Shown here one piece after another: positions 1 through 56,810 of a DNA stretch of 56,810 bases. Where the stretch lies: assembly GCA_945888705.1 (NCBI GenBank), contig CAMDAQ010000001.1, forward strand, positions 1 through 56,810, given 5' to 3'. Made by a program: the position numbers and the translations under genes. The DNA is from Singulisphaera sp. GP187 (lineage in GTDB: Bacteria; Planctomycetota; Phycisphaerae; Phycisphaerales; SM1A02). How positions within the stretch are numbered: the first letter of the stretch is position 1; each line of letters begins with the position of its first letter. The notes under the pieces are model-generated. The model was not told where the DNA came from. It saw only the letters and a program-made list of their open reading frames with translations, and made no database searches.

Positions 1-378
1 CGGCTTCGTCGGACCGTCCGCATCGAGTGCCCATGGAACCTGAGCATCGGCATGGATACGGCGGTCGGCGACGGCGCGATCCTCTATTGCCTCGGGCCGG
101 TGCGGATCGGTGACCATTCCACGATCTCGCAGCGGGCCCATGTGTGCGCCGGCAGCCATGACCACCGCAGCCGCTCGATGGTGCTCCTGCGCCCGCCGAT
201 CGTGATCGGATCCGATTGCTGGATCGCCGCCGAGGCGTTCGTCGGACCGGGCGTGACCGTGGGTGACGGCGTCATCCTGGGTGCGCGAGCCGTGGCGTTC
301 AAGGACCTTGCGCCGTGGACCATCTACCTCGGGAATCCCGCCCAGCCGGTCGGCCACCGGGCACCGCTCAGACCCTGA
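1..378 (+). CDS. Hexapeptide-repeat O-acetyltransferase, WcaF-like (5' end outside window)
   Basis: Frame 1 is open from nt 1. The translation RIECPWNLSIG...VCAGSHDH...IGSDCWIAAEAFVGPGVTVGDGVILGARAV has left-handed beta-helix hexapeptide repeats. It also has the PW.L..G / C.GSHDH pattern of colanic-acid-type WcaF acetyltransferases. Confidence 0.85.
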   Translation, partial: RLRRTVRIECPWNLSIGMDTAVGDGAILYCLGPVRIGDHSTISQRAHVCAGSHDHRSRSMVLLRPPIVIGSDCWIAAEAFVGPGVTVGDGVILGARAVAFKDLAPWTIYLGNPAQPVGHRAPLRP

Positions 379-500
379 GCGCGCGCCGCGAACCGAAGCT
401 CACCTGCGTGTTCGTCGACGCCGGGCCGATGGCCACCAGCCACGGCCGCGAGCACCCGTCCTCGCAGCAGGCCCGGAGGGGGGACCGTAGCATTCCGCCC

Positions 501-716
501 ATGCGGCTCCTGCCAAGGAATCCCGTCACGCCCGCGCTGGCCTGCGTGGGTGGCTTCCTGCTCACGGGCACGGCGCTCGCTGCGCTGCTCGCCATCGCCG
601 ATGGTGCCGGCGTGCCCTTCGTAGAACTGCCGATCGCGCGCGTCGCCGGCTTCATCGGCAACACGCTGCTCTGGCTCGGCATCGCACGCGCCTGGTCGGA
701 ACGCCGCCCGGACTGA
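501..716 (+). CDS. Small hypothetical membrane protein (two hydrophobic segments)
   Basis: An internal ATG at 501 of ORF 315-716 gives MRLLPRNPVTPALACVGGFLLTGTALAALLAIA...FIGNTLLWLGIARAW. Third-codon positions are GC-rich like the neighbouring genes. No recognisable family. Confidence 0.35.
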   Translation: MRLLPRNPVTPALACVGGFLLTGTALAALLAIADGAGVPFVELPIARVAGFIGNTLLWLGIARAWSERRPD

Positions 717-778
717 AGTGCCTGTCGCTGCTCGCGGGCATCCACGACCGCATCGCAGGGGGACGGCACCAAGAAACA

Positions 779-820
779 GGCGCGCAGAGATCCCGAGGAC
801 CGTCTGCGCGCCTTGTTGTT
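779..820 (+). terminator. Hairpin plus T-rich tail between convergent genes
   Basis: GGCGCGCAGA (779-788) pairs with TCTGCGCGCC (803-812) and is followed by TTGTTGTT (813-820). It lies between the 501-716 (+) and 858-1697 (-) genes. Confidence 0.4.
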
Positions 821-857
821 CACAGGCTCAGGCCGCTGACGCGGCCCGTACCGGAGT

Positions 858-1697
858 TCATTCCGGACAGATGCCCCAGTTGCTCAGGAGAATGCCCAGG
901 TCGGCGCCGCCGACCGCGCCATCGCCATCGATGTCGCCAAGGCACGACGAGGGCGGCGGGGGGAGCATGGAGGAGTCAACAGTGAGGAAGCGCATCGATC
1001 CCGGCGCCCCCAGCGAGCTCTCGATCGTCTGCGCGACGACGCCGTTGTAGAGATCCTCGGAGCTGTTGTAGACGTTGACCCCGGTCACGACCGTGCTGCC
1101 TGTCGCTCCGGAGACGTTCGTTCGGTACCACTTGCCGTTGTACGCCCAGAACTTGCAGTCATGGGCCACGGTCTGGTTCGAGAAGCCACCGGCGTAGAAC
1201 GGCGTGTTGGCGACCAGTTCCGCGAAGTTGTTGTACGCGTACGCGCCGATGGTCACGGTGCTGTCGGCGACGTATCGCGTGGTGCGAAGGATCCGGCCGC
1301 TCGAACTGTCGACGGCGATGTCGTCGTCGTAGTACATGCCGTAGCCGTTCATGTAGAACGTCTCGCCATTCGAATTGGAGTTCAGGTCGTTGAAGCTCTT
1401 GTACCGGATGAACAGGTTGTTGTACTGGCCCGCATCGCCTGCCGCGTCCGAGGTGATCCTGTAGAAGAAGACGCCATCGGTGAACATCGCATCCTTCGAT
1501 GGAATCGCGGGAGCGATGTTCCCGCCGGCAAGGCCATCGGTATCCGTCGCCAAGGCCTGCAGCGATGCGTACTTGATCCACGACGTGTACGGCGTGAAGC
1601 CATCCGTCCGGAGGAACACTTCCTCGGCGGCAGCGGTTCCGGCGACGCCGCCGATGATGAGTGCGAAGGAGGCGAGCGCGGAGGACATTCGGTTCAT
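858..1697 (-). CDS. Secreted four-repeat surface protein with a single C-terminal dockerin-like repeat (paralogue family member 1)
   Basis: Signal peptide MNRMSSALASFALIIGGVAGTAAA; the start was set at Met-68 of the ORF-track ORF. Four internal repeats end in Y.S(F/L).(D)L..N (KYASLQALATD, RYKSFNDLNSN, YAYNNFAELVAN, VYNSSEDLYNG). The tail is GDIDGDGAVGGADLGILLSNWGICPE. Clearly homologous to the genes at 3865-4641 and 8025-8822. Confidence 0.8.
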   Translation of the reverse strand: MNRMSSALASFALIIGGVAGTAAAEEVFLRTDGFTPYTSWIKYASLQALATDTDGLAGGNIAPAIPSKDAMFTDGVFFYRITSDAAGDAGQYNNLFIRYKSFNDLNSNSNGETFYMNGYGMYYDDDIAVDSSSGRILRTTRYVADSTVTIGAYAYNNFAELVANTPFYAGGFSNQTVAHDCKFWAYNGKWYRTNVSGATGSTVVTGVNVYNSSEDLYNGVVAQTIESSLGAPGSMRFLTVDSSMLPPPPSSCLGDIDGDGAVGGADLGILLSNWGICPE

Positions 1698-1961
1698 GAG
1701 GAGGGGTCCTGTCAGTGTTGGTGGAGGCAGGCGTCGCAACGCCTGCTTGGCCATCGCCAGCGCACGATCGGGCCAACGGGACAGACCGTCGGCCTTTTCC
1801 ATGCAGAGCAAGGACTGTAGCCGCGAAACACGGCTGGGCAAGTTCGGGGAACGCAATCGATGCAACGTGCTGGCTGTCGCCCCCGGATGCAAGCGCACTG
1901 CAGCACGGTTGCAGAGCAGGTGATGAGGTCGATGCCTCGATCCCGGCGGTCCGGGCGCCCC

Positions 1962-3665
1962 TTACGGCGTGGTGCGCTGGTGCGTAAGCAGCCACGCGTA
2001 GACGTCGTGGCCTGCGGTCAGGTCGTAGGTCCGCGTCCAGGAATCGTGCCCGACTCCCGGATAGATGGTGAGTCGCGCATCAACCGCACTGGGCACGGAA
2101 CAGTTCTGCATGCCCGTGATGGGGACCGCCGAGCCCGCCACCGGAATGACTCCATCCGCATCGCCGTGGAAGGCCCAGATCGGATGGTTGCCCAAGAGGC
2201 ATCCGCGTTGGTCGAAGGCGCTGATGCCGTTCCCGCAGATGGGAATGAAGGCAGCCGGCAGCACATTCGATCCGACGGTGCGCAGGTATTCCCATGTACC
2301 GATGGCGCCGCAGCTGAGACCGGTGAGGTAGATGCGGGAGGGGTCCACGTTGTAGTTGGCGGCAGCCCACTGCAGGAAGGCGCTCACGTCAGCGGGACTG
2401 TGACAGCCCTGCGGCACGCCTGAACCGCCGTTGGAGTTCTGGGGAGAGAGAACGACGAAGGCATCTCCGGCGGCGGATGCGGCCACGGGCCAGGCATTCG
2501 CGGCGATGAGCTTCGCGGGACCATGGGCCGTGAGCCTGATCAACTCCGCTGACGAGCCATTGCCGTTCTCGCCGATGCCGTGCAGGCACACCAGAAGCGG
2601 CCAGTCCGTGCGAGTGGCGTAGCCCACGGGCAAGTACTCCCAGAAGCCCTGTTGCGCCGTGGTGGTTCCCTTGGGGCGCATTCGATGGCGATCCGATGAG
2701 ACCTGGGGTGTGCAGCCCGCGTCGCCCCATGCGCCAAGCACGGCCCCGAGGTCGCCGCCATCCACGGCTCCACTGTCGTCAACGTCGCCGGCACACGGCG
2801 AGGTCGGACATGGTCCCCAGCCCGCAAGCACACCCGACAGGTCAGTGCCATCGATGAGGCAGTCCCCGTTGATGTCGGCCGGGCTTCCGGGCGGACACTG
2901 CACGACGGCGTTGATCTGCAGTTCGCCGATGTACACGTCCTGGTCGACCGCGCCGTTGCGCGCCGCGAAGCCGAACGACCAACCGGTCGGGTCGATGTTC
3001 GCCATCGGCTGTGCACCTTGGTCGATGAAGATGGTGGAGCCGACGGTTCCAGGGAACGCCACCGAGACTCGAGTGCCCGTGGTGCGGGACCAATGGATCG
3101 TCGCAACGGCCATCCTGATCCTGTCCACGGCCTGCGTGGTGGTGACCCAGGTCACTGGCGCGAAGGACAGCGGGGTGAACGCAAACTGGCTTCCGCCCCA
3201 CTTGCCGTTGACGCCGTTGGCGCCTGCGCCGGTGTACGAGACGAAGCCGACGCTGAGCCCCGCCGCGTCATCGTTGAATCCTTGAAGGCCCCACTCGCCC
3301 CCGGACATGCGGTTGCCCGAGGCATTCGACAGGTCGCCCCAGAGAAACGAGAATCCGTCTCCCGCGCCACCGTTGCTGTTCCGCAGGCTGAAGCGGAAAC
3401 TCGCCGTGAACTCCTTCACGGTGCCGGCTACCGGCGCGGATCGCCATGTCCCCCACGTCGAGGGGAAGCCATCGCGGACCGGTCGGAGGCGGGTGAATCC
3501 ATTGAAGGTGAAGGTCTGGGCCTGACTGAACAAGGTGCCAGAGGGCGACGCGCCGAAGTTCTCCGCGATGGCCGCGGTGCACGGGGTGGATCCCTGCCCG
3601 AGACCTGCTGCGGTGATGGAGAGACCCAAGACGGTCGTGAGCAGGCGACGGAAGCGATCCAGCAT
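1962..3665 (-). CDS. Secreted L-type-lectin-like / dockerin / alpha-beta-hydrolase (esterase) fusion protein
   Basis: Start at MLDRFRRLLTTVLGLSITAAGLG (signal peptide). N-terminal FRFSL..SNGGAGDGFSFLWG resembles the legume-type lectin motif. Two internal dockerin-like repeats are present (ADINGDCLIDGTDLSGVLAGWGPC, GDVDDSGAVDGGDLGAVLGAWG). The C-terminal hydrolase has LVCLHGIGENG, the nucleophile elbow GLSCG, HGDADGVIP and GVGHDSW. Confidence 0.85.
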   Translation of the reverse strand: MLDRFRRLLTTVLGLSITAAGLGQGSTPCTAAIAENFGASPSGTLFSQAQTFTFNGFTRLRPVRDGFPSTWGTWRSAPVAGTVKEFTASFRFSLRNSNGGAGDGFSFLWGDLSNASGNRMSGGEWGLQGFNDDAAGLSVGFVSYTGAGANGVNGKWGGSQFAFTPLSFAPVTWVTTTQAVDRIRMAVATIHWSRTTGTRVSVAFPGTVGSTIFIDQGAQPMANIDPTGWSFGFAARNGAVDQDVYIGELQINAVVQCPPGSPADINGDCLIDGTDLSGVLAGWGPCPTSPCAGDVDDSGAVDGGDLGAVLGAWGDAGCTPQVSSDRHRMRPKGTTTAQQGFWEYLPVGYATRTDWPLLVCLHGIGENGNGSSAELIRLTAHGPAKLIAANAWPVAASAAGDAFVVLSPQNSNGGSGVPQGCHSPADVSAFLQWAAANYNVDPSRIYLTGLSCGAIGTWEYLRTVGSNVLPAAFIPICGNGISAFDQRGCLLGNHPIWAFHGDADGVIPVAGSAVPITGMQNCSVPSAVDARLTIYPGVGHDSWTRTYDLTAGHDVYAWLLTHQRTTP

Positions 3666-3793
3666 GGAACACTTGTAGCTGATCCGGGCGCCCATGCGCC
3701 ACGAATCAGGAAACATTGTCCCCAACGGGGCGCCTCAAGGCCTCAAGCATCCTGCGACCGGGTGGCTCACTCGCGACCTGCTCGACAACGACA

Positions 3794-3820
3794 GCGGGGT
3801 CGGCTCGAGGCCGACCCCGC
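3794..3820 (-). terminator. Perfect 11-bp hairpin downstream of the 3865-4641 gene
   Basis: GCGGGGTCGGC-tcgag-GCCGACCCCGC lies 45 nt past the stop codon (minus strand). It is followed on the minus strand by TGTCGTTGTCG. It is homologous to the inner stem of the hairpin at 7961-8008. Confidence 0.5.
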
Positions 3821-3864
3821 AGGGTGTGCATGGTGTGCAACGGTTCAGGCGCAGCGAGTTGCGC

Positions 3865-4641
3865 TCAGGCGCGACGGCGTCGAGAAGCGCTGACCCCGGC
3901 AACGGCCAGCAGTGCCATGGCACCCGGGGCGGGGATCAAGGACGAGTCGATCGTCATGAAGTTGACGTCGGCGCCGTAGCCCGCGGAACTGGCCACGGTG
4001 AGGAACGGGGTGTTGTTGTACAGGTCAGGGCCACTGGCGAAGACGCTGAAGCTCTGCACCACGCCGTTCACGACATCGGACCGCCAGCAGGTGCTGCCGG
4101 TGCCGGCCCAGTACCTGTTGTCGCCATTCTGATTTCCGCCACCGAAACCGTTGGCATAGAAGTACGAGTTGTTGACGAGATCCGCAGCGTTGTTGAACGC
4201 GTACATGCCGACATTGGCTGCAGAGTCGAAGGATGCCGTGCGGAAGAACCAGCCGTTGGTGGTGTTGGCGATCACGTCCTCGTTGTAGTACATGCCCTGC
4301 GTCATCTGGATGGCGAAGCCACCCGAGTCCGCATTCAGGTCCGCGAGCGAGTTGTAGCGGACGTACGTGTTGTTGTAGTTGAGCCCGCCGTCGTTCTTGG
4401 TGGTCTTGTAGACGTACGTGCCGTCCGTGAAGACCCCATCGGTGGACAGGATCGACGAGCTCGAGCCGACGTTGGTGCCGCCCGTGTTCGCCGCCATGTC
4501 TTCCAACGACGCATACGACGTCCAGACGGTGGAGGAACCAACGGTCGATGAGCGGACGTACAGGAGAGTTGCCTCGGAGGAGGCCGCGAGACCGGCTGCG
4601 AGAAGAGCCGCGCCGGTCATGGCGAAGTGCGACATGGTCAT
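3865..4641 (-). CDS. Four-repeat surface protein with PEP-CTERM-like anchor (paralogue family member 2)
   Basis: The real gene is only the 3' 777 nt of the 846-aa ORF-track ORF. It starts at MTMSHFAMTGAALLAAGLAASSEA (signal peptide). Repeats: SYASLEDMAAN, RYNSLADLNAD, YAFNNAADLVNN, FASGPDLYNN. The C-terminus is IPAPGAMALLAVAGVSASRRRRA (P..PG motif, hydrophobic helix, Arg cluster). Confidence 0.85.
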   Translation of the reverse strand: MTMSHFAMTGAALLAAGLAASSEATLLYVRSSTVGSSTVWTSYASLEDMAANTGGTNVGSSSSILSTDGVFTDGTYVYKTTKNDGGLNYNNTYVRYNSLADLNADSGGFAIQMTQGMYYNEDVIANTTNGWFFRTASFDSAANVGMYAFNNAADLVNNSYFYANGFGGGNQNGDNRYWAGTGSTCWRSDVVNGVVQSFSVFASGPDLYNNTPFLTVASSAGYGADVNFMTIDSSLIPAPGAMALLAVAGVSASRRRRA

Positions 4642-4908
4642 GATGTGGTCTGCCTTTGAGGGGAAAGGGAAGGGGGACGCGACCAACCTAGCCCCGTGCC
4701 GGGCTGGTTCCAACGAAATCAAGATAAAGCTGGAAGGTTGTTCCGCCCGTTGGGGGGACCTTGGTTCCGGCGCGGCGTGGTGGCTCGACCTGGGCCTCGT
4801 GGATAATGTCGTGGCATTTCTGGTTGGCGCGCTTGCGCCGCCCGGCTCGAGGATCACCTTGACATCCGCACCATGGCTCTGGCGGCCTTGGACTGCCACA
4901 AAGAACAG

Positions 4909-7203
4909 ATGAACACGACGACCCGATCGCTTCCGGCGGTAAGTCTCTCCCGGAGCTTGGCTTCCACGCTGCCACTCTTGGTGGCGCTGTCCAGGGCCCA
5001 CGCTGGATTCGACGTTCCCGTCGCGGTCGCACCGGGGTCGACCGCGACCATCACGCTCGCGATCACCGTCACCGACGGAGTTGACAGCGAGACCGATGTC
5101 GATTCGATCGTCGTGGCTGCCGACGGCAATGGCCGGTTCACGATCAGCCCCAACCAGCCGCCGCATGACGGGGCCGTGATCCAGGAAGGCCGGTTCGGGT
5201 TCGGTGGTGGCACCTTGCAGTACGACTTGTTCTGTTCCCCGGTCTTCGGCTGCATCCCCGTGACCGTGAACCTGGCCGGGCTCTCCGCAACGTTGGTGGC
5301 GCCGTCGCAGGCGACGATCCTCCCGTCCGGACGCGCGGATTTCGGGACCACCTGGCGCGTGCAGGGCAACTACACCATCACCAGCCCGCTCTCGTCCTCG
5401 GCGGGTGCGATCGACGTGAACTCGCTCTCGCCCTTTGGGGGAACGTTCTCCATCGGCGGCGGATTCATGCAGGTGTCGCAGCTGACGATCGGCGCCATCG
5501 ACAGTCAGACCACGGTCGATTCGCTGCCCGGGGTCACCTTCCTGCTTCGCACCGAGGTGGCGTTCGGCAGCACCACCATGAACGGAACCTATGCGCCGCC
5601 GCCGCCGAACGGCTGTGGCAGCGCGGGCAACTGTGGCCTGGAGCACCAGGGCCCCGGCTGCAACGACATTGCCTGCTGCTCCGCCGTGTGTTCCGCGGAT
5701 CCGTCGTGCTGCGCCTCGGACTGGGATGTGCTCTGCGTGAACCAGGCGGCGGCGCTCTGCGGCATCGCTCCCGAGAACGACAACTGCGCCGCGCCCAGGC
5801 CACTCTCCTTCGGCCGCTTCCCGTTCACCACCCGCAACTGCAACACCGACGGTGGATTCCTCATCACTGAGTGCCAGGATGTCCAGACGGCGGGAGCATT
5901 CACCAACGATGTGTGGTTCGTCTGCACCGCTCCGTTCGACAACGGCATCGCGGTGTCGACCTGCGGCCACGCGGGCTTCGATACCCGCATCGCCGTCTAC
6001 GACGCGTGCGGCGGCATGCTGCTCGCCTGCGGTGACGATGCAGTTGGCTGCTCCGGCGGAACAACGCGCGTTGCATTCCAGGGAATCGCCGGCCAGACGT
6101 ACCTGATCCGTGTGGGCGGGAAGAATGCATGGGGCGAGGGCGAGATCGATCTTGCGCTCACAGATGTCACGACGCCTTGGCCAACAACGGTTGCGGCCAC
6201 CTGGGCGGCATCGTCTGGTGGCAACGGCCATTCGTATGCGGTGCTCTCGTTCGCCTCGCCGACGAGCTTCGCGCAGGTCGCCGACCGGGCGACCGAGCTG
6301 GGTGGCTACCTCGCGACGATCACCAGTCCGGCAGAGCTTGCCTTCGTGCGCAGCGGCGTGCAGATCCCGCAGTTCGGTGGATCGACGGCCATCGGGCTCG
6401 TGCAAGGTCCGGGTGACGAGCCCGCCGGTGGCTGGGGATGGATCACCGGCGAGCCGCTGGTGTGGACGAACTGGAACATCGGCGAACCCAACGACGTCGG
6501 CGGTGAGGACTTCGCGAGCATCTACCCCGACGGAAGCTGGAACGACCAGGGTGAGCTCTTCCGCTACGCGCTGATCGAGTTCGATGCGCCACCTTCATTG
6601 CAGGAGTGGACCTGGAGCGAGGATCAAGGCGGTGCGGGGCAGCGATACCGGTCCGTGATCGCACCGATGTGGGTGAGCTGGGAACAGGCAGCCGCATCAG
6701 CCCAGGCGATCGGCGGCACGCTGGTGGTGCTCGAGACGCCTGCGGAGGCGGAAGTGGTCTTCCGTGAACTCGTGCAGTTCCCAGCGCTGTGGAGCATGAC
6801 CGCCTACAACGGTGGTCCGTGGGTCGGGCTGCGGAAGGACGTCGGGTCAGGCGCCTGGACGTGGCTCGGCGGCTCGTCGCTTGGGTGGAATCCCTGGAAC
6901 CCTGGTGAGCCAAGCGGCTTCGGCGATGCGGCGTGCTTCTTCTCGTTGCAGGATGGCCCAGGCATCGGGCTCGACGACACGTGGACCGGCAACCAGCGCA
7001 GGGGTTTCATCGTCGAGCTGCCGCCCAAGACCTCGTGCCCGGCCGACATCAATGGCGATGGTCAGGTGGGGGGCAGCGACCTTGCGCAGTTGCTGGGGGC
7101 GTGGGGTTCGTGCGGTTCATGCCCCATGGATCTCGACGGAGATGACATCGTGGCCGGTCCCGACTTGGCGATCCTGCTCGGCGGCTGGGGCTCCTGTCCC
7201 TGA
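4909..7203 (+). CDS. Large secreted protein: unknown N-terminal domain, Cys-rich module, PPC-like module, two C-type-lectin-like domains, C-terminal double dockerin-like module
   Basis: Signal peptide MNTTTRSLPAVSLSRSLASTLPLLVALSRAHA; an alternative ATG lies at 4873. CTLD 1 has GEPND (EPN at 6484-6492) and WND (6538-6546). The second CTLD-like copy has GEPSG...DDTW. The Cys-rich stretch is CNDIACCSAVCSADPSCCASDWDVLC. The tail is ADINGDGQVGGSDLAQLLGAWGSC...DLDGDDIVAGPDLAILLGGWGSCP. Confidence 0.85.
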   Translation: MNTTTRSLPAVSLSRSLASTLPLLVALSRAHAGFDVPVAVAPGSTATITLAITVTDGVDSETDVDSIVVAADGNGRFTISPNQPPHDGAVIQEGRFGFGGGTLQYDLFCSPVFGCIPVTVNLAGLSATLVAPSQATILPSGRADFGTTWRVQGNYTITSPLSSSAGAIDVNSLSPFGGTFSIGGGFMQVSQLTIGAIDSQTTVDSLPGVTFLLRTEVAFGSTTMNGTYAPPPPNGCGSAGNCGLEHQGPGCNDIACCSAVCSADPSCCASDWDVLCVNQAAALCGIAPENDNCAAPRPLSFGRFPFTTRNCNTDGGFLITECQDVQTAGAFTNDVWFVCTAPFDNGIAVSTCGHAGFDTRIAVYDACGGMLLACGDDAVGCSGGTTRVAFQGIAGQTYLIRVGGKNAWGEGEIDLALTDVTTPWPTTVAATWAASSGGNGHSYAVLSFASPTSFAQVADRATELGGYLATITSPAELAFVRSGVQIPQFGGSTAIGLVQGPGDEPAGGWGWITGEPLVWTNWNIGEPNDVGGEDFASIYPDGSWNDQGELFRYALIEFDAPPSLQEWTWSEDQGGAGQRYRSVIAPMWVSWEQAAASAQAIGGTLVVLETPAEAEVVFRELVQFPALWSMTAYNGGPWVGLRKDVGSGAWTWLGGSSLGWNPWNPGEPSGFGDAACFFSLQDGPGIGLDDTWTGNQRRGFIVELPPKTSCPADINGDGQVGGSDLAQLLGAWGSCGSCPMDLDGDDIVAGPDLAILLGGWGSCP

Positions 7204-7353
7204 GCGAGCCATCACCGCCGACGCAGTGCAGTGGCTCGGCATGGCACGGGCTTGGGATCGGTGCGTGGAAGCCGACGATGGGCGTCCTCTTCCCGCGCCG
7301 TGACGTGACGCAACGGTCCCAGCGGCAGGGTCTGACGCAGCTAGCCTTCGGCC

Positions 7354-7944
7354 ATGCCCACGCCGTCCGAACGATGCTGGTGGTGCGGGAGCGACTCGCT
7401 CTATGTGGCCTACCACGACACCGAGTGGGGTGTGCCGGTCACCGATGACCGAGCGCTCTATGGGAAGCTCGTGCTCGATGGGTTCCAGGCCGGCCTGTCG
7501 TGGCTGACGATCCTGCGCAAGCGCCCGGCATTCGAGCGCGCGTTCAGGGGCTTCGATCCTGAGCGGGTGGCGCGCTTCACGGAGCGCGACGTGCAGCGAC
7601 TTCTTGGCGATGCCGGCATCATCCGCTCGCGGGCGAAGATCGACGCCGCCATCGGCAATGCGCGGGCATGGATGACCGTGATGCAGGCAGGGGACGGGAG
7701 CTTCCGCGACCTGCTTTGGGAACACGTCGGGCACCGCACGATCGACCTGAAGCTGGCGAAGCCGGACGACATCCGCGCGCAGACACCGCAGAGCGAAGCG
7801 CTCGCCAAGGCGCTCAAGAAGCGGGGCTTCAAGTTCTGTGGCCCAGTGATCGTGCACGCCTTCATGCAGGCGGTCGGCATGTTCAACGAGCACCTGGTGA
7901 CGTGTCCACGTCATCGTGCGTGCGCGCGCCTGGCTCGGGGCTGA
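7354..7944 (+). CDS. tag: DNA-3-methyladenine glycosylase I
   Basis: RCWWCGSDSLYVAYHDTEWGVPVTDDRALYGKLVLDGFQAGLSWLTILRKR...FKFCGPVIVHAFMQAVGMFNEH matches the Tag family over its full length. Confidence 0.95.
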   Translation: MPTPSERCWWCGSDSLYVAYHDTEWGVPVTDDRALYGKLVLDGFQAGLSWLTILRKRPAFERAFRGFDPERVARFTERDVQRLLGDAGIIRSRAKIDAAIGNARAWMTVMQAGDGSFRDLLWEHVGHRTIDLKLAKPDDIRAQTPQSEALAKALKKRGFKFCGPVIVHAFMQAVGMFNEHLVTCPRHRACARLARG

Positions 7945-7960
7945 GTGCCTGTTGCAGCGC

Positions 7961-8008
7961 ATGCATGACAGCGGGGCCGGCGCCAGGCCGACCCCGCGGG
8001 TCATGCAT
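7961..8008. terminator. Long imperfect hairpin between convergent tag and the 8025-8822 gene
   Basis: Structure: ATGCATGAC-a-GCGGGGCCGGC-gccag-GCCGACCCCGC-gg-GTCATGCAT. The outer 9-bp stem is perfect and the inner 11-bp stem has one mismatch. The inner part is near-identical to the hairpin at 3794-3820. Confidence 0.5.
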
Positions 8009-8024
8009 CATCGAATGACGCGAG

Positions 8025-8822
8025 TCACTTGCGGCGACGCGCACCAACGAGCCCGGCAACGCCCAGCAGCGCGATCGCGCCGGGAGCGGGCACCGGGATG
8101 AAGATGTCCGTGGACGACCAGTTCGAGCTGCTGATGGTCTGCGCCACGTTGCGATTCAACAGGTCCTGGAAGCTGTTGTAGACGGCGAATCCGCTGACGC
8201 TCCCGTTGGGGCCGCCGGTGTTCGTTCGGTAGAACTTGCCCTCGAAGGCGAAGAACCGGTCGTTCCAGCCGTACGTCGTGCCGTATGCGGAGTACTGGCC
8301 ATTGGTGTTGGTCAGGAAGTCCTGGAACGAGGTGTACTTCGTCACGCCGTTGTTGCCGGTCGAGCTGGTGCCGTTGCGGTAGAAGTTGCCTTGACCGTCG
8401 GCCCACATGTCATCTTCTCGATCCCAGCCAGCCGTCGAGCCGAAACCCGAGAAGTCGAACACTTCGCCGCCAGTGTTCGCGCGCAGGTTCGCGAGCGGGT
8501 CGCTCGGCGAAGCGCTGTAGCGCACGATCTGGCTGATGCGCCCCTGCGAGTTGTAAAGGGTCTTGTAGATGTACGGGTCAGCCGTCTGGCCTTCGACGAA
8601 GTCGCCGAAGATCGACGTGTAGCGCGCATCGTTGATGGAGGGTGAGATGGCAGCAGAGAGGCCATTGCTCTGATTGGCGCCCAGCGCAGCAACGCTGGCG
8701 TAGCCCGTCAGCGTGGTGGCAGCGCCTGAGGCGTTGTTGGTGCGCCAGATACCGGTCAGGGCTGCATCAGCGGAGGCAGCCACGGCAAGCCCAAGGAGGG
8801 CTGTCGGGAGGAACAAACGCAT
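8025..8822 (-). CDS. Four-repeat surface protein with PEP-CTERM-like anchor (paralogue family member 3)
   Basis: Signal peptide MRLFLPTALLGLAVAASADA. Repeats: GYASVAALGAN, RYSASPSDPLANLRAN, KYTSFQDFLTN, VYNSFQDLLNRN. The tail is VPAPGAIALLGVAGLVGARRRK. Confidence 0.85.
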   Translation of the reverse strand: MRLFLPTALLGLAVAASADAALTGIWRTNNASGAATTLTGYASVAALGANQSNGLSAAISPSINDARYTSIFGDFVEGQTADPYIYKTLYNSQGRISQIVRYSASPSDPLANLRANTGGEVFDFSGFGSTAGWDREDDMWADGQGNFYRNGTSSTGNNGVTKYTSFQDFLTNTNGQYSAYGTTYGWNDRFFAFEGKFYRTNTGGPNGSVSGFAVYNSFQDLLNRNVAQTISSSNWSSTDIFIPVPAPGAIALLGVAGLVGARRRK

Positions 8823-8975
8823 GTTGAACGAATCCTGGAGGGAAGGGGAGCGTGGGCCGGAGCCGGATCGAACACCAATCGGGCTGGCCCACGGGTCGGA
8901 AACCTAGCCTAACTTCGCGTTCGCTCCAAACGGATCCTGCCAAATCACGGCGCAGTAGTTCGGAGTCCATGGTCC

Positions 8976-9017
8976 GCAGACCGACCCCGAAACGACGAAG
9001 CGGAAGGCGCTGGGGCC
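8976..9017. repeat. 42-bp direct repeat, copy A
   Basis: gcagaccgaccccgaaacgacgaagcggaaggcgctggggcc is identical to 9118-9159. It is followed by ggagtgaagggatttgagg, which resembles the tRNA-Pro 3' flank and T-arm (ggagtgagg...gggatttgaacc). Confidence 0.8.
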
Positions 9018-9117
9018 AATCGGATCGGGTTGATGAGCGGGAGTGAAGGGATTTGAGGCCGGCGCAGCCGGCCCAGAAGCCCGCGCGGCCGCAGGCCGCA
9101 GCGGCGCGCAGCGCCGC

Positions 9118-9159
9118 GCAGACCGACCCCGAAACGACGAAGCGGAAGGCGCTGGGGCC
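9118..9159. repeat. 42-bp direct repeat, copy B (contains the 5' half of the tRNA-Pro terminator hairpin)
   Basis: Identical 42-mer located 142 bp from copy A, immediately 3' of tRNA-Pro on the minus strand. Confidence 0.8.
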
Positions 9160-9168
9160 TTCCGCTTC
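9139..9168 (-). terminator. Hairpin immediately downstream of tRNA-Pro
   Basis: GAAGCGGAAGG (9139-9149) pairs perfectly with CCTTCCGCTTC (9158-9168). On the minus strand it is followed by GTCGTTTCGG, a weak U-tract. Confidence 0.45.
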
Positions 9169-9179
9169 GGAGTGAGGAG

Positions 9180-9254
9180 TCGGGCTGGCGGGATTTGAAC
9201 CCACGACCTTTTGACCCCCAGTCAAACGCGCTAGCCAAGCTGCGCTACAGCCCG
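9180..9254 (-). tRNA. tRNA-Pro (anticodon GGG)
   Basis: Hand-folded cloverleaf of 75 nt. Acceptor CGGGCTG/CAGCCCG, D stem GCGC/GCGC, anticodon stem TTTGA/TCAAA with loop CTGGGGG, T arm GTGGG-TTCAAAT-CCCGC, discriminator A. No encoded CCA. Confidence 0.9.
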
Positions 9255-9312
9255 AGAGGGGGAGGAGTATAGCGGGATCCGCCTCCTCGCCGAACGGCCG
9301 CATAATGCCGCT

Positions 9313-9519
9313 GTGATGCGCGGGCTTCGTTCCTTGCTTGCCGATCTCCATGCCCGCTCCGCCCGGGCGTGGTCGGCGCGGTGCCTGACCTGCGGGAACG
9401 CCTTCCCTGTTCCAGGCATCCGTCTTGCTGCCGCGGGCCGACCCATCAAGCTGCTGCGATGCCCTCGATGCCAGCGGTGGCGATGCTGCAGGATCGAGCC
9501 GACTTCCAAGCCTCGATAG
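9313..9519 (+). CDS. Possible small zinc-ribbon protein (CxxC...CxxC)
   Basis: 68-aa ORF (GTG 9313 / ATG 9316) containing CLTCGNAF...RCPRCQRW. It ends 13 nt before the next gene. There is no family assignment and it could be noise in high-GC DNA. Confidence 0.3.
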   Translation: MMRGLRSLLADLHARSARAWSARCLTCGNAFPVPGIRLAAAGRPIKLLRCPRCQRWRCCRIEPTSKPR

Positions 9520-9531
9520 AGTGCCCCACCC

Positions 9532-10086
9532 ATGAGATCAACAGCATTCCTCGTCGCCGTGCTCGTTTCAGCGGGCTGTGCAACCACCGCAAAGGACGCC
9601 CCGCAGTCGACGAAGGCCGTTGGGCCCGCCGCGGCACCGGCGCTCGAACCGCTGGCCTTCATGCAAGGTGCCTGGACTCAGCAGCAGGCCAACGGTGCGA
9701 TGATCGAGGAGCACTGGATGCCGCCGCGTGGCACGGCCATGCTGGGATCGTTCCGGCGCATCCTCGGCAACGGTGCGGTGCCCTTCTACGAGTTCACGCA
9801 GATCGTGGCAGAGAAGGATCGCGTCGTCCTGCGCCAGGTGCACATCCACGGCAACTTCGAGCCTGACCCCAAGCGCACCGAGCCGATGGAGCTCGTGCTC
9901 GAGCGTGCAGGCAGTGACAGCGCGACCTTCGTGCCCGCTGCGGAACGAGCCAACGCGGGCGAGCTCGAGCGCATCACGTACGCGCGCGAAGGTGGTGATG
10001 TGCTCGTGCTCACCGTGCAGCCGAAGGCCCGCGAGGGCAAGCCTGCCGATCCGCCGCTGGTGTTTCGGATGCAGCGCTGTCGCTGA
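9532..10086 (+). CDS. Lipoprotein, DUF6265-like
   Basis: Lipobox LVSAGC at the end of the signal peptide MRSTAFLVAVLVSAGC. FMQGAWTQQ...IEEHWMPPRGTAMLGSFR resembles the conserved core I associate with the DUF6265 family. Confidence 0.75.
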   Translation: MRSTAFLVAVLVSAGCATTAKDAPQSTKAVGPAAAPALEPLAFMQGAWTQQQANGAMIEEHWMPPRGTAMLGSFRRILGNGAVPFYEFTQIVAEKDRVVLRQVHIHGNFEPDPKRTEPMELVLERAGSDSATFVPAAERANAGELERITYAREGGDVLVLTVQPKAREGKPADPPLVFRMQRCR

Positions 10087-10107
10087 GCCATCGACGGCCC
10101 GGACTTG

Positions 10108-10159
10108 CCGGAAAAGAAGAACCGCTGCGTGACCCGGGGATCCGAGCCACGCAGCGGTT
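10108..10159 (-). terminator. Rho-independent terminator of tRNA-Ser
   Basis: Perfect 12-bp stem AACCGCTGCGTG (10120-10131) / CACGCAGCGGTT (10148-10159). On the minus strand it is followed by TTCTTCTTTTCC. Confidence 0.75.
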
Positions 10160-10164
10160 GCCAA

Positions 10165-10251
10165 CGGACAGGGGGAGATTCGAACTCCCGATACGGTTAC
10201 CCGTATACAGCATTTCCAATGCTGCTCCTTCAACCGCTCGGACACCTGTCC
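10165..10251 (-). tRNA. tRNA-Ser (anticodon GGA)
   Basis: 87 nt. Acceptor GGACAGG/CCTGTCC, anticodon stem CAGCA/TGCTG with loop TTGGAAA, long variable arm TATACGGGTAACCGTATC, T arm GGGAG-TTCGAAT-CTCCC, discriminator G. Confidence 0.9.
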
Positions 10252-10275
10252 AAGGTGGGCCACTAGAGTAGCGGC

Positions 10276-10974
10276 ATGAGCGCTCCTGCTGCGCCACCCG
10301 ACCTGCACGGCATCCTGGTGATCGATAAGCCGCTTGGCATGACCAGCATGCGCGTGGTCGAGCGCGTGAGGTACCGCGCGGCCAAGGCCCGCACGGGGCA
10401 CGCGGGCACGCTCGATCCCTTGGCCACCGGTGTGCTGGTGGTGGCGATCGGCCGCGCGACCAAGTCGATCGATCGCTTGATGGCGGGCGAGAAGCGCTAC
10501 GAGACGACCATCGATCTCTCCGCCTTCACCACGACCGATGACAACGAGGGTGAGCGCACTGAGGTCGCGTCCCCCGCGCCCACGCTCGAAGCCGTTCGAG
10601 AGGCATGCTCGCGCTGGGTCGGCGAGGTCATGCAGCGGCCGCCGGCCTTCAGTGCGATCAAGGTGCAGGGGCGGCGCTCCTACGACCTCGCGAGATCGGG
10701 AGAGGCGCGCGAGCTCGCGGCGCGCCCGGTCATGATCCACGGCATCGAGATCGATGCCTACGACTTCCCGATGCTCTCGCTTCGCGTGCACTGCGGGAAG
10801 GGGACGTACATCCGAAGCCTTGCCCGCGACCTGGGCACCGCGCTGGGGACCGGCGGGCATTGCCGCTCCATCCGGCGTACGACGGTCGGCATCTACGACA
10901 TCGGGCAGGCCATCCGCATGGATGACCTGCCCGAATCGATCGTGCAGGAGATGCTGCTGCCGCTGCCGGCCTGA
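10276..10974 (+). CDS. truB: tRNA pseudouridine(55) synthase
   Basis: HGILVIDKPLGMTSMRVV...TGHAGTLDPLATGVLVVAIGRATK...QRPPAFSAIKVQGRRSYDLAR...GKGTYIRSLARDLG. The catalytic Asp motif GTLDP is present. Confidence 0.95.
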   Translation: MSAPAAPPDLHGILVIDKPLGMTSMRVVERVRYRAAKARTGHAGTLDPLATGVLVVAIGRATKSIDRLMAGEKRYETTIDLSAFTTTDDNEGERTEVASPAPTLEAVREACSRWVGEVMQRPPAFSAIKVQGRRSYDLARSGEARELAARPVMIHGIEIDAYDFPMLSLRVHCGKGTYIRSLARDLGTALGTGGHCRSIRRTTVGIYDIGQAIRMDDLPESIVQEMLLPLPA

Positions 10975-10981
10975 GCGCCGT

Positions 10982-12445
10982 TCAAAGCGTCCAGGACGAG
11001 AGCATCAGGCCCAGGTCGTTGCCATCGACGATGCCGTCATCGTTGATGTCGGCGATGGCCAGTGACGAACCCCACGCAGCCAGAAGGACGCCGAGGTCCG
11101 CCGCATTGACTGCACCGTCGCCGTTGGTGTCGGCCGGGAGGGCCGGCACCGGCGTGATCGTGAGGTTGGCGGTGTACAGCTGGAGGTCGTTGGTCGTGGT
11201 CACGGGGGCAACGCGCAGGTAGTAGGTGCCGGCGGTGGTGAACTCGTAGTTCGAGAGCACCTCGGCCTGTCCCACGGTGTTGACGTCCTGGGTCGTCAGG
11301 ATGGTCCCGGCGGAGTTCAGCACGTCGATCTTCAGATTGTGGATCGACGATGCCGTGATGCTGGTCCCGGTGTTGCACGCCTGGGTTTGCGGCCCAGCGG
11401 TGTACGTGCCGCCCTGCGGGATCACGGTGAGCGAGGCCTTGGTGCCTGCGGTGGCCACGATCTTCCAGAGGTCGACGTCGCTGTTGTCGTCGATCGAGAG
11501 GTTCGTGTAGCTGGTCAATCCCTCGGCGTTCGTTGGGATGGCCGCGTTGGCCAGCGCATCGGATGCTGCCTCGAGGTTGTCGCCGTACTGGCGCTGCGCA
11601 CCACGGATGTCGTCGATCTGCGGACCATCCACGTTGGTGAAGATGAAGGGCTCCATCAGCTTGACGGATGCCGCTGGGCACACGTGCGCCAAGCCGATGC
11701 CGTGGCCGTGCTCGTGGGCCACGATGTTGCGGAAGTAGCGGTAGTTGTTCGTGGTCGGCCCCCAGCCCGCATCGGAATTCAGGACCATGTCGCCGTTGTT
11801 GGGGAACTGGTTGTACGCCAGGATCGAGGTGCTGGTGAGACCGCGCCCGGCGATGCGCACGTCGCCGCGCGTGGCGCCGCCCGCGCTGCCCCACGCAGCC
11901 CCGTCATCGGTGACCTCGACGTACGACAATCCGGTCAGGTCGCTCCAGCGCTGGAAGACCTGGCGCAGCAGGTTCTTGCCGTTCTCGAGCGATCCGAAGC
12001 GGGCCGCGAGCGTGGCGTTCACGTTGTTCGGCGCGCTGCCGATGCCGAGCCCAACCTCGTCGGGGATCGTCACGCCATCGGGAACGATCGACCAGCGGAT
12101 CTGCACAGGCTGGCCCTGGGCGCTGCTGCCATTCAGGTTCCACCGAGGCTGCAGTTCGTAAGCAAGCCCGCCATCCATGCCACCATTGAGCCAGACGTTG
12201 ATCAGGCGCTGCGTCACCTGCGCGACGAATGCAGGATCGGCATCCTCGGTGAAGCACATCGAGATCGGCAGGCCCGCGGGCAGGTCAGCGCACTGGATGC
12301 CGTTGGCCTCGACGTGGTGGTTGCACCCCGCGCTGCACCCGTGCTCCGGCTGCGGCACGAAGGTCGGTACGGCGCTCAAGGCGGCGGCCATCGAACCTGC
12401 GAGCAGGGTGAACGCAACAGCAACCTTCGTGGGGCAGTTCTTCAT
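10982..12445 (-). CDS. Secreted metzincin (matrixin-like) zinc metalloprotease with PPC-like domain and double dockerin-like module
   Basis: Start at MKNCPTKVAVAFTLLAGSMAAALSA (signal peptide). Zinc site HEHGHGIGLAH (HExxHxxGxxH). C-terminus ADTNGDGAVNAADLGVLLAAWG...DINDDGIVDGNDLGLMLSSW. Confidence 0.9.
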   Translation of the reverse strand: MKNCPTKVAVAFTLLAGSMAAALSAVPTFVPQPEHGCSAGCNHHVEANGIQCADLPAGLPISMCFTEDADPAFVAQVTQRLINVWLNGGMDGGLAYELQPRWNLNGSSAQGQPVQIRWSIVPDGVTIPDEVGLGIGSAPNNVNATLAARFGSLENGKNLLRQVFQRWSDLTGLSYVEVTDDGAAWGSAGGATRGDVRIAGRGLTSTSILAYNQFPNNGDMVLNSDAGWGPTTNNYRYFRNIVAHEHGHGIGLAHVCPAASVKLMEPFIFTNVDGPQIDDIRGAQRQYGDNLEAASDALANAAIPTNAEGLTSYTNLSIDDNSDVDLWKIVATAGTKASLTVIPQGGTYTAGPQTQACNTGTSITASSIHNLKIDVLNSAGTILTTQDVNTVGQAEVLSNYEFTTAGTYYLRVAPVTTTNDLQLYTANLTITPVPALPADTNGDGAVNAADLGVLLAAWGSSLAIADINDDGIVDGNDLGLMLSSWTL

Positions 12446-12563
12446 GATGCAGGATGCTCCGTGGGGGCCCTGAACGGATTCAGGCACTTCTGAAACAGTA
12501 GCCCGATTGGGGGCCAAAGCGAGTCGCGGGACAGAAAGTTGGCCCAAACTCCGGATGGTCGAG

Positions 12564-13796
12564 TCAGCCATCCCGAGTCGGGAGCGACGCGACAGGGCCG
12601 TGGCGGTCCGGACTGAACCAGGTGTCATCGAAGGCACGTGGCGCTACGCGCTCAACCACGATTCGGCGCAGGAATCGACTGCCCTCGGGCCAGTCCGCGA
12701 CCACGGAGACCAGCTCGTTGGTCCGTGCGTCGGCCACCAGCCGCACGCGAGTCGGCAAAGGTGGTGCGCGCATGCCGCGACGACCTTTCCGGATCGATGG
12801 CCCCTCGCGTTCTTTGGGCTCGTCTTGGGGCATCTTCGGCCGGGCGGCGGCGGCCACCTCGGGTCGAAGCGTGGCCTCGATGACGACCAGTGGCTCGCCC
12901 TCGGCCGTGCGCGCCTGAGTGCCGGTCACGACCGTGAGATCGAATCCGCTCTCGAGTCGATCGAGCAGTGGCTGGAGCGTCAGCAGTTCCTCGTCATCGT
13001 TCTCGCTGTCCTGATCGCTCGGAGGACCGCCCATGAGCGGCATGGGATCGCGCATGCGCAGCGGATCCAAGCTGCGGGTCACGACGCCGGCGAGGTCAAT
13101 CTGCCAATACTCGGTGCCATCGAAGCCCCAGGCGATGGGTGGCGCGCCGTGACGATCCCCGAATCCGGGTCCATCAGGACCGCGAGGCATCGGTCCAGGG
13201 GGGGCCGCAGGGTCCGGGGCATCGGGGCTCGGTCGATCAGCGTGCTCCGGTCCACGTCGGCCACGACCTCCTGCCATCGGCGGTGGTCCCGGCTCGCCGC
13301 GCATGCCCGGTTGGCCGGTCCCCTTGCCCTGTCGGCCGCCGGCTTCGCCCGGTACGCGTGGCCCCAGCGGCAGGGCATCGAGATCGATGGCGAAGACGAA
13401 GCGGCGACCCGTTCCGACGTCGACCATCGCCTCCCGAAGGGACTCGGTGCCATCCCGGTTGGCGAGCACGATGGTCTGGCGATACGAGCGATTGCCGGTG
13501 GCGAGCCGGTTTGAGATCGACTGCAACGTGGCGTAGGCGGAGTTCGTTGCGGGGCCGATCGAGAGCACCACGGCGATCGTGAGCGTGGCGGCGAGCGCAC
13601 CCGCCGCAGCGAACCGTGCCACGCCGAATCGCCCCAGACGCGCGAGCACGCCTTCGCGGCGGTCGATCCGTGCGATCGCGGCACGGACCCGCCGATCCTG
13701 CTGCGCAGCGTGGTCCGCTGCGAGCGAAGCCAGCAGGCCGTGCACAAGCCGCTCGTCGGGGCCCGAGTCCCTGGTGTCGTCGTCATGCATCGTCAT
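12564..13796 (-). CDS. Putative anti-sigma factor (single-pass membrane protein, Pro/Gly-rich extracytoplasmic part)
   Basis: The ATG at 13796 overlaps the sigma-factor stop (ATGA). It has a short cytoplasmic N-terminus, the TM segment FAAAGALAATLTIAVVLSIG, and a C-terminal part of about 320 aa with a low-complexity Pro/Gly/Arg stretch. No zinc-binding HxxxCxxC motif. Confidence 0.65.
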   Translation of the reverse strand: MTMHDDDTRDSGPDERLVHGLLASLAADHAAQQDRRVRAAIARIDRREGVLARLGRFGVARFAAAGALAATLTIAVVLSIGPATNSAYATLQSISNRLATGNRSYRQTIVLANRDGTESLREAMVDVGTGRRFVFAIDLDALPLGPRVPGEAGGRQGKGTGQPGMRGEPGPPPMAGGRGRRGPEHADRPSPDAPDPAAPPGPMPRGPDGPGFGDRHGAPPIAWGFDGTEYWQIDLAGVVTRSLDPLRMRDPMPLMGGPPSDQDSENDDEELLTLQPLLDRLESGFDLTVVTGTQARTAEGEPLVVIEATLRPEVAAAARPKMPQDEPKEREGPSIRKGRRGMRAPPLPTRVRLVADARTNELVSVVADWPEGSRFLRRIVVERVAPRAFDDTWFSPDRHGPVASLPTRDG

Positions 13797-14332
13797 GCCG
13801 GTGCTCCATTGAGGAAACCCTTGATTCGCAGGCATTCCGCCAACTGCAGCCGTGCCCGGTACAGGCGCTTGCGGAAGGTCTCATCGGTGGTTCCGGCGGT
13901 CGCCGCCGCGACACGCGGGTCCAGTGACTGCGCATAGATGAGTTCAACCGCCTCGCGCTGCTCGGGCGCGAGCCGCTGCATGCAGTCCATGAGCGGCTGC
14001 AGCCGGTCGGCGAAGCGATCGGCGGGTGTGCTCTCGATGCGCGCGAGCTGCTCCTCGATGTGCAGCACGGCCGCCTCGCCGGCGATCTCATGGCGGCGCT
14101 GCTGCTTGCGGGCGAGCCCGAGCAGCGTGTTGCGCGCAATCCCGCGCAGCCACGGTGCGAAGGGCCGGCTTCGATCGAAGTCAGGCAGCCGCCGCCACGC
14201 CACGATGATCGCTTCCTGGAAGGCATCCTCGACGAGCGCGTCGTTCCAAGCCATGGCCCGCAGATACGCCATGAGCATGTCGGCGTGTTCCCGCACGAGG
14301 ATCTCGAAGGCTTGGCTGTCGCGGGGGTCCAT
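13793..14332 (-). CDS. ECF-type RNA polymerase sigma-70 family factor
   Basis: Region 2 (FEILVREHADMLMAYLRAMAWNDALVEDAFQEAIIVAWRRLPDFD...FAPWLRGIARN) and region 4 (LAPEQREAVELIYAQSL...TDETFRKRLYRARLQLAECL) are both present. The start is MDPRD (14332), or the upstream ATG at 14362. Confidence 0.9.
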   Translation of the reverse strand: MDPRDSQAFEILVREHADMLMAYLRAMAWNDALVEDAFQEAIIVAWRRLPDFDRSRPFAPWLRGIARNTLLGLARKQQRRHEIAGEAAVLHIEEQLARIESTPADRFADRLQPLMDCMQRLAPEQREAVELIYAQSLDPRVAAATAGTTDETFRKRLYRARLQLAECLRIKGFLNGAPA

Positions 14333-14397
14333 CGCGGGGCATTGTCGCAGGGATCGCCGCATGGGACACGCCGCCGGATAGAGTTCGGCTCTTTCCC

Positions 14398-15570
14398 ATG
14401 CTGCGGATCGCGATCAAGATGCTCTTTGGCGACGGGGCCCGGTTCTACGGGATCCTGTTGGGTCTGGCCTTCGCCAGCCTGCTGATCGCACAGCAATCCA
14501 GCATCTTCGTCGGCCTGATGAGCAGGACGAGTGCCTTCATCCGCGACACCCCGCAGGCCGACATCTGGGTCACGGACCCCGACTTGCTCTCGGTCGACGA
14601 TGCCAAGGCGCTGCGCGATACGGACCTTCAGCGCGTGCGGGGTGTGCCGGGCGTCGCCTGGGCCGTGCCGCTCTTCAAGGGCCTGCTTGGGGTCAAGCTC
14701 GGAGATGGTCGGCGGACCGTCTGTGAGGTGGTGGGAATCGACGACGCCACGCTGATCGGCGGGCCGCACACGATGCTCGATGGACAGGTCGCGGACCTGC
14801 GCCAGGCCGATGCCGTCATCGTGGACAATCGTCGGCTCGCGCGGGAACTTCGGATGGCCACGGGCGAGCGCGGCCCCGACGGCAAGCCGGTCTATCGTCC
14901 GATGCAGGTCGGCGACGAGATGGAACTCAACGAACGCCGTGCCGTCGTCGTGGGGATCTGCGACAACGGCGAGAGCTTCCAGTACGCGCCGCAGGTCTAC
15001 ACGACCTACTCGCGCGCGCTGCAGTTCCAGCCCGCCGTCCGTCGCGTCATGAGCATGGTGCTCGTCAAGGCGGAGCCGGGGCAGGATCCGGCGGAACTTG
15101 CGCGCCAGATCGAGGCACGCACGGGGCTGAGTGCGCTGCCTGCATCGCCGTTTGAGTGGAAGACGATCGGCTTCTGGATGCGCGAAACAGGCATTCCCAT
15201 CAACTTCGGTATCGCGATCGCCCTTGGATTCTTCGTCGGCGTCGCGATCGCGGGGCAGATGTTCTACAACTTCACGCTCGAGAACCTGAAGTACTTCGGC
15301 GCGATGAAGGCGATGGGTGCGAGCTCCTGGCTGCTCTTGCGCATGGTCGCTCTGCAGGGGGTGGTCGCTGGCGCGATCGGTCTCGGTCTCGGTCTCGGAC
15401 TCGCGAGTGCGTTCGGGCTGTCCAACAATCCGGATCGACTGGCATTCGTGATGACTTGGCACATCCCGGTCATCACGGCCGGAGCCGTGCTGGTCATCGT
15501 GGTGGGCGCGAGCCTCATCAGCATGATTCGCGTGATCCGGCTCGATCCCAAGAGCGTGTTCCAGGGATGA
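14398..15570 (+). CDS. ABC transporter permease, FtsX/DevC-like
   Basis: N-terminal TM segment, a large periplasmic loop, and a C-terminal FtsX-type bundle (FGIAIALGFFVGVAIAGQMFYNFTLENLKYFGAMKAMGAS...). The stop overlaps the next start (ATGA at 15567-15570). Confidence 0.85.
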   Translation: MLRIAIKMLFGDGARFYGILLGLAFASLLIAQQSSIFVGLMSRTSAFIRDTPQADIWVTDPDLLSVDDAKALRDTDLQRVRGVPGVAWAVPLFKGLLGVKLGDGRRTVCEVVGIDDATLIGGPHTMLDGQVADLRQADAVIVDNRRLARELRMATGERGPDGKPVYRPMQVGDEMELNERRAVVVGICDNGESFQYAPQVYTTYSRALQFQPAVRRVMSMVLVKAEPGQDPAELARQIEARTGLSALPASPFEWKTIGFWMRETGIPINFGIAIALGFFVGVAIAGQMFYNFTLENLKYFGAMKAMGASSWLLLRMVALQGVVAGAIGLGLGLGLASAFGLSNNPDRLAFVMTWHIPVITAGAVLVIVVGASLISMIRVIRLDPKSVFQG

Positions 15571-16283
15571 GCGCCGTGGCAACCAACCTGGCGATCGATG
15601 CCGCCGACGTGACCAAGGCGTACGGCAAGGGCGAGAATCGCGTGGTCGCGCTCGCTGGTGCCGATCTGCGCGTGCCCTACGGCGAGCTCGTGATGCTCGT
15701 CGGCCCATCGGGTTGCGGCAAGACCACGCTCATCTCGATCCTTGCCGGATTGCTCAGGCGCGACGGTGGCACATGCAGCGTGCTCGGCGTGGATCCGCAG
15801 GCCCTGCGCAACGGCCCGCGCACCGCGTGGCGTGGGCGCAACGTGGGCTTCGTCTTCCAGCAGTTCAACCTGGTGCCCACCGTGACGGCTCAGGAGAACG
15901 TGGCTATCCCGCTGCTGATCCAGGGCACGCCGCGCGCTGAAGCGATGGGCCGCGCGGGTGACATGCTCCGCAAGGTCGGTCTTGGCGGGCGCGAGCGCAG
16001 CCTGCCGCTGCAGATGTCCGGCGGCCAGCAGCAGCGCGTGGCGATCGCGCGTGCGCTCGCACCCAATCCGCGGCTGCTCGTGTGCGATGAGCCCACGAGC
16101 GCGCTCGATGGCGCCACCGGACAGAGCGTGATGGAACTGATCGCCCGCGTGGCACATGAGGATGGCCATGCGGTGGTGGTGATCACGCACGACGAACGCA
16201 TCTTCCGTTTCGCGAACCGCATCATCCACATGGACGATGGCCGTGTCACGCGCACCGATGTCCCACCGAAGGAGCACGCATGA
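15567..16283 (+). CDS. ABC transporter ATP-binding protein (MacB/LolD/DevA-like)
   Basis: Walker A GPSGCGKTT, Q-loop FQQFNL, signature MSGGQQQRVAIARAL, Walker B LLVCDEPTSALD, H-loop ITHD. Confidence 0.95.
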   Translation: MSAVATNLAIDAADVTKAYGKGENRVVALAGADLRVPYGELVMLVGPSGCGKTTLISILAGLLRRDGGTCSVLGVDPQALRNGPRTAWRGRNVGFVFQQFNLVPTVTAQENVAIPLLIQGTPRAEAMGRAGDMLRKVGLGGRERSLPLQMSGGQQQRVAIARALAPNPRLLVCDEPTSALDGATGQSVMELIARVAHEDGHAVVVITHDERIFRFANRIIHMDDGRVTRTDVPPKEHA

Positions 16284-17173
16284 ACCTGCGCACCATCGTC
16301 CTGCCCGTGTTGGCCGTTGCCGGCCTCGTTGCCACCGTGGCTGCCGTGAAGAAGATGGAGTTCCGCACGCTCGACGTGCCCGTTCCCGTGTCGCCTGCAC
16401 CAAGCCCGTTCGAGAGTCGCATCGCAGCCACGGGCCTGGTTGAGCCGCTGGGCGGCGTGACCTACGTCGATGCAGCCGATGCCGGCGTGGTCGGGCGCGT
16501 TGCGGTCGCCGAGGGCGATGCGGTCAAGGTCGGGGACATCCTCTGGGAACTCGACCACGCGCGCACGAGGGCGGAGCTCGGTCTGGCCGAGGCCGAGCGC
16601 GCGGTGGCGATGGCGCAACTCGTGGATGAAGAGGCTCGTCTCAAGGCCCTCATGGAAAGCGGCGCGGCCGAGGTCGTGCCGCAGGTCGAGCGCGTGGCCC
16701 GCGAACAGTCGGCCAAGGTGGCGGCAGCGCGGGTCCAGCGCTCGGACGCACAGGTCCAGGCAGCGCAAGCCCAGCTCCACCGCGAGACCGTGCGCAGCCC
16801 CATCGACGGCACGGTGCTCTTCGTCGATGTCCGCCCGGGTGAATACGCGCCGCCCGGTGGGCGTCGGCTGGCGATCGGATCGATCGATCCGATGCAGGTC
16901 CGTGTCGACATCGACGAGGTCGAATTCGCACGCTTTGCGCAGGGCGGCAAGGCCCAGGCGAGCCTTCGTGGCGTGCCCGGCAGCTCGCTGCCGCTCAAGT
17001 TCCTGCGCGTGGTGCCGCTGGTCCAGCCCAAGCGCACGCTGACCGGCGAGGCCGCCGAGCGCATCGACACCCGTGTGGTGCAGGTCATCTACGAACTCGG
17101 ACAGGGCACGCACCGCGTGCAGCCCGGGCAGGTCGTCGACGTCTACATCGAGGTCCCCGACAGCGTGCAGTGA
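16280..17173 (+). CDS. HlyD-family periplasmic adaptor (membrane fusion protein)
   Basis: ATGA overlap with the ATPase gene. N-terminal anchor LRTIVLPVLAVAGLVATVAAV, lipoyl-like motifs (VAEGDAVKVGDILWELD ... VRSPIDGTVLFVDVRPGE) and a coiled-coil segment between them. Confidence 0.85.
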   Translation: MNLRTIVLPVLAVAGLVATVAAVKKMEFRTLDVPVPVSPAPSPFESRIAATGLVEPLGGVTYVDAADAGVVGRVAVAEGDAVKVGDILWELDHARTRAELGLAEAERAVAMAQLVDEEARLKALMESGAAEVVPQVERVAREQSAKVAAARVQRSDAQVQAAQAQLHRETVRSPIDGTVLFVDVRPGEYAPPGGRRLAIGSIDPMQVRVDIDEVEFARFAQGGKAQASLRGVPGSSLPLKFLRVVPLVQPKRTLTGEAAERIDTRVVQVIYELGQGTHRVQPGQVVDVYIEVPDSVQ

Positions 17174-17182
17174 CCCGGGCTG

Positions 17183-18586
<1,404 letters not shown>

Positions 18587-18606
18587 GATTGTGTCTTCGA
18601 TTGGGC

Positions 18607-19161
18607 TCAGAATGGTAGAGGCAGGTCCGCCGCGCCAAGCACCGGTGCCGCGGCATCCTTGGGGGAAAGCAGCGCGCACGCGGCGTTGGGCCACGAAATG
18701 CCGATCGCCGGATCGTCCCACCGAATGCCACGCTCGGCACTGCGCGACCAAGCTGCGGTGACCTTGTAGACGACCTCGGTCAGCTCCTCGAGAGCCATGA
18801 GTCCGTGGGCGAATCCAGGCGGCACCCACAACTGCCGTTTGGCCACCGCATCAAGAGTGACCGAGACGGCTCGACCGAACGACGGACTGCCTCGGCGGAT
18901 GTCAACGACTGCGTGAAAGGACCGACCGCGCACGACGCGAATGAGCTTTCCTTGCGCGCTCGGGGGGAGCTGGTAGTGCAGTCCTCGGACCACGCCTCGT
19001 GCACTGAGGGAGTGGTTGTCCTGCACGAAGCGCACCGGGCTTCCCACCGCCGCGGCAAACGCCTCGTCGCTGTGCGTCTCCATGAACCAGCCTCGCTCGT
19101 CGTGGTGCACGCGCGGTTCGATCACGAGCACACCAGGGAGCTCAGTGGCCGTGGCGATCAT
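18607..19161 (-). CDS. rmlC: dTDP-4-dehydrorhamnose 3,5-epimerase
   Basis: [21 protein letters not shown]...[18 protein letters not shown]...[19 protein letters not shown]...[10 protein letters not shown] is the typical RmlC cupin. Confidence 0.95.
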
Positions 19162-20042
19162 CAGCGGGGCAGCTCCGCCGCGAGGCGAGTCAGGTAGCGC
19201 CCGTACTCGGTGTTGGCCATCGGCACGGCCAAACGCTCGAGCTCCACCCGATCGATCCAGCCCTGCCGGAAGGCGATTTCCTCAGGGCACGCGATCTTCA
19301 GTCCTTGGCGGCGCTCGAGGGTGGCGATGAACTGGCCTGCATCGAGGAGCGAGTCATGGGTGCCGGTATCGAGCCACGCGAAGCCCCGACCCATCACCTC
19401 GACCCGGAGCGTGCCGGCAGCGAGGTAGGCACGGTTGACATCGGTGATCTCGAGCTCGCCTCGTGCGCTGGGTCGAAGGCTGCGTGCGATGTCCACGACG
19501 GAGGCATCGTGGAAGTAAAGGCCCGTCACAGCAAGGTTGGACCGCGGAGCGGCGGGCTTTTCCTCGATCGACGCCGCGCGGCCATCAGGACCGAGCTCGA
19601 CCACGCCGTAGCGCCGCGGGTCGAGGACCGCGTGCGCCATCACAGTGGCGCCGTCGCTTGCCGCCGCTGCCCGTTGCAGCAGGCGCTGCAGGTCATGGCC
19701 GTGGAACAGATTGTCACCGAGCACCAGCGCGGAAGGATTCCCTCCCAGGAATCGCTCGCCGATCAGGAACGCCTGCGCGATTCCGGCGGGGTTCGGCTGC
19801 ACCGCGTACTGGATCGATAGTCCCCAGCGTGACCCATCACCCAGCAATCGCTCGAATCGGGGCGTGTCGTCCGGCGTCGAGATGACGAGGATCTCGCGAA
19901 TGCCCGCGAGCATCAGCGTGCTCAGCGGGTAGTAGATCATGGGCTTGTCATAGACCGGCAGCAGCTGCTTGCTCACGACCAGCGTGGCTGGGTGGAGCCG
20001 CGTTCCGGCACCACCGGCGAGCAGGATGCCGCGACGGCTCAT
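19161..20042 (-). CDS. rmlA: Glucose-1-phosphate thymidylyltransferase
   Basis: Start at [58 protein letters not shown] overlap with the rmlD stop. Confidence 0.95.
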
Positions 20043-20926
20043 GCGCCACCTCGGACGAGCGCGCGCACCGTCGCGTCCACGCCCACGGTCCACGATGGGC
20101 GCGCTGACGCGACGAGTGCATCGAGTCGACGACCATCGAGTCGCGAGTTCATGGGTCGCATGGCCTTCAGAGGGTAATCGGCTGATGGCACGGGCGTGAT
20201 GGCATCGGCCGTGCAGCGGAGGCGTGCTCCCAGCGCGGATGCCGTCCGCAGCGCGTGGCACGCGACCTCGTGCCATGACGCGTGGCCTGACGGGACGGCG
20301 TGCACGATCGAGGGCACGACGCCACCCCGAGCGAGCCGATCAGCCAGATCGACGATGGTGGCGGCCAGCCAACGAGCCTCGGTCGGCGCGCCGATCTGGT
20401 CGCTGACGACCCGCAGCGTGTCATGCTCCGCAGCAGCACCGAGGATGCTGCGCACGAAGTGACGTCCGGAGCCTCCATGAAGCCAACTCGTCCGCACGAT
20501 CATGGCATGCCCCGTCGTGAGGCACGCTCGCTCTCCCACGACTTTGCTCCGTCCATAGGCATTCAGCGGCGCCGGTTCGCTCTCCTCCGTCCATGGGCGA
20601 TCACCGCTCCCATCGAAAACGTAGTCCGTCGAGAGCTGCACCAGTCGCCCGCCGACTCGGCCGCATGCCTGCGCCGCTTCGGCGACGGCTTCGCCATTGA
20701 TGCGCGTGGCCAGCGCTTCAGACGACTCGGCACCATCGACGTTGGTCCAGGCGGCGGCGTTGATCACGACCGCGGGCCTGGTCCGCACGATCAGGTCAGC
20801 AACCTGCCCCGGGGACGCAAGGTCTGCCACTGTCCGGTCGGCAGCCGTCAGGCCCCACGCTGTCGGCGCAATGCGGCTGATCGCTGAGCCGAGTTGCCCG
20901 CGTGCCCCAAGCAGCAGCACCTTCAT
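20039..20926 (-). CDS. rmlD: dTDP-4-dehydrorhamnose reductase
   Basis: [13 protein letters not shown]...[13 protein letters not shown]...STDYVFDG...[13 protein letters not shown] overlaps at both ends. Confidence 0.9.
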
Positions 20927-21978
20927 GGGCCGTACTGCTCCCGGACCCACGACGCGTAGGCACCCGAGCGGATGCGTTCAAGCCACACCTCGTTCGCCAG
21001 GTACCAGCGGACCGTTTCGCGCAGGCCGTCCGTCAGGGAATGTCGTGGTACCCAGCCGAGTTCGTCGCGCGTGGAGGAGGCGTCGATGGCATACCGTCGG
21101 TCGTGTCCGGGACGATCCGTAACGAACCGGATGAGGCTCGCGTGGGGCGCGCCGGTGGGCCGTGCCTCGTCGAGTGCACCGCACAGCGACCGCACGAGAT
21201 CGATGTTGGCGCACTCCCCGTGACCGCCGACGAGGTAGGTCGACCCTGGAACACCGCGATCGAGCACGGCGCGCAGGGCCGTGCAGTGATCATCCACATG
21301 CAGCCAGTCGCGGACCTGGCACCCGTCGCCGTAGATCGGGATGGTCTCGCCGGCGGTGGCGCGCGCGATGCACAGTGGGATCAGCTTCTCCGGGAACTGG
21401 CGCGGGCCGTAGTTGTTGGAGCAGTGCGTCGTGATCGTCGGGAGCCCATGGGTGACGTGCCACGCCCGCACGAGATGGTCGGCTGCGGCCTTGCTCGCCG
21501 CGTACGGGCTGTTGGGGCGGTAGTGGCTGGCGCGGTGAAACGCTGGCTCGTCAGGGCCGAGCGATCCGAAGACCTCGTCAGTCGACACATGGACGAAGCG
21601 GAATCGACGGCGTTCGGCAGGGCTTCGATCGCTCAGGTGGTCGGTGCATGCCTGCAGCAGGCACGCGGTGCCACCCACATTCGTGGAGACGAATGCATCG
21701 GCGCCCTTGATGGATCGATCGACGTGCGTTTCCGCGGCGAAGTGCACCACGGCGCGTGGCTGGACCTCGTCCAGCAGATGGCGCACCGTCCCGGGATCGC
21801 GTACATCGCCGCGCACGAATCGGTGTGGCGCGGCTGCCGGCAGCGTTGCAAGATTGTCGAGATTCCCAGCGTAGGTCAGCAGGTCAAGCGTGACGATCGG
21901 CTCCGGCGACTGGGTGCACCACGCGTGCACGAAGGCACTGCCGATGAAGCCTGCTCCGCCAGTGACCAGAATTGGCAC
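20923..21978 (-). CDS. rmlB: dTDP-glucose 4,6-dehydratase
   Basis: MPILVTGGAGFIGSAFV...VHFAAETHVDRS...STDEVFG...SPYAASKAAADHLV...NNYGPRQFPEKLIP. Confidence 0.95.
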   Translation of the reverse strand: MPILVTGGAGFIGSAFVHAWCTQSPEPIVTLDLLTYAGNLDNLATLPAAAPHRFVRGDVRDPGTVRHLLDEVQPRAVVHFAAETHVDRSIKGADAFVSTNVGGTACLLQACTDHLSDRSPAERRRFRFVHVSTDEVFGSLGPDEPAFHRASHYRPNSPYAASKAAADHLVRAWHVTHGLPTITTHCSNNYGPRQFPEKLIPLCIARATAGETIPIYGDGCQVRDWLHVDDHCTALRAVLDRGVPGSTYLVGGHGECANIDLVRSLCGALDEARPTGAPHASLIRFVTDRPGHDRRYAIDASSTRDELGWVPRHSLTDGLRETVRWYLANEVWLERIRSGAYASWVREQYGP

Positions 21979-22041
21979 AGCAGGGAGCGTATGAGGAGCA
22001 CGATGACCCGATCACGGCCTCGCTGCCAGCGAGGCGGGCGA

Positions 22042-22380
22042 TCACTGCGGGCAGGCGCCCCAGGCGCTGAGCAGGTAGCCAAGGTCCTTGCCGTCGGTGC
22101 TGCCGTCGCCGGTGATGTCGCCGCCAGAGGCCCCCCACGAGGAGAGCATCAGTCCAAGGTCGCCGCCGTCGACCGAGCCGCTGCCATCGAGGTCAGCCGG
22201 GCACGGCGGGGCGCCGGAGCCGGAGCCCGATCCCATCAGTCGGTGGCCACTGGAAAAGTCGTCGTTCTTGGGGGCCTGCAGGCCGCTGTCGCCTCGGTCG
22301 CGCGGTGCCGGCAGGGCGGCCGGGATCAGGGCGGCAAGTCCGACGGAGCAGACAACGATGGTGGCAATGGCATGGGTCAT
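22042..22380 (-). CDS. Small secreted protein consisting essentially of a linker plus one double dockerin-like module
   Basis: Start at MTHAIATIVVCSVGLAALIPAALPA (signal peptide). It has a GSGSGSG linker, then CPADLDGSGSVDGGDLGLMLSSWG and GDITGDGSTDGKDLGYLLSAWGACPQ. No catalytic or binding domain is attached. Confidence 0.7.
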   Translation of the reverse strand: MTHAIATIVVCSVGLAALIPAALPAPRDRGDSGLQAPKNDDFSSGHRLMGSGSGSGAPPCPADLDGSGSVDGGDLGLMLSSWGASGGDITGDGSTDGKDLGYLLSAWGACPQ

Positions 22381-22406
22381 GGCGACAGAACGATACCCGC
22401 TGGTCA

Positions 22407-22443
22407 ATTTCCGGCAAATCGAGGTTGAGAAATTTCCGGAATT
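22407..22443. promoter_or_regulatory. Two TTTCCGG-centred palindrome-like sites upstream of the small dockerin gene
   Basis: ATTTCCGGcAAAT (22407-22419) and AATTTCCGGAATT (22431-22443), with a perfect TTCCGGAA core at 22434-22441. The direct spacing is 24 bp. They lie 27-63 nt upstream of the ATG at 22380 and are related to the sites at 39812 and 43277. Confidence 0.35.
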
Positions 22444-22446
22444 CCG

Positions 22447-22815
22447 TCATACCGGATCGATACGTTGGGTGTTTCCGGGCCGCTGGTCCCGGTCCGCGTC
22501 GTCGAGGGCCATCCGGCGGACCAGCACGGTCATGTCGCGTCGGACCGCGCGCAGGCGCATGTACATGCTCAGGAATCCCCATGACGTGGCCAAGACCAGC
22601 AGGTAGAGCACGAGGTCGGTGCCTCGGCCGATGCCCAGAAGCCGCGCGACGCCGGTCGCCCAATCTGGCTCGATCACGAAGACCGCGCCCAGGGAACACC
22701 CGGCCACCAGGATCGCCGCAATGCCTCTGGGCAGGCTGCCCCTGCGTCCCAGCACCACGCTCGCAGCGACGGTGGTTGCGATGGCCACCAACAGCGCGAT
22801 CTGGAAGACATTCAT
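22447..22815 (-). CDS. DUF2304-type small membrane protein
   Basis: 122 aa with hydrophobic segments. LLGIGRGTDLVLYLLVLATSWGFL...LVRRMAL matches my recollection of DUF2304, a family that typically follows a GT2 gene. ATGA overlap with the GT2 stop. Confidence 0.75.
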   Translation of the reverse strand: MNVFQIALLVAIATTVAASVVLGRRGSLPRGIAAILVAGCSLGAVFVIEPDWATGVARLLGIGRGTDLVLYLLVLATSWGFLSMYMRLRAVRRDMTVLVRRMALDDADRDQRPGNTQRIDPV

Positions 22816-23582
22816 CGGAAAACCCTCCCCACGGCATAGTGGACCAGGATGCGTGCACTGGCCGCCGCCCGCTGCCCCTTGGCGAGCGAGTATTCGGTGT
22901 AGTCGATCGTGGTGGGGAATTGTCCCACGCGCATGCCCGAGCGCGCGATCAGGTCGATGAGCTCGCTCGCGTGCGCCATGCGATCGGATCGGAGCTCGCA
23001 GCGGCGAGCGGCCTCGGCGCTCAGCACGCGGAGTCCGTTGTGGACGTCGTTCAGTGCGATGCCGCTGGTCAGTCGATGCATGAACGCGGCCAGCCGGATG
23101 AGGGCCGCCCGGACCGCTGGAATGCGAGTGCCACCGCCGAACCGATCACCAAGGGCGATGTCGCATTCGCCACGGGCCACGGCGCAGGCCATGCGCACCA
23201 GATCCGCCACCCGGTGCTGGCCGTCAGCGTCGAAGTGCGCGATCCGGTGTGCACCCTTGGCGAGCGCAAAGTCAGTCCCGGTCTGCAGTGCGGCGCCCTG
23301 GCCCCGATTCACGGCGTGTCGCAGCGCATGCGTCGCGTGCGCCTGCAGCACTCCCCAGGATCCGTCCGACGAGCCGTCATCCACTGCAACGACGTTGGGA
23401 AACGTGCGGCCGAGCTCGCGGAGCACCGATTCCACGGCAGTGCATTCGTTGAAGACCGGAACCACGACCCACGTCCCCGCAAGGATCTGCTCGTCAGTGA
23501 GGTCGTGCAACGCGGTCAGGGACTCCACGGGTCGAAGGTACCATCGGCCATGACGGTCGCAAGGAACCACCGAGCATGACAT
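22812..23582 (-). CDS. GT2 glycosyltransferase, polyprenyl-phosphate sugar synthase-like (GtrB/Dpm1-type)
   Basis: VVVPVFNECTAVESVL...VVAVDDGSSDGS...NRGQGAALQTG...HFDADGQH. The start is uncertain. The ATG at 23582 overlaps the divergent ATG at 23576 (ATGACAT), so an internal GTG (for example 23528) may be the real start. Confidence 0.85.
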   Translation of the reverse strand: MSCSVVPCDRHGRWYLRPVESLTALHDLTDEQILAGTWVVVPVFNECTAVESVLRELGRTFPNVVAVDDGSSDGSWGVLQAHATHALRHAVNRGQGAALQTGTDFALAKGAHRIAHFDADGQHRVADLVRMACAVARGECDIALGDRFGGGTRIPAVRAALIRLAAFMHRLTSGIALNDVHNGLRVLSAEAARRCELRSDRMAHASELIDLIARSGMRVGQFPTTIDYTEYSLAKGQRAAASARILVHYAVGRVFR

Positions 23583-25345
23583 CGACTCCGCTGGCCATGA
23601 CCGCTCGGCCCGTCATGCTCTCGGCCTCCGTGCTCTGGCTCTTGGTGATCCTCGTGTGGCGCCCAGTGGTGAACGCGCCGTTCGTCCACGATGACCTTGT
23701 GCAGATCGTCGACCGGGAGCAGCAGGTCGATGCCCCGTGGCGGAGTTGGTCGGCCCTTTCGGCGGGCCAGCGGCCGCTCGTGCAACTCACGCTTGGGGTG
23801 AACCATCAGCTTGGCGGCTTGGATCCGCGGGGATATCACGCGCTGAACATCGCGCTTCACGGCGTGGCAGCCGCACTGTGTCTGATCGTCCTCTGGACGG
23901 CTGCGTGCAAGCTCGTGGAGCGTGGCTCGCTGGCCGCGCAACCGACGTGGATCCTTGGCGCGTGCATGGCTGCGGCAGCGTTGTGGGCGCTTCACCCGAT
24001 CCAGACGGCCTCGGTGAGTTATGTGATCCAACGAGCGGAGCTGCTCGTGGGCGGAGGCGCGCTCCTGGCAGCGTGGGGCCTCCTGCGCGCCTGCTGTGCG
24101 GGAGCCTCGATGCGGTGGCAGGCGCTCGCCGTTGGTGGATGCGTCGCAGCGATCCTCTCCAAGCCATCCGCGGTCACCGTGCCCGCCCTGCTGCTTGCCG
24201 TGGACGCGGCGATCTGCACTGGATCGTTGGCAGCGAGCCTTCGCGAGCGGTGGATGATGCACGCGGCTTGCTGGGCTTCGCTGCTTCTGCTGTTGCCGCT
24301 TGGCGTGGTGGGTTCGCTGATCGGCGATGGCGGTATCGCTCCTTCCGCCGGGTTCAGCGTCCCGGGCGTGGATCCGATGACGTATGCGTGGGCCGAACTC
24401 GGGGCCTTGGGGATCTATGCAGGCGAACTGATCCTGCCACCGCTGATGAGCATCGATCATGGGTGGACCGTCATCGAGACTGCACCTTGGCCGAGGATCG
24501 TCGGTGCGTTGGCGGTGCTGTCCATGCTGGCGACGCTCGTCGTTGGCCTTGCACGGCGAGCATGGTGGTGGATCCTCGGTGCGCTGCCCATGCTCATGCT
24601 GCTCCCGACGTCGAGCATCGTCCCGCTGCGAGATCCGGTCGCGGACCACAGGCTCTACCTCGCGCTGCTCGGTCCGGTGCTAGCGTTCGTCGCGCTCGTC
24701 GCGGTACCGACATCCCGGGCTGGAAGCGGGTGGAGGCGCCTGGGGAGCCTCGTGGTCATTGCCGCGATCGTGACGGCTGCCGTCACCACCATCAACCGCA
24801 ACGAGGCGTGGTGCTCGCCGAGTCGACTGTGGGACCCGGTCATCGTGATGCGTCCCGACGATGCCACCGCCCTGATGAATCGGTCACTGAGCCGTCTTGC
24901 TGCGGGCGACGACGATGGTGCGCGTCTCGATGCGGCGGCAGCGTTCGATGCGCGTCCCTCCGATGGCTCGGCTGCCGCGATGCTCGGGTTGCTCGAGGTG
25001 CGCGCCGGGCATCCAGAGAAGGCGCTTGACTGGTTGCTCCGAGCTGAGTCGCTCGGCACCAAGACAGCAAGCGTTCGTGGCGCCAAGGGCGATGCGCTCC
25101 GGGCGCTCGGTCGCCATGCTGAGGCTGCCGAGGCGTATGAGAGAGCTTCGCGACGATCACCATCGTCTGAACGACTGGCGTTGCTCCATGGCCTTTCGCT
25201 TGCGGAGAGCGGCAACATGGAGGCGGCATCGGTGGTGCTCCAGCGCCTCGCCGCCGAAGCGAGCGATCCGGCGGTGATGGAGCGTGCGCGCGAATGCCTG
25301 GGTGCACTCCCGGGCGGTGCCGGCAGCGGAGCCGCGGAACCATGA
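23576..25345 (+). CDS. Polytopic GT-C-like glycosyltransferase with C-terminal TPR repeats (TMTC/PMT-like architecture)
   Basis: Many hydrophobic segments. The acidic loop motif PFVHDDLVQI follows the first TM segment. The C-terminal soluble part, about 170 aa, has TPR-like repeats (AAAMLGLLEVRAGHPEKALDWLLRAE..., GDALRALGRHAEAAEAYERA...). Confidence 0.7.
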   Translation: MTSTPLAMTARPVMLSASVLWLLVILVWRPVVNAPFVHDDLVQIVDREQQVDAPWRSWSALSAGQRPLVQLTLGVNHQLGGLDPRGYHALNIALHGVAAALCLIVLWTAACKLVERGSLAAQPTWILGACMAAAALWALHPIQTASVSYVIQRAELLVGGGALLAAWGLLRACCAGASMRWQALAVGGCVAAILSKPSAVTVPALLLAVDAAICTGSLAASLRERWMMHAACWASLLLLLPLGVVGSLIGDGGIAPSAGFSVPGVDPMTYAWAELGALGIYAGELILPPLMSIDHGWTVIETAPWPRIVGALAVLSMLATLVVGLARRAWWWILGALPMLMLLPTSSIVPLRDPVADHRLYLALLGPVLAFVALVAVPTSRAGSGWRRLGSLVVIAAIVTAAVTTINRNEAWCSPSRLWDPVIVMRPDDATALMNRSLSRLAAGDDDGARLDAAAAFDARPSDGSAAAMLGLLEVRAGHPEKALDWLLRAESLGTKTASVRGAKGDALRALGRHAEAAEAYERASRRSPSSERLALLHGLSLAESGNMEAASVVLQRLAAEASDPAVMERARECLGALPGGAGSGAAEP

Positions 25346-26340
25346 TCGCGCGCGACCACGACGTGACCATGGTCATTCCTGCGCGCGATGCTGCACGCAC
25401 GATCGGAGAGTGCCTCGACGCTGCGCTCGCCGTCCGAGCTCGGGCCGCATCACGACTCGCTCGCATCGTGCTCGTCGATGACGGATCGCGCGATGGCACA
25501 GCAGTCGAGGCTGAGCGACGTGGGATCGACGTGGTGCGCGGGAGGGGGCAGGGACCCGCTGCGGCACGCAACCTCGGCTGGCGGCAGGCGACCACGGACC
25601 TCGTGTGGTTCGTCGATGCGGATTGCGTCGCTGCGCCGGATGCGCTCGAGCGGCTGCTGCCGGCGCTGGAAGACGATGGTGTCGCCGGCGTTGGCGGGAC
25701 CTACGGGATCGCGCCGGGTGCGTCGCTCCTGGAGCGTCTGATCCATGAGGAGATCATGGTGCGCCATGCACGCATGCCTGAAGAAGTTGACTTTCTCGCG
25801 ACCTTCGATGTGCTCTACCGGCGCAGCGTGCTGGATCGGCTTGGCGGCTTCGACGAGCGATACCTCAAGGCGCAGGACGCGGAGTTCGCGTTCCGGGTGA
25901 TCGAGTCGGGCCGGCGCCTGCGGTTCGAACGTGCATCGGTCGTGCAGCACTTTCACGCCGATCGACTCGCGAGGTACCTGCGGGTGCAATGTGGGCAAGG
26001 GCGTTGGCGCGTGGCCCTGCACCTGGAACACCGTGGACGCGGCACGCGCAATTCCTACAGCTCGGCGCTCGATCATCTGCAGCCATTCATCCCGCTGACG
26101 CTCCCGGTCGCTGCCGCAGCACCATGGTGGGGTGCACCGTGGTGGAGCGTTGCGGTACCAGTGGCGCTCCTCGCGCTCCTGCAGGTGCCGATGGCCGCCG
26201 CGATGGTCGCCCGGGCCGGTCCGTCGATGGTGGCCTTCGTGCCGCTCGGCGTTGCACGCAGCGTCGCGCGGTGTGTCGGGCTGTGCCAAGGTCTTGCCGA
26301 TCGCCTCCGAGGTCGTCGCCTGCCCGGAGGATTTCGATGA
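25342..26340 (+). CDS. GT2 glycosyltransferase with C-terminal membrane segments
   Basis: ATGA overlap with the upstream stop. VTMVIPARDAARTIGECL...VLVDDGSRDGT...ARNLGW...VWFVDADC. The C-terminus has the hydrophobic stretch PWWGAPWWSVAVPVALLALLQVPMAAAMV. Confidence 0.85.
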   Translation: MIARDHDVTMVIPARDAARTIGECLDAALAVRARAASRLARIVLVDDGSRDGTAVEAERRGIDVVRGRGQGPAAARNLGWRQATTDLVWFVDADCVAAPDALERLLPALEDDGVAGVGGTYGIAPGASLLERLIHEEIMVRHARMPEEVDFLATFDVLYRRSVLDRLGGFDERYLKAQDAEFAFRVIESGRRLRFERASVVQHFHADRLARYLRVQCGQGRWRVALHLEHRGRGTRNSYSSALDHLQPFIPLTLPVAAAAPWWGAPWWSVAVPVALLALLQVPMAAAMVARAGPSMVAFVPLGVARSVARCVGLCQGLADRLRGRRLPGGFR

Positions 26341-28874
26341 GTCTGCTTCCGATGCTGTGTTGGCTGCTGCTTGCACTGCCTGGTGTGGCGCTCGTGCGGC
26401 GTCGAGTGCCGGCGGCGTGGGGTGGCGGCCCTGTGGCGTGGCTCGGCATCGGTTGGATGGCGTCGCTCATCGCGCTTGCACCCGTTGTCGTGGCGGGATA
26501 TCTGCTGCGGCTGCCGACGGGTGTGGTGGCGGTGGTTGCCGCCGGGTTCGTGGGGTGGGGAGCGATCGAACTCGTCCGGCAGCGCGCGTGGCGCGATCTT
26601 CGCGGCAGCGTCACGGTCGTCGCCATCCTCGGGGCGTGCGTCGTCATCGTCGATGCGGTGCTTGCGGAACGCATCGGGGCGATCCTCGACAATGATGCAC
26701 GCGTCCACGTCGCGAGGATCCGCTTCCTCCTCGACCAGGGCTTCTCCAACGTGGATCCGTTCGTGCGGACTCCCGGCCAGTATCCCTATCCGCTCTACCA
26801 CACCAACATCCTGCATGCCGTGCACGCGATCGTGGCCTGGCTGACGGGGCTCGACCCACTTGATGTCTGGTTTGGCTCACTTGGAGCGTCACGCCTGATG
26901 ATCGCCGGTGCCGCCGCGTGGACCGCGTGGGTCATCGTTGGTGGCCGCTGGGCACCATGGATCGCAGCGGTGCTCGTGGTGCTGTCACGCGTCGACTGCG
27001 ACTACACGCTCTATCCCAATCAGCTTGCGCCGTGGTTCGCCTTTCCGATCGCGGTGGGTGGCGTTGCACTCGTGCTGGCGCGGGACGGCCGTGCCTGGCA
27101 CGCCGCGCTTGCGTGCGCGGTTCTGACGCTGGTCGTGGCCATGGTGCACCCGCTCTATGCCGGCTTTGTGCTGGTGATGCTCCTGCCTGTGCTCGGATGC
27201 TCGATGCTGTGGCGCTGGCTGCGTGGCATCGGGAAGCCAGCCACACCATGGGCATGTGCTGCCGGTCTGGTGATCGCCTCGGTCCCTATGTTGGTGGCCG
27301 TGAAGGCCATGACTGCCAATCCGGGACGCGCCGGTGATGTTGCGCCTGCATCGGCCTGGGAGCGAACGCAATGGAAACTCGATGGGACCGCAGGCAGCGA
27401 GTCGCAGGCCGGCAGCGGCGCGCCCGATGCCCTCGGCCGCGCCCGCACGACGGCGATGCACCGTCAAGACGGCTTCACGATGAGCGAGTCCGGCGGCCGC
27501 CGGTTCATCGCGAGGGATTGGGGTCGAGGCTTCACGGGCGGTTTCGGCGGCGTGCGTGCGTGGCGCCTCTGGTCCGCGATCGCCGCGGCGATCCTGGCGC
27601 TCTCCGTGCTCGGCAGGCCGCAGGCAGCCGTGGCGATGGGGTCGATCCTTGTCGTCGTGGGCGTCATGTCGGTTCCGACGCTGTGCACTGCGGCAATTGG
27701 GTTCCTCGGCGCGCAGTGGATGGTGCTGAGATTCGAGGCACTCGCCACGATCCTGTGGTGCATGCTTGCATTCCCGGCCATCGCAGCAAGCCTCGAGCGG
27801 TCGACCCGTACCCGTCGGGCATGGTCGCTCATGGGGGGGCTGGGCACGATGCTGCTCGCCGCATGGGTCGGGGTTGCGAATGCCGGTCGTGACGCACCCG
27901 TGCGGATGGAGCAGTGGTGGCATCGCGCGATGGCCTCGGCAAGTACTCGATGCGGCGCTGCGCTCGATGGTCTGGTTGAGAACCGTGAGTGGATGGAGCA
28001 GGCAATTCCCGATGGGGCCGTGGTCGCCTGCGGTCGGCTGACCGGGACATGGGTCGCCATGCTTCGCGGTCCGGCGCTCGTGTGCAGCGAGCGAAGTTCA
28101 ACCGGAGTCCCTGCCGGAGCAACGCGCACCCGTCACGTGATCGAGATGCTCGACGACCGGACCGACGACGCTCGTCGAGCGGCGCTGTTCAGGCACTACC
28201 GAGTCAGTCACGTGCTGCTCGCCGGTCGAGCGCCCGCCTGGACCGAGTATTGGACCGCCGAGCTCGACACAGGCGAGGGCCATCAAGTGATCGAGCTTCT
28301 GGATGCCCCCGATCCGCGCAAGGTGTGGGAGCGCGAGGTGTCGGATGCCGCGCGCGAGGTGCTTCACGGCTGCGCCGACCACGCGGAGCCGGCGCTCGAG
28401 GCACTCGTCGACGAGCGGCCGCAGTCGTGGCGAGGATGGAACGCGCTGGGCAACGCGCAGTGGGAGCTCGGCCGCGTTCAGGCGGCGGAGCGGTCCTATC
28501 TCGAGGCCCGGCGGTGCGATCCCAGTGAGCCGATGCCGGAACTGATGCTGGGCAACTGCGCTGAATCGCTCGGCCGCCCTTCCGAGGCAGTCACGCGATT
28601 TGAGTCTGCGGAGGCGATCGCCATCGCTGCCGGAGATCCCGGCGTCGCGGCGTCGGCGAGCTTCAACCGAGCCAACGTGCTGCGGCGGCAGGGTCGCCTG
28701 CAGGATGCCGAGTTCGCGTATCGGCGCGCCGTGCTGCTGGATCCGACGCATGCCGGGGCGCAGGAAGAACTGAAGCGGGCCGGACGCTGGAACGCCCCCG
28801 CAGCAGGGCCGGCTGACGAGGGCGACGAAGGCCAGCCAGCTGGCGAGCATGGCACGAGAGGACTCGAGCCGTGA
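26337..28874 (+). CDS. 845-aa polytopic membrane protein with C-terminal TPR repeats (possible GT-C transferase or polymerase)
   Basis: ATGA overlap at 26337-26340. Numerous hydrophobic segments. An acidic ILDNDARVH loop occurs early. The C-terminal TPR-like region is WRGWNALGNAQWELGRVQAAERSYLEARRCDP...FNRANVLRRQGRLQDAEFAYRRAVLLDP. I cannot name a family. Confidence 0.6.
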   Translation: MSLLPMLCWLLLALPGVALVRRRVPAAWGGGPVAWLGIGWMASLIALAPVVVAGYLLRLPTGVVAVVAAGFVGWGAIELVRQRAWRDLRGSVTVVAILGACVVIVDAVLAERIGAILDNDARVHVARIRFLLDQGFSNVDPFVRTPGQYPYPLYHTNILHAVHAIVAWLTGLDPLDVWFGSLGASRLMIAGAAAWTAWVIVGGRWAPWIAAVLVVLSRVDCDYTLYPNQLAPWFAFPIAVGGVALVLARDGRAWHAALACAVLTLVVAMVHPLYAGFVLVMLLPVLGCSMLWRWLRGIGKPATPWACAAGLVIASVPMLVAVKAMTANPGRAGDVAPASAWERTQWKLDGTAGSESQAGSGAPDALGRARTTAMHRQDGFTMSESGGRRFIARDWGRGFTGGFGGVRAWRLWSAIAAAILALSVLGRPQAAVAMGSILVVVGVMSVPTLCTAAIGFLGAQWMVLRFEALATILWCMLAFPAIAASLERSTRTRRAWSLMGGLGTMLLAAWVGVANAGRDAPVRMEQWWHRAMASASTRCGAALDGLVENREWMEQAIPDGAVVACGRLTGTWVAMLRGPALVCSERSSTGVPAGATRTRHVIEMLDDRTDDARRAALFRHYRVSHVLLAGRAPAWTEYWTAELDTGEGHQVIELLDAPDPRKVWEREVSDAAREVLHGCADHAEPALEALVDERPQSWRGWNALGNAQWELGRVQAAERSYLEARRCDPSEPMPELMLGNCAESLGRPSEAVTRFESAEAIAIAAGDPGVAASASFNRANVLRRQGRLQDAEFAYRRAVLLDPTHAGAQEELKRAGRWNAPAAGPADEGDEGQPAGEHGTRGLEP

Positions 28875-29830
28875 ACGAGCATGAGCCCGATGTCTCGATC
28901 GTGATCGTGAGCTACAACACGGTCGACCTCTTGCGGGAGTGCCTGCGATCGATTCCACGATCGGTCGAGCCCTTCACGCACGAGACGATCGTCGTCGACA
29001 ACCTGTCGCGCGATGGGAGCGCCGACATGGTCGAGCGTGAGTTCCCCGGCGTTCGGCTCGTGCGGGCGGAGCGCAACCTAGGCTTTGCCGGCGGGAACAA
29101 CGCGGCATTCAGGATCGCCCGGGGGCGCCTCGTCTACTGCCTCAACCCCGACACCGTGAGCCATCCCGGGTCGCTTGCGACGCTCGTGAGGCTCCTCGAC
29201 GGCGATTCGACGCTCGGGTACGTCGGTCCGAAGCTGCTGAACGCCGATGGGACCCACCAGCTCAGTGCGTATCGCTTCCATACGCCGCTCTCGGGATTCG
29301 TCAGCTGGTCGATGTTGGGGCTCGATCGCCGATACCCGCGTTCGCGTCATTGCCTCACGCTTCACCACCTCCATGGATGCGACACGCCCTTCGAGGTCGA
29401 CTGGCTGACGGGTGCGGCCATCCTGACGCGCCGTTCGATCATCGATCGAGTCGGAGGCTACGACGAGCGCTACTTCCTGTACGCCGAGGAGATCGAGTGG
29501 TGCTGGCGCATGCACCGTGCCGGCTGGCGGGGGTGGTATGAGCCGGGCGCGGTCGTCACGCACGTCCGCGCGGCGAGCACATCGCACCTCGATGACTCGC
29601 ATGCATTCCATGGACATGATCCGTCGCTGCTCATCGAGAGCCATCGCCGCCTGGCGGTGCAGACGCTTGGGCTGCCGGCGGCCGTCGCGTCGCAAGCGCT
29701 GCACCTGGCAGGAGTCACCCTGGCATGGTTGCGCAACGTGCCACCCATGCCACGACGCAGCCCGGGCACGCGGCGCAGGGCCTGGCTGTGGATGCGCTAC
29801 CTCGTCCGACCGACGCCGCGGAGGCGTTGA
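28871..29830 (+). CDS. GT2 glycosyltransferase (rhamnosyltransferase-like subgroup)
   Basis: GTG start overlapping the upstream TGA. VSIVIVSYNTVDLLRECL...VVDNLSRDGS...NLGFAGGNN...LNPDT...YFLYAEEIEWCWR. Confidence 0.85.
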   Translation: MNEHEPDVSIVIVSYNTVDLLRECLRSIPRSVEPFTHETIVVDNLSRDGSADMVEREFPGVRLVRAERNLGFAGGNNAAFRIARGRLVYCLNPDTVSHPGSLATLVRLLDGDSTLGYVGPKLLNADGTHQLSAYRFHTPLSGFVSWSMLGLDRRYPRSRHCLTLHHLHGCDTPFEVDWLTGAAILTRRSIIDRVGGYDERYFLYAEEIEWCWRMHRAGWRGWYEPGAVVTHVRAASTSHLDDSHAFHGHDPSLLIESHRRLAVQTLGLPAAVASQALHLAGVTLAWLRNVPPMPRRSPGTRRRAWLWMRYLVRPTPRRR

Positions 29831-29836
29831 CCACGC

Positions 29837-30481
29837 ATGCCGATCTCACACGCCCATCGCTGCATCTTCATCCACGTGCCAAAGTGCGGCGGAACGAGCA
29901 TTGAGGCTGCCCTTGGCGTGCTCGGTGACTGGCGCCACGAGGACCGCGAGCGGATGTTCGGCCGCATGACGTCGAGCGATCTTCTGGCCATGCGATGCCG
30001 CTCCCGATTCCTGCAGCACCTGACGTGGGATGAACTGCGACGGGTCGTTCCCGAGCGTGAGCGTCGTGGGTACCGCTCGTTCGCGATGGTGCGCCACCCC
30101 TTGACGCGCCTGGAATCCGCGTGGTCCCGGCCCGACCACGACCTTGTCGAGGAGGCTCGCTGGCAGGGCATTCGGCTCGATGGCGTGGGGTTCGCGCGGT
30201 TCGTCGAAGGCGCGCTACGGCTGGATCATCCGCACGTCCGGCCGCAGGTGGAGTACATCGTCGATGCCGCCGGCCGGATCTCGGTCGATGCGCTCGGTCG
30301 CTACGAGCGCTTCGGGGACGACGCTCGCTCGTTGCTGTCGTCGGTCGGCGTTCACCGGAGCCTCGAGCATCGCAACCCGCCGCTCCGGGCGCGCCACGGA
30401 ATCGAGTGGCCAGCCGAGCTGCGCGCGCGTGCCATCGAGCGATATGGCGATGACTTCAGGATCCTGGGGTACGAGCCATGA
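29837..30481 (+). CDS. Sulfotransferase (Sulfotransfer_2-like, carbohydrate sulfotransferase type)
   Basis: The 5'-PSB-like motif is IFIHVPKCGGTS. The 3'-PB-like motif is FAMVRHPLTRLESAW. The size of about 214 aa is typical. Confidence 0.8.
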   Translation: MPISHAHRCIFIHVPKCGGTSIEAALGVLGDWRHEDRERMFGRMTSSDLLAMRCRSRFLQHLTWDELRRVVPERERRGYRSFAMVRHPLTRLESAWSRPDHDLVEEARWQGIRLDGVGFARFVEGALRLDHPHVRPQVEYIVDAAGRISVDALGRYERFGDDARSLLSSVGVHRSLEHRNPPLRARHGIEWPAELRARAIERYGDDFRILGYEP

Positions 30482-31323
30482 TCCTCGTGATGACGCTGCT
30501 CGTGCGCGACGAGGACGACATCCTCGAGGCGAACCTCGCGTTTCACCGAAGCCGGGGCGTGGATCACTTCATCGTGACCGACAACCTGTCGACCGATCGC
30601 ACGCCGGCGATCCTCGCGCGATGGCGCGACAGGGGGCTCGTGACGATCATCGAGGAACGGCAGGACGACTACGCGCAGCACGCATGGGTCACGCGCATGG
30701 CGCGGACGGCGGCTTCGGACTACGGTGCCGACTGGGTGATCAACAACGACGCTGACGAATTCTGGTGGCCCGCCTGCGGCTCGCTCAAGGAAGCACTTGC
30801 ATCGCTGCCGGCCTCCGCCCACGCGGCGGTGGTCGAGCGCACGAACCTCCCCGCGCTCGATGGTGCCGGTCCATTCTGGGAACGCCTCGTCTGGCGTGAT
30901 ACACAATCACGTAACCCGACCGGCGGTCCGCTTGGTCCGAAGGTGGCGCACCGCGGTGATCGCTCCATCGAGGTCGAGCAGGGCAACCACTTCGTGCGTC
31001 AACGCGGTCTCCGGTTGGTACCGGTTCCGGCCCCGATCGAGATCCTGCATGTGCCGTGTCGATCGTGGCCCCAGTTCGAGCGCAAAATCCGACTCGGTGG
31101 CGCGGCGTACGCACGCAACACCAACCTCAAGCCCTCGATCGGCAAGACGTGGCGGGACCTTCACCAGCGGCTGCTCGAAGGGTCGCTGCGTCGTGAGTAC
31201 GACCGGCAGAATCCCGCGGGCACGGAGCATGCCGCGCAGGTCGCCTCTGGCCGCCTCGTTCGTGACGAGCGGCTCCGCGGAGCATTGGGTGAACTCATGC
31301 ACGACGAGGCAGGCGCAGCGTGA
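30478..31323 (+). CDS. Glycosyltransferase family 2-like protein (Glyco_tranf_2_4 type)
   Basis: ATGA overlap. ILVMTLLVRDEDDILEANLAFHRSRGVDHFIVTDNLSTDRT...WVINNDADEFW. This N-terminal pattern is typical of the stand-alone GT2_4/GT92-like group. Confidence 0.6.
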   Translation: MILVMTLLVRDEDDILEANLAFHRSRGVDHFIVTDNLSTDRTPAILARWRDRGLVTIIEERQDDYAQHAWVTRMARTAASDYGADWVINNDADEFWWPACGSLKEALASLPASAHAAVVERTNLPALDGAGPFWERLVWRDTQSRNPTGGPLGPKVAHRGDRSIEVEQGNHFVRQRGLRLVPVPAPIEILHVPCRSWPQFERKIRLGGAAYARNTNLKPSIGKTWRDLHQRLLEGSLRREYDRQNPAGTEHAAQVASGRLVRDERLRGALGELMHDEAGAA

Positions 31324-33041
31324 ACGAAGCCATCGGCCGTGCATGGGCGCTCCTGGGGCCGCGAGACCGTCGCGTGGCCGTGATGCTCTGTGCAGCGATG
31401 CTCGTGTCGGCGGCGCTTGAGTGCGTCGGGCTGGGCCTCGTGTTCCCAGTGCTCGCGCTTCTGTCGGACGATGCATCGATGCTGCGTCATGCGCCCGACA
31501 TCGTGGCGCAGTCCATCGGCTCGATGCCCCGCCCCCGGCTCATCGTGCTGTGCATGGGCGGCCTCGTCGCCATCTATGTCACGAAGGCCATCTTCCGCTG
31601 GACCCTGGTGCGGCAGGTCAATCGGTTCGGCTTCGCGCTGCAGCGCGAACTCTCCACCCGTTTGTTCGGGCGATTCATCTCGCGGCCGTGGGCTTTTCAT
31701 CTCGCTCGGAACACAACCGGTCTGCTGCACGGCGTGACCCATGATGTCGACCAGGTGGCCTTCGGCGTGATCGTTCCGGCACTGTCAGCGGCCAGCGAAC
31801 TGCTGGTGATCGTGGGGGTGACCGCACTGCTGCTGGCCATCGAGCCGGTTGGTGGATTGGCGTGCCTTGGGCTGATCGGTGCTGCGGGCTGGTGGTTCCA
31901 CCGCAACACCGAGGCCCGGGCTGCGGCGCTCGGTCAGCGAAGGCGCGAACTCGACCGCTCACGATTCCGGCTGATTCGCCAAGCGTTGGAAGGCGTCAAG
32001 GAGATCCAGGCGCTCGGCCGCGAGCGCGGTTTCACCGACCTGGTGGATGACGCCTCGTGCCGAAGCGGTGCGATGGGCGCCCAGGTGCAGTCACTGAAGG
32101 ACATGCCGCGGAGCTGGATCGAGGTCCTTGCGGTGCTCGGGTTGGCGACCCTCGTCAGCTCGATGGAGTTGCGTGGTCGCGACCCCGCCTCGGTGCTGGG
32201 GATCGCGGGGCTCTTCGCGATCGCGGTCTTCCGCCTCGTGCCAAGCGGCACGCGGCTCATGTCGAGCGTGCAGCTGATGGTGCTTGCGGCTCCGAGCCTT
32301 CGCGCCGTAGCCAGCGAACTGGCGCAGTCGACCGCTGCACCCACAGGTTCGGTAGGTGATGAGGACTGGACCGCGATCGATGTCGAGGGGGTGTCCTTCC
32401 GCTACGCGGATGATCGTCCGGCCGTGTTCGGGGGTCTCGATGCGCGTGTCGGTCGCGGCGAATCGGTGGGGGTGATCGGAGCGAGCGGCTCGGGAAAGTC
32501 CACGGTCGTGGACCTCGTCCTTGGGCTGCTGCGGCCCTCCGCCGGACGGATCATGATCGGTCGCGTCGATCTGGCCGACTGCACCCGCTGGTGGCAAGCG
32601 CAGGTCGGCTACGTGCCTCAGGCGATCTACCTGATGGATGACTCCATCCGCCGCAACGTCGCCTTCGGCCTTCCCGAGCGTGACATCGACGAGGCGGCCG
32701 TCGTCCGCGCCCTGCGCCTGGCGCGACTCGATGACTTCGTGGCGTCGCTGCCCGACGGCCTGTCCACCGTCGTGGGCGAACGTGGCGTCCGTTTGAGCGG
32801 GGGACAGCGACAGCGCATCGGGATTGCGCGGGCGCTCTACGCACGGCCGACGGTGCTCATCCTCGACGAGGCGACGAGTGCACTCGATCCCGCGACCGAG
32901 GCGGAGCTGCTCCAGGCCATTCACGCGCTGCAGGGCACCGTCACGATGATCGTGGTTGCCCATCGTGAAGCAACCGTCGCGCGGTGCGACCGTGTGCTGC
33001 GCCTCGATGCCGACGGGCTCGCGGAGGCCGGACGTGCCTGA
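31320..33041 (+). CDS. ABC exporter, fused TMD-NBD (MsbA/PglK-type)
   Basis: GTG start overlapping TGA. N-terminal six-helix-type TMD. The NBD has Walker A GASGSGKST, signature LSGGQRQRIGIARAL and Walker B VLILDEATSALD. Confidence 0.9.
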   Translation: MNEAIGRAWALLGPRDRRVAVMLCAAMLVSAALECVGLGLVFPVLALLSDDASMLRHAPDIVAQSIGSMPRPRLIVLCMGGLVAIYVTKAIFRWTLVRQVNRFGFALQRELSTRLFGRFISRPWAFHLARNTTGLLHGVTHDVDQVAFGVIVPALSAASELLVIVGVTALLLAIEPVGGLACLGLIGAAGWWFHRNTEARAAALGQRRRELDRSRFRLIRQALEGVKEIQALGRERGFTDLVDDASCRSGAMGAQVQSLKDMPRSWIEVLAVLGLATLVSSMELRGRDPASVLGIAGLFAIAVFRLVPSGTRLMSSVQLMVLAAPSLRAVASELAQSTAAPTGSVGDEDWTAIDVEGVSFRYADDRPAVFGGLDARVGRGESVGVIGASGSGKSTVVDLVLGLLRPSAGRIMIGRVDLADCTRWWQAQVGYVPQAIYLMDDSIRRNVAFGLPERDIDEAAVVRALRLARLDDFVASLPDGLSTVVGERGVRLSGGQRQRIGIARALYARPTVLILDEATSALDPATEAELLQAIHALQGTVTMIVVAHREATVARCDRVLRLDADGLAEAGRA

Positions 33042-33885
33042 CGCAGCGCTCTCGCGCACGGCCGACTGCGGGATCGTGACGCTCGCCGATGCGCGCTACG
33101 CCCCCGGCGTCGACATGCTGTGCCGGTCCGTCCGCGAAAGCCTCGATCTGCCGGTCGCCTGCTTCGACCTCGGTCTGGGTGCGGCGGTGATCCAGCGGCT
33201 CTGCACGAACCACCCTTCGTTGCGCGTGCTGCCGATGCCAGAGAGCGCCGATCTCTTGGCCGTGCGGCGCGTGTTCGAGTCAGCGGGTCCTCTTGCGAAG
33301 CCCGGCAAGCGCGTCTGGCCGATCTGGGCTTGTCCGTTCCTGATCGCGGCCAGCCCATTCGCGCGGACCTTTTGGATCGATGCCGACATCGTCGTGCTGC
33401 GGCACCTTGCAGGGCTGGTCTCGTTGCTCGACGTTGGACCGGTGCTCACGCCGGAGAACTTCGCACCAGCCGTCACGCCCAACAAGCCAGAGCTCTATCG
33501 GCTGCTGCCCATCGCGCGCCGGTTCGATCCGCTCGAGCCACGGTTGAACGCGGGCATCTCCGGCTGGGATCATGCGCGCGCCGAGGATCGTGCACTGCTC
33601 GACGCCTATTGCCATGCCGTGCGCTCGGCGTGCGCCGATCCTCGGATCGCGAACGCCATCTCCTGGTGGGACCAGGGATCCCTGATCTGGGCGGTGCAGT
33701 CGTGCGGGCTCGAGCATCGGGTAGTGCGGACGAACGCATGGAACCTCTGCATCCGCAACACGCGCGCCAAGGACATCGACGTCGGCTGGGATGATGGCAC
33801 GCTCGCTCGTCTGCGGGACCTCGTCCCCGAGGGCAACCTCCTCCACTGGAACGGGACTGCGCCACCGTGGGGCGTGGTGGCATGA
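33034..33885 (+). CDS. Nucleotide-diphospho-sugar transferase, GT8-like
   Basis: CGIVTLADARYAPGVDMLCRSV... and the DxD-like FWIDADIVVL. The start is uncertain: GTG 33034 overlaps the ABC gene end, and an ATG lies at 33007. Confidence 0.6.
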   Translation: MPDAALSRTADCGIVTLADARYAPGVDMLCRSVRESLDLPVACFDLGLGAAVIQRLCTNHPSLRVLPMPESADLLAVRRVFESAGPLAKPGKRVWPIWACPFLIAASPFARTFWIDADIVVLRHLAGLVSLLDVGPVLTPENFAPAVTPNKPELYRLLPIARRFDPLEPRLNAGISGWDHARAEDRALLDAYCHAVRSACADPRIANAISWWDQGSLIWAVQSCGLEHRVVRTNAWNLCIRNTRAKDIDVGWDDGTLARLRDLVPEGNLLHWNGTAPPWGVVA

Positions 33886-34637
33886 GGTCGTTGGCGTCGT
33901 TGCTGCGGTCGCTCGTCCGTAGCGCAGGAGCGCCGCCTCGTGCGCCCTCACGGCGTGACGGGCTCGACAGCGAGGCGGCCTTCTGGGATGGCTGGCTCGC
34001 GCGACGGGAGCATGCCGGATTCGCGTTCCGGACGGACCCAACCAGCCAACTGCAGCCATGGCTCTGGTGCCACCTCGACTCGACCAGGCCGATCCACCGA
34101 GTGCTCGATGTCGGATCGGGGCCACTCTCGGTGGTCGGACGTGTCGCGCCGGCCGGTCGTCTCGACCTGACCTGTTGCGATCCCCTCGCATCGGTGTACC
34201 ACGCGCTGCTCGCCAAGCACGGCATCACGCCGGTCCACACGATCGATGACGTCGCCGGTGAAGCGCTGGCGCAGCGCTACGGCAACGCATGCTTCGATCT
34301 CGCTCTCTCCAACAATGCCGTTGACCATGGGGCAGCGCCGATCGACGTGCTCCGACAGATGGCGCTTGTCGTCCGCGTTGGAGGTACCGTGCTCGTGCAG
34401 GTGGGTGAGCGCGAGGGCCAGCACGGCGGGTACGTAGGGCTGCACCAGTGGGATTTCTGGGAGGATCGCGGGCGCCTCTGGCTGGCCGCCCGTGCCGGCG
34501 ATCCCGCAGACGTGACGCACGCGCTTGAGCCGTGGCTGGAGCAGCGCTCGATCGAGCGCGTCGACACGAATCCGGCGGGTGTGCGGTGGGATCGACCGCA
34601 CCTGCGCATCGTGTGGCGGCGTCGCGACGCGCACTAG
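33882..34637 (+). CDS. Class I SAM-dependent methyltransferase
   Basis: ATGA overlap at 33882-33885. Motif I is VLDVGSGP. The post-I acidic residue is in LTCCDP, and motif-II-like FDLALSNNAVDH is present. Confidence 0.75.
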   Translation: MRSLASLLRSLVRSAGAPPRAPSRRDGLDSEAAFWDGWLARREHAGFAFRTDPTSQLQPWLWCHLDSTRPIHRVLDVGSGPLSVVGRVAPAGRLDLTCCDPLASVYHALLAKHGITPVHTIDDVAGEALAQRYGNACFDLALSNNAVDHGAAPIDVLRQMALVVRVGGTVLVQVGEREGQHGGYVGLHQWDFWEDRGRLWLAARAGDPADVTHALEPWLEQRSIERVDTNPAGVRWDRPHLRIVWRRRDAH

Positions 34638-35590
34638 TCCTGCGCCGCGACGGGCCGCCCGGCGGTCGAAGGAACCCACGCGCCTTCGAGCAAGCCGATG
34701 CCCCACGCACGCTGCATGCGGGCGCGGACCGCATGCTCCGTGCGTCGTGCAGCGACGTGCCGCGCCGAGCCGATCACGATCCACGCCATGCCTTTCACCG
34801 AGCAGAGCGCCAACGCCGAGACGCGCCCCCGCAGATCACGTTCGATGGGTGCGACGCAGCGTCCAACGCTTCGTTGGCGCCGCACGAGCCACGCCTCGGT
34901 CGCCCGTGAGGGAGGGATCGACTCCACGACCCGCGCCTCGTCGACCCATCGGATGGGCACGCCGCGGTGCGCCAGCCGCTGGAAGAAGTGGCGGTCCTCC
35001 CCGGCGCGCAGGAACCCGGTCGCGAATCGAGGTCCCGCATCGTCCACCAGCGCGGCATCGAAGAGCACGTTGTTGGTGAACGCCCACGGCCTGCGCTCTC
35101 CGGTCGAGTGCACGGCTGCCGCGAAGAACCCCCCATCTATCACCCATGGTGCAGGAGGCTCGACGAACGACGGATCGACTGGGCCAGTCACGATGCCCGG
35201 TCCGAATCGATCGCGCGCGGCGAGCAGTGCCGCCAGCCAGCCGAGTCCAGCGGTTTCGTCGTCATCGATGAACGCGATCAGTCCCGTAGATCCAACAGCC
35301 TGCCGCGCCAGCCCGAGGGCTCGATTGCGAGGGAATGCCACGCCCCGTTGCGGCTCGGTCTCGAGGATCACGTCGATCCCGGTGTCGCGACGCACGCGCG
35401 CGACGACCTCGGCAGGTGCGGGATCGGCAGGATCGTTGCTCACGACGATGGCGACCAGACTGACCCCCGCCGGCAATGTCGAGCGCTGCTCTGCGAGGCT
35501 GCGCAGCGTGGCCTCGAGTCCAGCTGCGCGGTGGAGCGTCGACACGCAGCAGGCGATCGATCGCGCGTCAGGTGCCATGGTGGGTTGCAT
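34634..35590 (-). CDS. GT2 glycosyltransferase (tandem paralogue A)
   Basis: IACCVSTLHRAAGLEATLRSL...IVVSNDP...FPRNRALGLAR...IAFIDDDET...TNNVLF...GEDRHFFQRLAHRGVPIRW. The start is at 35590 or 35578, both overlapping the upstream gene end. Confidence 0.85.
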   Translation of the reverse strand: MQPTMAPDARSIACCVSTLHRAAGLEATLRSLAEQRSTLPAGVSLVAIVVSNDPADPAPAEVVARVRRDTGIDVILETEPQRGVAFPRNRALGLARQAVGSTGLIAFIDDDETAGLGWLAALLAARDRFGPGIVTGPVDPSFVEPPAPWVIDGGFFAAAVHSTGERRPWAFTNNVLFDAALVDDAGPRFATGFLRAGEDRHFFQRLAHRGVPIRWVDEARVVESIPPSRATEAWLVRRQRSVGRCVAPIERDLRGRVSALALCSVKGMAWIVIGSARHVAARRTEHAVRARMQRAWGIGLLEGAWVPSTAGRPVAAQD

Positions 35591-36488
35591 ACTCCTCGAA
35601 TCGGTCAATGCCGAGCGCGCCGGCCACGAGCCCAACCGCCTTGGCCGCGTCGAGCGCCGGATGCATCGTCGCTGCGGCGACATGCCCTCGCAGCGTGCTC
35701 ATGACGGCACGGGCCACGCCGCGAGCGAGGTAGCGCAGCGCCATGCCGATGCATCCGAGTCGTGATGCTGCGTGCAGGTCGAGCATGATCCACGCGTTCG
35801 TCGCGCCGACGCGGTAGGCGCGCTGCAGGGCCCACCGGCGCGTCATCCGAGATCGCGGATAGTGCTCGAACGTGATCGCCCGGGCACACCAACGGATGCG
35901 ATGGCCATCGCGCGCAAGCCTTCGGAAGAGGTGCGTGTCGCTGCCGCCGGTCTTGAGTAGGCGGTCGTCGAACCGGCACGCCGGATCCGCGACCACGCCA
36001 TGACGCAGCGCCACGTTGTTGGTGTAGGCCTCCTGCAACCGGGTCCCGTCGGGATGATCGGGCTGTTCGTAGCACCGGGTCTGGAGCGCCCACGCGGGGA
36101 CGGGATCCGGCAGCACGGGTCGCGCAGGGCCTGTCAGGATGTCGGCTTCACCACGGGAGGCGGCGTGTGCCAAGGCGCTGAGCCATGAGGGATCGACGGT
36201 CTCGTCATCGTCGACGAACGCGATCCAGTCCGGGTGCGGTTCGAGCCTTCGAGCTTCGTCCAGCGCGCGGTTGCGGGCGAAGGGAATGCCCGCCCGCGTT
36301 TCGAGCACGTGGGTGCACGGCCATCGGCTTGCCGGCATGGGCGAACGGCTGTCGTCGTTCTCGACCACGATGATGGAGAGTGCGTGGGGAGCGGCTCCGT
36401 CGGTCGCGACCAGGCGGTCGAGCGATGCGAAGAGCCGCGCGAGCCCGTCAGGCCTGCGTTTCGTGATGACAGCGACAGCGAATCGCAT
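35568..36488 (-). CDS. GT2 glycosyltransferase (tandem paralogue B)
   Basis: MRFAVAVITKRRPDGLARLFASL...IVVENDD...FARNRALDEAR...IAFVDDDET...TNNVAL...GSDTHLFRRLARDGHRIRW. Colinear with paralogue A. Confidence 0.85.
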   Translation of the reverse strand: MRFAVAVITKRRPDGLARLFASLDRLVATDGAAPHALSIIVVENDDSRSPMPASRWPCTHVLETRAGIPFARNRALDEARRLEPHPDWIAFVDDDETVDPSWLSALAHAASRGEADILTGPARPVLPDPVPAWALQTRCYEQPDHPDGTRLQEAYTNNVALRHGVVADPACRFDDRLLKTGGSDTHLFRRLARDGHRIRWCARAITFEHYPRSRMTRRWALQRAYRVGATNAWIMLDLHAASRLGCIGMALRYLARGVARAVMSTLRGHVAAATMHPALDAAKAVGLVAGALGIDRFEEYATHHGT

Positions 36489-36554
36489 GGCGTGCGATCG
36501 AGTCTAGCGGTGGGTGCCTCGCCGCGGAGATCGAAGCACCGTACGCTCGTGCTC

Positions 36555-37673
36555 ATGCCGACGCTGGACACGGCCATCGACACACCGAGCACCGTCGCCG
36601 AGGGAGTCTCCGTTGTCGTACCGACCTGCAACCGCCGCGAGCAGATCGTGCGGTGTGTTCGCTCGCTTCTGAAGCAGACCTCGCCGCCGGGCGAGATCAT
36701 CGTGGTCGATGATGGCTCGACCGATGGCAGTGCCGACGCCATCCGTGCGCTGGCGGTCGACGCCGGGGCGACGCACCTCCGGGTGATCTGCAACGACCGC
36801 ACGCTTGGGGCCAACGCGAGCCGCAACGTCGGCACTCGGGTTGCTGCGGGTGCCCTCGTGGCCTTCCTCGACTCCGATTGCGTCGCCGATGCGCGGTGGA
36901 TCGAGCGCCTCCGTGCATCGTTCGTGGATCCCTTGGTTGGTGCCGCGTCTGGGCTCGTCGAGGACACGTGCCGATCAACCGCCTGGGAGCGGGCCTTCGC
37001 TGGCACGCACCGCTTGCCGCGACGCGGCCCCGTCCGCCGGTTCACGTCGTGCAACCTGATGGTCCGTCGATGCATCCTCACGGCCCATCGGTGGGAGGAA
37101 GACTTCTCCGATGCCACTCGCGCCGGCCGGCGTCCGGACACCGGGTTTTCCGGGCGTTGCGATGAGGAGGGGCTCTATCTGGCGATCAGGGCAGCGGGGT
37201 GGACCGTCGTGGCCGAGCCCTCGGCCATGCTGGACCACGAGCACCCGTACGGTTGGCGCAGCTTCCGTCGGCAGGCGTGGCATGGTGGCCGAGCGGCGGC
37301 CGAGTTGGTCTGGAAGTTCCGTCTGCACGATCGTCTCGATGTCGCACCATTCGTGCTCGCGGCACTGCTGCTGGTCATCTCGATATTGGTCGCAGCCTGC
37401 ATCGATGCTCCCTGGCGGTGGTTGCTGCCGCTCGTCGCGCTTGCGCCGTTCGCGGCCGGTTGCGCTGCAGTCGCTTGGAACGAGATCGCCAACAAGGGCA
37501 AGTCTCCCGGTGGCTTGATCGCTGCGATCCCGGCGCTGTCGGCGTACTACGCGCTGCGCAGTATTGGCTACGCGCTCCGCCGCGTGGAGTTGTTCCTGGG
37601 GATCAGACCTTTGTCGCGCATCGAGCCTGGCTCGCTCGGTCGGTCGATGCCCCGCCCTAGAGCGACTCCATGA
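36555..37673 (+). CDS. GT2 glycosyltransferase with C-terminal membrane segments
   Basis: Start at MPTLDTA (the ORF-track ORF begins earlier, inside the divergent gene). VSVVVPTCNRREQIVRCVRSL...IVVDDGSTDGS...SRNVG...VAFLDSDC. Hydrophobic C-terminus: VAPFVLAALLLVISILVAACI... Confidence 0.85.
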   Translation: MPTLDTAIDTPSTVAEGVSVVVPTCNRREQIVRCVRSLLKQTSPPGEIIVVDDGSTDGSADAIRALAVDAGATHLRVICNDRTLGANASRNVGTRVAAGALVAFLDSDCVADARWIERLRASFVDPLVGAASGLVEDTCRSTAWERAFAGTHRLPRRGPVRRFTSCNLMVRRCILTAHRWEEDFSDATRAGRRPDTGFSGRCDEEGLYLAIRAAGWTVVAEPSAMLDHEHPYGWRSFRRQAWHGGRAAAELVWKFRLHDRLDVAPFVLAALLLVISILVAACIDAPWRWLLPLVALAPFAAGCAAVAWNEIANKGKSPGGLIAAIPALSAYYALRSIGYALRRVELFLGIRPLSRIEPGSLGRSMPRPRATP

Positions 37674-38899
37674 CGGCATTCCGAATGTTGCTGGTGACTG
37701 GTGGATTCCCGCTGCGCAGCGAGACCTTCATCCGTGATCATGTCGCCGGGCTGCTCGAGGCGGGCGTCGACCTCACCATCCTCTCGCTGCACGCGGGCGA
37801 CGACTCGACGTGGGTCGCTGACGAGGAGCGCCTCGGTGTCCCGAGTCGCATCAGGCGTGCTCGGATCGATTCGCCCCTCCTGCAACGAATCATCGGGCTT
37901 CCCTGGCGTTGGGCCGCGCACGCTTGCCGATCGCCAGCGATTGCCTGTCGGTTGTGCTCTCCATCGCAAGGGTGGAGAGGTCCCTCCGGCGTGCTGCTCG
38001 AGGCAGCATCGGCGCTGGGTGCACGCGGACTCCCGCATGCGTATGACCGCATCCACGCGGAGTTCGGCCCAAGCGGCGTGGTCGCGGCGAAACTTCGGCG
38101 CGCCGGGTGCATCACGGGTCCGCTGTCGTGTGCCTTCTACGGCTACGACGCAACCCGCGCCATCATGCAGTCGGGACCGGGTTTCTACAGCGAGCTCTTC
38201 GAGGACGCGGACATGCTCTTGCCGAACTCGGAGTTCCTGGCATCGACGCTGAAGGCCGCTGGCGCGCCCGCGCGCAAGGTCATCGTGCATCGACTCGGTG
38301 TCGAAACCTCGCGGTTTCGACCTGTCGGCGGTCGATCAGCAGGCGCGGGGCCTTGGCATGCCACCGCGATCGGACGCTTCGTCCCCAAGAAGGGTTTCGG
38401 TACGCTCCTGCGCGCGCTTGCACTCGCGGGTCCGTCCGCGCCGACGCTCACGCTCATCGGTGATGGTCCACTCGGCCCCGAGTTGCGAGCGCTCGCCACG
38501 GCGCTCGGCGTCGCTGAGCGCGTGCGCTTTGCGGGCTGGCTGTCACGCGACGCGGTGTTGGCGGAGTTGGGGGCCTCCGACGCCCTGATCGCGCCGAGCG
38601 AGACGGCGGAGGATGGCGACGTCGAGGGCATGCCGGTCGTCGTGATCGAAGCGATGGCGTGCGGCCTTCCCGTCATCGGCACGGACCACAGCGGGATTCC
38701 CGAGATCGTGCGTGACGGCGTGAATGGACTCATCGTGGCGGAGCGCGATCCCGCAGCGCTCGCGGTCGCGATGGAGCGCATGGCGGATCCGCTCCTGCGA
38801 CACTCGTTCGGCAGACGGTCACGAGAGATCGCCGGAATGGAACTCGACCACGTTGCCCTCATGGGCCGCTTGCTTTGCATGCTGCGCGGGCAGCGGTAG
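37670..38899 (+). CDS. GT4 glycosyltransferase (Glycos_transf_1, WcaL-like)
   Basis: ATGA overlap. C-terminal E..EGMPVVVIEAMACGLPVIGTDHSGIPEIVRDGVNGLIV is the classic GT-B retaining (EX7E-type) region. Confidence 0.9.
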   Translation: MTAFRMLLVTGGFPLRSETFIRDHVAGLLEAGVDLTILSLHAGDDSTWVADEERLGVPSRIRRARIDSPLLQRIIGLPWRWAAHACRSPAIACRLCSPSQGWRGPSGVLLEAASALGARGLPHAYDRIHAEFGPSGVVAAKLRRAGCITGPLSCAFYGYDATRAIMQSGPGFYSELFEDADMLLPNSEFLASTLKAAGAPARKVIVHRLGVETSRFRPVGGRSAGAGPWHATAIGRFVPKKGFGTLLRALALAGPSAPTLTLIGDGPLGPELRALATALGVAERVRFAGWLSRDAVLAELGASDALIAPSETAEDGDVEGMPVVVIEAMACGLPVIGTDHSGIPEIVRDGVNGLIVAERDPAALAVAMERMADPLLRHSFGRRSREIAGMELDHVALMGRLLCMLRGQR

Positions 38900-38912
38900 G
38901 CTCCTGACCGCC

Positions 38913-39812
38913 ATGGGCATCGCGTTCAAGCGTCACTTTCGCGAGTTCAGTCGCTTCCTGCGCACGGAACGTCGGAGCTTTGGGAATCGTCGCGTGCCCG
39001 GCCCGTGGGTTCCCGGGAGCCAACACCCCGAATCGCTGCTGCTGGTCACGCTCGATTCGTGCCGATGGGACACCTTCGATCGTGTGCCGACCCCCAACAT
39101 CGATGCGGTGGGCACGCCACACCGCGTCATGGCACCGTCCTACTTCACCTTCGCATCGCACGCAGCCATGTTCGTCGGCTTCACGCCCGGCGATGGACTG
39201 CGTTCGGAAGCGATCGTGAATCCGAAGTACGGCAAGCTCGTCCGGCTCGACGGGGGTGGGACGCGGTCGCTGGGACGGGATCGGTTCGTGCTCGAGGGTC
39301 GCTCGATCATCGATGGCTTCAATCGTCGCGGGTACATCACCGCGGGCACGGGTGCCGTCAAGTGGTTCGATGACGGTTCGCTTGCTGGAGCCACCCTCGT
39401 GCGCGACTTTCAGCACTATCGGTATGCGGCTAACTGCTGGTCCCTCGGTCGGCAACTCGAGTTCCTCGCCGACAAGGTGGGGGGGGCGCGCCAGCCGGTC
39501 TTCTGTTTCCTCAACGTCGGAGAGACGCACGTGCCGTATTGGCATGAGGGTGCGCCGTGGGATCGCACGAGGGTGCCGTGCCGTGCCTTCGCGGAAACGA
39601 ACGACCGCGAGGAGAGCGCTCGCCGGCAGGGCGAATGCCTGGCGTTCGTCGATCGCACGCTCGGCCCGCTGCTGCAGGCCTTTTCCGCCTCCAACATCAT
39701 GGTGTGCGGGGACCACGGCGATGTCTGGGGCGAGGACGGCGTCTGGGAGCACGGCTTCCATCACCCCAAGGTGATGGAGGTTCCGATGGCATTTCGGCTG
39801 TCGGCGAGCTGA
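38913..39812 (+). CDS. Alkaline-phosphatase-superfamily (sulfatase-like) metalloenzyme, soluble
   Basis: Start at MGIAFKRHF. LLLVTLDSCRWDTF resembles the N-terminal metal/nucleophile motif. MVCGDHGDVWGEDGVWEHGFHH resembles the C-terminal GDHG...H.. motif of sulfatases and phosphotransferases. No TM segment. Confidence 0.55.
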   Translation: MGIAFKRHFREFSRFLRTERRSFGNRRVPGPWVPGSQHPESLLLVTLDSCRWDTFDRVPTPNIDAVGTPHRVMAPSYFTFASHAAMFVGFTPGDGLRSEAIVNPKYGKLVRLDGGGTRSLGRDRFVLEGRSIIDGFNRRGYITAGTGAVKWFDDGSLAGATLVRDFQHYRYAANCWSLGRQLEFLADKVGGARQPVFCFLNVGETHVPYWHEGAPWDRTRVPCRAFAETNDREESARRQGECLAFVDRTLGPLLQAFSASNIMVCGDHGDVWGEDGVWEHGFHHPKVMEVPMAFRLSAS

Positions 39813-39823
39813 TTTCCGGAAAT
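39812..39823. promoter_or_regulatory. Perfect 12-bp palindrome ATTTCCGGAAAT upstream of the PA14 gene
   Basis: It begins at the last base of the upstream stop codon and ends 69 nt before the ATG at 39892. It is flanked by related direct repeats: atttcggctgtcggcgagctga (39791-39812) and atttcgcttgcggctgtcgaggctga (39822-39847). Confidence 0.4.
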
Positions 39824-39891
39824 TTCGCTTGCGGCTGTCGAGGCTGAGGCAACACTCCAAGGCCTCTCCGAAACTCAAGGAACCCCCAGAC

Positions 39892-41994
39892 ATGCTTCGT
39901 ACCTGCCTTGCCGTCCTGTGTGTTGCCCTCTTCGGGCTGGTTCCAACCGCCATCGCCCAGGATTGCAACGGCGACGGGCTTCCCGAGTCGCAGCAGATCG
40001 GCGTGCAGGGCCTGACCGCGCAGTACTTCGCCAACCGCACGTGGAGCGGCCCCCCGGCAGCCGTGCAGGTTGATCTCACAGGCTCGGGCGGATTCGACCT
40101 CTCCGATTGGCCCCTGCCAGCCGGTGTGCCGCAGGATCTCTTCAGCGTGCGATGGACGGGCTCGATCAACTTCAGCACGACAGGTCTCTTCCAGTTCCGG
40201 GTGTCCTCTGACGACGGATACCGCCTCTACCTCGATGGCGTGCTCATCGGGGCATCAGAGGGCAACACCGGGAACCAGGTGGTCCCGGCAGTTCCGATCA
40301 ACGTCACCGCGGGTGCCCATTACCTGAGGGTGGAGCTTCGCGAGGACTTCGGCGAACAGAGGATGCGACTCGAACGCAAGCAGTCCACGGCCACCACGTG
40401 GAACGTCATCGCCAACAGCAATTTCCTCGCTGGGGCTGACCGGGATGCCAATGGAACGCTTGACGTGTGCCAGTTCGGCGACTGCAACGCGAATTTCGTG
40501 CCTGACTCTGTCGACATCGCCAACGCGCCGTCGATCGACTGCAATGGCAATGGCGTTCTGGATACCTGCGAGGCTCCGTCAAACGACTGCGATGGCAACG
40601 GCATTCCCGAGTCGTGCGAGACCACTGGCGGTGGCCTGGCGGGCTTTTACTTCGCGACGCCTGACTTCACGGGGCCGGTCACGGCGCGTCGTCGTGATGC
40701 GATGGGCCCACTCGGACTCGACTTCAACGTCACCCAAGAAGGCTACAACGATTGGCAGCCCGCAGGCATTCCCACGGACAACTTCTCCGCGCGGTGGGTC
40801 GGCAGCCTGATTGTCCCAGCCTCGGGCCAGTACGACTTCGAGCTTCGCTCGGACGACGTCGGCGAACTTGTCATCGATGGCGTCCCGCTCGCAGCGACCA
40901 ACAACAGCACCGAGGAGCGCGGGCCGTTCTTCCTCTCGGCCGGGCCGCACTTCTTCACCGTGTCCTTCCGTGAGTTCGGCGGCGACCAGCGGGTGCGGGT
41001 TCGATGGCGTGTCTCTGGGCAGTCGAGCTGGCAGCCGATTCCCGGGAGTGCCTTCATCCCCCGGTACGACGGCGACGCCGATGGCCTCAACGACGCCTGC
41101 GAGTCTGGAGACTGCAACGGAAACCAGATGCCTGACGGCCTCGAGCTCTCGCTCGGGCTGGCCAACGACTGCGATGGTGATGGCACGCTCGATGCGTGCG
41201 AGGTCGCGTCGGGTGCACCCGATTGCAACGACAATCTCGTTCCTGATGCGTGCGAAGCCTCGGTCAGCGGTCTGTTTGGCCGCTACTTCGTCCGACTCGG
41301 TTCGAGCAATCCCGCGAATCCGTACCAGCCGGGCCAGCTGTTGGCGGCGCGCCGGGATTCCAACGTCGCATTCTCCAACTCCTTCTGGATGCCCACAGGC
41401 GTCCCCTATGACGAGTTCATCGTCGTATGGACGGGCTCGATCACCGCTGGTTCGGAGTCCGGTGTCTGGTCGTTCCGCACGGACTCCGATGATGGAGCGC
41501 GCTTGACCATCGACGGTACGACCGTGATCGATGGCTGGCTGGGCGACTCCGGCATCCGAACCGGATCCATCACCTTGCAGGCGGGCGAGACCTACGACCT
41601 CAAGCTCGAGTACCACGACGGCATCGGGGGGCAGTACTGCGTCCTGGGGTGGTCGCCGCCATCGGCGAGTGGCGCCCCCGTCTACACCGCGGTCCCATCG
41701 ACAGCGCTGCGCGTGGCCACGCCTGACTGCAATGCCAACGGCATCCCCGACGATTGCGACATCGCATCGGGTTCGCTGCCGGATCCCGGGTTCGGCATCC
41801 CTGCGCCCTGCGCTGCCGGCCCGGCCTGCCCGGCAGACCTCACCTCCGACGGCGTGATCGACGGCGCGGACCTTGGCTCGCTGCTCACGCAGTGGGGATG
41901 CGCGTCGGCGTGCAGCGCCGACCTCGATGCGAGCGGGACGGTCGACGGTGCTGACCTCGGCGTCATGCTCACGTCGTGGGGTTCGTGCCCGTGA
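39892..41994 (+). CDS. Secreted protein with three PA14 domains separated by Cys-bracketed Ca-loop repeats, C-terminal double dockerin-like module
   Basis: Signal peptide MLRTCLAVLCVALFGLVPTAIA. PA14 hallmarks occur three times (GLTAQYF...FSVRWTGSI...SDDGYRLYLDG; GLAGFYF...FSARWVGSL...SDDVGELVIDG; GLFGRYF...FIVVWTGSI...SDDGARLTIDG). Linkers are of the type DCNGNGVLDTCE. The tail is CPADLTSDGVIDGADLGSLLTQWG...DLDASGTVDGADLGVMLTSWGSCP. Confidence 0.9.
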   Translation: MLRTCLAVLCVALFGLVPTAIAQDCNGDGLPESQQIGVQGLTAQYFANRTWSGPPAAVQVDLTGSGGFDLSDWPLPAGVPQDLFSVRWTGSINFSTTGLFQFRVSSDDGYRLYLDGVLIGASEGNTGNQVVPAVPINVTAGAHYLRVELREDFGEQRMRLERKQSTATTWNVIANSNFLAGADRDANGTLDVCQFGDCNANFVPDSVDIANAPSIDCNGNGVLDTCEAPSNDCDGNGIPESCETTGGGLAGFYFATPDFTGPVTARRRDAMGPLGLDFNVTQEGYNDWQPAGIPTDNFSARWVGSLIVPASGQYDFELRSDDVGELVIDGVPLAATNNSTEERGPFFLSAGPHFFTVSFREFGGDQRVRVRWRVSGQSSWQPIPGSAFIPRYDGDADGLNDACESGDCNGNQMPDGLELSLGLANDCDGDGTLDACEVASGAPDCNDNLVPDACEASVSGLFGRYFVRLGSSNPANPYQPGQLLAARRDSNVAFSNSFWMPTGVPYDEFIVVWTGSITAGSESGVWSFRTDSDDGARLTIDGTTVIDGWLGDSGIRTGSITLQAGETYDLKLEYHDGIGGQYCVLGWSPPSASGAPVYTAVPSTALRVATPDCNANGIPDDCDIASGSLPDPGFGIPAPCAAGPACPADLTSDGVIDGADLGSLLTQWGCASACSADLDASGTVDGADLGVMLTSWGSCP

Positions 41995-42031
41995 GCGACC
42001 GAGGTTCATCGCTTGCCGGTACGATCCTGCC

Positions 42032-43249
42032 ATGAGCCGCCCCCGCGCAGCCCATGAAGCCTCCGGTGCAGCTCCGGTCAGGATCGCGCTGCTTGAACTC
42101 AAGTCCGCGATGCAGGAACTGCTGAGCGCGGTGCCGGGGCTCGCGGGATTCCGGCCGGTCGATATCGAGAGTGCACTCGGGATCGATCTGAAGCTCGCCT
42201 GGAAGGTGTCGCATCTCGCGCATGCCGGCGATCCGTTCGATGCGGTTCGGCATCTGCCGGGTGATCTGGCTGGATCGATCGTCGCCGAGGCGGCTCGGCA
42301 GCGGGGCGTGCCTGCGGCCCGGATCGCAGCCATGCGAAAGGCCCTCGCGATCGTGCAGGAACTCGGGACGGCATGGGCCGGCAGCAAACGCGCCTTCGTC
42401 CTGCTCAGTGCCAACTTGGCCACTGCGGAGGACGGACGTTTCGCGCTGGAGCGCCGCAAGGAACTCTTCCATGGCGGCATGCATGTCTGGGGCATGCGTG
42501 CGTCCAGCTCCTTCCGTGTCGACATCCTGCATCCAGCGACCGGCGGTCGCTTGATCGATTGCCTGACGGTGCGTGGATTCGTGGACCTTGAGCGCCTTCG
42601 GTTCGATGCCGCCTGGCGGCTCGATGGGCCTATGGTGGTCGACGATCGCGGCCGTTCGAGCTCGCGATCGATCGTGGAGGCTCCGAAGGGCGTGAAGGGG
42701 GAACGATCTCCGTTCCTCGTTCCTGAGCTGTGCAGCGGGACCATGACTATCCTCGATCGAGTCGCCGGTGGTCACGCTCTCCACCTCGCCACTGGTGAAG
42801 TCGGACGCGCCAGCTCCATGACCGTCGTCCACGCCGCGATCGTTCGCCGCGTGCAGCCGCGAGGGCCAAGCAAGGACTATTCAGGCATCTTCCAGGTGTT
42901 CCGCCTCCGCACACCCAGCGAGTCCCAGGAATTCGTGGTTGGCGTGCACCGGAGCCTGGTACCCGTCGGCGTGCAGCCGGATGCGGTCGTCTACGGCGAT
43001 CTCTACGGGGCACCGGAGCGCCGTGTGCCATACCACCTCGGTGACCGGCTCCAATGCAGCGCGAGCGTCGAACAGATTGCTCCGCGGCTGAAACTCCGGG
43101 TCGTGGGGGTGCCCAACTTGGAGGGATGGGTTGGCGACCAGTTGTCAGCGCTGGGCTGGCCCCGCGGCGACCTGCTCTGGTTCAAGGCCACGGTGAGCTT
43201 TCCGCCGGTGCCGAGCACGCTCGTGGTCCAGATGCCGCAGGCCGAGTGA
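42032..43249 (+). CDS. Hypothetical cytoplasmic protein (405 aa), possible N-terminal helix-turn-helix
   Basis: Start at MSRPRAAHE, an ATG 37 nt after the PA14 gene stop. No signal peptide or TM segment. The segment RPVDIESALGIDLKLAWKVSHLA has an HTH-like hydrophobic pattern. No family recognised. Codon bias is like the neighbours. Confidence 0.6.
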   Translation: MSRPRAAHEASGAAPVRIALLELKSAMQELLSAVPGLAGFRPVDIESALGIDLKLAWKVSHLAHAGDPFDAVRHLPGDLAGSIVAEAARQRGVPAARIAAMRKALAIVQELGTAWAGSKRAFVLLSANLATAEDGRFALERRKELFHGGMHVWGMRASSSFRVDILHPATGGRLIDCLTVRGFVDLERLRFDAAWRLDGPMVVDDRGRSSSRSIVEAPKGVKGERSPFLVPELCSGTMTILDRVAGGHALHLATGEVGRASSMTVVHAAIVRRVQPRGPSKDYSGIFQVFRLRTPSESQEFVVGVHRSLVPVGVQPDAVVYGDLYGAPERRVPYHLGDRLQCSASVEQIAPRLKLRVVGVPNLEGWVGDQLSALGWPRGDLLWFKATVSFPPVPSTLVVQMPQAE

Positions 43250-43276
43250 GCCAGGGTCAACAGCGTCAAGTTTGCT

Positions 43277-43290
43277 GTTTTCCGGAAAAC
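43277..43290. promoter_or_regulatory. Perfect 14-bp palindrome GTTTTCCGGAAAAC upstream of the 1215-aa gene
   Basis: Located 28 nt after the stop at 43249 and ending 68 nt before the ATG at 43358. It has the same TTTCCGGAAA core as the sites at 39812 and 22431. Confidence 0.4.
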
Positions 43291-43357
43291 CGGTTCACGA
43301 GCGCCTGACTTTCGGACATAGTTCACCTGCGGGACAGCCTCATCCCGCACCCCACCC

Positions 43358-46300
43358 ATGAACCTGACATCGATCCTGACAGCCATCGTTGCCCTCACGC
43401 CCCCTGACTGCAACGCCAATGGTGTCGCCGACTGGCAGGACATCGCATCCGCCACCTCAACCGATGCCGGCAATGACGGGGTACCCGACGAGTGCCAGGA
43501 CTGCACCGACGGTGATGGCAATGGGATGCCGGACTCTCTCGAGCAGGGTGCCGGCTTGATCGGGCAGTACTGGAACGATGCGATCGGCACGAACGGCACC
43601 TTTCGGCAGCGCGTCCTCGTGCGCATCGATCCCAATGTGAACTTCGACTGGTTCGGGGGCTCTCCCGACCCCTCGCTGCCGGCCGACCGGTTTTCCGTTC
43701 GTTGGACCGGCACGATGACGGCGCCGACCACCGGTCCTTGCACCTTCTACTCGCGCAGCGACGACGGGTTCCGGCTCTGGATCGATGGCATGCCCATCAT
43801 CGACGCGTGGGTCGCCCAAAGCGGGACGCTCTGGTACTCGGGAACCGTCGACCTCGTCGCAGGCCAACGCTACGCCTTCCGCGCTGACTACTACGAGGGT
43901 GGAGGCCAGGCGAAGGCGTACCTCGAGTGGCAGCCGAGCGGCCTGCCCCGTGCCGTCGTGCCAACCTCGGTGTTCCGTGCGATGACTGACCTCGACGGCG
44001 ATGGAGTGCCCGACCTTGCGCGTGATTGCGATGGCGACGGGATCTCCGACGGCACCGAACTCGAGGCTGGAACTGCGTTCGACTGCAACGAAAACTGTCT
44101 CGTGGACGACTGTGAGCCGGAGGTGGCGGTGGTGTCGGGCTACTGGCGGTTCGAGGAGGATGGACAAGCAGTCGCGGACAGCGGTCCGTTCGGTCTCTCC
44201 GGCACGGGATCTGCACTCGCGCGGGGAGCCGCGGTGGCGGTCGGCGTTGTGCCCGCGACGGCGCAAGCGAATCTTCGGAGCACGCTGATCGCGCCTCCGA
44301 CGGGTTCGACAGGACAGGCGGTGGTGCAGGATCCGCAGGGGCGCTTGGCGTCATCCGGAGAGAGTTTCACGGTCGAGGCGTGGGTCAAGCTGGATTCGCT
44401 CGCCAACGGGTCCACGGCCGAGGAACGCCAGGTGCTCGTGCAGCGCAAGCCGACCAATCTCGGCGATCGATCGGCGGATTACATCTTCTGCGTGCAGGCG
44501 GGGGACTACCCCCAGCAGGGCATCCAGAACTTTGGCAGCAGCGGCAGTCGGAACATCACCATGCTGTTCGGCAATGGCGGCGCCGCCAACGCCAGCTTCT
44601 GGACCGTCACGAGCGATCTCACGATCAGCGACAACCAGTGGCACTACGTCGCTGCGATCGTCGACGCCGACCGCAGCGAAGTGACCTTCATCGTTGACCA
44701 GCGCATCGACGTCGTGACCTTCCTCAGCCTCGGTCGGGTCATCGTCGATGCCCCGCTCGTCATAGGCGCGCACACCAACACCGCCGGCCAGTTCAACCAA
44801 CGCCTGCGCGGCAGCGTCGATGAGCTTCGCATCTGCAGCGGCACGGTGCCGGTCGCGGCGTTGCTGCAGCGGGCCGGCACAAGCGATTGCAATTCATCCG
44901 GCCAGCCGGACAGCTGCGACATCCAGCAGGGTGCCATCGACTGCGACGTGAACGGGGTGCCCGACGATTGCCAGTTCGACTGTGATCGCAATGGACTTGC
45001 CGATGTCTGCGACCTTGCCAACGGCGAAGCCGACTGCAACGCGGACGGCCTGCTCGACTCCTGCCAGATCGCCGGCAACGACTGTGACGGCGATGGCGTG
45101 CTCGATTCATGCCAGCTTGCCCAGGGTGACTGCAACGACAATGGCGAGCTCGATTCGTGCGAAGTGGCGAGCGATCCGTCGGCCGACTGCGACGGCAGCG
45201 GCACGCCCGACGTCTGCCAGATCGAGGAAGAGACCATCTATCGCACGAGTGACTCCTCCCCCGAGTTCGGCATCCGCGCGCTCGGCGACCATATGGCGTG
45301 GCTCACGAGCCATCGGGTCGTCGGCGGCGCGGGGCTGATCGAGGCCGTGGAGGCCATGTTCGTCTTCCTTCCCGAGGACCATCCGGTCAAGGTGTGCCTG
45401 TGGTCCGATCCGAACAACGACGGCGAACCAAGCGATGCCCAGCTCCTCGCATCGGTCGACGACGTCGCCGCTCCGCTCACCCTCCTGCGCCGGTTCGACA
45501 TTCCGGACACCGAGATCGGTGCGGATGGCACCTCGTTCTTCGTGGGCGCGATCGTCACGACCGACTCCATCTCAACGCTCTTCCCTGGCCCGCTCGACAG
45601 CAGCGGAAACGCGCTCAACCGTCGCTCCTGGATCGTGGGCAGCGACTCGCCGATCGATCCGAACAACCTTTCGGCGAACGCCGCCGAGTTCAGCACGGTT
45701 GAGGTGGCACTGCCGTTCCCCGGCAAGTGGCTGCTTGGTGCGGTCGCTGTCGCACGCAACGGCGATTGCAATGACAACCAAGTGCTCGATGGATGCGACA
45801 TCACGGCCGGCACGAGCAGTGACGCTGACCAATCGGGTCGGCCGGATGAATGCGAGGACTGCAACTCCAACGGCACGCTCGATTCAATCGACATCGCGTC
45901 CGGCGCGAGCCTTGACTGCCAGAGGGACCTCGTGCCTGACGAATGCCAGGCGAGCGGGCTCGGCGAGGATTGCAACCTCGACTTGGTGCCCGATGCCTGC
46001 CAGCTCGAGGGCAACGATTGCAACACCAATGCCGTGCTCGACTCCTGCGACATCGCCCAAGCGACCAGCCCCGACCTCGATGGATCAGGGATCCCTGACG
46101 AGTGCGAGGATTGCAATGACAACGGTGCCCTTGACAGCGCTGACGTCGCCACCGGATTCAGCCCCGATTGCCAGCCTGACGGCATCCCGGACGAGTGCCA
46201 GCTCGGAACGCCGCCGACGGCCGTGCAGTATCGCGTGGACGACGGAACCCGCGAGGGCAACTACGGCGTCTCGGGCCGGTCCGACATGGTCTGGCTGAAT

Positions 46301-47005
46301 GCCTTCACCGTCGAACCCGGGGGCGAGTGGATCGGCAGCGTGTCGGTGGTCATCGGCAACGGGTTTGCGGGCAGCCCCTACGAGGTGCTGGTCTGGAGCG
46401 ATCCCAATGGTGACGGCATCCCTGCGGATGCGCAGGTCCTGACCCGAGCGCCGGCGCGAGTGCGCGATGGCAACACAAGCATCTTCAACGATGCCACCAT
46501 CGACCCCACCTACATCGGCCCGGTCGGCACGCGGTTCTTTGCCGGGGTGCGGTACCAGGATCCCTACGGGAACCAGGCCGTGATCCCCGCAGATCTCGGC
46601 GGCCCGCTCAACCGGAGCTGGATTGCGGTGGGGCAGATCGACACGGTCGACGTCAACAACCTGTCCGCCGCACCGGTCTATGGCTACCTGACGCAGGCGA
46701 ACACGTTGCTGCGGGCCAATGGCTTCGACGGCGTGCTGCCGTTCGACTGCAACCGCAATCAGGTGCCCGACGCGTGCGATCTTGCGAGCGGCCAAGGCAC
46801 CGATGGCAACGGCGACGGGATCCCGGACCAGTGCCAGGGATGTCGTGCCGACCTGAACGGCAATGGCGAGGTCGATGGCGCTGACCTCGGGATCATTCTC
46901 GTGAATTGGGGCGGCTCCTCTGGGCTCGCCGACCTGAACGGCGATGGCACGATCGATGGTGCCGACCTCGGCATCATCCTGGTGTCGTGGGGCCCGTGCA
47001 TCTGA
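43358..47005 (+). CDS. Giant secreted protein (1215 aa): PA14, LamG-like, tandem Cys-bracketed Ca-loop arrays, two copies of an unknown ~170-aa domain, C-terminal double dockerin-like module
   Basis: PA14: GLIGQYW...FSVRWTGTM...SDDGFRLWIDG. LamG-like: SFTVEAWVKLDS...QWHYVAAIVD...LVIGAH...VDELRICSG. Cys arrays at 44885-45231 and 45758-46207. Tail: DLNGNGEVDGADLGIILVNWG...DLNGDGTIDGADLGIILVSWGPCI. The N-terminus MNLTSILTAIVALTPPDC is a weak signal peptide. Confidence 0.85.
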   Translation: MNLTSILTAIVALTPPDCNANGVADWQDIASATSTDAGNDGVPDECQDCTDGDGNGMPDSLEQGAGLIGQYWNDAIGTNGTFRQRVLVRIDPNVNFDWFGGSPDPSLPADRFSVRWTGTMTAPTTGPCTFYSRSDDGFRLWIDGMPIIDAWVAQSGTLWYSGTVDLVAGQRYAFRADYYEGGGQAKAYLEWQPSGLPRAVVPTSVFRAMTDLDGDGVPDLARDCDGDGISDGTELEAGTAFDCNENCLVDDCEPEVAVVSGYWRFEEDGQAVADSGPFGLSGTGSALARGAAVAVGVVPATAQANLRSTLIAPPTGSTGQAVVQDPQGRLASSGESFTVEAWVKLDSLANGSTAEERQVLVQRKPTNLGDRSADYIFCVQAGDYPQQGIQNFGSSGSRNITMLFGNGGAANASFWTVTSDLTISDNQWHYVAAIVDADRSEVTFIVDQRIDVVTFLSLGRVIVDAPLVIGAHTNTAGQFNQRLRGSVDELRICSGTVPVAALLQRAGTSDCNSSGQPDSCDIQQGAIDCDVNGVPDDCQFDCDRNGLADVCDLANGEADCNADGLLDSCQIAGNDCDGDGVLDSCQLAQGDCNDNGELDSCEVASDPSADCDGSGTPDVCQIEEETIYRTSDSSPEFGIRALGDHMAWLTSHRVVGGAGLIEAVEAMFVFLPEDHPVKVCLWSDPNNDGEPSDAQLLASVDDVAAPLTLLRRFDIPDTEIGADGTSFFVGAIVTTDSISTLFPGPLDSSGNALNRRSWIVGSDSPIDPNNLSANAAEFSTVEVALPFPGKWLLGAVAVARNGDCNDNQVLDGCDITAGTSSDADQSGRPDECEDCNSNGTLDSIDIASGASLDCQRDLVPDECQASGLGEDCNLDLVPDACQLEGNDCNTNAVLDSCDIAQATSPDLDGSGIPDECEDCNDNGALDSADVATGFSPDCQPDGIPDECQLGTPPTAVQYRVDDGTREGNYGVSGRSDMVWLNAFTVEPGGEWIGSVSVVIGNGFAGSPYEVLVWSDPNGDGIPADAQVLTRAPARVRDGNTSIFNDATIDPTYIGPVGTRFFAGVRYQDPYGNQAVIPADLGGPLNRSWIAVGQIDTVDVNNLSAAPVYGYLTQANTLLRANGFDGVLPFDCNRNQVPDACDLASGQGTDGNGDGIPDQCQGCRADLNGNGEVDGADLGIILVNWGGSSGLADLNGDGTIDGADLGIILVSWGPCI

Positions 47006-47059
47006 CCAGGCGGCACGGTTCGATGGCTGGGCCGTCGCCAACTCGGTCGTGAGCCAGGA

Positions 47060-47464
47060 TCAGCAACCACCCCACGCCAGATCGGCTGGGACAGGCAGGA
47101 GTCTCCCGGATCGGTCGATGCACGCCAACGTCGTGGCGCCCTCGACCAGCAGTGCACCGTCGCGCATGACGCGGTAGCGGTGCTCGATCTTCACGGGGCC
47201 GCTGGTCATAAGGTCGCAGCGCACGGTGACCACGTCGTCGTAGCGCGCGGGCGCGCGGTAGCGGGCCTCGAGCTTGACGACGGCAAGCAGCAGCCCGGCT
47301 TCTTCCATCGCGCGGTAGCTGCCACCCTTGGATCGAAGCAGTTCGGTGCGCGCCATCTCGAACCAGACTGGATAGACCGTGTGGTGCACGACGCCCATGG
47401 GATCGCATTCCACGTAGCGCACGCGGACCGGAAGGTCGATGGATGCCATCGGCACCGTGCTCAT
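47060..47464 (-). CDS. Acyl-CoA thioesterase, 4HBT/YbgC family
   Basis: LPVRVRYVECDPMGVVHHTVYPVWFEMARTELLR...LAVVKLEARYRAPARYDDVVTVRC is a hotdog-fold YbgC-like sequence. The start at MSTVPMASID makes an ATGA overlap with the upstream stop. The rest of the 593-aa ORF-track ORF is spurious. Confidence 0.85.
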   Translation of the reverse strand: MSTVPMASIDLPVRVRYVECDPMGVVHHTVYPVWFEMARTELLRSKGGSYRAMEEAGLLLAVVKLEARYRAPARYDDVVTVRCDLMTSGPVKIEHRYRVMRDGALLVEGATTLACIDRSGRLLPVPADLAWGGC

Positions 47465-48330
47465 GCGGGTCCCAGCACGGCCATGCGCATGCCGCTGTCG
47501 TCTGGGCTCGTGAACATGAGGGCGCGGCCGTTGCGCGCCAGTTCCATGGAGCTTGGATCGGCCCACGACAGTGGAATCGCACCACTGCGCAGGCAGAACT
47601 CGCTGGGATCGAAGGACTGCAGGGCAGGCAGGCCGATCTGCGCGGCCAGGTAACCGTGGTAGGCGGCCGTGCGTGCGCGAACATCCTCGCGCATCAGGTG
47701 ATGGGCCAGCCCGAACTCGATCACGGCTCGGTTGGAGGGATTGAAGGTGAGTGCCGCTCGCAGCAAGGCGGCGAAGCGGTTGGGGTCGAGGTAGTACGCA
47801 AGGCCCTCGGCGACCCACAGGGTCGGTTGATCCGCGCGCCAGCCGTTCGCTCGAAGTCCCGAAAGAAGCGTGCCGAGGTTCGACAGGTCGGCCTCGATCA
47901 TCCGCATGCGGTTGGCAGCGACCGGGAAGAGCTGTTGCACGAGCGCTTCCTTGTCGCGCTGATGGTGCAGGTCGACCTCCCAGATGCGGGCATCGATGAA
48001 CTGATGTGCCCAGTCGATGCCCATCGCGCTCCAGCCCGCACCGAGCACCACGACCTGGCGACCTACTGCGGGCGCGTTGACGGCGATGGCATTCATCCAC
48101 GTCCAGAGCTGCCACTTGCGCAGCACGAAATGCATGCGCGCATGCGGCCACTGCTCGGCGACGTGGTCGGCCATCTCGCGGCCAGCCTGCGTATCGAGCC
48201 GCTTGACGTAGGTGCGGCCTGCGTCGGTGTGTGCTGCCTCCTCGCCCGTGAGGCGCATGACCATGGCAGCGGTCACGCCTACGTGCAGGCGCTGCAGCGA
48301 TCCTTCGGAGGCATCGGGAACCGGATCCAC
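47461..48330 (-). CDS. SAM-dependent methyltransferase, leucine carboxyl methyltransferase (LCM)-like family
   Basis: VVVLGAGWSAMG...EVDLHHQRDKEAL...TLWVAEGLAYYL has the layout typical of LCM / putative polyketide O-methyltransferase family proteins. Confidence 0.7.
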   Translation of the reverse strand: MDPVPDASEGSLQRLHVGVTAAMVMRLTGEEAAHTDAGRTYVKRLDTQAGREMADHVAEQWPHARMHFVLRKWQLWTWMNAIAVNAPAVGRQVVVLGAGWSAMGIDWAHQFIDARIWEVDLHHQRDKEALVQQLFPVAANRMRMIEADLSNLGTLLSGLRANGWRADQPTLWVAEGLAYYLDPNRFAALLRAALTFNPSNRAVIEFGLAHHLMREDVRARTAAYHGYLAAQIGLPALQSFDPSEFCLRSGAIPLSWADPSSMELARNGRALMFTSPDDSGMRMAVLGPA

Positions 48331-48377
48331 GCGCCGATGGTACGGCTCGAGCGCGTGGCCGCGGTACGCTCCCGCGC

Positions 48378-49025
48378 ATGCGCACGATCTCCTCGATCAT
48401 CCTCGCTTCCTTCACGGTGCCCGTCGTCACGGTCCTTGCGGTGCAGGCACCGCCGGCTGCGGCTCCTGCAGCACCCGAGGCGGCTCCGACGAAGGCCAGC
48501 GAGGCGTCGAAGCCCGCCGATGGCACCGGCTCGCCCAAGGATGCCGCCAAGGCCGAGTTCACCGTGAAGAGCCCGGCGTTCAAGAACAACGAGCGCCTTC
48601 CCGTCGAGTACTCGACCGACGGCGAGAACGTCTCGCCCGCCATCCAGTGGGAAGGCACGCCCGCGGGCACGAAGTCCTTCGCGCTCATCTGCCACGATCC
48701 CGATGCCGGCCAGTTCATCCACTGGATCTCCTGGAACATCCCGGCTGACTGCAGGGGCCTGCCACGCGGAGTCAAGCGCGCCGCCACGCTCGACGATCCC
48801 AAGGGCATGCGCCAGGGCTTCACCGGCTGGGGCAAGTCCAAGGGCGAGGGCTACCTCGGGCCTGCGCCGGGCAAGGGTTCGGGCGATCACCACTACACCT
48901 TCACGGTGGTGGCGCTTGATGTCGATTTCCCCGCGGACAAGGTCTTCACCGCGCGCGAACTCCGCTCGGCGATGAAGGGACACGTCCTCGGCAAGGCCGA
49001 GCTCGTCGGCGTCTTCAGTCGCTGA
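48378..49025 (+). CDS. Secreted YbhB/YbcL-family PEBP (Raf-kinase-inhibitor-like) protein
   Basis: Signal peptide plus an Ala/Pro-rich linker, then PVEYSTDGENVSPAIQWEGTPAGTKSFALICHDPDA...HWISWNIP...GYLGPAPGKGSGDHHYTFTVVALD. Confidence 0.9.
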   Translation: MRTISSIILASFTVPVVTVLAVQAPPAAAPAAPEAAPTKASEASKPADGTGSPKDAAKAEFTVKSPAFKNNERLPVEYSTDGENVSPAIQWEGTPAGTKSFALICHDPDAGQFIHWISWNIPADCRGLPRGVKRAATLDDPKGMRQGFTGWGKSKGEGYLGPAPGKGSGDHHYTFTVVALDVDFPADKVFTARELRSAMKGHVLGKAELVGVFSR

Positions 49026-49129
49026 GCGACGGCGTCGCGCATGCTCACTCCATGACGCATGCGATGTCGGGTCGATGGATCACGCAGGACCCTGCACCGC
49101 CCACCGAGGCCAAGTGCCCGGGTGCGGCG

Positions 49130-50197
49130 TCAGGGCGCGCCGGCAGGCGAGATCACCGTGGGCTGCGTGCCGGGAGCGGGCTGTTGCGCGCTCTCCGGTG
49201 ACGGCGGCGGCGGGAAGAGGATCGCCGTCAGGCTGGTCGCGCGCCACGAAGGCAGTTTGAACTCGAAGCCTGCGCAGCGGGCTCCGGCCTTGTCCAGCGC
49301 CGTGACGCGGTCGCGCTCGACCTCCTCGGTCGGCTCGGGCTGGTCGGCCACGCGTTCGACGTTGACGTTCAGCCACAGGTCATTGCCGTCCTTGGCGATG
49401 TCAAGGTCGATCGCGCGCGAGCGGGAGAGCACTCGGATCAAGCGATGTTCCGGGTACTCCTTCGCGGCACGGACATCATCGATCTCGAGGCGCGAGAGCA
49501 GTTCGGGAATGGTGCGCTGTGCGCTCTCGCGCTGCGTCTCGAGCAGCGTGGCCGCGGGCTCGACCTGTGCGGCGGTCCAAGCGCCGGCATCACCGCGCGT
49601 GAACTCGACGCCACCGACCGTGAATCGATCCAGATCGCCGCTGGGCAGCGTCATGAGCTGGCGATCGATGTAGTTCACGAGCTCCAGAGTGCTGCGGAAC
49701 GTGCCCGAGCACTTCCATGCCTGCGATTCACCCAGGAGCCGCGCGAACTGCGCCTCGGGGCTGAAGCGCTCCTTGCCGATCACGACTTCGGCGATCGGTG
49801 CCTCGCCCGCCAGCACGCGCACGAGCTTGGCCGCACCCTGGTCATCGGGCCACGCCAGGCTCAGCTCCCCCAGCCGCTCCTTCACGCTCGTCATGGCTTC
49901 GACCTTCTCAAGGCTGGCGAGTGCAGCGAGGATCTCGTTCACGCGCACGGTCTCGGCGCGGAAGCCGCCGGCGTCGGGCAGCACCCAGGCCTCACCGTCC
50001 TTGCGCAGGCGGAGGGTCTTCGCGCCCTGAGCCAGTTCGATCGTCGAGATCTCCTTGGCGCGCGGGGCAAGCGTGGCCAGGAGCGCCTCACGCTTGCCGC
50101 TGGGTGATTCGCCGGTCTCGGCGGTGGGCTTCACGAGGATCGCCACGACGACGAGTGCCGCCGCGACCATGCTGATGGCAAGGATCGGTCGCTTCAT
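49130..50197 (-). CDS. DUF4340-like protein (accessory to the GldG-type ABC system)
   Basis: N-terminal anchor MKRPILAISMVAAALVVVAILV. Its position directly after the GldG-like gene (3-nt gap) and its size match the DUF4340 proteins that usually occupy this slot. Confidence 0.65.
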   Translation of the reverse strand: MKRPILAISMVAAALVVVAILVKPTAETGESPSGKREALLATLAPRAKEISTIELAQGAKTLRLRKDGEAWVLPDAGGFRAETVRVNEILAALASLEKVEAMTSVKERLGELSLAWPDDQGAAKLVRVLAGEAPIAEVVIGKERFSPEAQFARLLGESQAWKCSGTFRSTLELVNYIDRQLMTLPSGDLDRFTVGGVEFTRGDAGAWTAAQVEPAATLLETQRESAQRTIPELLSRLEIDDVRAAKEYPEHRLIRVLSRSRAIDLDIAKDGNDLWLNVNVERVADQPEPTEEVERDRVTALDKAGARCAGFEFKLPSWRATSLTAILFPPPPSPESAQQPAPGTQPTVISPAGAP

Positions 50198-50200
50198 GGG

Positions 50201-52267
50201 TCAGGCCTTCTTGGTGCTTCGGTGCAGGTGCGAACGTCGGGCGAGCATGATGGCAGCAAGCCCCGCCACGACGAGCGGCCACGCCACCACGTTGACCAGC
50301 ATCAGACGGGTGCCCAGGCCCTCGTATTCGCGGCGCAGGTTGAACTGCACCGAACGCAGTTCCTTGCGTGCGGCCAGCGTCTGCTCCTCGAGCTTGACGA
50401 CCTCGGCTTCCTGCTCTGGCGACAGGATCAACTGATTCTCCGGAGTCTTCTGGGCCTGCAGCTCGGTGAGCCGTGCTTCGGACTGCCGGATCTGGTTCTG
50501 CAGCTCGCGCTCGCGGTCGAGGTACTGCTTCTCGGCCGCCTTGCGGATCTCCTCCACACGATCGTATGGGCGCTGGTACTTGCCGCGTGCGCGCAGGTTC
50601 AGGAGCGCCTCGTCGCCGGTGAACATCTCGAGCACGTTCAGCACGAACGCGCCGTTGTCCGCCATCACGCGCGAGCCAAGCACGAGGTTGCCCATGCGTT
50701 GCTGCTCGATCCAGTTCTGGTCCGAGAGCAGGTCGGCATCGGCCACGATGACGATGTTGCCGGCGCCCGTGCGCGGAGCCTTGGCGGGTGATGGCGGATT
50801 CGATGCCGACGCTGGCCCCGTCGGGGCTTGCTCCGGTGCCGGTGAAGGCTGAGCAGGGGCAGGTGCGGCGGTGGTCGGCGCCACGGGCGCCGGATCCTGG
50901 AACGGCCCCTTGCCCGGCGCCGCCGGGATCTCGCTTCCATCCGGTGCAAGCATCACGGGCTTGCTCGACTCGGGCGGAGCGATGGTCGGGTTGCCGGCCT
51001 CGTCGTATGCCGCCTCGATCGGTCCCTGCACGCGCACCGCGAGCACGTTGCGCTTGCCCTCGGGCTTGAAGTCGCGCATCAAGCCTTCCGGGTCGGGGAA
51101 GAACTGGATCCGCACCCCGTCCAGCCGCATCGATTCGGCGCTCGACTCGATCAGCGGCTTCACGGCGGCCTTGTTCGACTCACGGATGTCGATCGCCCCC
51201 ATGGTCTGTGAGTTGACCTGTGACAGTCGACCCGTGCTGGGATCGTCCTTGGCCAGCGCGTCTTCTCGCAGGGCGAGCCAGATCAGGTAGTCCATGACCT
51301 GCACGGGGCCTTGGCTGCGCACGCGCACACGCTGCGCGTAGGTCGAATCAGCCACGACCTTGCTGCGCGTCCACTCGATGCCCCAGGCCCGCGTGAGCGG
51401 GCCCAGATCGCTCGACTTGTCGCCCGAGCCGCCGCTGAAGCGATCCTCGGAGGGCTGCGCTTCGCAGTGCGGATCGAGGAACGCCAGGATGCGACCACCC
51501 TTCAGCGCGTAGGAGTCGATCGAGCGCAACAGGTCCGTCGAGAGTTCGCGCGGATGCACGATGACGAGTGCGTCGAGGCCCTCCGGCAGCGCCGAGTCGG
51601 TCGTGGCGATGTCCTTGACCTGATAGAGCTGCTTGAGCTGCAGGTAGATCTGCCAGGGTTCGGCTGGCTGCCGCGGGTCGGCGGGGTTCACGCCGCCGCC
51701 GGCGAGCGGCAGCGAGGACAGCAGCCCGATCGTCGGCTTCTTCAGCTTGCCGATCGACTGCACGAGCCGCATCACGTCGTACTCGAGGAATGGCTCCTTG
51801 TTCGGATCGAGGAACGGCATCGCCTCGGCTTGGTCCACGGAGTTCTTCGCGACCAGACCGAGCATCAGCTCCTTGCCCGAGCCATCAAGACGCAGCGGCG
51901 CGATGCCCGCGGCGCGCGCCTCGTCCTGCGCCTCGCTGAAGGGAGCGGGATCGATCACGCGCAGCGTGATGCGGCCCTTGCTCGCTTGCGCCACTTCCTG
52001 CAGGAACTCGCGCACGCGGTTGGCGTAGGACTGGATCTGCGGCATGCCTTGCGCCGCCTCGGCCGAGTAGTAGAAGTCGAGCTTCACGGGCTCGTCGAGC
52101 CGCTGCACAAGCGGCACCACGGCGGGGGAGAGCGAGTAGAGGCGATCCTCGGTCAGGTCCAGGCGCAGGCCGCGGACCGCATAGGTGCTGGCCACGGCAA
52201 AGGCGCACAGCGCCACCGTCACGCCTGCGAAGGCACCGATGATCCCGATCGTTCGTGCGTTGGTCAT
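50201..52267 (-). CDS. GldG-like ABC-transport auxiliary component
   Basis: N-terminal TM segment, then LDLTEDRLYSLSPAVVPLVQRLDEPVKLDFYYS, which is typical of the ABC_transp_aux/GldG family. A C-terminal TM anchor is present. An internal Pro/Ala-rich insert is also present. Confidence 0.8.
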   Translation of the reverse strand: MTNARTIGIIGAFAGVTVALCAFAVASTYAVRGLRLDLTEDRLYSLSPAVVPLVQRLDEPVKLDFYYSAEAAQGMPQIQSYANRVREFLQEVAQASKGRITLRVIDPAPFSEAQDEARAAGIAPLRLDGSGKELMLGLVAKNSVDQAEAMPFLDPNKEPFLEYDVMRLVQSIGKLKKPTIGLLSSLPLAGGGVNPADPRQPAEPWQIYLQLKQLYQVKDIATTDSALPEGLDALVIVHPRELSTDLLRSIDSYALKGGRILAFLDPHCEAQPSEDRFSGGSGDKSSDLGPLTRAWGIEWTRSKVVADSTYAQRVRVRSQGPVQVMDYLIWLALREDALAKDDPSTGRLSQVNSQTMGAIDIRESNKAAVKPLIESSAESMRLDGVRIQFFPDPEGLMRDFKPEGKRNVLAVRVQGPIEAAYDEAGNPTIAPPESSKPVMLAPDGSEIPAAPGKGPFQDPAPVAPTTAAPAPAQPSPAPEQAPTGPASASNPPSPAKAPRTGAGNIVIVADADLLSDQNWIEQQRMGNLVLGSRVMADNGAFVLNVLEMFTGDEALLNLRARGKYQRPYDRVEEIRKAAEKQYLDRERELQNQIRQSEARLTELQAQKTPENQLILSPEQEAEVVKLEEQTLAARKELRSVQFNLRREYEGLGTRLMLVNVVAWPLVVAGLAAIMLARRSHLHRSTKKA

Positions 52268-52270
52268 GGC

Positions 52271-53005
52271 TCAGTCCGCCTTCTTCCACTCGATGAGCAG
52301 GATGTTCAGCCACAGGAACGCGGCCACCACGGCCGCAAAGAAGAGCACATCGCGCAGGTCGATGACCCCGCGCTCCATCGGCTCGAAGTGCGTGAGCAGG
52401 CTCACGCTGGCGACCGCCTCAGCCACGCCGGGGCTGGCCCAGCCGCCAAGGAAGTCAAGCACGACCGGATAGCCGGCCATGAGCAGCAGGAAGCAGACCA
52501 CCGCGCAGAGCACGAAGGCCACGACCTGGTTCTTGGTGACCGCGCTGAGTGCGCTGCCGATCGCCAGGAACGCGCCGGCCATGAGCGCGCTGCCCACATA
52601 GCCCGCCAGGATCGCACCGCGATCGGGTTCGCCGAGGTATTCGACCGTCAGCCAGATCGGCACGGTGAGCGCAAGCGCCACGCACGCGAACGCCCACGCC
52701 GCCAGCCACTTGCCCACGACCAGGTCGCGGATCGAGATCGGCAGCGTCGTCACCAGCTCGATCGTGCCGATGCGGCGCTCTTCGGCCCAGAGCCGCATGC
52801 TGATCGCGGGCACCAGGAACAGGAAGAGCCAGGGATTGAAGTCGAAGAAGGGCCGCAGGTCGGCCTGGCCGCGCTCGTAGAGCTGGCCCACGTTGAAGGT
52901 GAAGATGCCCGTCAGGAACAGGAACATCACCAGGAAGACCGCTGCGAGCGGCGTGTTGAAGTACGCCGTGAACTCGCGGCGGACGATCGGTGCGAGGCGG
53001 CTCAT
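52271..53005 (-). CDS. ABC-2 type transporter permease (GldF-like)
   Basis: VRREFTAYFNTPLAAVFLVMFLFLTGIFTF...WAEERRIGTIELVTTLPIS... is the six-TM ABC-2 pattern. ATGA overlap with the ATPase stop. Confidence 0.85.
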   Translation of the reverse strand: MSRLAPIVRREFTAYFNTPLAAVFLVMFLFLTGIFTFNVGQLYERGQADLRPFFDFNPWLFLFLVPAISMRLWAEERRIGTIELVTTLPISIRDLVVGKWLAAWAFACVALALTVPIWLTVEYLGEPDRGAILAGYVGSALMAGAFLAIGSALSAVTKNQVVAFVLCAVVCFLLLMAGYPVVLDFLGGWASPGVAEAVASVSLLTHFEPMERGVIDLRDVLFFAAVVAAFLWLNILLIEWKKAD

Positions 53006-53754
53006 CGTCGGGACTCCGTGTCGGCAGTGGTCAGGGTGCGGAAGACGTGGTCAAGGCGGTTGCGGATGACCGAGGCAGGGGCCTTGGCATCCAGTGCCTG
53101 CGGCGTGCCGTCGAAGACGATCGTGCCGCGGTTAATGATGACCGCGCGCGTGCAGACCGCCTCGACCTCCTCGAGGATGTGGGTGCTCAGCACGATGGCC
53201 TTGTCCTTGGCCATGGTGCGGATGAGTTCGCGAACCTGGTGCTTCTGGTTGGGGTCCAGGCCGTCGGTCGGCTCGTCCATGATCAGGACCGGCGGATCAT
53301 GCAGGATCGCCTGCGCCAGGCCCACGCGGCGCTTGAAGCCCTTCGACAGCGTCTCGATCGGCTGGTGATAGACGCCCTGCAGGTTGGTGCGCTCGACCGC
53401 TGCATCGACCCGTCGCGCTCGTTCGGCGCCACTGAAGCCACGCACGGCGCCGATGAAGCCCAGAAACTCTGCAACGGTCATGTCTGGGTAGCACGGCGCG
53501 CCTTCGGGCAGGTAGCCCATGTGCTCCTTCGCCTTCAACGGATCGGCGAGCATGTCGGTGCCGCAGATGCGAACGCTGCCGGCGGTCGGCGCCAGGAACC
53601 CGGTGATCATGCGCATGGTGGTGCTCTTGCCCGCGCCGTTTGGCCCGAGGAACCCAAGCACTTCACCGTGCTTCACGACGAGATCGATGCCTTGCACTGC
53701 GTCGAATGAACCGAATCGCTTGCGCAACCCTTGTGCTGCGATGGCCGCTTCCAT
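53002..53754 (-). CDS. ABC transporter ATP-binding protein (GldA-like)
   Basis: Start at MEAAIAAQGLRKRFG. Walker A GPNGAGKST, signature LSKGFKRRVGLAQAI, Walker B VLIMDEPTDGLD. Confidence 0.9.
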   Translation of the reverse strand: MEAAIAAQGLRKRFGSFDAVQGIDLVVKHGEVLGFLGPNGAGKSTTMRMITGFLAPTAGSVRICGTDMLADPLKAKEHMGYLPEGAPCYPDMTVAEFLGFIGAVRGFSGAERARRVDAAVERTNLQGVYHQPIETLSKGFKRRVGLAQAILHDPPVLIMDEPTDGLDPNQKHQVRELIRTMAKDKAIVLSTHILEEVEAVCTRAVIINRGTIVFDGTPQALDAKAPASVIRNRLDHVFRTLTTADTESRR

Positions 53755-54291
53755 GATTGGTGTCACCTCTGGTTGATGCCGTACCCCGGGGCCCGCGCGA
53801 GGGCCCTGAGGTCGCGGAGGGTAGAGCAGTGCGCGAACGCACGACAATGGGGGCAGGCTCGCCAAGGCAGGGTTTCATCGTGGTCTTCGCAGGCCCTTGA
53901 CGATTCCGCAAGTCGTTTCTGGGCAGAAGGTTGTACTCGTCCATAATCGCGGTTCCGACTTTCCCGTCAAAAAACTGAGGCCGTTGCTTGCCCACTTTCC
54001 GGGCCGGGCTATGGTCTTCCTGCATCCCCCACGGGTGCGGTTGGGCTGGGAAAAGGGACCACCCGACATTGCGGCACGAGGAAGGAAAGCCCGTGCTGCC
54101 AGTTTGCGCGCCTGTCGCGCAACGCTTGGGCCTGGAAGCCCCAAGAGTCGGACAAATCGTTCGCTTGGCTTGGCGTGGCGCCAATCCAAGCAACCCTCGA
54201 GCTTGTGTTCGAGGGAGAAGGTTGATCCATGCCCATTTGGGGCAGGCATGGTGTTCCATCCCCCGCCCCGGAGTCCTGAGAGGAGAAATCC

Positions 54292-54945
54292 ATGACCCGT
54301 TTCGTGCTCGCTACCGTCGTCGCTTCGACCCTCGCCTCGGCCGCTTCCGCCAGCTTCACCGGGTACTCGGTTGAGCGCGTGATTACCGCCGGTGGCAACT
54401 CGCGCTACTCGGTGTACGCAAACTTCAACGCCAGCAACCTGGTCTTCCTGAACGCTTTCAGCTTCGTCAACGTTTCGGGCACCATGAACGCCCGTCACCA
54501 GGACTTCTTCGTCGCTGAAGGCGAAGTCGGCACCTGGCAGGCCGGTTCGTCGGTTTCGGCCGCCGATCGCGGCGAAGACTCGTGGGTCACCGCGAGCGGC
54601 CTCGCCACCAGCTCGGGCTGGGGCAGCGCTCTCGACCCCGGCTTCGCGAACGGTGGCACCGTCGGTGACATCAACAACGGCGCTGGCTGGTACGACGCGA
54701 CCCCCGGCACGGCCAACAACATCCTCGCTGGCGGCACCCAGGGCGGCTACCGCATGCTGCTCGCCCAGATCGTTCGCTCGGGCGACGACTCGTCGCAGGC
54801 TGAGTCGGTCCACTCCATGCAGCTCGCGTGGAAGGTCGCCGGCACCACCACCGCGATCTTCGGCAACGGCTCGTTCACCATCCCCGCCCCGGGCGCGATG
54901 GCGCTCCTCGGCCTCGCCGGCCTCGCTGGCCGCCGTCGCCGCTGA
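54292..54945 (+). CDS. PEP-CTERM-like anchored surface protein, probably highly expressed
   Basis: A strong SD (GAGAGGAGAAATCC) precedes the ATG. Signal peptide MTRFVLATVVASTLASAASA. Tail IPAPGAMALLGLAGLAGRRRR. There is a marked preference for tcg/ggc/acc plus cgt/gct/ggt/gtt codons. A canonical terminator follows. Confidence 0.9.
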   Translation: MTRFVLATVVASTLASAASASFTGYSVERVITAGGNSRYSVYANFNASNLVFLNAFSFVNVSGTMNARHQDFFVAEGEVGTWQAGSSVSAADRGEDSWVTASGLATSSGWGSALDPGFANGGTVGDINNGAGWYDATPGTANNILAGGTQGGYRMLLAQIVRSGDDSSQAESVHSMQLAWKVAGTTTAIFGNGSFTIPAPGAMALLGLAGLAGRRRR

Positions 54946-54976
54946 ACCGTCCTCAGGACTGATCAGCACCATGATC

Positions 54977-55017
54977 ATCGCCGGCGCGGAGTTTCTCCGC
55001 GCCGGCGATTGCTTTTG
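54977..55017 (+). terminator. Rho-independent terminator
   Basis: Perfect 15-bp stem ATCGCCGGCGCGGAG-ttt-CTCCGCGCCGGCGAT followed by TGCTTTTGG. Confidence 0.85.
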
Positions 55018-55023
55018 GGCCAT

Positions 55024-56586
55024 TCAAGCGCGCATCGACTGACGGGCCAGGCTGATGGCGCTGGCGACCACATCGCCAAGTTCCTTGGGGACCAGTCGCT
55101 CCGGGTCGGCCGCCATCACATCGAGCATCCGCCGCGCCAGCCCGGGCTTGGTGTATCGGCGGATGGCATCATCGATGGCACGGCCGGCGGATCGGCCGCT
55201 CCCGGCCTCGGCGCCATAGGCCGATTCCAGGATCGCTCCGTCCAGGCCTCGATCCCAGAAGTACCGCTCGATCGAATTGGCCGGCAGCACGGTGAGTCGG
55301 CACGGTGCGATCGCGTCATGCCGTTGGATGATCTCTGCATAGCCTCGCCCGGCCGCATCGCCATCCACGAGCGCATGCACCGGCATGGCCAGCGATCCCG
55401 CCAATCGCATCACGGATTCGAGCCCGGCCTGAGCGAACTCGACCACCCTGACCCCCTCGGCTTCGAGATCGTGGCCGAGCAGCGAGGCCACGCCGGGCAG
55501 GCTCCAGAACTCCGTTTCGCCCTCGACGAGAATCCAAGCGCGTGCGAAGAAGGCACCGCCCCGAAGGGTCCGGATGTGGTATGAGAGCCGACGGACATCG
55601 CTCTCGGAGAGGTCCTTCGATTTTGCGCCGTAGGCCACCGTCCGCTCTGGTCGGCGCACCAGCCGACGGATGGCGCGCAGATCGATCGCGCCTAGGAAAT
55701 CCGGCGAATTCGTGGTGACCAGTCGCTGTGCCGGCAGTTGCTCGACCAGGCTCCAGAGGTTCGACAGCAGCGTCGGGTGCAGGTGCGTTTCGGGGTCCTC
55801 CACCAAGAGGATCGGTCGAACGCCTTGACCCACGCCACGGCGATCAGCCCTGAGCAAGGCGTGGGCAGCGATGAGCATGGCGCACACTCGGTCTGCGTTG
55901 GCCGGTTGACGCTCGGCATGGCGCCACGCCGTCGGCAGTGCTCGAAGCTCGGCGACCAAGTCAAGGCTTGCGGCATCGTGCAAGCGCCGGTCGGAGAGTT
56001 CGCTCGTCGCTGCCTCGGCGCTCTGCAACAGAGCGTGTCGTGACGGTGGCCCCTCGCGGTCCGGCGCCATCCAGGCGTTCACGGCCGAGGTCCACGCTGC
56101 ATCAGGAACCGTGGCGCCTTCCGTGCGGCCCATGCCGTTCCACAGCGACAGCCGGATCACTGGAATCTGCTGTCGCAGCGCGTCATGGGCAGCCTGCGCG
56201 GCCGCCTGGTCCAATGGCACCGGTTCGCCATCGGCGTTGAGGATCGTCGGAACGGTCGAGCCATCGCGGTGGTTCAGGTGCAGCCGCACGACGCGGTGCC
56301 CGAAGATCGAGCAGGGGAGCGCAGCGAGCGGAGCACAGCAGTCAAACTCGCCAGCCTGTGATTCACCGATGTCGAGCGCGATCTCGATGGGGCCCTGCGC
56401 ACCGCTGGTTCGGTCGGCGTCGATCAAGGCTCGGTCTGGCGGACCCAAGACGGCCTCGAGGGCACCGGCCAAGCTGGTCCGACCCCACTGGTTTTCGCCG
56501 ATCAGCACCGTGGTGTCGCGGCGAAGTCTGAGCTGCAGGCTGCGAAGGCCCCGAAAGTTGCGAATGCTGAGGTGGCGAAGGTGCAC
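55024..56586 (-). CDS. OLD-family ATP-dependent endonuclease-like protein (YbjD/DUF2813-like: ABC-type ATPase plus Toprim)
   Basis: LRHLSIRNFRGLRSL...VLIGENQWGRTSL (P-loop with R in place of K), LLVEDPETHLHP (Walker B/D-loop), and Toprim WILVEGETEFW plus LVDGDAAG. The likely start is GTG 56586 (VHLRHLSI). The ORF-track start at 56649 would add 21 aa that span an AT-rich stretch. Confidence 0.8.
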   Translation of the reverse strand: MHLRHLSIRNFRGLRSLQLRLRRDTTVLIGENQWGRTSLAGALEAVLGPPDRALIDADRTSGAQGPIEIALDIGESQAGEFDCCAPLAALPCSIFGHRVVRLHLNHRDGSTVPTILNADGEPVPLDQAAAQAAHDALRQQIPVIRLSLWNGMGRTEGATVPDAAWTSAVNAWMAPDREGPPSRHALLQSAEAATSELSDRRLHDAASLDLVAELRALPTAWRHAERQPANADRVCAMLIAAHALLRADRRGVGQGVRPILLVEDPETHLHPTLLSNLWSLVEQLPAQRLVTTNSPDFLGAIDLRAIRRLVRRPERTVAYGAKSKDLSESDVRRLSYHIRTLRGGAFFARAWILVEGETEFWSLPGVASLLGHDLEAEGVRVVEFAQAGLESVMRLAGSLAMPVHALVDGDAAGRGYAEIIQRHDAIAPCRLTVLPANSIERYFWDRGLDGAILESAYGAEAGSGRSAGRAIDDAIRRYTKPGLARRMLDVMAADPERLVPKELGDVVASAISLARQSMRA

Positions 56587-56810
56587 AGCGGGACTCGTTT
56601 GGTCCAATAATAGGTAACTCAGCTTTCCGCGGCGAGTTCGGTCCGTCACTCGATCAAGCCTGAATGAAAATCCGGTTCGAATCAGGACTTACCTCATTGC
56701 TTTGCTCAGAACTGGCTGTAGCCTCTCCCCACATGACCGCGACACTGCGGTCACCCGGCAGGCGTAAGCCAGCCGTCCAACTCGAGGGAGCAGGGGTCTG
56801 GAGACTGACC

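Follow-up and report, generated by a model that had tools for sequence, protein, structure and literature searches.

Small secreted proteins with a predicted propeller-like body and differing C-terminal tails in freshwater Phycisphaerae

Background

The PEP-CTERM/exosortase system (TIGR02595, PF07589), reportedly described by Haft et al. in 2006, sorts secreted proteins that carry a signal peptide and, at the extreme C-terminus, a P-x-P motif followed by a hydrophobic helix and basic residues in a cluster. Type I dockerins (PF00404) and the two-repeat domain of NF041540, which NCBIfam names "GC-type dockerin domain-anchored protein", are built from the F-hand unit D-x-[DN]-x-[DNS]-G-x-V-x3-D-L-x2-L-L-x2-W-G and are placed C-terminally behind a proline-rich linker. 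EF- and F-hands normally function as pairs and, to our knowledge, every described dockerin has two repeats. For freshwater Phycisphaerae (Nemodlikiaceae/CL500-3), a "planctosome" with anchor and adaptor proteins has been hypothesized (Andrei et al. 2019, PMC6461901). Small beta-propeller binding domains (e.g., Kelch, olfactomedin) are composed of repeated four-stranded blades and occur in extracellular settings. Here, we compare with these systems three genes, A, B and C, of a 56.8-kb stretch of DNA (the window).

Results

As proposed in the initial annotation, A, B and C encode homologous secreted proteins; the ORFs and translations were as described there, and a Sec-type signal peptide was recognized by inspection at each N-terminus (Table 1). 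BLASTP comparisons (A versus B, 36% identity, E = 3e-39; A versus C, 33% identity, E = 6e-16; B versus C, 31% identity, E = 1e-14) showed similarity far above chance and confirmed a true paralogous family. Residues 1-22 of A had a pLDDT < 50 in the AF2 model. Public data contained a protein 99% identical to A, and the proteins of the B clade have 258-260 aa.

Table 1. Positions of genes A, B and C, of their parts and of neighbouring genes in the window
Feature	Position	Strand	Description	Evidence
Gene A	858..1697	(-)	279 aa; secreted four-repeat propeller-like protein (predicted), tail a single dockerin-type repeat	ORF, translation
A tail	867..944	(-)	aa 252-277, CLGDIDGDGAVGGADLGILLSNWGIC; one Cys-bracketed F-hand (dockerin-type) repeat	EF-loop consensus
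A linker	945..959	(-)	proline-rich, PPPSS; 3-8 residues in orthologues	
A body	960..1625	(-)	four repeats, aa 25-76, 77-134, 135-188, 189-246	hhalign, AF2, Foldseek
A signal peptide	1626..1697	(-)	aa 1-24, MNRMSSALASFALIIGGVAGTAAA; basic N-region, hydrophobic core, A-A-A cleavage-type end	inspection
Secreted esterase	1962..3725	(-)	587 aa; PHA-depolymerase/S9-like	linked to A/B across genomes
Gene B	3865..4641	(-)	258 aa; paralogue with PEP-CTERM-like tail	ORF, translation, BLASTP
B tail	3868..3933	(-)	PAPGAMALLAVAGVSASRRRRA; P-x-P, hydrophobic helix, basic cluster; joins body at A-linker column	
Lectin-like neighbour	4873..7203	(+)	776 aa; C-type lectin + galactose-binding-like protein	
Gene C	8025..8822	(-)	265 aa; paralogue with PEP-CTERM-like tail	ORF, BLASTP, AF2
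C tail	8028..8090	(-)	PAPGAIALLGVAGLVGARRRK; predicted helix, residues 250-264	AF2

The body of each protein (approx. 220 aa) comprises four repeats of approx. 55 aa and ends, in A, with the residues DSSMLP. Repeat similarity was weak within single sequences (z = -0.7 to 2.6); comparison with hhalign of repeat profiles, i.e., four blocks cut from a 114-sequence family alignment, gave probabilities of 88% for repeats 1 and 2 (3.5e-6), 95% for repeats 2 and 3 (2e-8) and 96% for repeats 3 and 4 (9e-9), and of 34-62% for the remaining pairs. The four internal repeats initially noticed are thus significant at the profile level, and four copies are also present in both AF2 models (A, pLDDT 83.3 and pTM 0.77; C, pLDDT 84.1 and pTM 0.81), where each repeat folds as strand-strand-helix-strand-strand and the motif Y-x-S-(F/L)-x-D-L-x-x-N forms the end of strand 2 and the short helix after it. 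Structure prediction, which had been suggested as a check, was run on A and C and returned a propeller-like four-repeat fold: the best Foldseek matches to both models were all beta-propellers (probability 1.0), those of C being Kelch, SAKe and olfactomedin propellers, although TM-scores against solved propellers were low (0.25-0.42) and none was close. The body is predicted to be a four-bladed beta-propeller-like domain. It shares the repeated four-stranded blades and the extracellular setting with Kelch and olfactomedin domains, but its repeats number four, with a short helix separating strand 2 from strand 3 in each, and no sequence family matches it. Four-bladed hemopexin is an analogue in blade number; no hemopexin chains were among the top 50 Foldseek matches. 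As the initial annotation had conceded, the domain cannot be named, i.e., no family in Pfam, NCBIfam or PDB gives it a name.

We found 121 homologues, none with a Pfam domain, and in an exhaustive profile search the whole family formed only 38 clusters at 50% identity; it is lineage-restricted, and its small secreted members come from freshwater Phycisphaerae. Among 120 homologues listed, 89 were PAPG-tailed, 30 were dockerin-tailed and one was truncated. The tabulation of tails that had been called for showed that the C-terminus varies among family members from other sources, which carry a canonical VPEP PEP-CTERM, the PAPGA variant, a VPEID-like end, a T9SS sorting domain or a dockerin repeat. 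As the same domain occurs with these other ends and is also found embedded in giant proteins, the body is modular.

Dockerin-tailed secreted proteins are abundant in the window (seven ORFs, A included), which also contains a polysaccharide-synthesis gene cluster. All dockerin-tailed proteins other than A, in the window and in the fetched loci, have two repeats. The lectin-like neighbour, whose synteny is kept in the closest relatives (L001, L002, L004 and L006), ends with two Cys-bracketed dockerin repeats (nt 7045-7191). The esterase carries two internal ones (nt 2724-2876) between its N-terminal domain and its esterase domain. Neither an exosortase nor a cohesin was found encoded in the 56.8-kb window or, by BLAST, in the fetched flanks; both partners are therefore only assumed in what follows.

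The tails of A and B part at one alignment column, directly after DSS(M/L)(L/I)P. C lacks the five-residue DSSxx stretch, yet its tail joins at the same proline; the shared junction claimed initially is thus a homologous position, and the tail sequences quoted were as described. The tail of A agrees with the 12-residue calcium loop of EF/F-hands, D-x-D-x-D-G-x-V-x-x-x-D, and with the helix that comes next (predicted for residues 264-273, pLDDT 60-76; AF2), and it resembles dockerins in its F-hand unit and its C-terminal position behind a proline-rich linker. It differs from them in that it carries a single repeat, which a Cys pair (C-x2-D...W-G-x-C) closes, where dockerins are defined by two; alone it matched no HMM, dockerin models included. 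Paired units of the same type on other window proteins reached the cut-offs for Pfam Dockerin_1 (24.7 bits; cut-off 22.9) and NCBIfam NF041540 dockerin_GC (31.1 and 30.5 bits; cut-off 29). Judged by its sequence, the A tail is half a dockerin that falls short of the two-repeat definition.

Orthologues of A formed 30 clusters (90% identity), 56-99% identical to A, each with exactly one Cys-bracketed repeat. As this architecture is kept throughout, A is not a pseudogene or frameshift product, an objection that had been raised against the tail swap from the outset. The constancy of the single repeat among proteins that otherwise carry two would also fit a calcium-dependent pairing module, by which the lone F-hand of A would meet its counterpart in a further A molecule, or the single repeat of a different protein, and yield bivalent propellers (putative dimerization) instead of anchoring to a scaffold. 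The failure to find a cohesin in the window or flanks points the same way, but no other single-repeat protein was seen as a possible partner in the window and fetched loci, and a fused homologue suggests scaffold association, which makes pairing a rather unlikely reading. This homologue, P0124, has 2753 aa and LTD, P_proprotein, MopE and TSP_3 domains. Over 211 aa, the A-type body within it shares 54% identity with A, and the P0124 gene adjoins those of a Cohesin+HYR protein and a small dockerin-bearing protein; the fusion was seen on one contig only, which belongs to a different lineage (59% GC, versus 66% in the window).

The P0124 locus agrees with the anchor and adaptor proteins of the planctosome, in which a Cohesin+HYR protein likewise adjoins a giant protein with LTD, P-domain and TSP3, and the window shares with it the dockerin-bearing secreted proteins (PMC6461901). 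The present family, too, comes from lake bacteria, in MAGs labelled Phycisphaerae, Phycisphaerales or Planctomycetota. No planctosome-type scaffold was found in the window. As published, the planctosome, itself a hypothesis, includes neither this propeller family nor PEP-CTERM tails nor single-repeat dockerins (PMC6461901).

In 14 loci from such MAGs, A and B lie approx. 0.3-3 kb apart, and a dockerin-bearing esterase is near them in every fetched locus of sufficient length, in variable gene order. The initial annotation had regarded the dockerin-like module as a functional alternative for surface retention; the conserved linkage of A and B within single genomes argues instead for two different localizations, i.e., for tails that are complementary rather than interchangeable. 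Another reading takes A for a soluble form, which would be released to the medium or polysaccharide layer, with calcium loop and disulphide serving stabilization only, and would pass captured ligand to the envelope-tethered B and C (a putative shuttle and receptor). The conserved neighbourhood at about 36% identity is as in sub-functionalized partners, and the higher number of body cysteines in the dockerin-tailed clade (mean 2.8 versus 0.3) fits a more exposed extracellular life. However, the tail unit is the same as in the two-repeat dockerins on many enzymes of the organism, and in NCBIfam the two-repeat form counts as an anchor; we consider a soluble A improbable.

In the tails of B and C, P-A-P-G-A is followed by a hydrophobic helix and by RRR(R/K); the two proteins share with PEP-CTERM proteins the general layout of these tails, the signal peptides and a polysaccharide-synthesis cluster in the window. 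The tails differ in that Ala or Thr replaces the Glu of P-E-P throughout the relatives of A, B and C, and in scoring below the curated PEP-CTERM cut-offs, with MYXO-CTERM-type models scoring about equally: C reached 14.2 bits with TIGR02595 (cut-off 16) and 15.7 bits with PF07589 (cut-off 20.7), and B gave weak matches to MYXO-CTERM-like models only. One family clade has lost such a tail. Distant homologues, on the other hand, carry canonical VPEP tails at the position of the PAPGA tails; four of them (P0125, P0140, P0141 and P0152) pass TIGR02595 PEP_CTERM, and P0140 also passes PF07589, so that the family, taken together, is of the PEP-CTERM kind. By sequence comparison, the B and C tails are a probable PEP-CTERM variant with scores below threshold. 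That they are instead plain membrane anchors or substrates of another, MYXO-CTERM-type sorting system, with the swap being one of membrane anchor versus docking module, is highly improbable: the lost Glu, the lack of an exosortase in the window and the similar scores with MYXO-CTERM and GC_trans_RRR models (also seen for the protein at 54280-54945) would agree with it, but the distant VPEP tails, the NCBI name of the PAPG member P0107 ([quoted passage not shown]) and the absence from PAPGA tails of the conserved Cys, which we take to be a feature of MYXO-CTERM tails, speak against it.

In a neighbour-joining (NJ) tree with 200 bootstraps, the dockerin-tailed P0137 was sister to the PAPG-tailed P0148, which carries an internal deletion, within the B lineage (183 of 200), and monophyly of all dockerin-tailed members was never recovered (0 of 200). 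Since a second dockerin-tailed protein is nested in a PEP-CTERM lineage, this NJ tree suggests that the dockerin tail is not monophyletic and that the swap recurred, i.e., took place at least twice. It is not a general rule in the organism, since a second PAPGA-tailed family of the window showed no such swap among 120 homologues listed.

Discussion

We moderately favour a family of small secreted propellers in which B and C are sorted to the envelope and A, after replacement of its tail, is docked on a cohesin scaffold. Each member combines a Sec signal peptide, the four-repeat body and a short C-terminal localization module. B and C would keep a lineage-specific PEP-CTERM variant (PAPGA, membrane helix, arginines), and an exosortase-type enzyme probably cleaves them and attaches them to the cell envelope. 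In the A lineage, probably a tandem paralogue of B, a proline linker and a disulphide-closed calcium-loop/helix unit would have taken the place of the PEP-CTERM-like tail at the junction shared with B. Through this unit, A probably binds non-covalently, with a need for calcium, to a cohesin-bearing "planctosome"-type scaffold; in another lineage, an A-type body appears to have been built straight into such a scaffold protein (P0124). The propeller itself is most likely a putative ligand-binding (lectin-like) module, which the organism would display both on its envelope, with B and C, and on the docked enzymes, where A would stand next to the dockerin-bearing esterase.

Paralogous secreted proteins A, B and C

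Open reading frames and translations, together with pairwise protein comparisons (E = 3e-39 to 1e-14), bear out the initial annotation of three homologous secreted proteins, encoded by genes A, B and C (see the table), in the window, which has a GC content of 66%. By inspection, all three carry an N-terminal Sec-type signal peptide. Pairwise identities were 36% between A and B (E = 3e-39), 33% between A and C (E = 6e-16) and 31% between B and C (E = 1e-14), and these comparisons mark the three as clear paralogues. Two tRNA genes, i.e., tRNA-Pro(GGG) and tRNA-Ser(GGA), sit between gene C and truB; only the former was confirmed by Rfam at the gathering threshold.

Features of the window discussed in the text
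Feature	Position	Strand	Length	Remarks
Gene A	858-1697	-	279 aa
Esterase (PHA-depolymerase / S9-like, sub-threshold)	1962-3725	-	587 aa	two dockerin repeats, aa 284-334
Gene B	3865-4641	-	258 aa
C-type lectin protein	4873-7203			dockerin-type repeats
Gene C	8025-8822	-	265 aa
tRNA-Pro(GGG)	9179-9254	-
tRNA-Ser(GGA)	10164-10252	-
M10 (matrixin-like) metalloprotease	10982-12637	-		two-repeat dockerin at end
Glycan/exopolysaccharide cluster	about 19161-38899
Dockerin-type ORF	22042-22446			dockerin-type repeats
Multi-pass membrane protein with TPR repeats	23576-25345			large; within glycan cluster
Multi-pass membrane protein with TPR repeats	25989-28874			large; within glycan cluster
Large PA14-domain protein	39829-41994	+		two-repeat dockerin end
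Large PA14-domain protein	43358-47005	+		two-repeat dockerin end
Secreted protein with PAPGA tail	54292-54945	+	217 aa	no Pfam domain
OLD-family nuclease-like protein	55024-56649	-		DUF2813, OLD-like TOPRIM, AAA ATPase

Four repeats and predicted fold of the body

No Pfam or NCBIfam family, and none of the named propeller sequence families in Pfam (e.g. Kelch, hemopexin), matched the body of any of the three proteins (i.e., the part between signal peptide and tail) at E <= 1, while a search of the family profile against PDB sequences matched nothing beyond noise (EF-G, at E of about 2, was discarded as such). The repeat domain, which the initial annotation could not name, is thus indeed one without a Pfam, NCBIfam or PDB sequence match.

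When the four proposed repeats were scored within single sequences, their similarity was weak and not significant. We therefore split the family alignment of 114 sequences at the proposed repeat borders and ran the four resulting blocks against one another as profiles, which showed that the blocks match each other (r2-r3, 95%, 2e-8; r3-r4, 96%, 9e-9; r1-r2, 88%, 3.5e-6). AlphaFold2, run with the family alignment as input, yielded models of A (pLDDT 83.3, pTM 0.77) and C (pLDDT 84.1, pTM 0.81) with pLDDT above 90 across most of the body, and each model consists of four copies of a strand-strand-short helix-strand-strand unit, in which the Y-x-S-F-x-D-L-x-x-N motif maps to the end of strand 2 and the adjoining short helix. 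Block comparison and models together uphold the fourfold internal repeats noted at the outset. The four copies would correspond to the tandem blades of a beta-propeller, each of four antiparallel strands, in a putative ring arrangement. Moreover, the best Foldseek matches of both models were all beta-propellers (Kelch, designed SAKe proteins, olfactomedin and GH43) with a probability of about 1.0, yet with TM-scores of just 0.25-0.42; we thus refer to the body as a predicted four-bladed propeller-like domain without a close solved relative.

PEP-CTERM-like tails of B and C

The extreme C-terminal residues of B (aa 237-258) and C (aa 245-265) consist of P-A-P-G-A followed by approx. 13 hydrophobic residues and RRRR or RRRK (B, AMALLAVAGVSAS then RRRR; C, AIALLGVAGLVGA then RRRK), with a helix predicted by AlphaFold2 at residues 250-264 of C. 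Like PEP-CTERM signals (TIGR02595 and PF07589), these tails are located at the C-terminal end of signal-peptide proteins and combine a hydrophobic stretch with a basic cluster; unlike them, they show P-A-P-G instead of Pro-Glu-Pro and score below the curated cut-offs. The C tail reached 14.2 against TIGR02595 (cut-off 16) and 15.7 against PF07589 (cut-off 20.7), the B tail matched neither model, and scores of the B and C tails against MYXO-CTERM-type models were similar. However, bona fide VPEP PEP-CTERM tails occur at the same position on homologues of the same body, as the distant homologues P0125 (16.2 bits), P0140 (25.9), P0141 (23.0) and P0152 (17.0) exceed the TIGR02595 cut-off of 16 and P0140 also exceeds that of PF07589.

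A 217-aa secreted protein encoded elsewhere in the window, unrelated to the A, B and C bodies, shares the PAPGAMALLGLAGLAGRRRR tail. As its 399 homologues come mostly from Planctomycetota metagenomes and 118 of the 120 matches listed retain the PAPG tail, the PAPGA variant looks like the standard sorting tail of this lineage. No exosortase (EpsH/Xrt) was matched among the roughly 50 ORFs scanned in the 56.8-kb window. The glycan cluster is of a kind alongside which PEP-CTERM systems are usually found; it encodes a nucleotidyl transferase, an NAD-dependent dehydratase/epimerase, at least six GT2 and one GT4 glycosyltransferases, a sulfotransferase, a methyltransferase, an ABC exporter and the two TPR-repeat membrane proteins, and no exosortase. 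The OLD-family nuclease-like protein of the window belongs to a class often encountered in anti-phage defence systems.

Single dockerin-like repeat of A

At the conserved DSS(M/L)(L/I)P junction, the tails of A and B split at one alignment column, as had been proposed initially, and A continues with PPPSS followed by CLGDIDGDGAVGGADLGILLSNWGIC. Its putative calcium-loop segment, DIDGDGAVGGAD followed by LGILLSNWG, is by sequence a canonical 12-residue EF-type loop plus helix (predicted by AlphaFold2 at residues 264-273), bracketed by two cysteines. A and each of the 30 dockerin-tailed orthologue clusters have exactly one such F-hand repeat, and the F-hand pattern is retained throughout these clusters, in line with the single dockerin-like repeat ascribed to this copy. 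The 26-residue tail alone matched no HMM, even at E <= 10. It shares the 12-residue loop, a putative calcium-binding site, and the F-hand helix pattern with type I (PF00404) and GC-type (NF041540) dockerins; unlike these, it is without a second tandem F-hand repeat and falls below the HMM cut-offs. Dockerin-tailed members of the A clade (P0001-P0060 subset) average 2.8 body cysteines as compared to 0.3 in PAPG-tailed members, the bracketing pair being extra.

Seven flagged ORFs of the window, A included, bear dockerin-type repeats, and in the other six proteins the F-hand unit of A, in paired form, terminates or interrupts the chain. Where two repeats are present in tails encoded in the window, scores reach 24.7 against PF00404 (cut-off 22.9) and 31.1 and 30.5 against NF041540 (cut-off 29), a model named "GC-type dockerin domain-anchored protein". 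In some proteins each of the paired repeats has its own cysteine bracket, in others one cysteine pair encloses the whole module. The repeats of the esterase are not C-terminal, lying instead between an N-terminal domain of approx. 280 aa and the catalytic domain, and one of the two PA14 proteins also has laminin-G / concanavalin-like domains. Two repeats are found in the other dockerin proteins of the window and fetched loci; the single-repeat C-terminal form was seen only in the family of A. In the M10 protease, the stretch before the tail (aa 419-498) bears a weak resemblance to the body of "FxDxF family PEP-CTERM proteins" (NF038126, E = 5e-4), and this protease may represent a further PEP-CTERM-family domain that now carries a dockerin. 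Several high-GC ORFs (13079-13786, 15890-17113) were rejected as genes; they matched no family and seem to be read from the wrong strand.

Family survey and recurrent exchange of the tail

When 5.8 billion proteins were searched with a profile, 121 homologues emerged, all of metagenome or MAG origin and nearly all 245-282 aa in length. HMMER, run exhaustively against 1.84 billion cluster representatives, yielded just 38 clusters. Tails among the 120 matches listed were dockerin (30), PAPG-type (89) and truncated (one). The 30 dockerin-tailed members are 56-99% identical to A and each carry one cysteine-bracketed repeat after a linker of 3-8 residues. A is thus a conserved orthologue group, and its origin as a pseudogene or frameshift product is ruled out.

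The family also occurs elsewhere with alternative C-terminal ends. Several distant clusters carry canonical VPEP PEP-CTERM tails above TIGR02595 (one also above PF07589), a T9SS sorting domain ends one 1175-aa member, and the body domain is internal in several giant proteins. These ends and fusions mark the family as, at root, a PEP-CTERM family and its body as a portable extracellular module. Three to four distant homologues (P0146, P0149, P0151 and P0153) end in VPEIDPAG(M/I/V)GS(V/I)LAL...GLLERRR, a third tail type on the same body, for which no NCBIfam model matched at E <= 0.1.

In a neighbour-joining tree of the bodies (200 bootstraps), A and B are sister lineages. The dockerin-tailed protein P0137 groups with PAPG-tailed P0148, which has an internal deletion, inside the B lineage (183/200 bootstraps; B, P0137 and P0148 together, 193/200), and monophyly of all dockerin-tailed members was recovered in 0/200 bootstraps. 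As P0137 also uses the same junction (...IDSSLV-GAPPPPAT-CPGDIDG...), this distance-method tree indicates that the tail has been exchanged at least two times at the same position. That swapping is general in this organism was rejected, as the family of the 217-aa PAPGA-tailed protein showed no dockerin tail among the 120 matches listed.

Conserved linkage of A and B

Scanning GTDB species genomes with the B-clade alignment as query revealed 19 loci (lakes Loclat, Erken, Tanganyika and Mendota), in MAGs labelled Phycisphaerae, Phycisphaerales or Planctomycetota save for a few implausible bin labels. For this species, the bin Loclat_bin-16982 includes a contig (CAIYOC010000197.1) that shows 98-99% identity over the length of the locus. 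A and B were separated by no more than approx. 0.3-3 kb in each of the 14 loci that had sufficient flanking sequence, and the esterase accompanies both in all longer loci, with varying gene order and orientation; C adjoins A and B only in the closest relatives. One 2.4-kb contig of a Phycisphaeraceae MAG (L007) encodes a tandem B-type pair (203-958 and 1219-1977) that shares about 68-70% identity with B, whereas A is absent from the contig. Records L001, L009-L011, L016 and L018 are titled Bacteroidia, Chitinophaga pinensis, Candidatus Kuenenia or Phycisphaera mikurensis, probably because the original entries were misbinned or misnamed.

Overall, the initial observation held in every particular. 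Its reading of the dockerin-like module as a functional alternative to exosortase-type sorting stood in part: the exchange is real, conserved and recurrent, but a role as functional alternative in surface retention is inferred, and the pairing of A and B suggests complementary roles. The conserved linkage argues that the dockerin and PEP-CTERM ends of the pair confer different, complementary locations, not equivalent ones.

Cohesins and the planctosome

An architecture of anchor and adaptor proteins has been proposed for a "planctosome" of freshwater Phycisphaerae (Andrei et al. 2019, PMC6461901). In another lineage, the 2753-aa family member P0124 (L021, 2785-11046) combines Lamin-tail (LTD), P_proprotein (proprotein-convertase P), MopE and TSP_3 domains with an internal stretch of 211 residues that has 54% identity to A. 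Its neighbours (933-2468 and 11-775 in L021) encode a 511-aa protein with a weak Cohesin match plus HYR, and a 254-aa protein with an N-terminal part that looks cohesin-like by eye and a two-repeat dockerin at its end. In this one case, the LTD/P-domain protein beside the Cohesin(weak)+HYR gene corresponds to the anchor/adaptor pair of the model; the window itself holds no LTD/P-domain scaffold. That the body is dockerin-tailed and free in one lineage and scaffold-fused in another is, as a single case, classical fusion evidence for association. Cohesin families had no Pfam match among the roughly 50 window ORFs scanned, and tBLASTn with the two cohesin-like regions found nothing in the window or any fetched locus, a weak test because cohesins diverge fast.

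Implications

A literature search for dockerins with PEP-CTERM in Planctomycetes, "GC-type dockerin" or "single F-hand" found no reports. What is new relative to known systems is an unnamed propeller-like PEP-CTERM family, one lineage of which carries half a dockerin. To our knowledge, little has been established about the means by which proteins are positioned on the unusual cell surface of planctomycetes, and exosortase sorting and non-cellulosomal dockerins have been poorly tested. One rather speculative scenario, which we consider possible but improbable, is that the cysteine-bracketed single F-hand acts as an autonomous minimal docking unit, a "half-dockerin", and that the surface proteome of freshwater Phycisphaerae is split between a covalent exosortase route and calcium-dependent docking to a cohesin scaffold, with families switching by exchange of a 25-35-residue tail at a fixed junction. 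If true, the A/B pair, together with the A-type domain in the LTD scaffold, would be the first concrete testable subunit of the hypothetical planctosome.

The domain family delineated here, which is propeller-like, unnamed and found in extracellular proteins, represents a natural experiment, as one small, confidently modelled body bears either a PEP-CTERM-type tail or a half-dockerin at a single junction. Both forms are maintained adjacently in abundant lake bacteria, and the body has once been fused into a cohesin-associated giant scaffold. The family thus provides defined constructs for asking whether a single F-hand is enough to dock, whether PAPGA is an exosortase signal and whether the planctosome is real.

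Follow-up and report, generated by a model that had tools for sequence, protein, structure and literature searches.

A putative extracytoplasmic glycosylation module with a DUF2304-assisted synthase and a TPR-bearing GT-C protein in a planctomycete surface-glycan cluster

Within the 56,810-nucleotide stretch of DNA analysed here (the window), the genes for a family 2 glycosyltransferase (GT2a) and a DUF2304 membrane protein stand head-to-head with a gene for a polytopic protein ending in TPRs, which raises the question of what these genes do together and what they might modify. We consider it reasonably probable that the locus is an extracytoplasmic three-component-type glycosylation module within a surface-glycan cluster of a Phycisphaerae-type planctomycete: most likely, a sugar is first coupled to a membrane lipid on the cytoplasmic side and then, beyond the inner membrane, added to a surface glycan or a protein (Table 1).

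Table 1. Features of the module and of the surrounding glycan cluster in the window
Feature	Position	Strand	Basis
rmlC, rmlA, rmlD, rmlB (dTDP-rhamnose)	18607-21978	-	translations; 3' of GT2a-DUF2304, same strand
Small protein, 121 aa: N-terminal hydrophobic anchor or signal, Gly/Ser linker, GC-type dockerin-like domain	22042-22407	-	
DUF2304 small membrane protein, 122 aa	22447-22815	-	Pfam PF10066; ATGA overlap; synteny
GT2a, PpgS/GacI-like	22812-23528	-	238 aa from conserved GTG 23526-23528; NCBIfam/profile matches
Divergent intergenic region, 47 bp	23529-23575		conserved block inside
TMTC-like GT-C membrane domain, residues 1-418, 11 TM helices (model)	23576-24829	+	AlphaFold2, Foldseek, motifs
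C-terminal TPR domain, residues ~415-577, ten helices, about five TPR pairs	24818-25345	+	Pfam, model, Foldseek
GT2b, membrane-anchored GT2, 332 aa from ATGA-coupled start	25342-26340	+	Pfam, NCBIfam, synteny
DUF6541-type polytopic membrane protein, C-terminal TPRs, 845 aa	26337-28874	+	homologues, DUF6541
Rest of glycan cluster	28871-38899		Pfam
GT2	28871-29830		Pfam; GTGA coupling at 28871
Sulfotransferase	29837-30481		Pfam
GT2	30478-31323		Pfam
Fused TMD-NBD ABC exporter, flippase candidate	31320-33041		Pfam
Unassigned ORF	32956-33885		
Methyltransferase	33867-34637		Pfam
GT2	34634-35683	-	Pfam
GT2	35568-36488	-	Pfam
GT2	36234-37673		Pfam
GT4	37670-38899		Pfam

The longest open reading frame of GT2a (22812-23582, minus strand, up to an ATG at 23580-23582) carries WVVVPVFNE, VDDGSSDGS and FDADGQH in its translation, and its stop codon overlaps the DUF2304 start codon in an ATGA, so that both the GT2 motifs and the coupling to the 122-residue frame are present as an earlier, sequence-only reading of this DNA had described them. 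Pfam Glycos_transf_2 matches GT2a at 6e-14, and the best curated model is NCBIfam PpgS (NF058614; 3.1e-58, 197 bits, profile positions 2-218 of 226); as this score lies below the equivalog cut-off of 370 bits, the sugar is left unassigned and may differ from that of PpgS. The NCBIfam runners-up are AglJ and a dolichyl-P-hexose transferase, i.e. archaeal dolichyl-P-hexose synthases, PgaC aligns over the N-terminal ~70 residues only, and the nearest solved structures to the GT2a profile are DPMS (5mlz, 4e-9) and ArnC (1.8e-5), both polyprenyl-P glycosyltransferases. With PpgS, DPMS and ArnC as best matches, GT2a falls among the polyprenyl-phosphate sugar synthases rather than the processive enzymes, in line with the sequence-only reading; no TM segment is evident in it by inspection. 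GT2a is probably a PpgS/GacI-type polyprenyl-phosphate sugar synthase, with HexNAc as the probable sugar.

The 122-residue protein matches PF10066 over profile positions 2-105 of 106 (6.1e-17, 62 bits; Pfam cut-off 25.5 bits) and shows, by inspection, about three TM helices followed by a basic C-terminal helix. Its gene lies immediately downstream of GT2a in every module locus, with the same 4-nt overlap in L001 and L003. The two studied members of the DUF2304 family, GacJ and Rv3632, bind or assist a GT2 synthase and increase its activity (family function after Rush et al.): GacI and GacJ co-purify, the Km for Und-P falls from 18.7 to 1.1 uM and Vmax rises about 340-fold with GacJ, PpgS is stimulated by Rv3632, and GacI-DUF2304 fusions occur in nature. 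By analogy, we infer that the window protein acts as activator and membrane subunit of the GT2a synthase.

On the opposite strand, the polytopic frame (23576-25345, plus strand, 589 residues) carries FVHDD at residues 36-40, right behind the first hydrophobic helix, and TPRs at its C-terminus, both as previously noted. Further motifs are R66-P67, H140-P141, R153-A-E155, K196-P197, D294, P344..P350 and D357-H-R359-L-Y361; D39, P67 and H140 are invariant, and conservation extends to the TMTC-type DD, RP, HP, K, D and R..Y motifs. The membrane domain itself has no Pfam match, DUF1736 and PMT_2 included, and no sequence relative in the PDB; among its relatives, PMT_2 matches 6 of 27 and TMTC_DUF1736 2 of 27 (best 3.9e-8), and together with the motif set these matches bear out the suggested likeness to TMTC proteins. 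The JGI annotation of several family members reads 'protein O-mannosyl-transferase'. AlphaFold2 gave a pLDDT of 90.1 and a pTM of 0.91 for the membrane domain and a pLDDT of 92.3 for the full-length protein, in which the TPR helix pattern is visible. Nearly every Foldseek match in the PDB at a probability of at least 0.94 is to a GT-C enzyme (STT3, ArnT, Pmt4, AftB, EmbB, AglB, PglB, DPY19), with the PIG-U subunit of the GPI transamidase as a further match; TM-scores of the GT-C matches on the query are 0.37-0.53, E-values are weak (2e-3 and worse) and non-GT-C matches have probabilities below 0.5. The TPR domain matches Pfam TPR_16 (2.4e-8) and TPR_2 (2.7e-6), with MamA and the OGT TPR among its Foldseek matches. 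In the 11-TM model, EL1 and EL4, both acidic loops, face outwards together with the TPRs, and Arg clusters lie inside. Model and matches support a GT-C fold with an FVHDD loop and TPRs that are both predicted to be periplasmic; fold and loop orientation agree with what the sequence-only reading had supposed.

From the overlap of the two longest-frame ATGs (ATGACAT, 23576-23582), an unconventional start or promoter had been deduced. This overlap is an artefact that arises because the longest frames were taken, and a conserved GTG start removes it: the initial 36 residues of the longest GT2a frame are without conservation, the GTG at 23526-23528 (V19) is invariant among all five aligned relatives, and the called GT2 gene of L001 (238 aa) implies a GTG start at the matching place. 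GT2a thus has 238 residues, and 47 bp are intergenic. Within them, a conserved block (23529-23567, pattern ...GAAGGTACCATCGG..TCG.TCGCAAGGAAC...) is identical to L001 at 30/39 positions, where the adjoining coding DNA gives 56/86 and 37/68, and the exact 10-11-mers GAAGGTACCATCGG and TCGCAAGGAAC are both confined to the five loci with GT-Cs about 60-91% identical. The intergenic region gave no match to a sigma-70-type promoter; the block might serve both genes as a regulatory or ribosome-binding element.

The co-occurrence of the three genes in related genomes is found as anticipated: GT2a and DUF2304 are divergently adjacent to the GT-C gene in all 19 assessable loci with a GT-C identity of at least ~36%, a head-to-head arrangement far beyond chance. 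The divergent pair is also present at three distant loci (L028, L047 and L076), the last being a compact set of DUF2304-GT2a <> GT-C-GT2b-Wzx-methyltransferase. At or below 36% GT-C identity, about 58 of 62 loci are without a nearby pair, so that donors must there come from unlinked genes. The TMTC-type K-E combination occurs in 0/22 GT-Cs with an adjacent pair and in about half of those without.

Two further genes belong to this arrangement. GT2b, coupled to the GT-C gene by an ATGA at 25342, matches Pfam Glycos_transf_2 (1.6e-25), Glyco_tranf_2_3 and Glyco_transf_21 and NCBIfam MftF (1.3e-37), with mixed PDB relatives and a C-terminal region that is hydrophobic by inspection; it lies 3' of the GT-C gene in nearly all module loci, including the distant L047 and L076, and is present at some loci without GT2a. 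The following gene, again starting in an ATGA (26337), encodes the DUF6541-TPR protein, to which P0092 (845 aa) is 99% identical; its named homologues come from Planctomycetota/Phycisphaerae, many with PF20176, and DUF6541 matches were obtained in L001 (profile 3-610 of 646) and L019 (54 bits). Comparison with the GT-C family by hhalign gave a probability of 2.6% and no GT-C signal, and the PDB holds no sequence relative. By sequence and gene order, the module has GT2b as a fourth conserved component, a possible rival donor synthase or lipid-directed GT, and the DUF6541-TPR gene is the fifth of the clade core; the two, in the same conserved operon, probably form a second step.

All of these genes sit inside a ~20-kb glycan cluster with rmlABCD, six more glycosyltransferases, a sulfotransferase, a methyltransferase and an ABC exporter. 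In L001, the syntenic rml homologues match dTDP_sugar_isom, NTP_transferase, RmlD_sub_bind and Epimerase/GDP_Man_Dehyd; for RmlB, the identity to L001 and L006-L008 is 80-95%, and L001 and L002 keep an identical gene order from fumarase to the first minus-strand GT2 past the methyltransferase. The cluster genes scanned yielded neither an initiating phosphoglycosyltransferase, a polymerase or a ligase nor a GtrA-family gene. Between rmlB and DUF2304, on their shared strand, lies the gene for the 121-residue protein, whose position is kept in L001, L002, L006, L007, L008 and L011 and whose match to NCBIfam NF041540 (dockerin_GC, 4.7e-4) is below the cut-off; GC-type dockerin-like C-terminal domains occur in seven window proteins, this one inside the module operon.

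[quoted passage not shown] This enzyme would use a UDP-sugar to charge polyprenyl phosphate with one sugar, probably HexNAc, and DUF2304 would anchor and activate the TM-less GT2a in the manner of GacJ and Rv3632. The lipid-linked sugar would then be flipped, for which the MsbA/PglK-like ABC exporter of the cluster, its Wzx-type replacement in relatives or an unlinked protein are candidates. To judge from its fold and motifs, the GT-C would take the polyprenyl-P-sugar at the periplasmic face, with D39/D40, R66, H140, K196, D294 and R359 as putative binding residues, and transfer its sugar to an acceptor that the five periplasmic TPRs hold or select. By analogy with GacIJL and PpgS/Rv3779, the likeliest acceptor is the product of the surrounding genes, a glycan that contains rhamnose and is probably sulfated or methylated, which we would put at just under an even chance; the polysaccharide-type gene context speaks for a glycan acceptor no less than for a protein.

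The glycan reading is weakened by L028 and L076, where the module stands outside any large polysaccharide cluster, and the main alternative keeps the same chemistry with a secreted protein as acceptor: the GT-C would be a TMTC/TfpW-like protein O-glycosyltransferase, for example of the GC-type-dockerin proteins including that of the operon. The nearest characterised enzymes with 11 TM helices and extracytoplasmic TPRs, TMTC1-4 and TfpW, do glycosylate proteins, the JGI labels and the seven dockerin-like ends point the same way, and the module is flanked by PA14/lectin proteins in L003, in a region with a dockerin-like tblastn match, and by a dockerin protein in L028. However, the GT-C of both studied GT2 plus DUF2304 systems modifies a polysaccharide (GAC polyrhamnose; arabinogalactan), rml, glycosyltransferase and exporter genes surround the module in the window clade, and TPRs can serve protein-sugar besides protein-protein interactions (TfpW preprint), so that we regard a protein acceptor as a serious but rather doubtful option. 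A swapped pairing, in which GT2b makes the donor of the 589-residue GT-C and GT2a/DUF2304 feeds the DUF6541-TPR protein or another enzyme, appears unlikely. The linkage of GT2b to the GT-C subfamily is no narrower than that of GT2a, so that GT2b could be the real donor synthase: besides its coupling and its place next to the GT-C gene, it accompanies related GT-Cs in L021, L022, L040 and L046, whose flanks are without GT2a and DUF2304 (the upstream flank of L040 being almost nil), and its hydrophobic C-terminal region goes with an ArnC match of 2e-4. Its best matches, however (MftF, EpsD, GalT1 and MpgS), are not polyprenyl-P synthases, whereas those of GT2a are, L011 and L028 have GT2a and DUF2304 with the GT-C and no GT2b within 10 kb, and sequence comparisons give the DUF6541-TPR protein no GT-C character.

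DUF2304 could also be the flippase, alone or besides activating the synthase, much as the sequence-only reading placed it in a GtrA-like slot. The lack of a GtrA-family gene among the cluster genes scanned would fit this, as would the literature, which assigns no flippase to the PpgS/Rv3779 pathway, and DUF2304 is the sole small polytopic membrane protein of the module. That placement has nevertheless to be given up as the preferred one, and we rate it improbable: the data on GacJ and Rv3632 concern synthase complexes and stimulation, the Wzx-type GacK is the proposed flippase in GAC, the natural fusions to GacI-type GT2s fit a subunit role, and other flippase candidates are encoded at module loci, namely a protein of Wzx type in L003, L076 and others and an ABC exporter in the window clade. 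Finally, the adjacency might be incidental, with the GT-C drawing on an unrelated donor from another source, for instance polyprenyl-P-mannose, and having no more than the glycan cluster in common with GT2a/DUF2304. The many wider-family TPR-GT-C loci without the pair speak for this, but the head-to-head order with very short spacers in every assessable clade locus, its recurrence in three distant lineages with differing surroundings and the active-site differences from the K-E type that pair-linked GT-Cs share make it hardly credible.

In comparison with known systems, every part of the module comes from a known family, and it is the combination, kept in one Planctomycetota group, that has not been described previously. 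The broader suggestion that no described system has this composition was too strong: GacI/GacJ/GacL and PpgS/Rv3632/Rv3779 both unite a GT2, DUF2304 and a GT-C, and TfpW is a bacterial GT-C with TPRs. GacI/GacJ/GacK/GacL of Streptococcus pyogenes, which add the GlcNAc side chain of GAC, resemble the window in the Und-P-HexNAc-type GT2 synthase followed by DUF2304, in the extracytoplasmic GT-C and in adjoining dTDP-rhamnose/rhamnan genes. Their Wzx-type protein has counterparts in L003 and L076, whereas the window clade has the ABC exporter instead; that clade also has two additional conserved parts, GT2b and the DUF6541-TPR protein, and its GT-C is TMTC-like with C-terminal TPRs, GacL being described as a polytopic GT-C. 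Unlike S. pyogenes, the planctomycete host is diderm. PpgS (Rv3631)/Rv3632/Rv3779 of M. tuberculosis, which place GalN on arabinogalactan, supply the top curated model for GT2a and share the DUF2304-assisted synthase and a GT-C that acts on a wall polysaccharide, and the C. glutamicum counterpart (Cgp_0394/0393/0658, with Cgp_0396) needs an additional GT2, in parallel to GT2b. In both species the GT-C gene lies elsewhere in the genome, as judged by locus numbers, whereas it is head-to-head with the synthase here; the published descriptions consulted mention no TPR domain for Rv3779, and a deacetylase, in comparison with the PpgS systems, was not seen in the window.

The eukaryotic protein O-mannosyltransferases TMTC1-4 (Pfam DUF1736) share with the window GT-C 11 TM helices, non-cytoplasmic C-terminal TPRs, the DD of loop 1, RP, HP(I/L)xT, the Lys of EL3, the Asp of EL4 and the Arg and Tyr of EL5. 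Of the TMTC motifs, which include the M2 mannose contacts SHKSY and, in M4, a Glu proposed as metal binder (PMC7801869), the former are absent and the latter is replaced by Pro in the window clade, and the donor is likely to be a polyprenyl-P-HexNAc made next door instead of Dol-P-Man. TfpW, which attaches D-arabinofuranose to pilin in Pseudomonas aeruginosa and whose topology has been mapped in part by experiment (TfpW preprint), is alike by description in its cytoplasmic N-terminus, 11 predicted TM helices, essential DDx in periplasmic loop 1, periplasmic TPRs and lipid-linked monosaccharide donor, as proposed for the window GT-C; its gene, however, adjoins pilA, and its D-Araf donor arises via PRPP-derived chemistry and not from a GT2/DUF2304 synthase. 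GtrA/GtrB/GtrC and general three-component systems follow the same logic, with a polyprenyl-P-sugar synthase, a flippase and a GT-C that adds single sugars after export; the window module differs in having no GtrA-family protein among the cluster genes scanned and in a GT-C with TPRs. GtrB-type GT2s carry their own C-terminal TM helices, whereas GT2a is of the TM-less GacI/PpgS type with DUF2304 as a separate subunit.

Two divergent gene sets meet within a stretch of uniform base composition (G+C content 66-69% throughout the window). On the minus strand lies a GT2 glycosyltransferase (GT2a) that in its longest open reading frame (22812-23582) carries the motifs WVVVPVFNE, VDDGSSDGS and FDADGQH, matches Pfam Glycos_transf_2 (E-value 6e-14) and has a stop codon overlapping the start of the DUF2304 gene as ATGA. 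Head-to-head with it lies the gene for a 589-aa polytopic protein (referred to here as GT-C), with FVHDD at residues 36-40, just past the first hydrophobic helix, and TPR matches at residues ~496-567. These features, together with the sequence ATGACAT at 23576-23582, had been described correctly in the sequence-only reading. Overlaps of 4 nt between stop and start codons are found at 22812, 25342 and 26337 (ATGA in all three) as well as at 28871 (GTGA): this chain joins GT2a and DUF2304 on one side and GT-C, a second GT2 (GT2b), a DUF6541-type membrane protein with TPRs (DUF6541-TPR) and a further GT2 on the other, which indicates two tightly coupled divergent operons.

Features of the gene cluster surrounding the divergent module, in window coordinates
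Feature	Position	Strand	Remark
fumarase	17183-18829	-	outside cluster
rmlC, rmlA, rmlD, rmlB	18607-21978	-	
121-aa dockerin-like protein	22042-22407	-	
DUF2304	22447-22815	-	
GT2a	22812-23528	-	
GT-C/TPR	23576-25345	+	
GT2b	25342-26340	+	
845-aa DUF6541-type membrane protein with TPRs	26337-28874	+	
GT2	28871-29830	+	
sulfotransferase	29837-30481	+	
GT2	30478-31323	+	
fused TMD-NBD ABC exporter	31320-33041	+	ABC_membrane and ABC_tran domains
protein of unassigned function	32956-33885	+	
methyltransferase	33867-34637	+	
three more GT2s	34634-37673		
GT4	37670-38899	+	

The two overlapping ATG codons had been taken to imply an unconventional start or promoter, an explanation that we reject in favour of a conserved GTG start. 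Among homologues there is no conservation of residues 1-36 of the longest GT2 reading frame. A DNA alignment with four relatives shows an invariant triplet at 23526-23528 (plus-strand CAC, read as GTG on the strand of the gene; V19), and the 238-aa length of the GT2 gene called in L001 implies the same start (L numbers denote related loci with GT-C homologues in other genomes or contigs). From this codon GT2a comprises 238 aa and the intergenic region 47 bp, and thus the overlapping ATGs are an artefact of ORF calling; the shortness of the spacer, by contrast, is real, and a small conserved element lies in it. A block within the spacer (23529-23567; GAAGGTACCATCGG..TCG.TCGCAAGGAAC) is identical to L001 at 30 of 39 positions, compared with 56/86 and 37/68 for the coding DNA on either side: among relatives with ~60% protein identity, it is better conserved than its coding neighbours. 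Exact copies of both its 10-11-mers are confined to the five loci with a GT-C about 60-91% identical, and in L001 and L007 the gene caller reads the block as coding, but in another frame. The block may represent a shared operator or ribosome-binding element; scanning the divergent region for promoters and terminators found none, although the lack of a sigma-70-type match says little for this phylum.

The window's own two membrane domains (GT-C residues 1-430 included) did not match Pfam even at E ≤ 10, and with no TMTC_DUF1736 match for its membrane domain at this threshold the protein is, by score, no member of Pfam DUF1736. Searches of the PDB with the 589-aa protein or a full-length profile returned TPR proteins only, and the membrane-only GT-C profile gave no match. 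The membrane domain belongs to a large family of homologues, nearly all with C-terminal TPRs and bacterial where an organism is named: among the 120 matches listed for the membrane-domain profile, organism-named entries were all bacterial or metagenomic and none was labelled eukaryotic or TMTC. Several homologues carry the JGI label "protein O-mannosyl-transferase". When 27 diverse homologues were compared with Pfam, PMT_2 was matched by 6 (best 8.9e-9), TMTC_DUF1736 by 2 (best 3.9e-8) and GtrII by 2. AlphaFold2 modelled the full-length protein and the membrane domain with pLDDT values of 92.3 and 90.1, respectively. As Foldseek results for the full-length model were swamped by TPR proteins, the membrane domain was predicted alone instead; its matches with a probability of at least 0.94 were all GT-C enzymes (STT3B 6s7t, ArnT 5f15/5ezm, Pmt4 9i5k, yeast Stt3, AftB, EmbB, AglB, PglB and DPY19) with the exception of the PIG-U subunit of GPI transamidase. 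The best TM-score on the query was 0.53 (Pmt4 9i5k), and the remaining non-GT-C matches had probabilities <0.5 and TM-scores <0.22. Although none of the E-values is better than 2e-3, which is weak, the matches rank unambiguously, and this ranking points to a GT-C fold for the modelled membrane domain, as the sequence-only reading had supposed.

Within this family, residues D39, P67 and H140 are invariant, and D40, R66, N91, H95, P141, K196, Y281, P288, D294, P350 and R408 are at least 90% conserved, with the values for D39 and D40 measured in sets of 56 and 27 sequences. Eisenhaber et al. defined seven TMTC motifs, M1-M7 (DD, SHKSYRP, RxD, KE(T/Q)xxT, DW, PxxP and ERxxY). The window GT-C keeps M1 (DD) and retains only R-P of M2, the mannose-contacting SHKSY being absent; M3 reads R-A-E, and M4 reads K-P, with the Lys kept and the Glu proposed as metal ligand replaced by Pro. 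M5 is D-H (Asp kept), M6 is P..P with another spacing and M7 is D-H-R-L-Y, in which Arg and Tyr are kept. An assignment of 11 TM helices (TMTC/TfpW-type) puts EL1 (6 D/E), EL4 (6 D/E, no K/R) and the TPRs outside and Arg clusters at the cytoplasmic ends; from the helix pattern of the model and the charge distribution, we predict 11 TM helices followed by non-cytoplasmic TPRs, so that the FVHDD loop would face outwards. TfpW has the same predicted architecture, and its loop 1 and C-terminal domain have been shown to be periplasmic. By these models, the 589-aa protein belongs to a bacterial, TMTC-like family of GT-C enzymes, and its active site and five TPRs are predicted to be periplasmic.

GT2a matches the NCBIfam model for PpgS, the polyprenyl-phospho-GalNAc synthase, with an E-value of 3.1e-58 (197 bits, profile positions 2-218 of 226). 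All other NCBIfam matches are at least 48 orders of magnitude weaker, the next being archaeal dolichyl-phosphate hexose synthases (AglJ 2e-10), and the PgaC match is confined to the N-terminal Rossmann part (residues 36-108). Since 197 bits does not reach the equivalog cut-off of 370 bits, GT2a is a relative of PpgS rather than an equivalog, and no particular sugar is assigned to it. A phmmer search of the PDB with GT2a gave no match; with a three-sequence profile, the closest entries were DPMS (5mlz, 4e-9) and ArnC (1.8e-5). Both of these enzymes move a sugar onto polyprenyl phosphate. The PpgS match and these nearest solved structures together argue that GT2a is a polyprenyl-phosphate sugar synthase, nearer in sequence to such enzymes than to processive or soluble GT2s, in line with the role first proposed for it.

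The 122-aa protein matches Pfam DUF2304 at 6.1e-17 (62 bits, cut-off 25.5), and GT2a and DUF2304 occur together in 22/22 module loci. Gene order and co-conservation, with DUF2304 directly downstream, suggest a pair of the GacI/GacJ type. GacJ is a DUF2304 member that co-purifies with the GT2 GacI, lowers its Km for Und-P from 18.7 to 1.1 uM and lifts its Vmax from 54 pmol to 18.5 nmol/min/mg; their genes are frequently adjacent and at times fused, and the M. tuberculosis GacJ homologue Rv3632 stimulates PpgS (Rush et al.). Complex formation and stimulation, known for GacJ and Rv3632 alone, document DUF2304 as a synthase subunit and activator, which speaks against its having the flippase function of a GtrA-like slot. 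In the GAC system, the Wzx-type GacK is the proposed flippase, and polyrhamnose receives its GlcNAc from the GT-C GacL. For the PpgS pathway, the sugar on its lipid is said to be "flipped ... by as yet unidentified factors" before the GT-C Rv3779 transfers it. As inspection of GT2a revealed no apparent TM segment, DUF2304 may supply the membrane part of the complex.

The same core, DUF2304-GT2a diverging from GT-C-GT2b and a second TM/TPR protein, is present on the metagenome contigs L001/L002 (GT-C 61% identical) and L003 (39%); the called GT2a and GT-C genes lie 20 bp apart in L001 and 61 bp apart in L003, and L003 has a Wzx-type protein and other sulfotransferases where the window has its ABC exporter. 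A scan of one genome per species yielded 80 loci; the closest are Planctomycetota MAGs with GT-Cs 91% and 89% identical. In 19/19 assessable loci with at least ~36% membrane-domain identity, GT2a and DUF2304 are divergently adjacent to the GT-C gene, and DUF6541-TPR lies downstream wherever the flank allows. Among ~62 more distant loci, an adjacent pair is present only in L028, L047 and L076, whilst in L078 it lies 10.5 kb away; linkage was assessed within +/-10 kb, on loci dominated by one clade. The co-occurrence expected of a three-gene module is thus borne out in the close relatives and in these three outliers. L076 (56% G+C, ~29% identical) shows a compact DUF2304-GT2a arrangement diverging from GT-C-GT2b-Wzx-methyltransferase, with no rml genes and no large cluster around it, and a small ThsB-like TIR-domain gene (8236-8679) immediately adjoins its DUF2304 gene. 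In L028, a gene for another TPR protein comes after the GT-C gene that diverges from the pair, and a dockerin protein is encoded close by. Distant GT-C homologues have unrelated contexts, such as a verrucomicrobial flagellin/FliD/FliS locus: in L005 (Verrucomicrobia MAG JADKHC010000024.1, 810-12274), a 757-aa TPR-GT-C homologue directly follows FliD, FliS and two flagellin genes, with a TPR protein matching Glyco_transf_41 also nearby, a context that hints at flagellin glycosylation by a lipid-donor GT-C. L004 (GCA_048497935.1, 10001-14012) carries tandem TPR-GT-C paralogues of 579 and 740 aa, the second with a weak PMT_2 match, and no glycan genes nearby.

An hmmalign alignment of 86 full-length GT-Cs allowed comparison of M4. 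At residue 197 (window 24164-24166) and its counterparts in L001-L085, following the conserved M4 Lys, K-E is found in 0/22 GT-Cs with adjacent GT2a and DUF2304, all of which have K-P or K-A, and in about half of the GT-Cs without an adjacent pair. The clade also replaces GRP, DYG and EHR by QRP, ID[HR]G and [AV]DHR. The distinction between K-E and K-P/K-A is suggestive of a donor-specificity signature and makes this position a candidate residue for donor specificity; as 19/22 pair-linked GT-Cs belong to one clade, it is not independent evidence.

Among the scanned cluster proteins, no GtrA family member, initiating phosphoglycosyltransferase, polymerase or ligase was recognised, and DUF2304 is the only small membrane protein. 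Flippase candidates are the ABC exporter in the window clade and, in its place, a Wzx-type protein in several loci, L003 and L076 among them; each of these might act on the main glycan instead of the polyprenyl-phosphate sugar. Sulfotransferase genes lie within the cluster in the window clade and in the L003 clade (in L003 at 7872-8795 and 19884-21481), and the window has a weak sulfatase-like ORF after GT4 (38724-39812); the glycan produced may be sulfated. GT2b follows GT-C in nearly all module loci, L047 and L076 included, and also stands beside related GT-Cs with no visible GT2a and DUF2304 (L021, L022 and L046, and also L040, which offers too little upstream sequence for a judgement). GT2b matches MftF, EpsD, GalT1 and MpgS best, with ArnC at only 2e-4, and as donor synthase it is a less likely but still possible alternative to GT2a.

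DUF6541-TPR proteins form a family of 835-950 aa that is polytopic, carries C-terminal TPRs and matches Pfam DUF6541, with named homologues from Planctomycetota (L001 10754-13270; L003 12857-15499). In the clade, the gene lies downstream of GT-C, usually directly after GT2b, and the strongly conserved loops of the protein include ILxNDARVH..ARIR, YPNQLAPW, HPLYAGF, RGFTGG and LGAQWM..RFE. A literature search on DUF6541 found nothing. Sequence comparison gave no sign that DUF6541-TPR is a second GT-C: hhalign against the TMTC-like GT-C family gave a probability of 2.6%, and no PDB relative was found.

Seven predicted window proteins contain a ~50-aa GC-type dockerin-like domain (CPADL.GDG.VDG.DLG.LL..WG, repeated) at 22045-22203, 46841-46999, 41827-41991, 7036-7200, 10991-11137, 2715-2882 and 861-944, which is C-terminal where ORF ends are clear. 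This set, which corresponds to the Cys-rich secreted proteins named in the sequence-only reading, includes two PA14/laminin-G proteins, a C-type lectin protein, a matrixin-type peptidase and the 121-aa protein encoded between rmlB and DUF2304 on the same strand. The latter consists of a hydrophobic N-terminus, a Gly/Ser linker and the dockerin-like domain only, is kept at that position in L001, L002, L006-L008 and L011, and could be an acceptor or anchor.

Given the family assignments, fold, motif conservation and gene linkage established here, we consider a three-step reading best supported: GT2a and DUF2304 would make a polyprenyl-phosphate sugar at the cytoplasmic face, the lipid-linked sugar would be flipped across the membrane, and the TMTC-like GT-C, with GT2a as its probable donor partner and in its predicted topology, would hand the sugar over, on the periplasmic side, to an acceptor that its TPRs engage. 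By analogy, the donor sugar is probably a HexNAc. The central proposal of an extracytoplasmic glycosylation module is therefore retained, without the flippase role for DUF2304, the undescribed composition and the unconventional start. As to the acceptor, a glycan is favoured, because polysaccharides are what the two studied GT2+DUF2304 systems decorate, and because in the window clade rml, glycosyltransferase and exporter genes surround the module; a protein stays plausible in view of TMTC and TfpW as precedents, of the dockerin-type secreted proteins encoded near the cluster and of the cluster-free modules in L028 and L076. A far more specific reading, which we regard as improbable as a whole, would make the core (DUF2304-GT2a diverging from TPR-GT-C-GT2b-DUF6541-TPR) a dedicated Phycisphaerae periplasmic protein-glycosylation machine: its TPR transferases would decorate GC-type-dockerin surface proteins, including the small one of the operon, DUF6541-TPR would be a second, unrecognised class of lipid-donor glycosyltransferase/oligosaccharyltransferase, and K-P/K-A versus K-E would mark a donor-sugar switch across the large bacterial TMTC-like family.

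The three-step scheme itself is established three-component extracytoplasmic glycosylation, with every part from a known family and no new principle: GT2, DUF2304 and GT-C are already combined in GacI/GacJ/GacL and in PpgS/Rv3632/Rv3779. What is new is that a GacIJ/PpgS-type synthase is paired with a TMTC-like GT-C that bears TPRs, that a planctomycete clade strictly keeps this pairing, along with GT2b and DUF6541-TPR, as a core of five genes, and that an active-site signature accompanies it; a literature search combining GacJ, GT-C and TPR found no paper, and DUF6541-TPR proteins are brought to notice as module partners. Planctomycetota, Verrucomicrobiota, Omnitrophota and Myxococcota encode many bacterial TMTC-like GT-C proteins with TPRs (>200 loci confirmed in one scan). 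Nearly all bear no annotation beyond "tetratricopeptide repeat protein", and the only studied protein of this kind that we found is TfpW, which resembles them in architecture. This clade is the first place where strict gene linkage connects a bacterial TPR-GT-C with a donor synthase that can be recognised, which leads to the concrete hypothesis that the donor is polyprenyl-P-HexNAc from a GacIJ-type complex, and it carries the GacI/GacJ paradigm beyond Gram-positive walls into a diderm phylum whose surface glycans are poorly known.

Follow-up and report, generated by a model that had tools for sequence, protein, structure and literature searches.

A predicted nine-gene glycoconjugate operon with a PglK-like ABC exporter and two candidate GT-C glycosyltransferases in an uncultured planctomycete

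Organization of the locus

The stretch of DNA analysed here (the window, 56,810 nucleotides) belongs to an uncultured Phycisphaerae planctomycete (Planctomycetota) and carries a cell-envelope glycoconjugate locus of ~21 kb (18.6-39.8 kb) that is bordered by PA14 surface proteins and whose plus-strand half is a run of nine genes (Table 1). Coordinates were obtained with an independent gene caller on the identical public contigs (offset 21319). The nine genes called are exactly those described in an earlier note on this DNA, and the overlaps and the gap reported there are borne out by direct reading of the junctions: ATGA at 25342, 26337, 30478 and 33882, GTGA at 28871 and 31320, an 8-nt overlap (GTGCCTGA) at 33034, and a single gap of 6 nt at 29831-29836. 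The functions proposed there for the nine genes likewise agree with the Pfam and family assignments. Four independent loci (L009 and L015-L017; protein identity 63-98%) carry these nine genes in this order, so the run is conserved as a unit rather than being a chance succession, and it is predicted from gene order and coupling to be a real operon.

Table 1. Genes and features of the locus and its flanks
Feature	Coordinates	Strand	Assignment and remarks
rmlC	18607-19161	-	Pfam dTDP_sugar_isom 3e-65
rmlA	19161-~20030	-	Pfam NTP_transferase 2e-71
rmlD	20039-20950	-	Pfam RmlD_sub_bind 3e-81
rmlB	20923-21978	-	Pfam GDP_Man_Dehyd/Epimerase 1e-77
Small 112-aa protein	22042-22380	-	Called gene; N-terminal anchor, dockerin/EF-hand-like C-terminal module
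DUF2304 protein	22447-22815	-	Pfam DUF2304 6e-17; three-helix membrane protein (three hydrophobic segments)
PpgS/GacI-like GT2	22812-23528	-	NCBIfam PpgS 3e-58, 197 bits (cut-off 370)
Nine-gene run	23576-34637	+	Seven start/stop overlaps, one 6-nt gap
Gene 1, TPR1 (589 aa)	23576-25345	+	~11 membrane helices, C-terminal TPRs; Pfam: TPR only
Gene 2, GT2a	25342-26340	+	Pfam Glycos_transf_2 1.6e-25; Glyco_tranf_2_3 / GT21-like; membrane-anchored, core gene
Gene 3, TPR2 (845 aa)	26337-28874	+	Periplasmic alpha/beta domain and TPRs; Pfam: TPR only
Gene 4, GT2b	28871-29830	+	Pfam Glycos_transf_2 6e-21; soluble GT2, opens variable cassette
Gene 5, PAPS-type sulfotransferase	29837-30481	+	Pfam Sulfotransfer_2 3e-14, 54 bits (cut-off 22), exceeds gathering score
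Gene 6, GT92-like glycosyltransferase	30478-31323	+	Pfam Glyco_tranf_2_4 1.5e-16
Gene 7, PglK-like half-size ABC exporter	31320-33041	+	Pfam ABC_membrane and ABC_tran (TMD-NBD)
Gene 8, divergent GT8-like glycosyltransferase	33034-33885	+	DxD motif 'WIDADIVV'
Gene 9, SAM-dependent methyltransferase	33882-34637	+	Methyltransf_11 24.9 bits (cut-off 21.2); last operon gene
Convergent GT2	34634-35578	-	Pfam; conserved core
Convergent GT2	35568-36488	-	Pfam; conserved core
GT2 with C-terminal membrane helices	36555-37673	+	Pfam and NCBIfam
WcaL-like GT4	37670-38899	+	Pfam and NCBIfam
STM4013-family hydrolase-like protein	38913-39812	+	NCBIfam 5e-34, 118 bits (cut-off 250)
PA14 protein	39892-41994	+	Pfam
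Conserved uncharacterised 405-aa protein	42032-43249	+	Sequence
PA14/Laminin_G_3 protein	~43358-47005	+	Pfam

The rmlC/A/D/B block (18607-21978), assigned to dTDP-L-rhamnose synthesis, does not lie directly upstream of the operon as the earlier note had it: three minus-strand genes intervene. Two of these, overlooked at first reading, encode a PpgS/GacI-like GT2, divergent from the operon across a 47-bp spacer and a candidate polyprenyl-phosphate (HexNAc/hexose) synthase by its sequence, and a DUF2304 protein resembling the GacJ/Rv3632-type partner of an adjoining GT2. GacJ/Rv3632 is an activator of GacI/PpgS (bioRxiv 10.1101/180810).

Within the operon, GT2a ends in a hydrophobic segment. The GT8-like protein itself has no Pfam match; 24 of its 28 homologs match Glyco_transf_8 (best 1e-6), and weak PDB matches to glycogenin and the Skp1 galactosyltransferase fall at its DxD motif. 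Motif I of the methyltransferase reads 'VLDVGSGP', and its gene and that of the convergent GT2 share 4 nt at their stops. The sulfotransferase was checked by aligning a profile of 46 homologs to HS6ST (5t03). The alignment covers the 5'-PSB 'HVPKCGGTS', His61 and the 3'-PB 'VRHPLTRLES', and H13, G19, H61, R86, P88 and S94 are invariant among the homologs, so that the PAPS-binding residues (5'-PSB Lys, catalytic His, 3'-PB Arg/Ser) are present on proper alignment. Neither a signal peptide nor a membrane helix was found in the sulfotransferase, which is predicted to be cytoplasmic. Downstream of the operon, the STM4013-family protein is a cytoplasmic member of the alkaline-phosphatase/sulfatase superfamily with weak Sulfatase and Phosphodiest matches.

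Conserved core and exchangeable flippase cassette

The locus was compared with its relatives in a set of 45 species-representative Phycisphaerae loci; all relatives come from uncultured MAGs. Besides the PpgS-like GT2, DUF2304, TPR1, a GT2 and TPR2, the conserved core includes additional GT2s and a GT4, and PA14 proteins are often encoded in its vicinity. The PpgS-like GT2 stands beside DUF2304 and TPR1 in 29 of the 45 loci, GT2a lies between TPR1 and TPR2 in 34, and each of the two convergent GT2 genes occurs in 25. The most conserved set (PpgS-like GT2, DUF2304, TPR1 and TPR2) is found on its own beside PA14 genes in L010. What varies between loci is the flippase and sulfotransferase module: a sulfotransferase, whatever its family, occurs in 21 loci, Wzx in 12 and ABC in three, and Wzx and ABC never occur together. 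In relatives (L007, L008, L025), Wzx and Sulfotransfer_1/3 lie between the membrane GT2 and the GT4, whose genes overlap by 4 nt in the window; the ABC cassette is located between TPR2 and the convergent GT2, at a site that holds no genes in relatives. The ABC gene moves jointly with the ST2/GT/MT cassette, rml genes accompany only the ST2/GT2b/GT2_4 cassette in related loci, the Glyco_tranf_2_4 gene accompanies the GT8-like gene in L012-L014, and the position of GT2b differs from locus to locus.

These loci show a modular exchange of Wzx for an ABC exporter. TPR1, GT2a and TPR2 are members of the core conserved across Phycisphaerae, and the segment 28871-34637 is a cassette that, along with rml, stands in for the Wzx and Sulfotransfer_1/3 module of relatives. 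The nine genes are thus not one autonomous invention but form a composite of conserved core and exchangeable cassette in which a rhamnose/sulfate/methyl cassette with a PglK-type ABC flippase has replaced the usual Wzx flippase.

The exporter, previously described as PglK/MsbA-type, can be placed as PglK-like specifically. PglK is its best full-length single-copy PDB match (7e-74) and its top NCBIfam match (273 bits, MsbA 240 bits), the scores of this protein, the PpgS-like GT2 and the methyltransferase all being well under the curated equivalog cut-offs. The protein is a candidate flippase for a lipid-linked glycan, and wzx mutants have been complemented experimentally by Wzk and PglK (PMC2841628). 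It is highly improbable that it exports lipid A (MsbA-type), peptides or drugs and is a bystander in the cluster, with the glycan leaving by another route. The two family scores are indeed close and both far under their cut-offs, and the top PDB matches driven by the NBD are ABCB1-type transporters; the membrane domain alone, however, matches only PglK in the PDB (1e-14, nearly gap-free), MsbA and ABCB being absent from the matches at E<=0.01. Moreover, the PglK cavity residues R86/R260/R302/R309 align with K89/R264/R305/R312, the gene shares translational coupling with a glycan-enzyme gene on either side, and it is found only where Wzx is absent, travelling with its cassette. The dependence on an ABC flippase proposed earlier is supported by this exchange.

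Pfam scans of ~46 ORFs across the window returned no Polysacc_synt, Wzy_C, Wzz, Bac_transf or Glycos_transf_4, and the ORFs lacking a Pfam match have at most two hydrophobic segments by hydropathy, so that no polytopic membrane protein is hidden among them. The window and five annotated related loci alike showed no phosphoglycosyltransferase, second flippase, ligase/oligosaccharyltransferase, WaaL, PglL or PglB. The reported lack of Wzx, Wzy, Wzz and an initiating transferase therefore stands at the level of Pfam, phosphoglycosyltransferases included, but the locus does encode a candidate for a polyprenyl-phosphate glycosyltransferase. Loci without an initiating enzyme and Wzy are common, e.g., in H. 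pylori (PMC2841628).

The polytopic TPR proteins

TPR1 is a candidate TMTC/PMT-clan-like GT-C glycosyltransferase. Among its 91 homologs some match TMTC_DUF1736 or PMT_2, one JGI name being "protein O-mannosyl-transferase," and its conserved residues (D39-D40, R66-P67, H140-P141..T144, K196) match the described TMTC motifs (PMC7801869). Its membrane domain has neither a Pfam match of its own nor a PDB profile match, and the Foldseek list of its AlphaFold2 model (pLDDT 90.9) is dominated by TPR matches. TPR2, whose homologs come nearly all from Phycisphaerae MAGs and whose relatives match DUF6541 (Pfam), is modelled (AlphaFold2, pLDDT 88.8, pTM 0.85) as a candidate DUF6541-related membrane glycosyltransferase of GT-C fold. 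In Foldseek, GT-C enzymes are its sole non-TPR structural matches (probability 1.0, ~730 columns), including DPY19 (7zlg/7zli, E=2e-5) and AftA (8if8, TM 0.39/0.51), with modest TM-scores of 0.35-0.51. D120, H124, R127, R129, D140 and Y154-H155-T156-N157 are invariant in a predicted periplasmic loop.

We consider it quite unlikely that both proteins are instead scaffolds, export/chain-length factors or Wzy/ligase-like proteins of an ordinary O-antigen/exopolysaccharide cluster with its remaining machinery elsewhere. Such a role would fit the lack of a Pfam catalytic-domain match in either protein, the frequency of TPR domains in polysaccharide export scaffolds, weak NCBIfam matches to PgaA, PrsT and LapB, and the modest TM-scores; it sits poorly with the GT-C matches and the invariant acidic and histidine residues of TPR2, the four TMTC motifs of TPR1, and the strict synteny of both genes with a polyprenyl-phosphate-sugar synthase pair, the supplier of GT-C donors. 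This pair points to the use of polyprenyl-phosphate monosaccharide donors by the GT-C enzymes and not to en bloc transfer of a flipped glycan. The earlier suggestion that the TPR proteins transfer the glycan is thus plausible as regards fold (TPR2) and motifs (TPR1), but less so as regards the donor.

A proposed lipid-linked glycan pathway

From how the genes are ordered and coupled, the families and folds assigned to them, the conserved motifs and the exchange of Wzx for ABC, we infer the substrates, order of steps, acceptor and final attachment of a two-armed pathway, in which a lipid-linked glycan route with a swapped flippase module is coupled to periplasmic GT-C glycosylation; we hold the chances of this reading to be about even. 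In the cytoplasmic arm, RmlBDAC would supply dTDP-rhamnose, and the soluble or peripheral GT2, GT2_4, GT8-like and GT4 enzymes would, judging by their families, assemble a short polymer or an oligosaccharide on polyprenyl (di)phosphate, started by a phosphoglycosyltransferase encoded elsewhere. The PAPS-dependent sulfotransferase and the SAM methyltransferase, both without export signals, would modify the glycan in the cytoplasm, and a homodimeric PglK-like exporter would bring it to the periplasmic face, the role of Wzx in orthologous loci. In the periplasmic arm, the divergent PpgS/GacI-like GT2 and its DUF2304 partner would provide a polyprenyl-monophosphate sugar, with which TMTC-like TPR1 and DUF6541/AftA/DPY19-like TPR2, whose TPR domains and catalytic loops are predicted to lie on the periplasmic side, would glycosylate an acceptor, either the flipped glycan or the adjoining PA14/dockerin-like surface proteins. 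Beyond the genes of the window, this pathway calls for three more proteins: a phosphoglycosyltransferase, another flippase that handles the polyprenyl-phosphate sugar, and a ligase/oligosaccharyltransferase acting on the flipped glycan.

A single carrier would be more parsimonious. The PpgS-like GT2 and DUF2304 would then initiate, the other glycosyltransferases would extend polyprenyl-monophosphate-HexNAc in the cytoplasm, and the product, once sulfated/methylated, would be flipped by the single flippase that each locus encodes (the ABC exporter in the window, Wzx in relatives). A GT-C/TPR enzyme would then hand it over en bloc to an acceptor, whether PA14-type surface proteins or some other molecule, in a bacterial counterpart of haloarchaeal dolichyl-phosphate S-layer glycosylation. 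Haloferax AglB uses dolichyl-monophosphate oligosaccharides as substrate, and in Halobacterium the lipid-linked glycans acquire sulfate, and transiently methyl groups, prior to translocation. Every step would be in the locus (initiator, elongating glycosyltransferases, modifiers, exactly one flippase, GT-C transferases), the entire set is syntenic across Phycisphaerae, the PpgS-like GT2 and GT2a weakly match the archaeal AglJ model, and the absence of a phosphoglycosyltransferase, WaaL, PglL and PglB noted above fits as well. We nevertheless regard this route as unlikely: all characterised PpgS/GacI-DUF2304 pairs give a monosaccharide donor used directly by a GT-C enzyme, the enzymes most closely related to TPR1 and TPR2 (TMTC/PMT, DPY19, AftA) are single-sugar transferases, a pyrophosphate is the presumed ligand of the conserved PglK cavity arginines, and we know of no bacterial precedent.

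The interpretation given in the earlier note, an ABC-flippase-dependent pathway for a sulfated and/or methylated, probably rhamnose-containing glycan, survives in part, with the PglK-like exporter, the PAPS motifs, the co-occurrence of rml with the cassette and the transferase-like TPR proteins, but with the nine genes as a composite and with the addition of the PpgS/DUF2304 pair. As to acceptors in the two-armed pathway, PA14-region proteins stand beside the GT-C pair in 13 of the 45 genome loci and in L007, L008 and L010, and these syntenic surface proteins are possible acceptors or lectins. The 112-aa protein, with one hydrophobic segment (residues 1-26), has a sequence motif in common with the PA14 proteins.

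Architecture of the operon and its relatives

The nine plus-strand genes that the earlier note had read as one unit comprise, in order, TPR1, GT2a, TPR2, GT2b, a Sulfotransfer_2 enzyme, GT2_4, an ABC exporter, a GT8-like gene (gene 8) and a methyltransferase. Gene calls made independently on identical contigs in public records, which include the NCBI MAG GCA_965102025.1 together with over 20 contigs from metagenomes, gave the same coordinates, and direct reading of the junctions bore out the start/stop overlaps (ATGA at 25342, 26337, 30478 and 33882; GTGA at 28871 and 31320), the 8-nt overlap at 33034 and the 6-nt gap at 29831-29836. The functions proposed were mostly confirmed by Pfam, gene 8 having no match of its own. 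The unit is considered real because four independent loci keep the nine-gene order, their proteins being 63-98% identical. Consensus scans of 21.9-39.9 kb, which are uninformative for a planctomycete, returned no promoter-like site and two terminator-like sites, fewer than shuffles predict, and Rfam and tRNA scans gave no match inside the locus. At the distal end, the stop codons of the methyltransferase and convergent GT2 genes overlap by 4 nt (34634-34637), too tight an arrangement for a terminator hairpin to fit; at the proximal end, the divergent PpgS-like GT2 and TPR1 genes are separated by a spacer of just 47 bp (23529-23575), so that their promoters must overlap or sit inside coding sequence.

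The rmlBDAC genes do lie on the opposite strand, as noted earlier, but not immediately upstream, since three minus-strand genes intervene between rmlB and the operon. The reported absence of Wzx, Wzy, Wzz and an initiating phosphoglycosyltransferase from the window was upheld: Pfam scans of its approximately 46 ORFs found none of them, Polysacc_synt (Wzx) included. A Wzy or Wzx hidden among the unannotated ORFs was ruled out, as each of these has at most two hydrophobic segments.

Features of the locus and its surroundings
Feature	Position	Strand	Description
C-type-lectin protein	4807-7203		dockerin/EF-hand-like module
tRNA-Pro(GGG)	9179-9254	-	ARAGORN; Rfam at gathering threshold
tRNA-Ser(GGA)	10164-10252	-	ARAGORN
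rmlC/A/D/B	18607-21978	-	Pfam
112-aa anchored protein	22042-22380	-	between rmlB and operon; dockerin/EF-hand-like module
DUF2304 protein	22447-22815	-	between rmlB and operon
PpgS-like GT2	22812-23528	-	238 aa; between rmlB and operon
Nine-gene operon	23576-34637	+
TPR1	23576-25345	+	589 aa, polytopic; Pfam: TPR matches only
TPR2	26337-28874	+	845 aa, polytopic; Pfam: TPR matches only
Two Glycos_transf_2 enzymes		+	Pfam
Glyco_tranf_2_4 enzyme		+	Pfam
Cassette (GT2b to methyltransferase)	28871-34637	+
ABC exporter	31320-33041	+	573 aa
Gene 8, GT8-like	33034-33885	+
Methyltransferase		+	Pfam match weak, but above threshold
Further GT2	36555-37673
STM4013/SEN3800-family protein	38913-39812		after GT4
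PA14 protein	39892-41994		dockerin/EF-hand-like module
405-aa protein	42032-43249
PA14 protein	~43358-47005		dockerin/EF-hand-like module
Four-gene ABC set	49130-53874	-	includes ABC-2 set, 52271-53874
OLD-family nuclease-like protein	55024-56688	-	window edge

Related loci were collected by a tblastn survey (61 GTDB species-representative loci, of which the 45 with a TPR1 or TPR2 match are counted here), and the gene neighbourhoods of distant TPR2 homologs were also compared. A conserved core emerged that consists of DUF2304 and the PpgS-like GT2 on one strand and TPR1, GT2a and TPR2 on the other, together with two convergent GT2 genes, a further GT2 and a GT4, and its flanks often carry a 405-aa conserved protein and PA14/Laminin_G proteins. 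TPR2 is found in 35/45 loci, TPR1 and GT2a in 34/45 each, the PpgS-like GT2 in 29/45 and each of the convergent GT2s in 25/45. Wzx occurs in 12/45 loci and a PglK-like ABC in 3/45, the two together in none (0/45); Sulfotransfer_1/3 genes are present in 16/45 and Sulfotransfer_2 in 5/45. Loci of the Wzx type have Wzx, accompanied by one or two Sulfotransfer_1/3 genes, between the further GT2 and GT4, which in the window overlap by 4 nt (37670-37673). The cassette of the window (GT2b, Sulfotransfer_2, GT2_4, ABC, GT8-like and methyltransferase) occupies instead the interval between TPR2 and the convergent GT2s, where Wzx-type loci have nothing. Furthermore, in three related loci (L010, L018 and L032) the PpgS-like GT2, DUF2304, TPR1 and TPR2 genes directly adjoin those of the 405-aa and PA14 proteins, the rml/GT2b/Sulfotransfer_2/GT2_4 genes lying farther along; across the related loci, rml genes were found only alongside Sulfotransfer_2/GT2b/GT2_4 genes. 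The operon is therefore composite: its first three genes belong to the widely conserved core, and its last six form a swapped-in module with its own putative flippase. A recent foreign origin of the cassette was rejected, GC content being even (0.67-0.69) across the locus. Named homologs are Planctomycetota, mostly Phycisphaerae or Phycisphaerales MAGs; no cultured representative was among the homologs found, the relatives being MAG contigs.

Several neighbouring genes deserve mention. For the 405-aa protein, searches of Pfam, NCBIfam and the PDB gave no match, and a membrane helix is likewise lacking; synteny of its gene with those of TPR2 and a PA14/Laminin_G protein is kept in 13/45 loci, and in L010 it directly follows TPR2. 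Four proteins (two PA14 proteins, the C-type-lectin protein and the 112-aa anchored protein beside DUF2304) share a terminal duplicated dockerin/EF-hand-like module, 'CPADL.GDG.VDG.DLG.LL..WG.C', and the PA14 proteins contain in addition many 'DCN.NG.PD.C' repeats. These modules suggest a surface assembly of the cohesin/dockerin kind, with a link to the glycan locus. The cytoplasmic hydrolase-like protein of the STM4013/SEN3800 family that follows GT4 belongs to the alkaline-phosphatase/sulfatase superfamily (118 bits, cut-off 250) and was not found in the related loci compared. GT92-like, GT8-like, Sulfotransfer_2 and methyltransferase genes are grouped again, as a mini-cassette, in L014 (9153-12178) and in L012 and L013 (around 9100-11800), in the unrelated context of giant WbsX/radical-SAM glycosyltransferases, and a GT8-like/GT2_4-like pair adjoins a UbiA prenyltransferase gene in two other genomes, one of them labelled Candidatus Elarobacter.

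Cytoplasmic enzymes and the ABC exporter

The sulfotransferase matches Pfam Sulfotransfer_2 with 54.2 bits against a gathering cut-off of 22, residues 3-212 covering positions 5-251 of the 252 in the model. As a single sequence it had no match in the PDB; a profile of 46 homologs, drawn from an exhaustive search with 3225 matches, aligns to heparan sulfate 6-O-sulfotransferase (HS6ST, 5t03). The PAPS-binding residues, on which the earlier note had made the assignment depend, are present in this alignment: the 5'-phosphosulfate loop, of the PKxGxT/S type, is 'HVPKCGGTS' (K16), the catalytic His is H61 and the 3'-phosphate motif is 'VRHPLTRLES' (R86, S94). Among the 46 homologs, H13, G19, H61, R86, P88 and S94 are invariant and P15 nearly so. 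Neither a signal peptide nor a membrane helix was found in the sulfotransferase, and the methyltransferase likewise lacks a membrane helix and any evident signal sequence; without export signals, both enzymes should modify their substrate in the cytoplasm, ahead of export. For gene 8, a GT8-like assignment is reasonable though tentative: 24/28 homologs match Glyco_transf_8 weakly (E<=0.1, best 1e-6), gene 8 itself having no such match; the DxD motif is invariant (D116 and D118 of 'DADIVV'), and the profile gave only marginal PDB matches, at this same motif.

The ABC exporter combines ABC_membrane (residues 75-246) and ABC_tran (373-520) in a single protein, i.e., it is a fused TMD-NBD half-transporter of the exporter type. 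PglK/WlaB was its best full-length single-copy PDB match (7e-74), and PglK was likewise the best NCBIfam model (273 bits, followed by MsbA with 240 and HepA with 225), although 273 bits is far under the PglK equivalog cut-off of 1000 and the MsbA score is also far below its own cut-off. Since NBDs dominate full-length scores, the membrane domain (residues 1-336) was searched separately, and PglK (5c73/6hrc) was its sole PDB match (E=1.1e-14), in a nearly gapless alignment of residues 10-331 with 7-328. Four arginines of the PglK cavity, R86, R260, R302 and R309, which probably touch the pyrophosphate of the lipid-linked oligosaccharide (PMC5395944), have K89, R264, R305 and R312 of the exporter as their aligned counterparts, three identical and one conservative. 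Judged on these alignments, the exporter is PglK-like in its substrate-handling part and, given a score of 273 against a cut-off of 1000, not a PglK ortholog. Its exclusivity with Wzx across 15 loci indirectly supports it as a candidate for ATP-driven flipping of a polyprenyl-diphosphate glycan. That it is instead an unrelated exporter that happens to sit in the cluster is highly improbable, given a membrane domain that matches PglK alone, conserved cavity residues, a translationally coupled gene and the mutual exclusion with Wzx.

Nor does a Wzm/Wzt set account for the locus, the one ABC-2 set of the window lying 13 kb from the GT genes. The ABC-2 genes at 49-54 kb were considered as such a set and rejected as GldF/GldG-like; the four genes there encode an ABC ATPase, an ABC2_membrane_2 permease, a GldG-like ABC_transp_aux protein and a DUF4340 protein.

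TPR-bearing membrane proteins and their predicted donor synthase

TPR2 has about 50 homolog clusters, nearly all from Phycisphaerae. It has no Pfam DUF6541 match, even when the TPR region is removed, whereas some relatives do (P0011, 5e-10; P0015, 1e-4; and several precomputed entries); a literature search for DUF6541 returned no papers or published characterisation. A full-length profile searched against PDB sequences gave TPR matches only. An AlphaFold2 model built from 43 sequences (pLDDT 88.8, pTM 0.85) was compared with the PDB by Foldseek, and among the 50 matches listed those not due to TPRs were GT-C enzymes. These were the C-mannosyltransferase DPY19 (7zlg, 7zlh and 7zli; E=2e-5, about 730 aligned columns, probability 1.0) and the arabinosyltransferase AftA (8if8; TM 0.39/0.51, probability 1.0), with TM scores of 0.35-0.51 over the DPY19 and AftA structures. 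In the same 43 sequences, invariant residues cluster in one loop: D120, H124, R127, R129, D140 and Y154-H155-T156-N157. The loop (114-181) directly follows the helix 94-113, the loop before which is Arg-rich and probably cytoplasmic; by the positive-inside rule, loop 114-181 is probably periplasmic. TPR2 shares with mycobacterial AftA and with DPY19 a polytopic core and a conserved, predicted periplasmic loop with acidic residues, and differs from them in its low identity (9-12%), three additional N-terminal helices, a periplasmic alpha/beta domain and the TPRs. The model qualifies TPR2 as a polytopic protein of predicted GT-C fold and a candidate glycosyltransferase.

TPR1 has 91 homologs, extending into Verrucomicrobia and Proteobacteria, some of which match TMTC_DUF1736 or PMT_2 and bear the JGI name "protein O-mannosyl-transferase". 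Among the N-terminal domains of 16 relatives, PMT_2 was matched by 3 (9e-7) and TMTC_DUF1736 by 1 (2.8e-7); TPR1 itself matched neither, and a profile of its N-terminal domain found no match among PDB sequences. The TPR1 model (pLDDT 90.9) retrieved TPR proteins alone among the 50 Foldseek matches listed, which carry no information on the membrane domain. In sets of 50 and 16 sequences, conservation is total or at least 90% for F36-V-H-D39-D40 (behind the first helix), R66-P67, H140-P141..T144 and K196. Matched by eye, with no scored alignment, these residues correspond to motifs of the eukaryotic TMTC proteins, namely DD in the first extracytoplasmic loop, RP and the Lys of KET(Q)xxT (Eisenhaber et al., PMC7801869). 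Like the O-mannosyltransferases TMTC1-4 of the GT-C/PMT clan, TPR1 has approximately 11 membrane helices and, behind them, C-terminal TPRs whose predicted location is non-cytoplasmic, and it carries the DD motif after the first helix, RP, HPxxT and the Lys of KExxxT. Unlike them, it reaches no Pfam GT-C model, its fourth motif reads 'KP' rather than 'KE', and its donor is probably a HexNAc- or hexose-phosphate lipid made next door, instead of dolichyl-phosphate mannose. These motifs and family links make TPR1 a GT-C candidate. TfpW of Pseudomonas aeruginosa, a GT-C/TPR pilin arabinosyltransferase, is comparable to it. By hhalign, the TPR1 membrane domain shows no relationship to that of TPR2 (probability 0.3%), which rules them out as paralogs.

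The minus-strand GT2 matches the model of the polyprenyl-phospho-GalNAc synthase PpgS at 3e-58 over positions 2-218 of 226, its 197 bits falling below the equivalog cut-off of 370. Its downstream neighbour is the DUF2304 protein (6e-17), the two genes overlapping by 4 nt (22812-22815). The DUF2304 proteins GacJ and Rv3632 bind and stimulate the GT2s GacI and PpgS, respectively, which make the HexNAc-phosphate-polyprenol used by periplasmic GT-C enzymes (bioRxiv 10.1101/180810). A scaffold role of the TPR proteins, in place of an enzymatic one, is improbable in light of this synteny with a predicted donor synthase, the GT-C fold match and the invariant loop residues.

Proposed mechanism and relation to known systems

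The best explanation of the locus, in which we place about even confidence, is a mechanism with two arms. In the first, soluble GTs, supplied with dTDP-rhamnose and further nucleotide sugars, would assemble a glycan on polyprenyl (di)phosphate as carrier; sulfation and methylation of this glycan would take place in the cytoplasm, and a PglK-like ABC dimer would then flip it, a role that Wzx would have in sister species. In the second, the PpgS-like/DUF2304 pair would produce a polyprenyl-phosphate sugar to be used on the periplasmic side by the two GT-C/TPR enzymes. The acceptor could be the flipped glycan, which would receive side-chain decorations as in GacL or Gtr systems, or the syntenic PA14/dockerin-like surface proteins, which would amount to protein glycosylation as by TMTC, TMEM260 or TfpW. 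Three genes that this model requires, for a phosphoglycosyltransferase, an additional flippase and a ligase, were found neither in the window nor in five related loci with annotation.

The most economical fit to the gene inventory is a single carrier on which the PpgS-like enzyme initiates, one flippase acts and a GT-C/TPR enzyme transfers en bloc. Such a scheme recalls haloarchaeal dolichyl-phosphate pathways; it has no known bacterial precedent and is at odds with the nearest GT-C relatives, which use monosaccharide donors, and we consider it unlikely. Also unlikely is the proposal that the locus by itself encodes a complete bacterial glycosylation route with polyprenyl monophosphate as the carrier: the PpgS-like GT2 and its DUF2304 partner would initiate, cytoplasmic GTs extend, and the sulfotransferase and methyltransferase modify the lipid-linked oligosaccharide, whereupon the PglK-type flippase (Wzx in relatives) would translocate it and a TPR-bearing GT-C of a new family (DUF6541 and/or TMTC-like) would transfer it en bloc onto the neighbouring PA14/dockerin-like proteins. 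If true, it would define a new class of bacterial oligosaccharyltransferase and a bacterial parallel to haloarchaeal S-layer glycoproteins, whose dolichol-linked glycans are sulfated and transiently methylated.

Besides the TMTC, AftA and DPY19 enzymes, three known systems come closest to the locus. With the PglK locus of Campylobacter jejuni N-glycosylation and the Wzk pathway of Helicobacter pylori O-antigen, the window shares a half-size TMD-NBD exporter among glycan GTs (PMC2841628, PMC5395944), the absence of Wzy and Wzz and, in the case of H. pylori, the lack of an initiating enzyme and ligase in the locus. It differs in its planctomycete host, in having no PglB or WaaL nearby, in a glycan predicted to be sulfated, methylated and rhamnose-containing, and in the two putative GT-C/TPR enzymes and the polyprenyl-phosphate-sugar synthase pair also present. 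PglK/Wzk and Wzx are experimentally interchangeable (PMC2841628), an interchange of flippase types previously known by complementation alone, whereas the Phycisphaerae loci present a natural swap. The GacI/GacJ/(GacK)/GacL system of the streptococcal group A carbohydrate and mycobacterial PpgS/Rv3632/Rv3779 similarly set a homologous GT2 polyprenyl-phosphate HexNAc synthase beside a three-helix DUF2304 protein (bioRxiv 10.1101/180810), with polytopic GT-C-type candidates adjacent in the window as in these three-component systems and, as in streptococci, a rhamnose-containing glycan cluster around the pair. In contrast to them, the window has two GT-C candidates of other families (TMTC-like and DUF6541-related) with C-terminal TPRs, a GtrA- or GacK-type dedicated flippase is not recognisable besides the single ABC (Wzx in relatives), and a protein may take the place of the polysaccharide as acceptor. 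With Wzm/Wzt pathways the window has in common a predicted completion of cytoplasmic assembly before export, rml genes nearby and a methyltransferase, in the window accompanied by a sulfotransferase, as a possible source of a cap at the non-reducing end. Classical O-polysaccharide pathways of this kind place terminal methyl or phosphate caps, e.g., through WbdD in E. coli O8/O9a. The exporter of the window is a fused PglK-type protein, whereas in Wzm/Wzt pathways the ABC-2 protein Wzm works with Wzt, a distinct protein that carries a carbohydrate-binding domain, and a WbdD-like coiled-coil terminator is absent.

The earlier view of a categorically unusual pathway was not borne out. Each component has a known counterpart: these exist for PglK/Wzk export, for Gac/PpgS glycosylation, for TMTC-like and AftA/DPY19-like GT-Cs and for cytoplasmic sulfation. 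What is new is the combination of components, the recurrent sulfotransferase, the natural Wzx-for-ABC module swap and the fixed synteny that ties two uncharacterised, putative GT-C/TPR families to a predicted donor synthase and to PA14 proteins, one family with eukaryotic TMTC motifs and the other related to DUF6541, which is without a literature. Within one bacterial class, orthologous loci use either Wzx or a PglK-type ABC, each with its own sulfotransferase family and sugar genes. The recurrence of a sulfotransferase at this locus in Phycisphaerae predicts a sulfated envelope glycoconjugate in a group known above all as degraders of sulfated glycans. The system is well defined and testable, in a poorly studied phylum, its substrates and mechanism as proposed here being read from sequence and predicted structure, and it offers biochemistry a defined set of donor, enzymes and candidate protein acceptors.

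Elsewhere in the window, ARAGORN located two tRNA genes, of which tRNA-Pro(GGG) is the sole one that Rfam reports at the gathering threshold. At the window edge, the OLD-family nuclease-like protein (DUF2813, OLD-like TOPRIM and AAA_15) is possibly the product of a defence gene.
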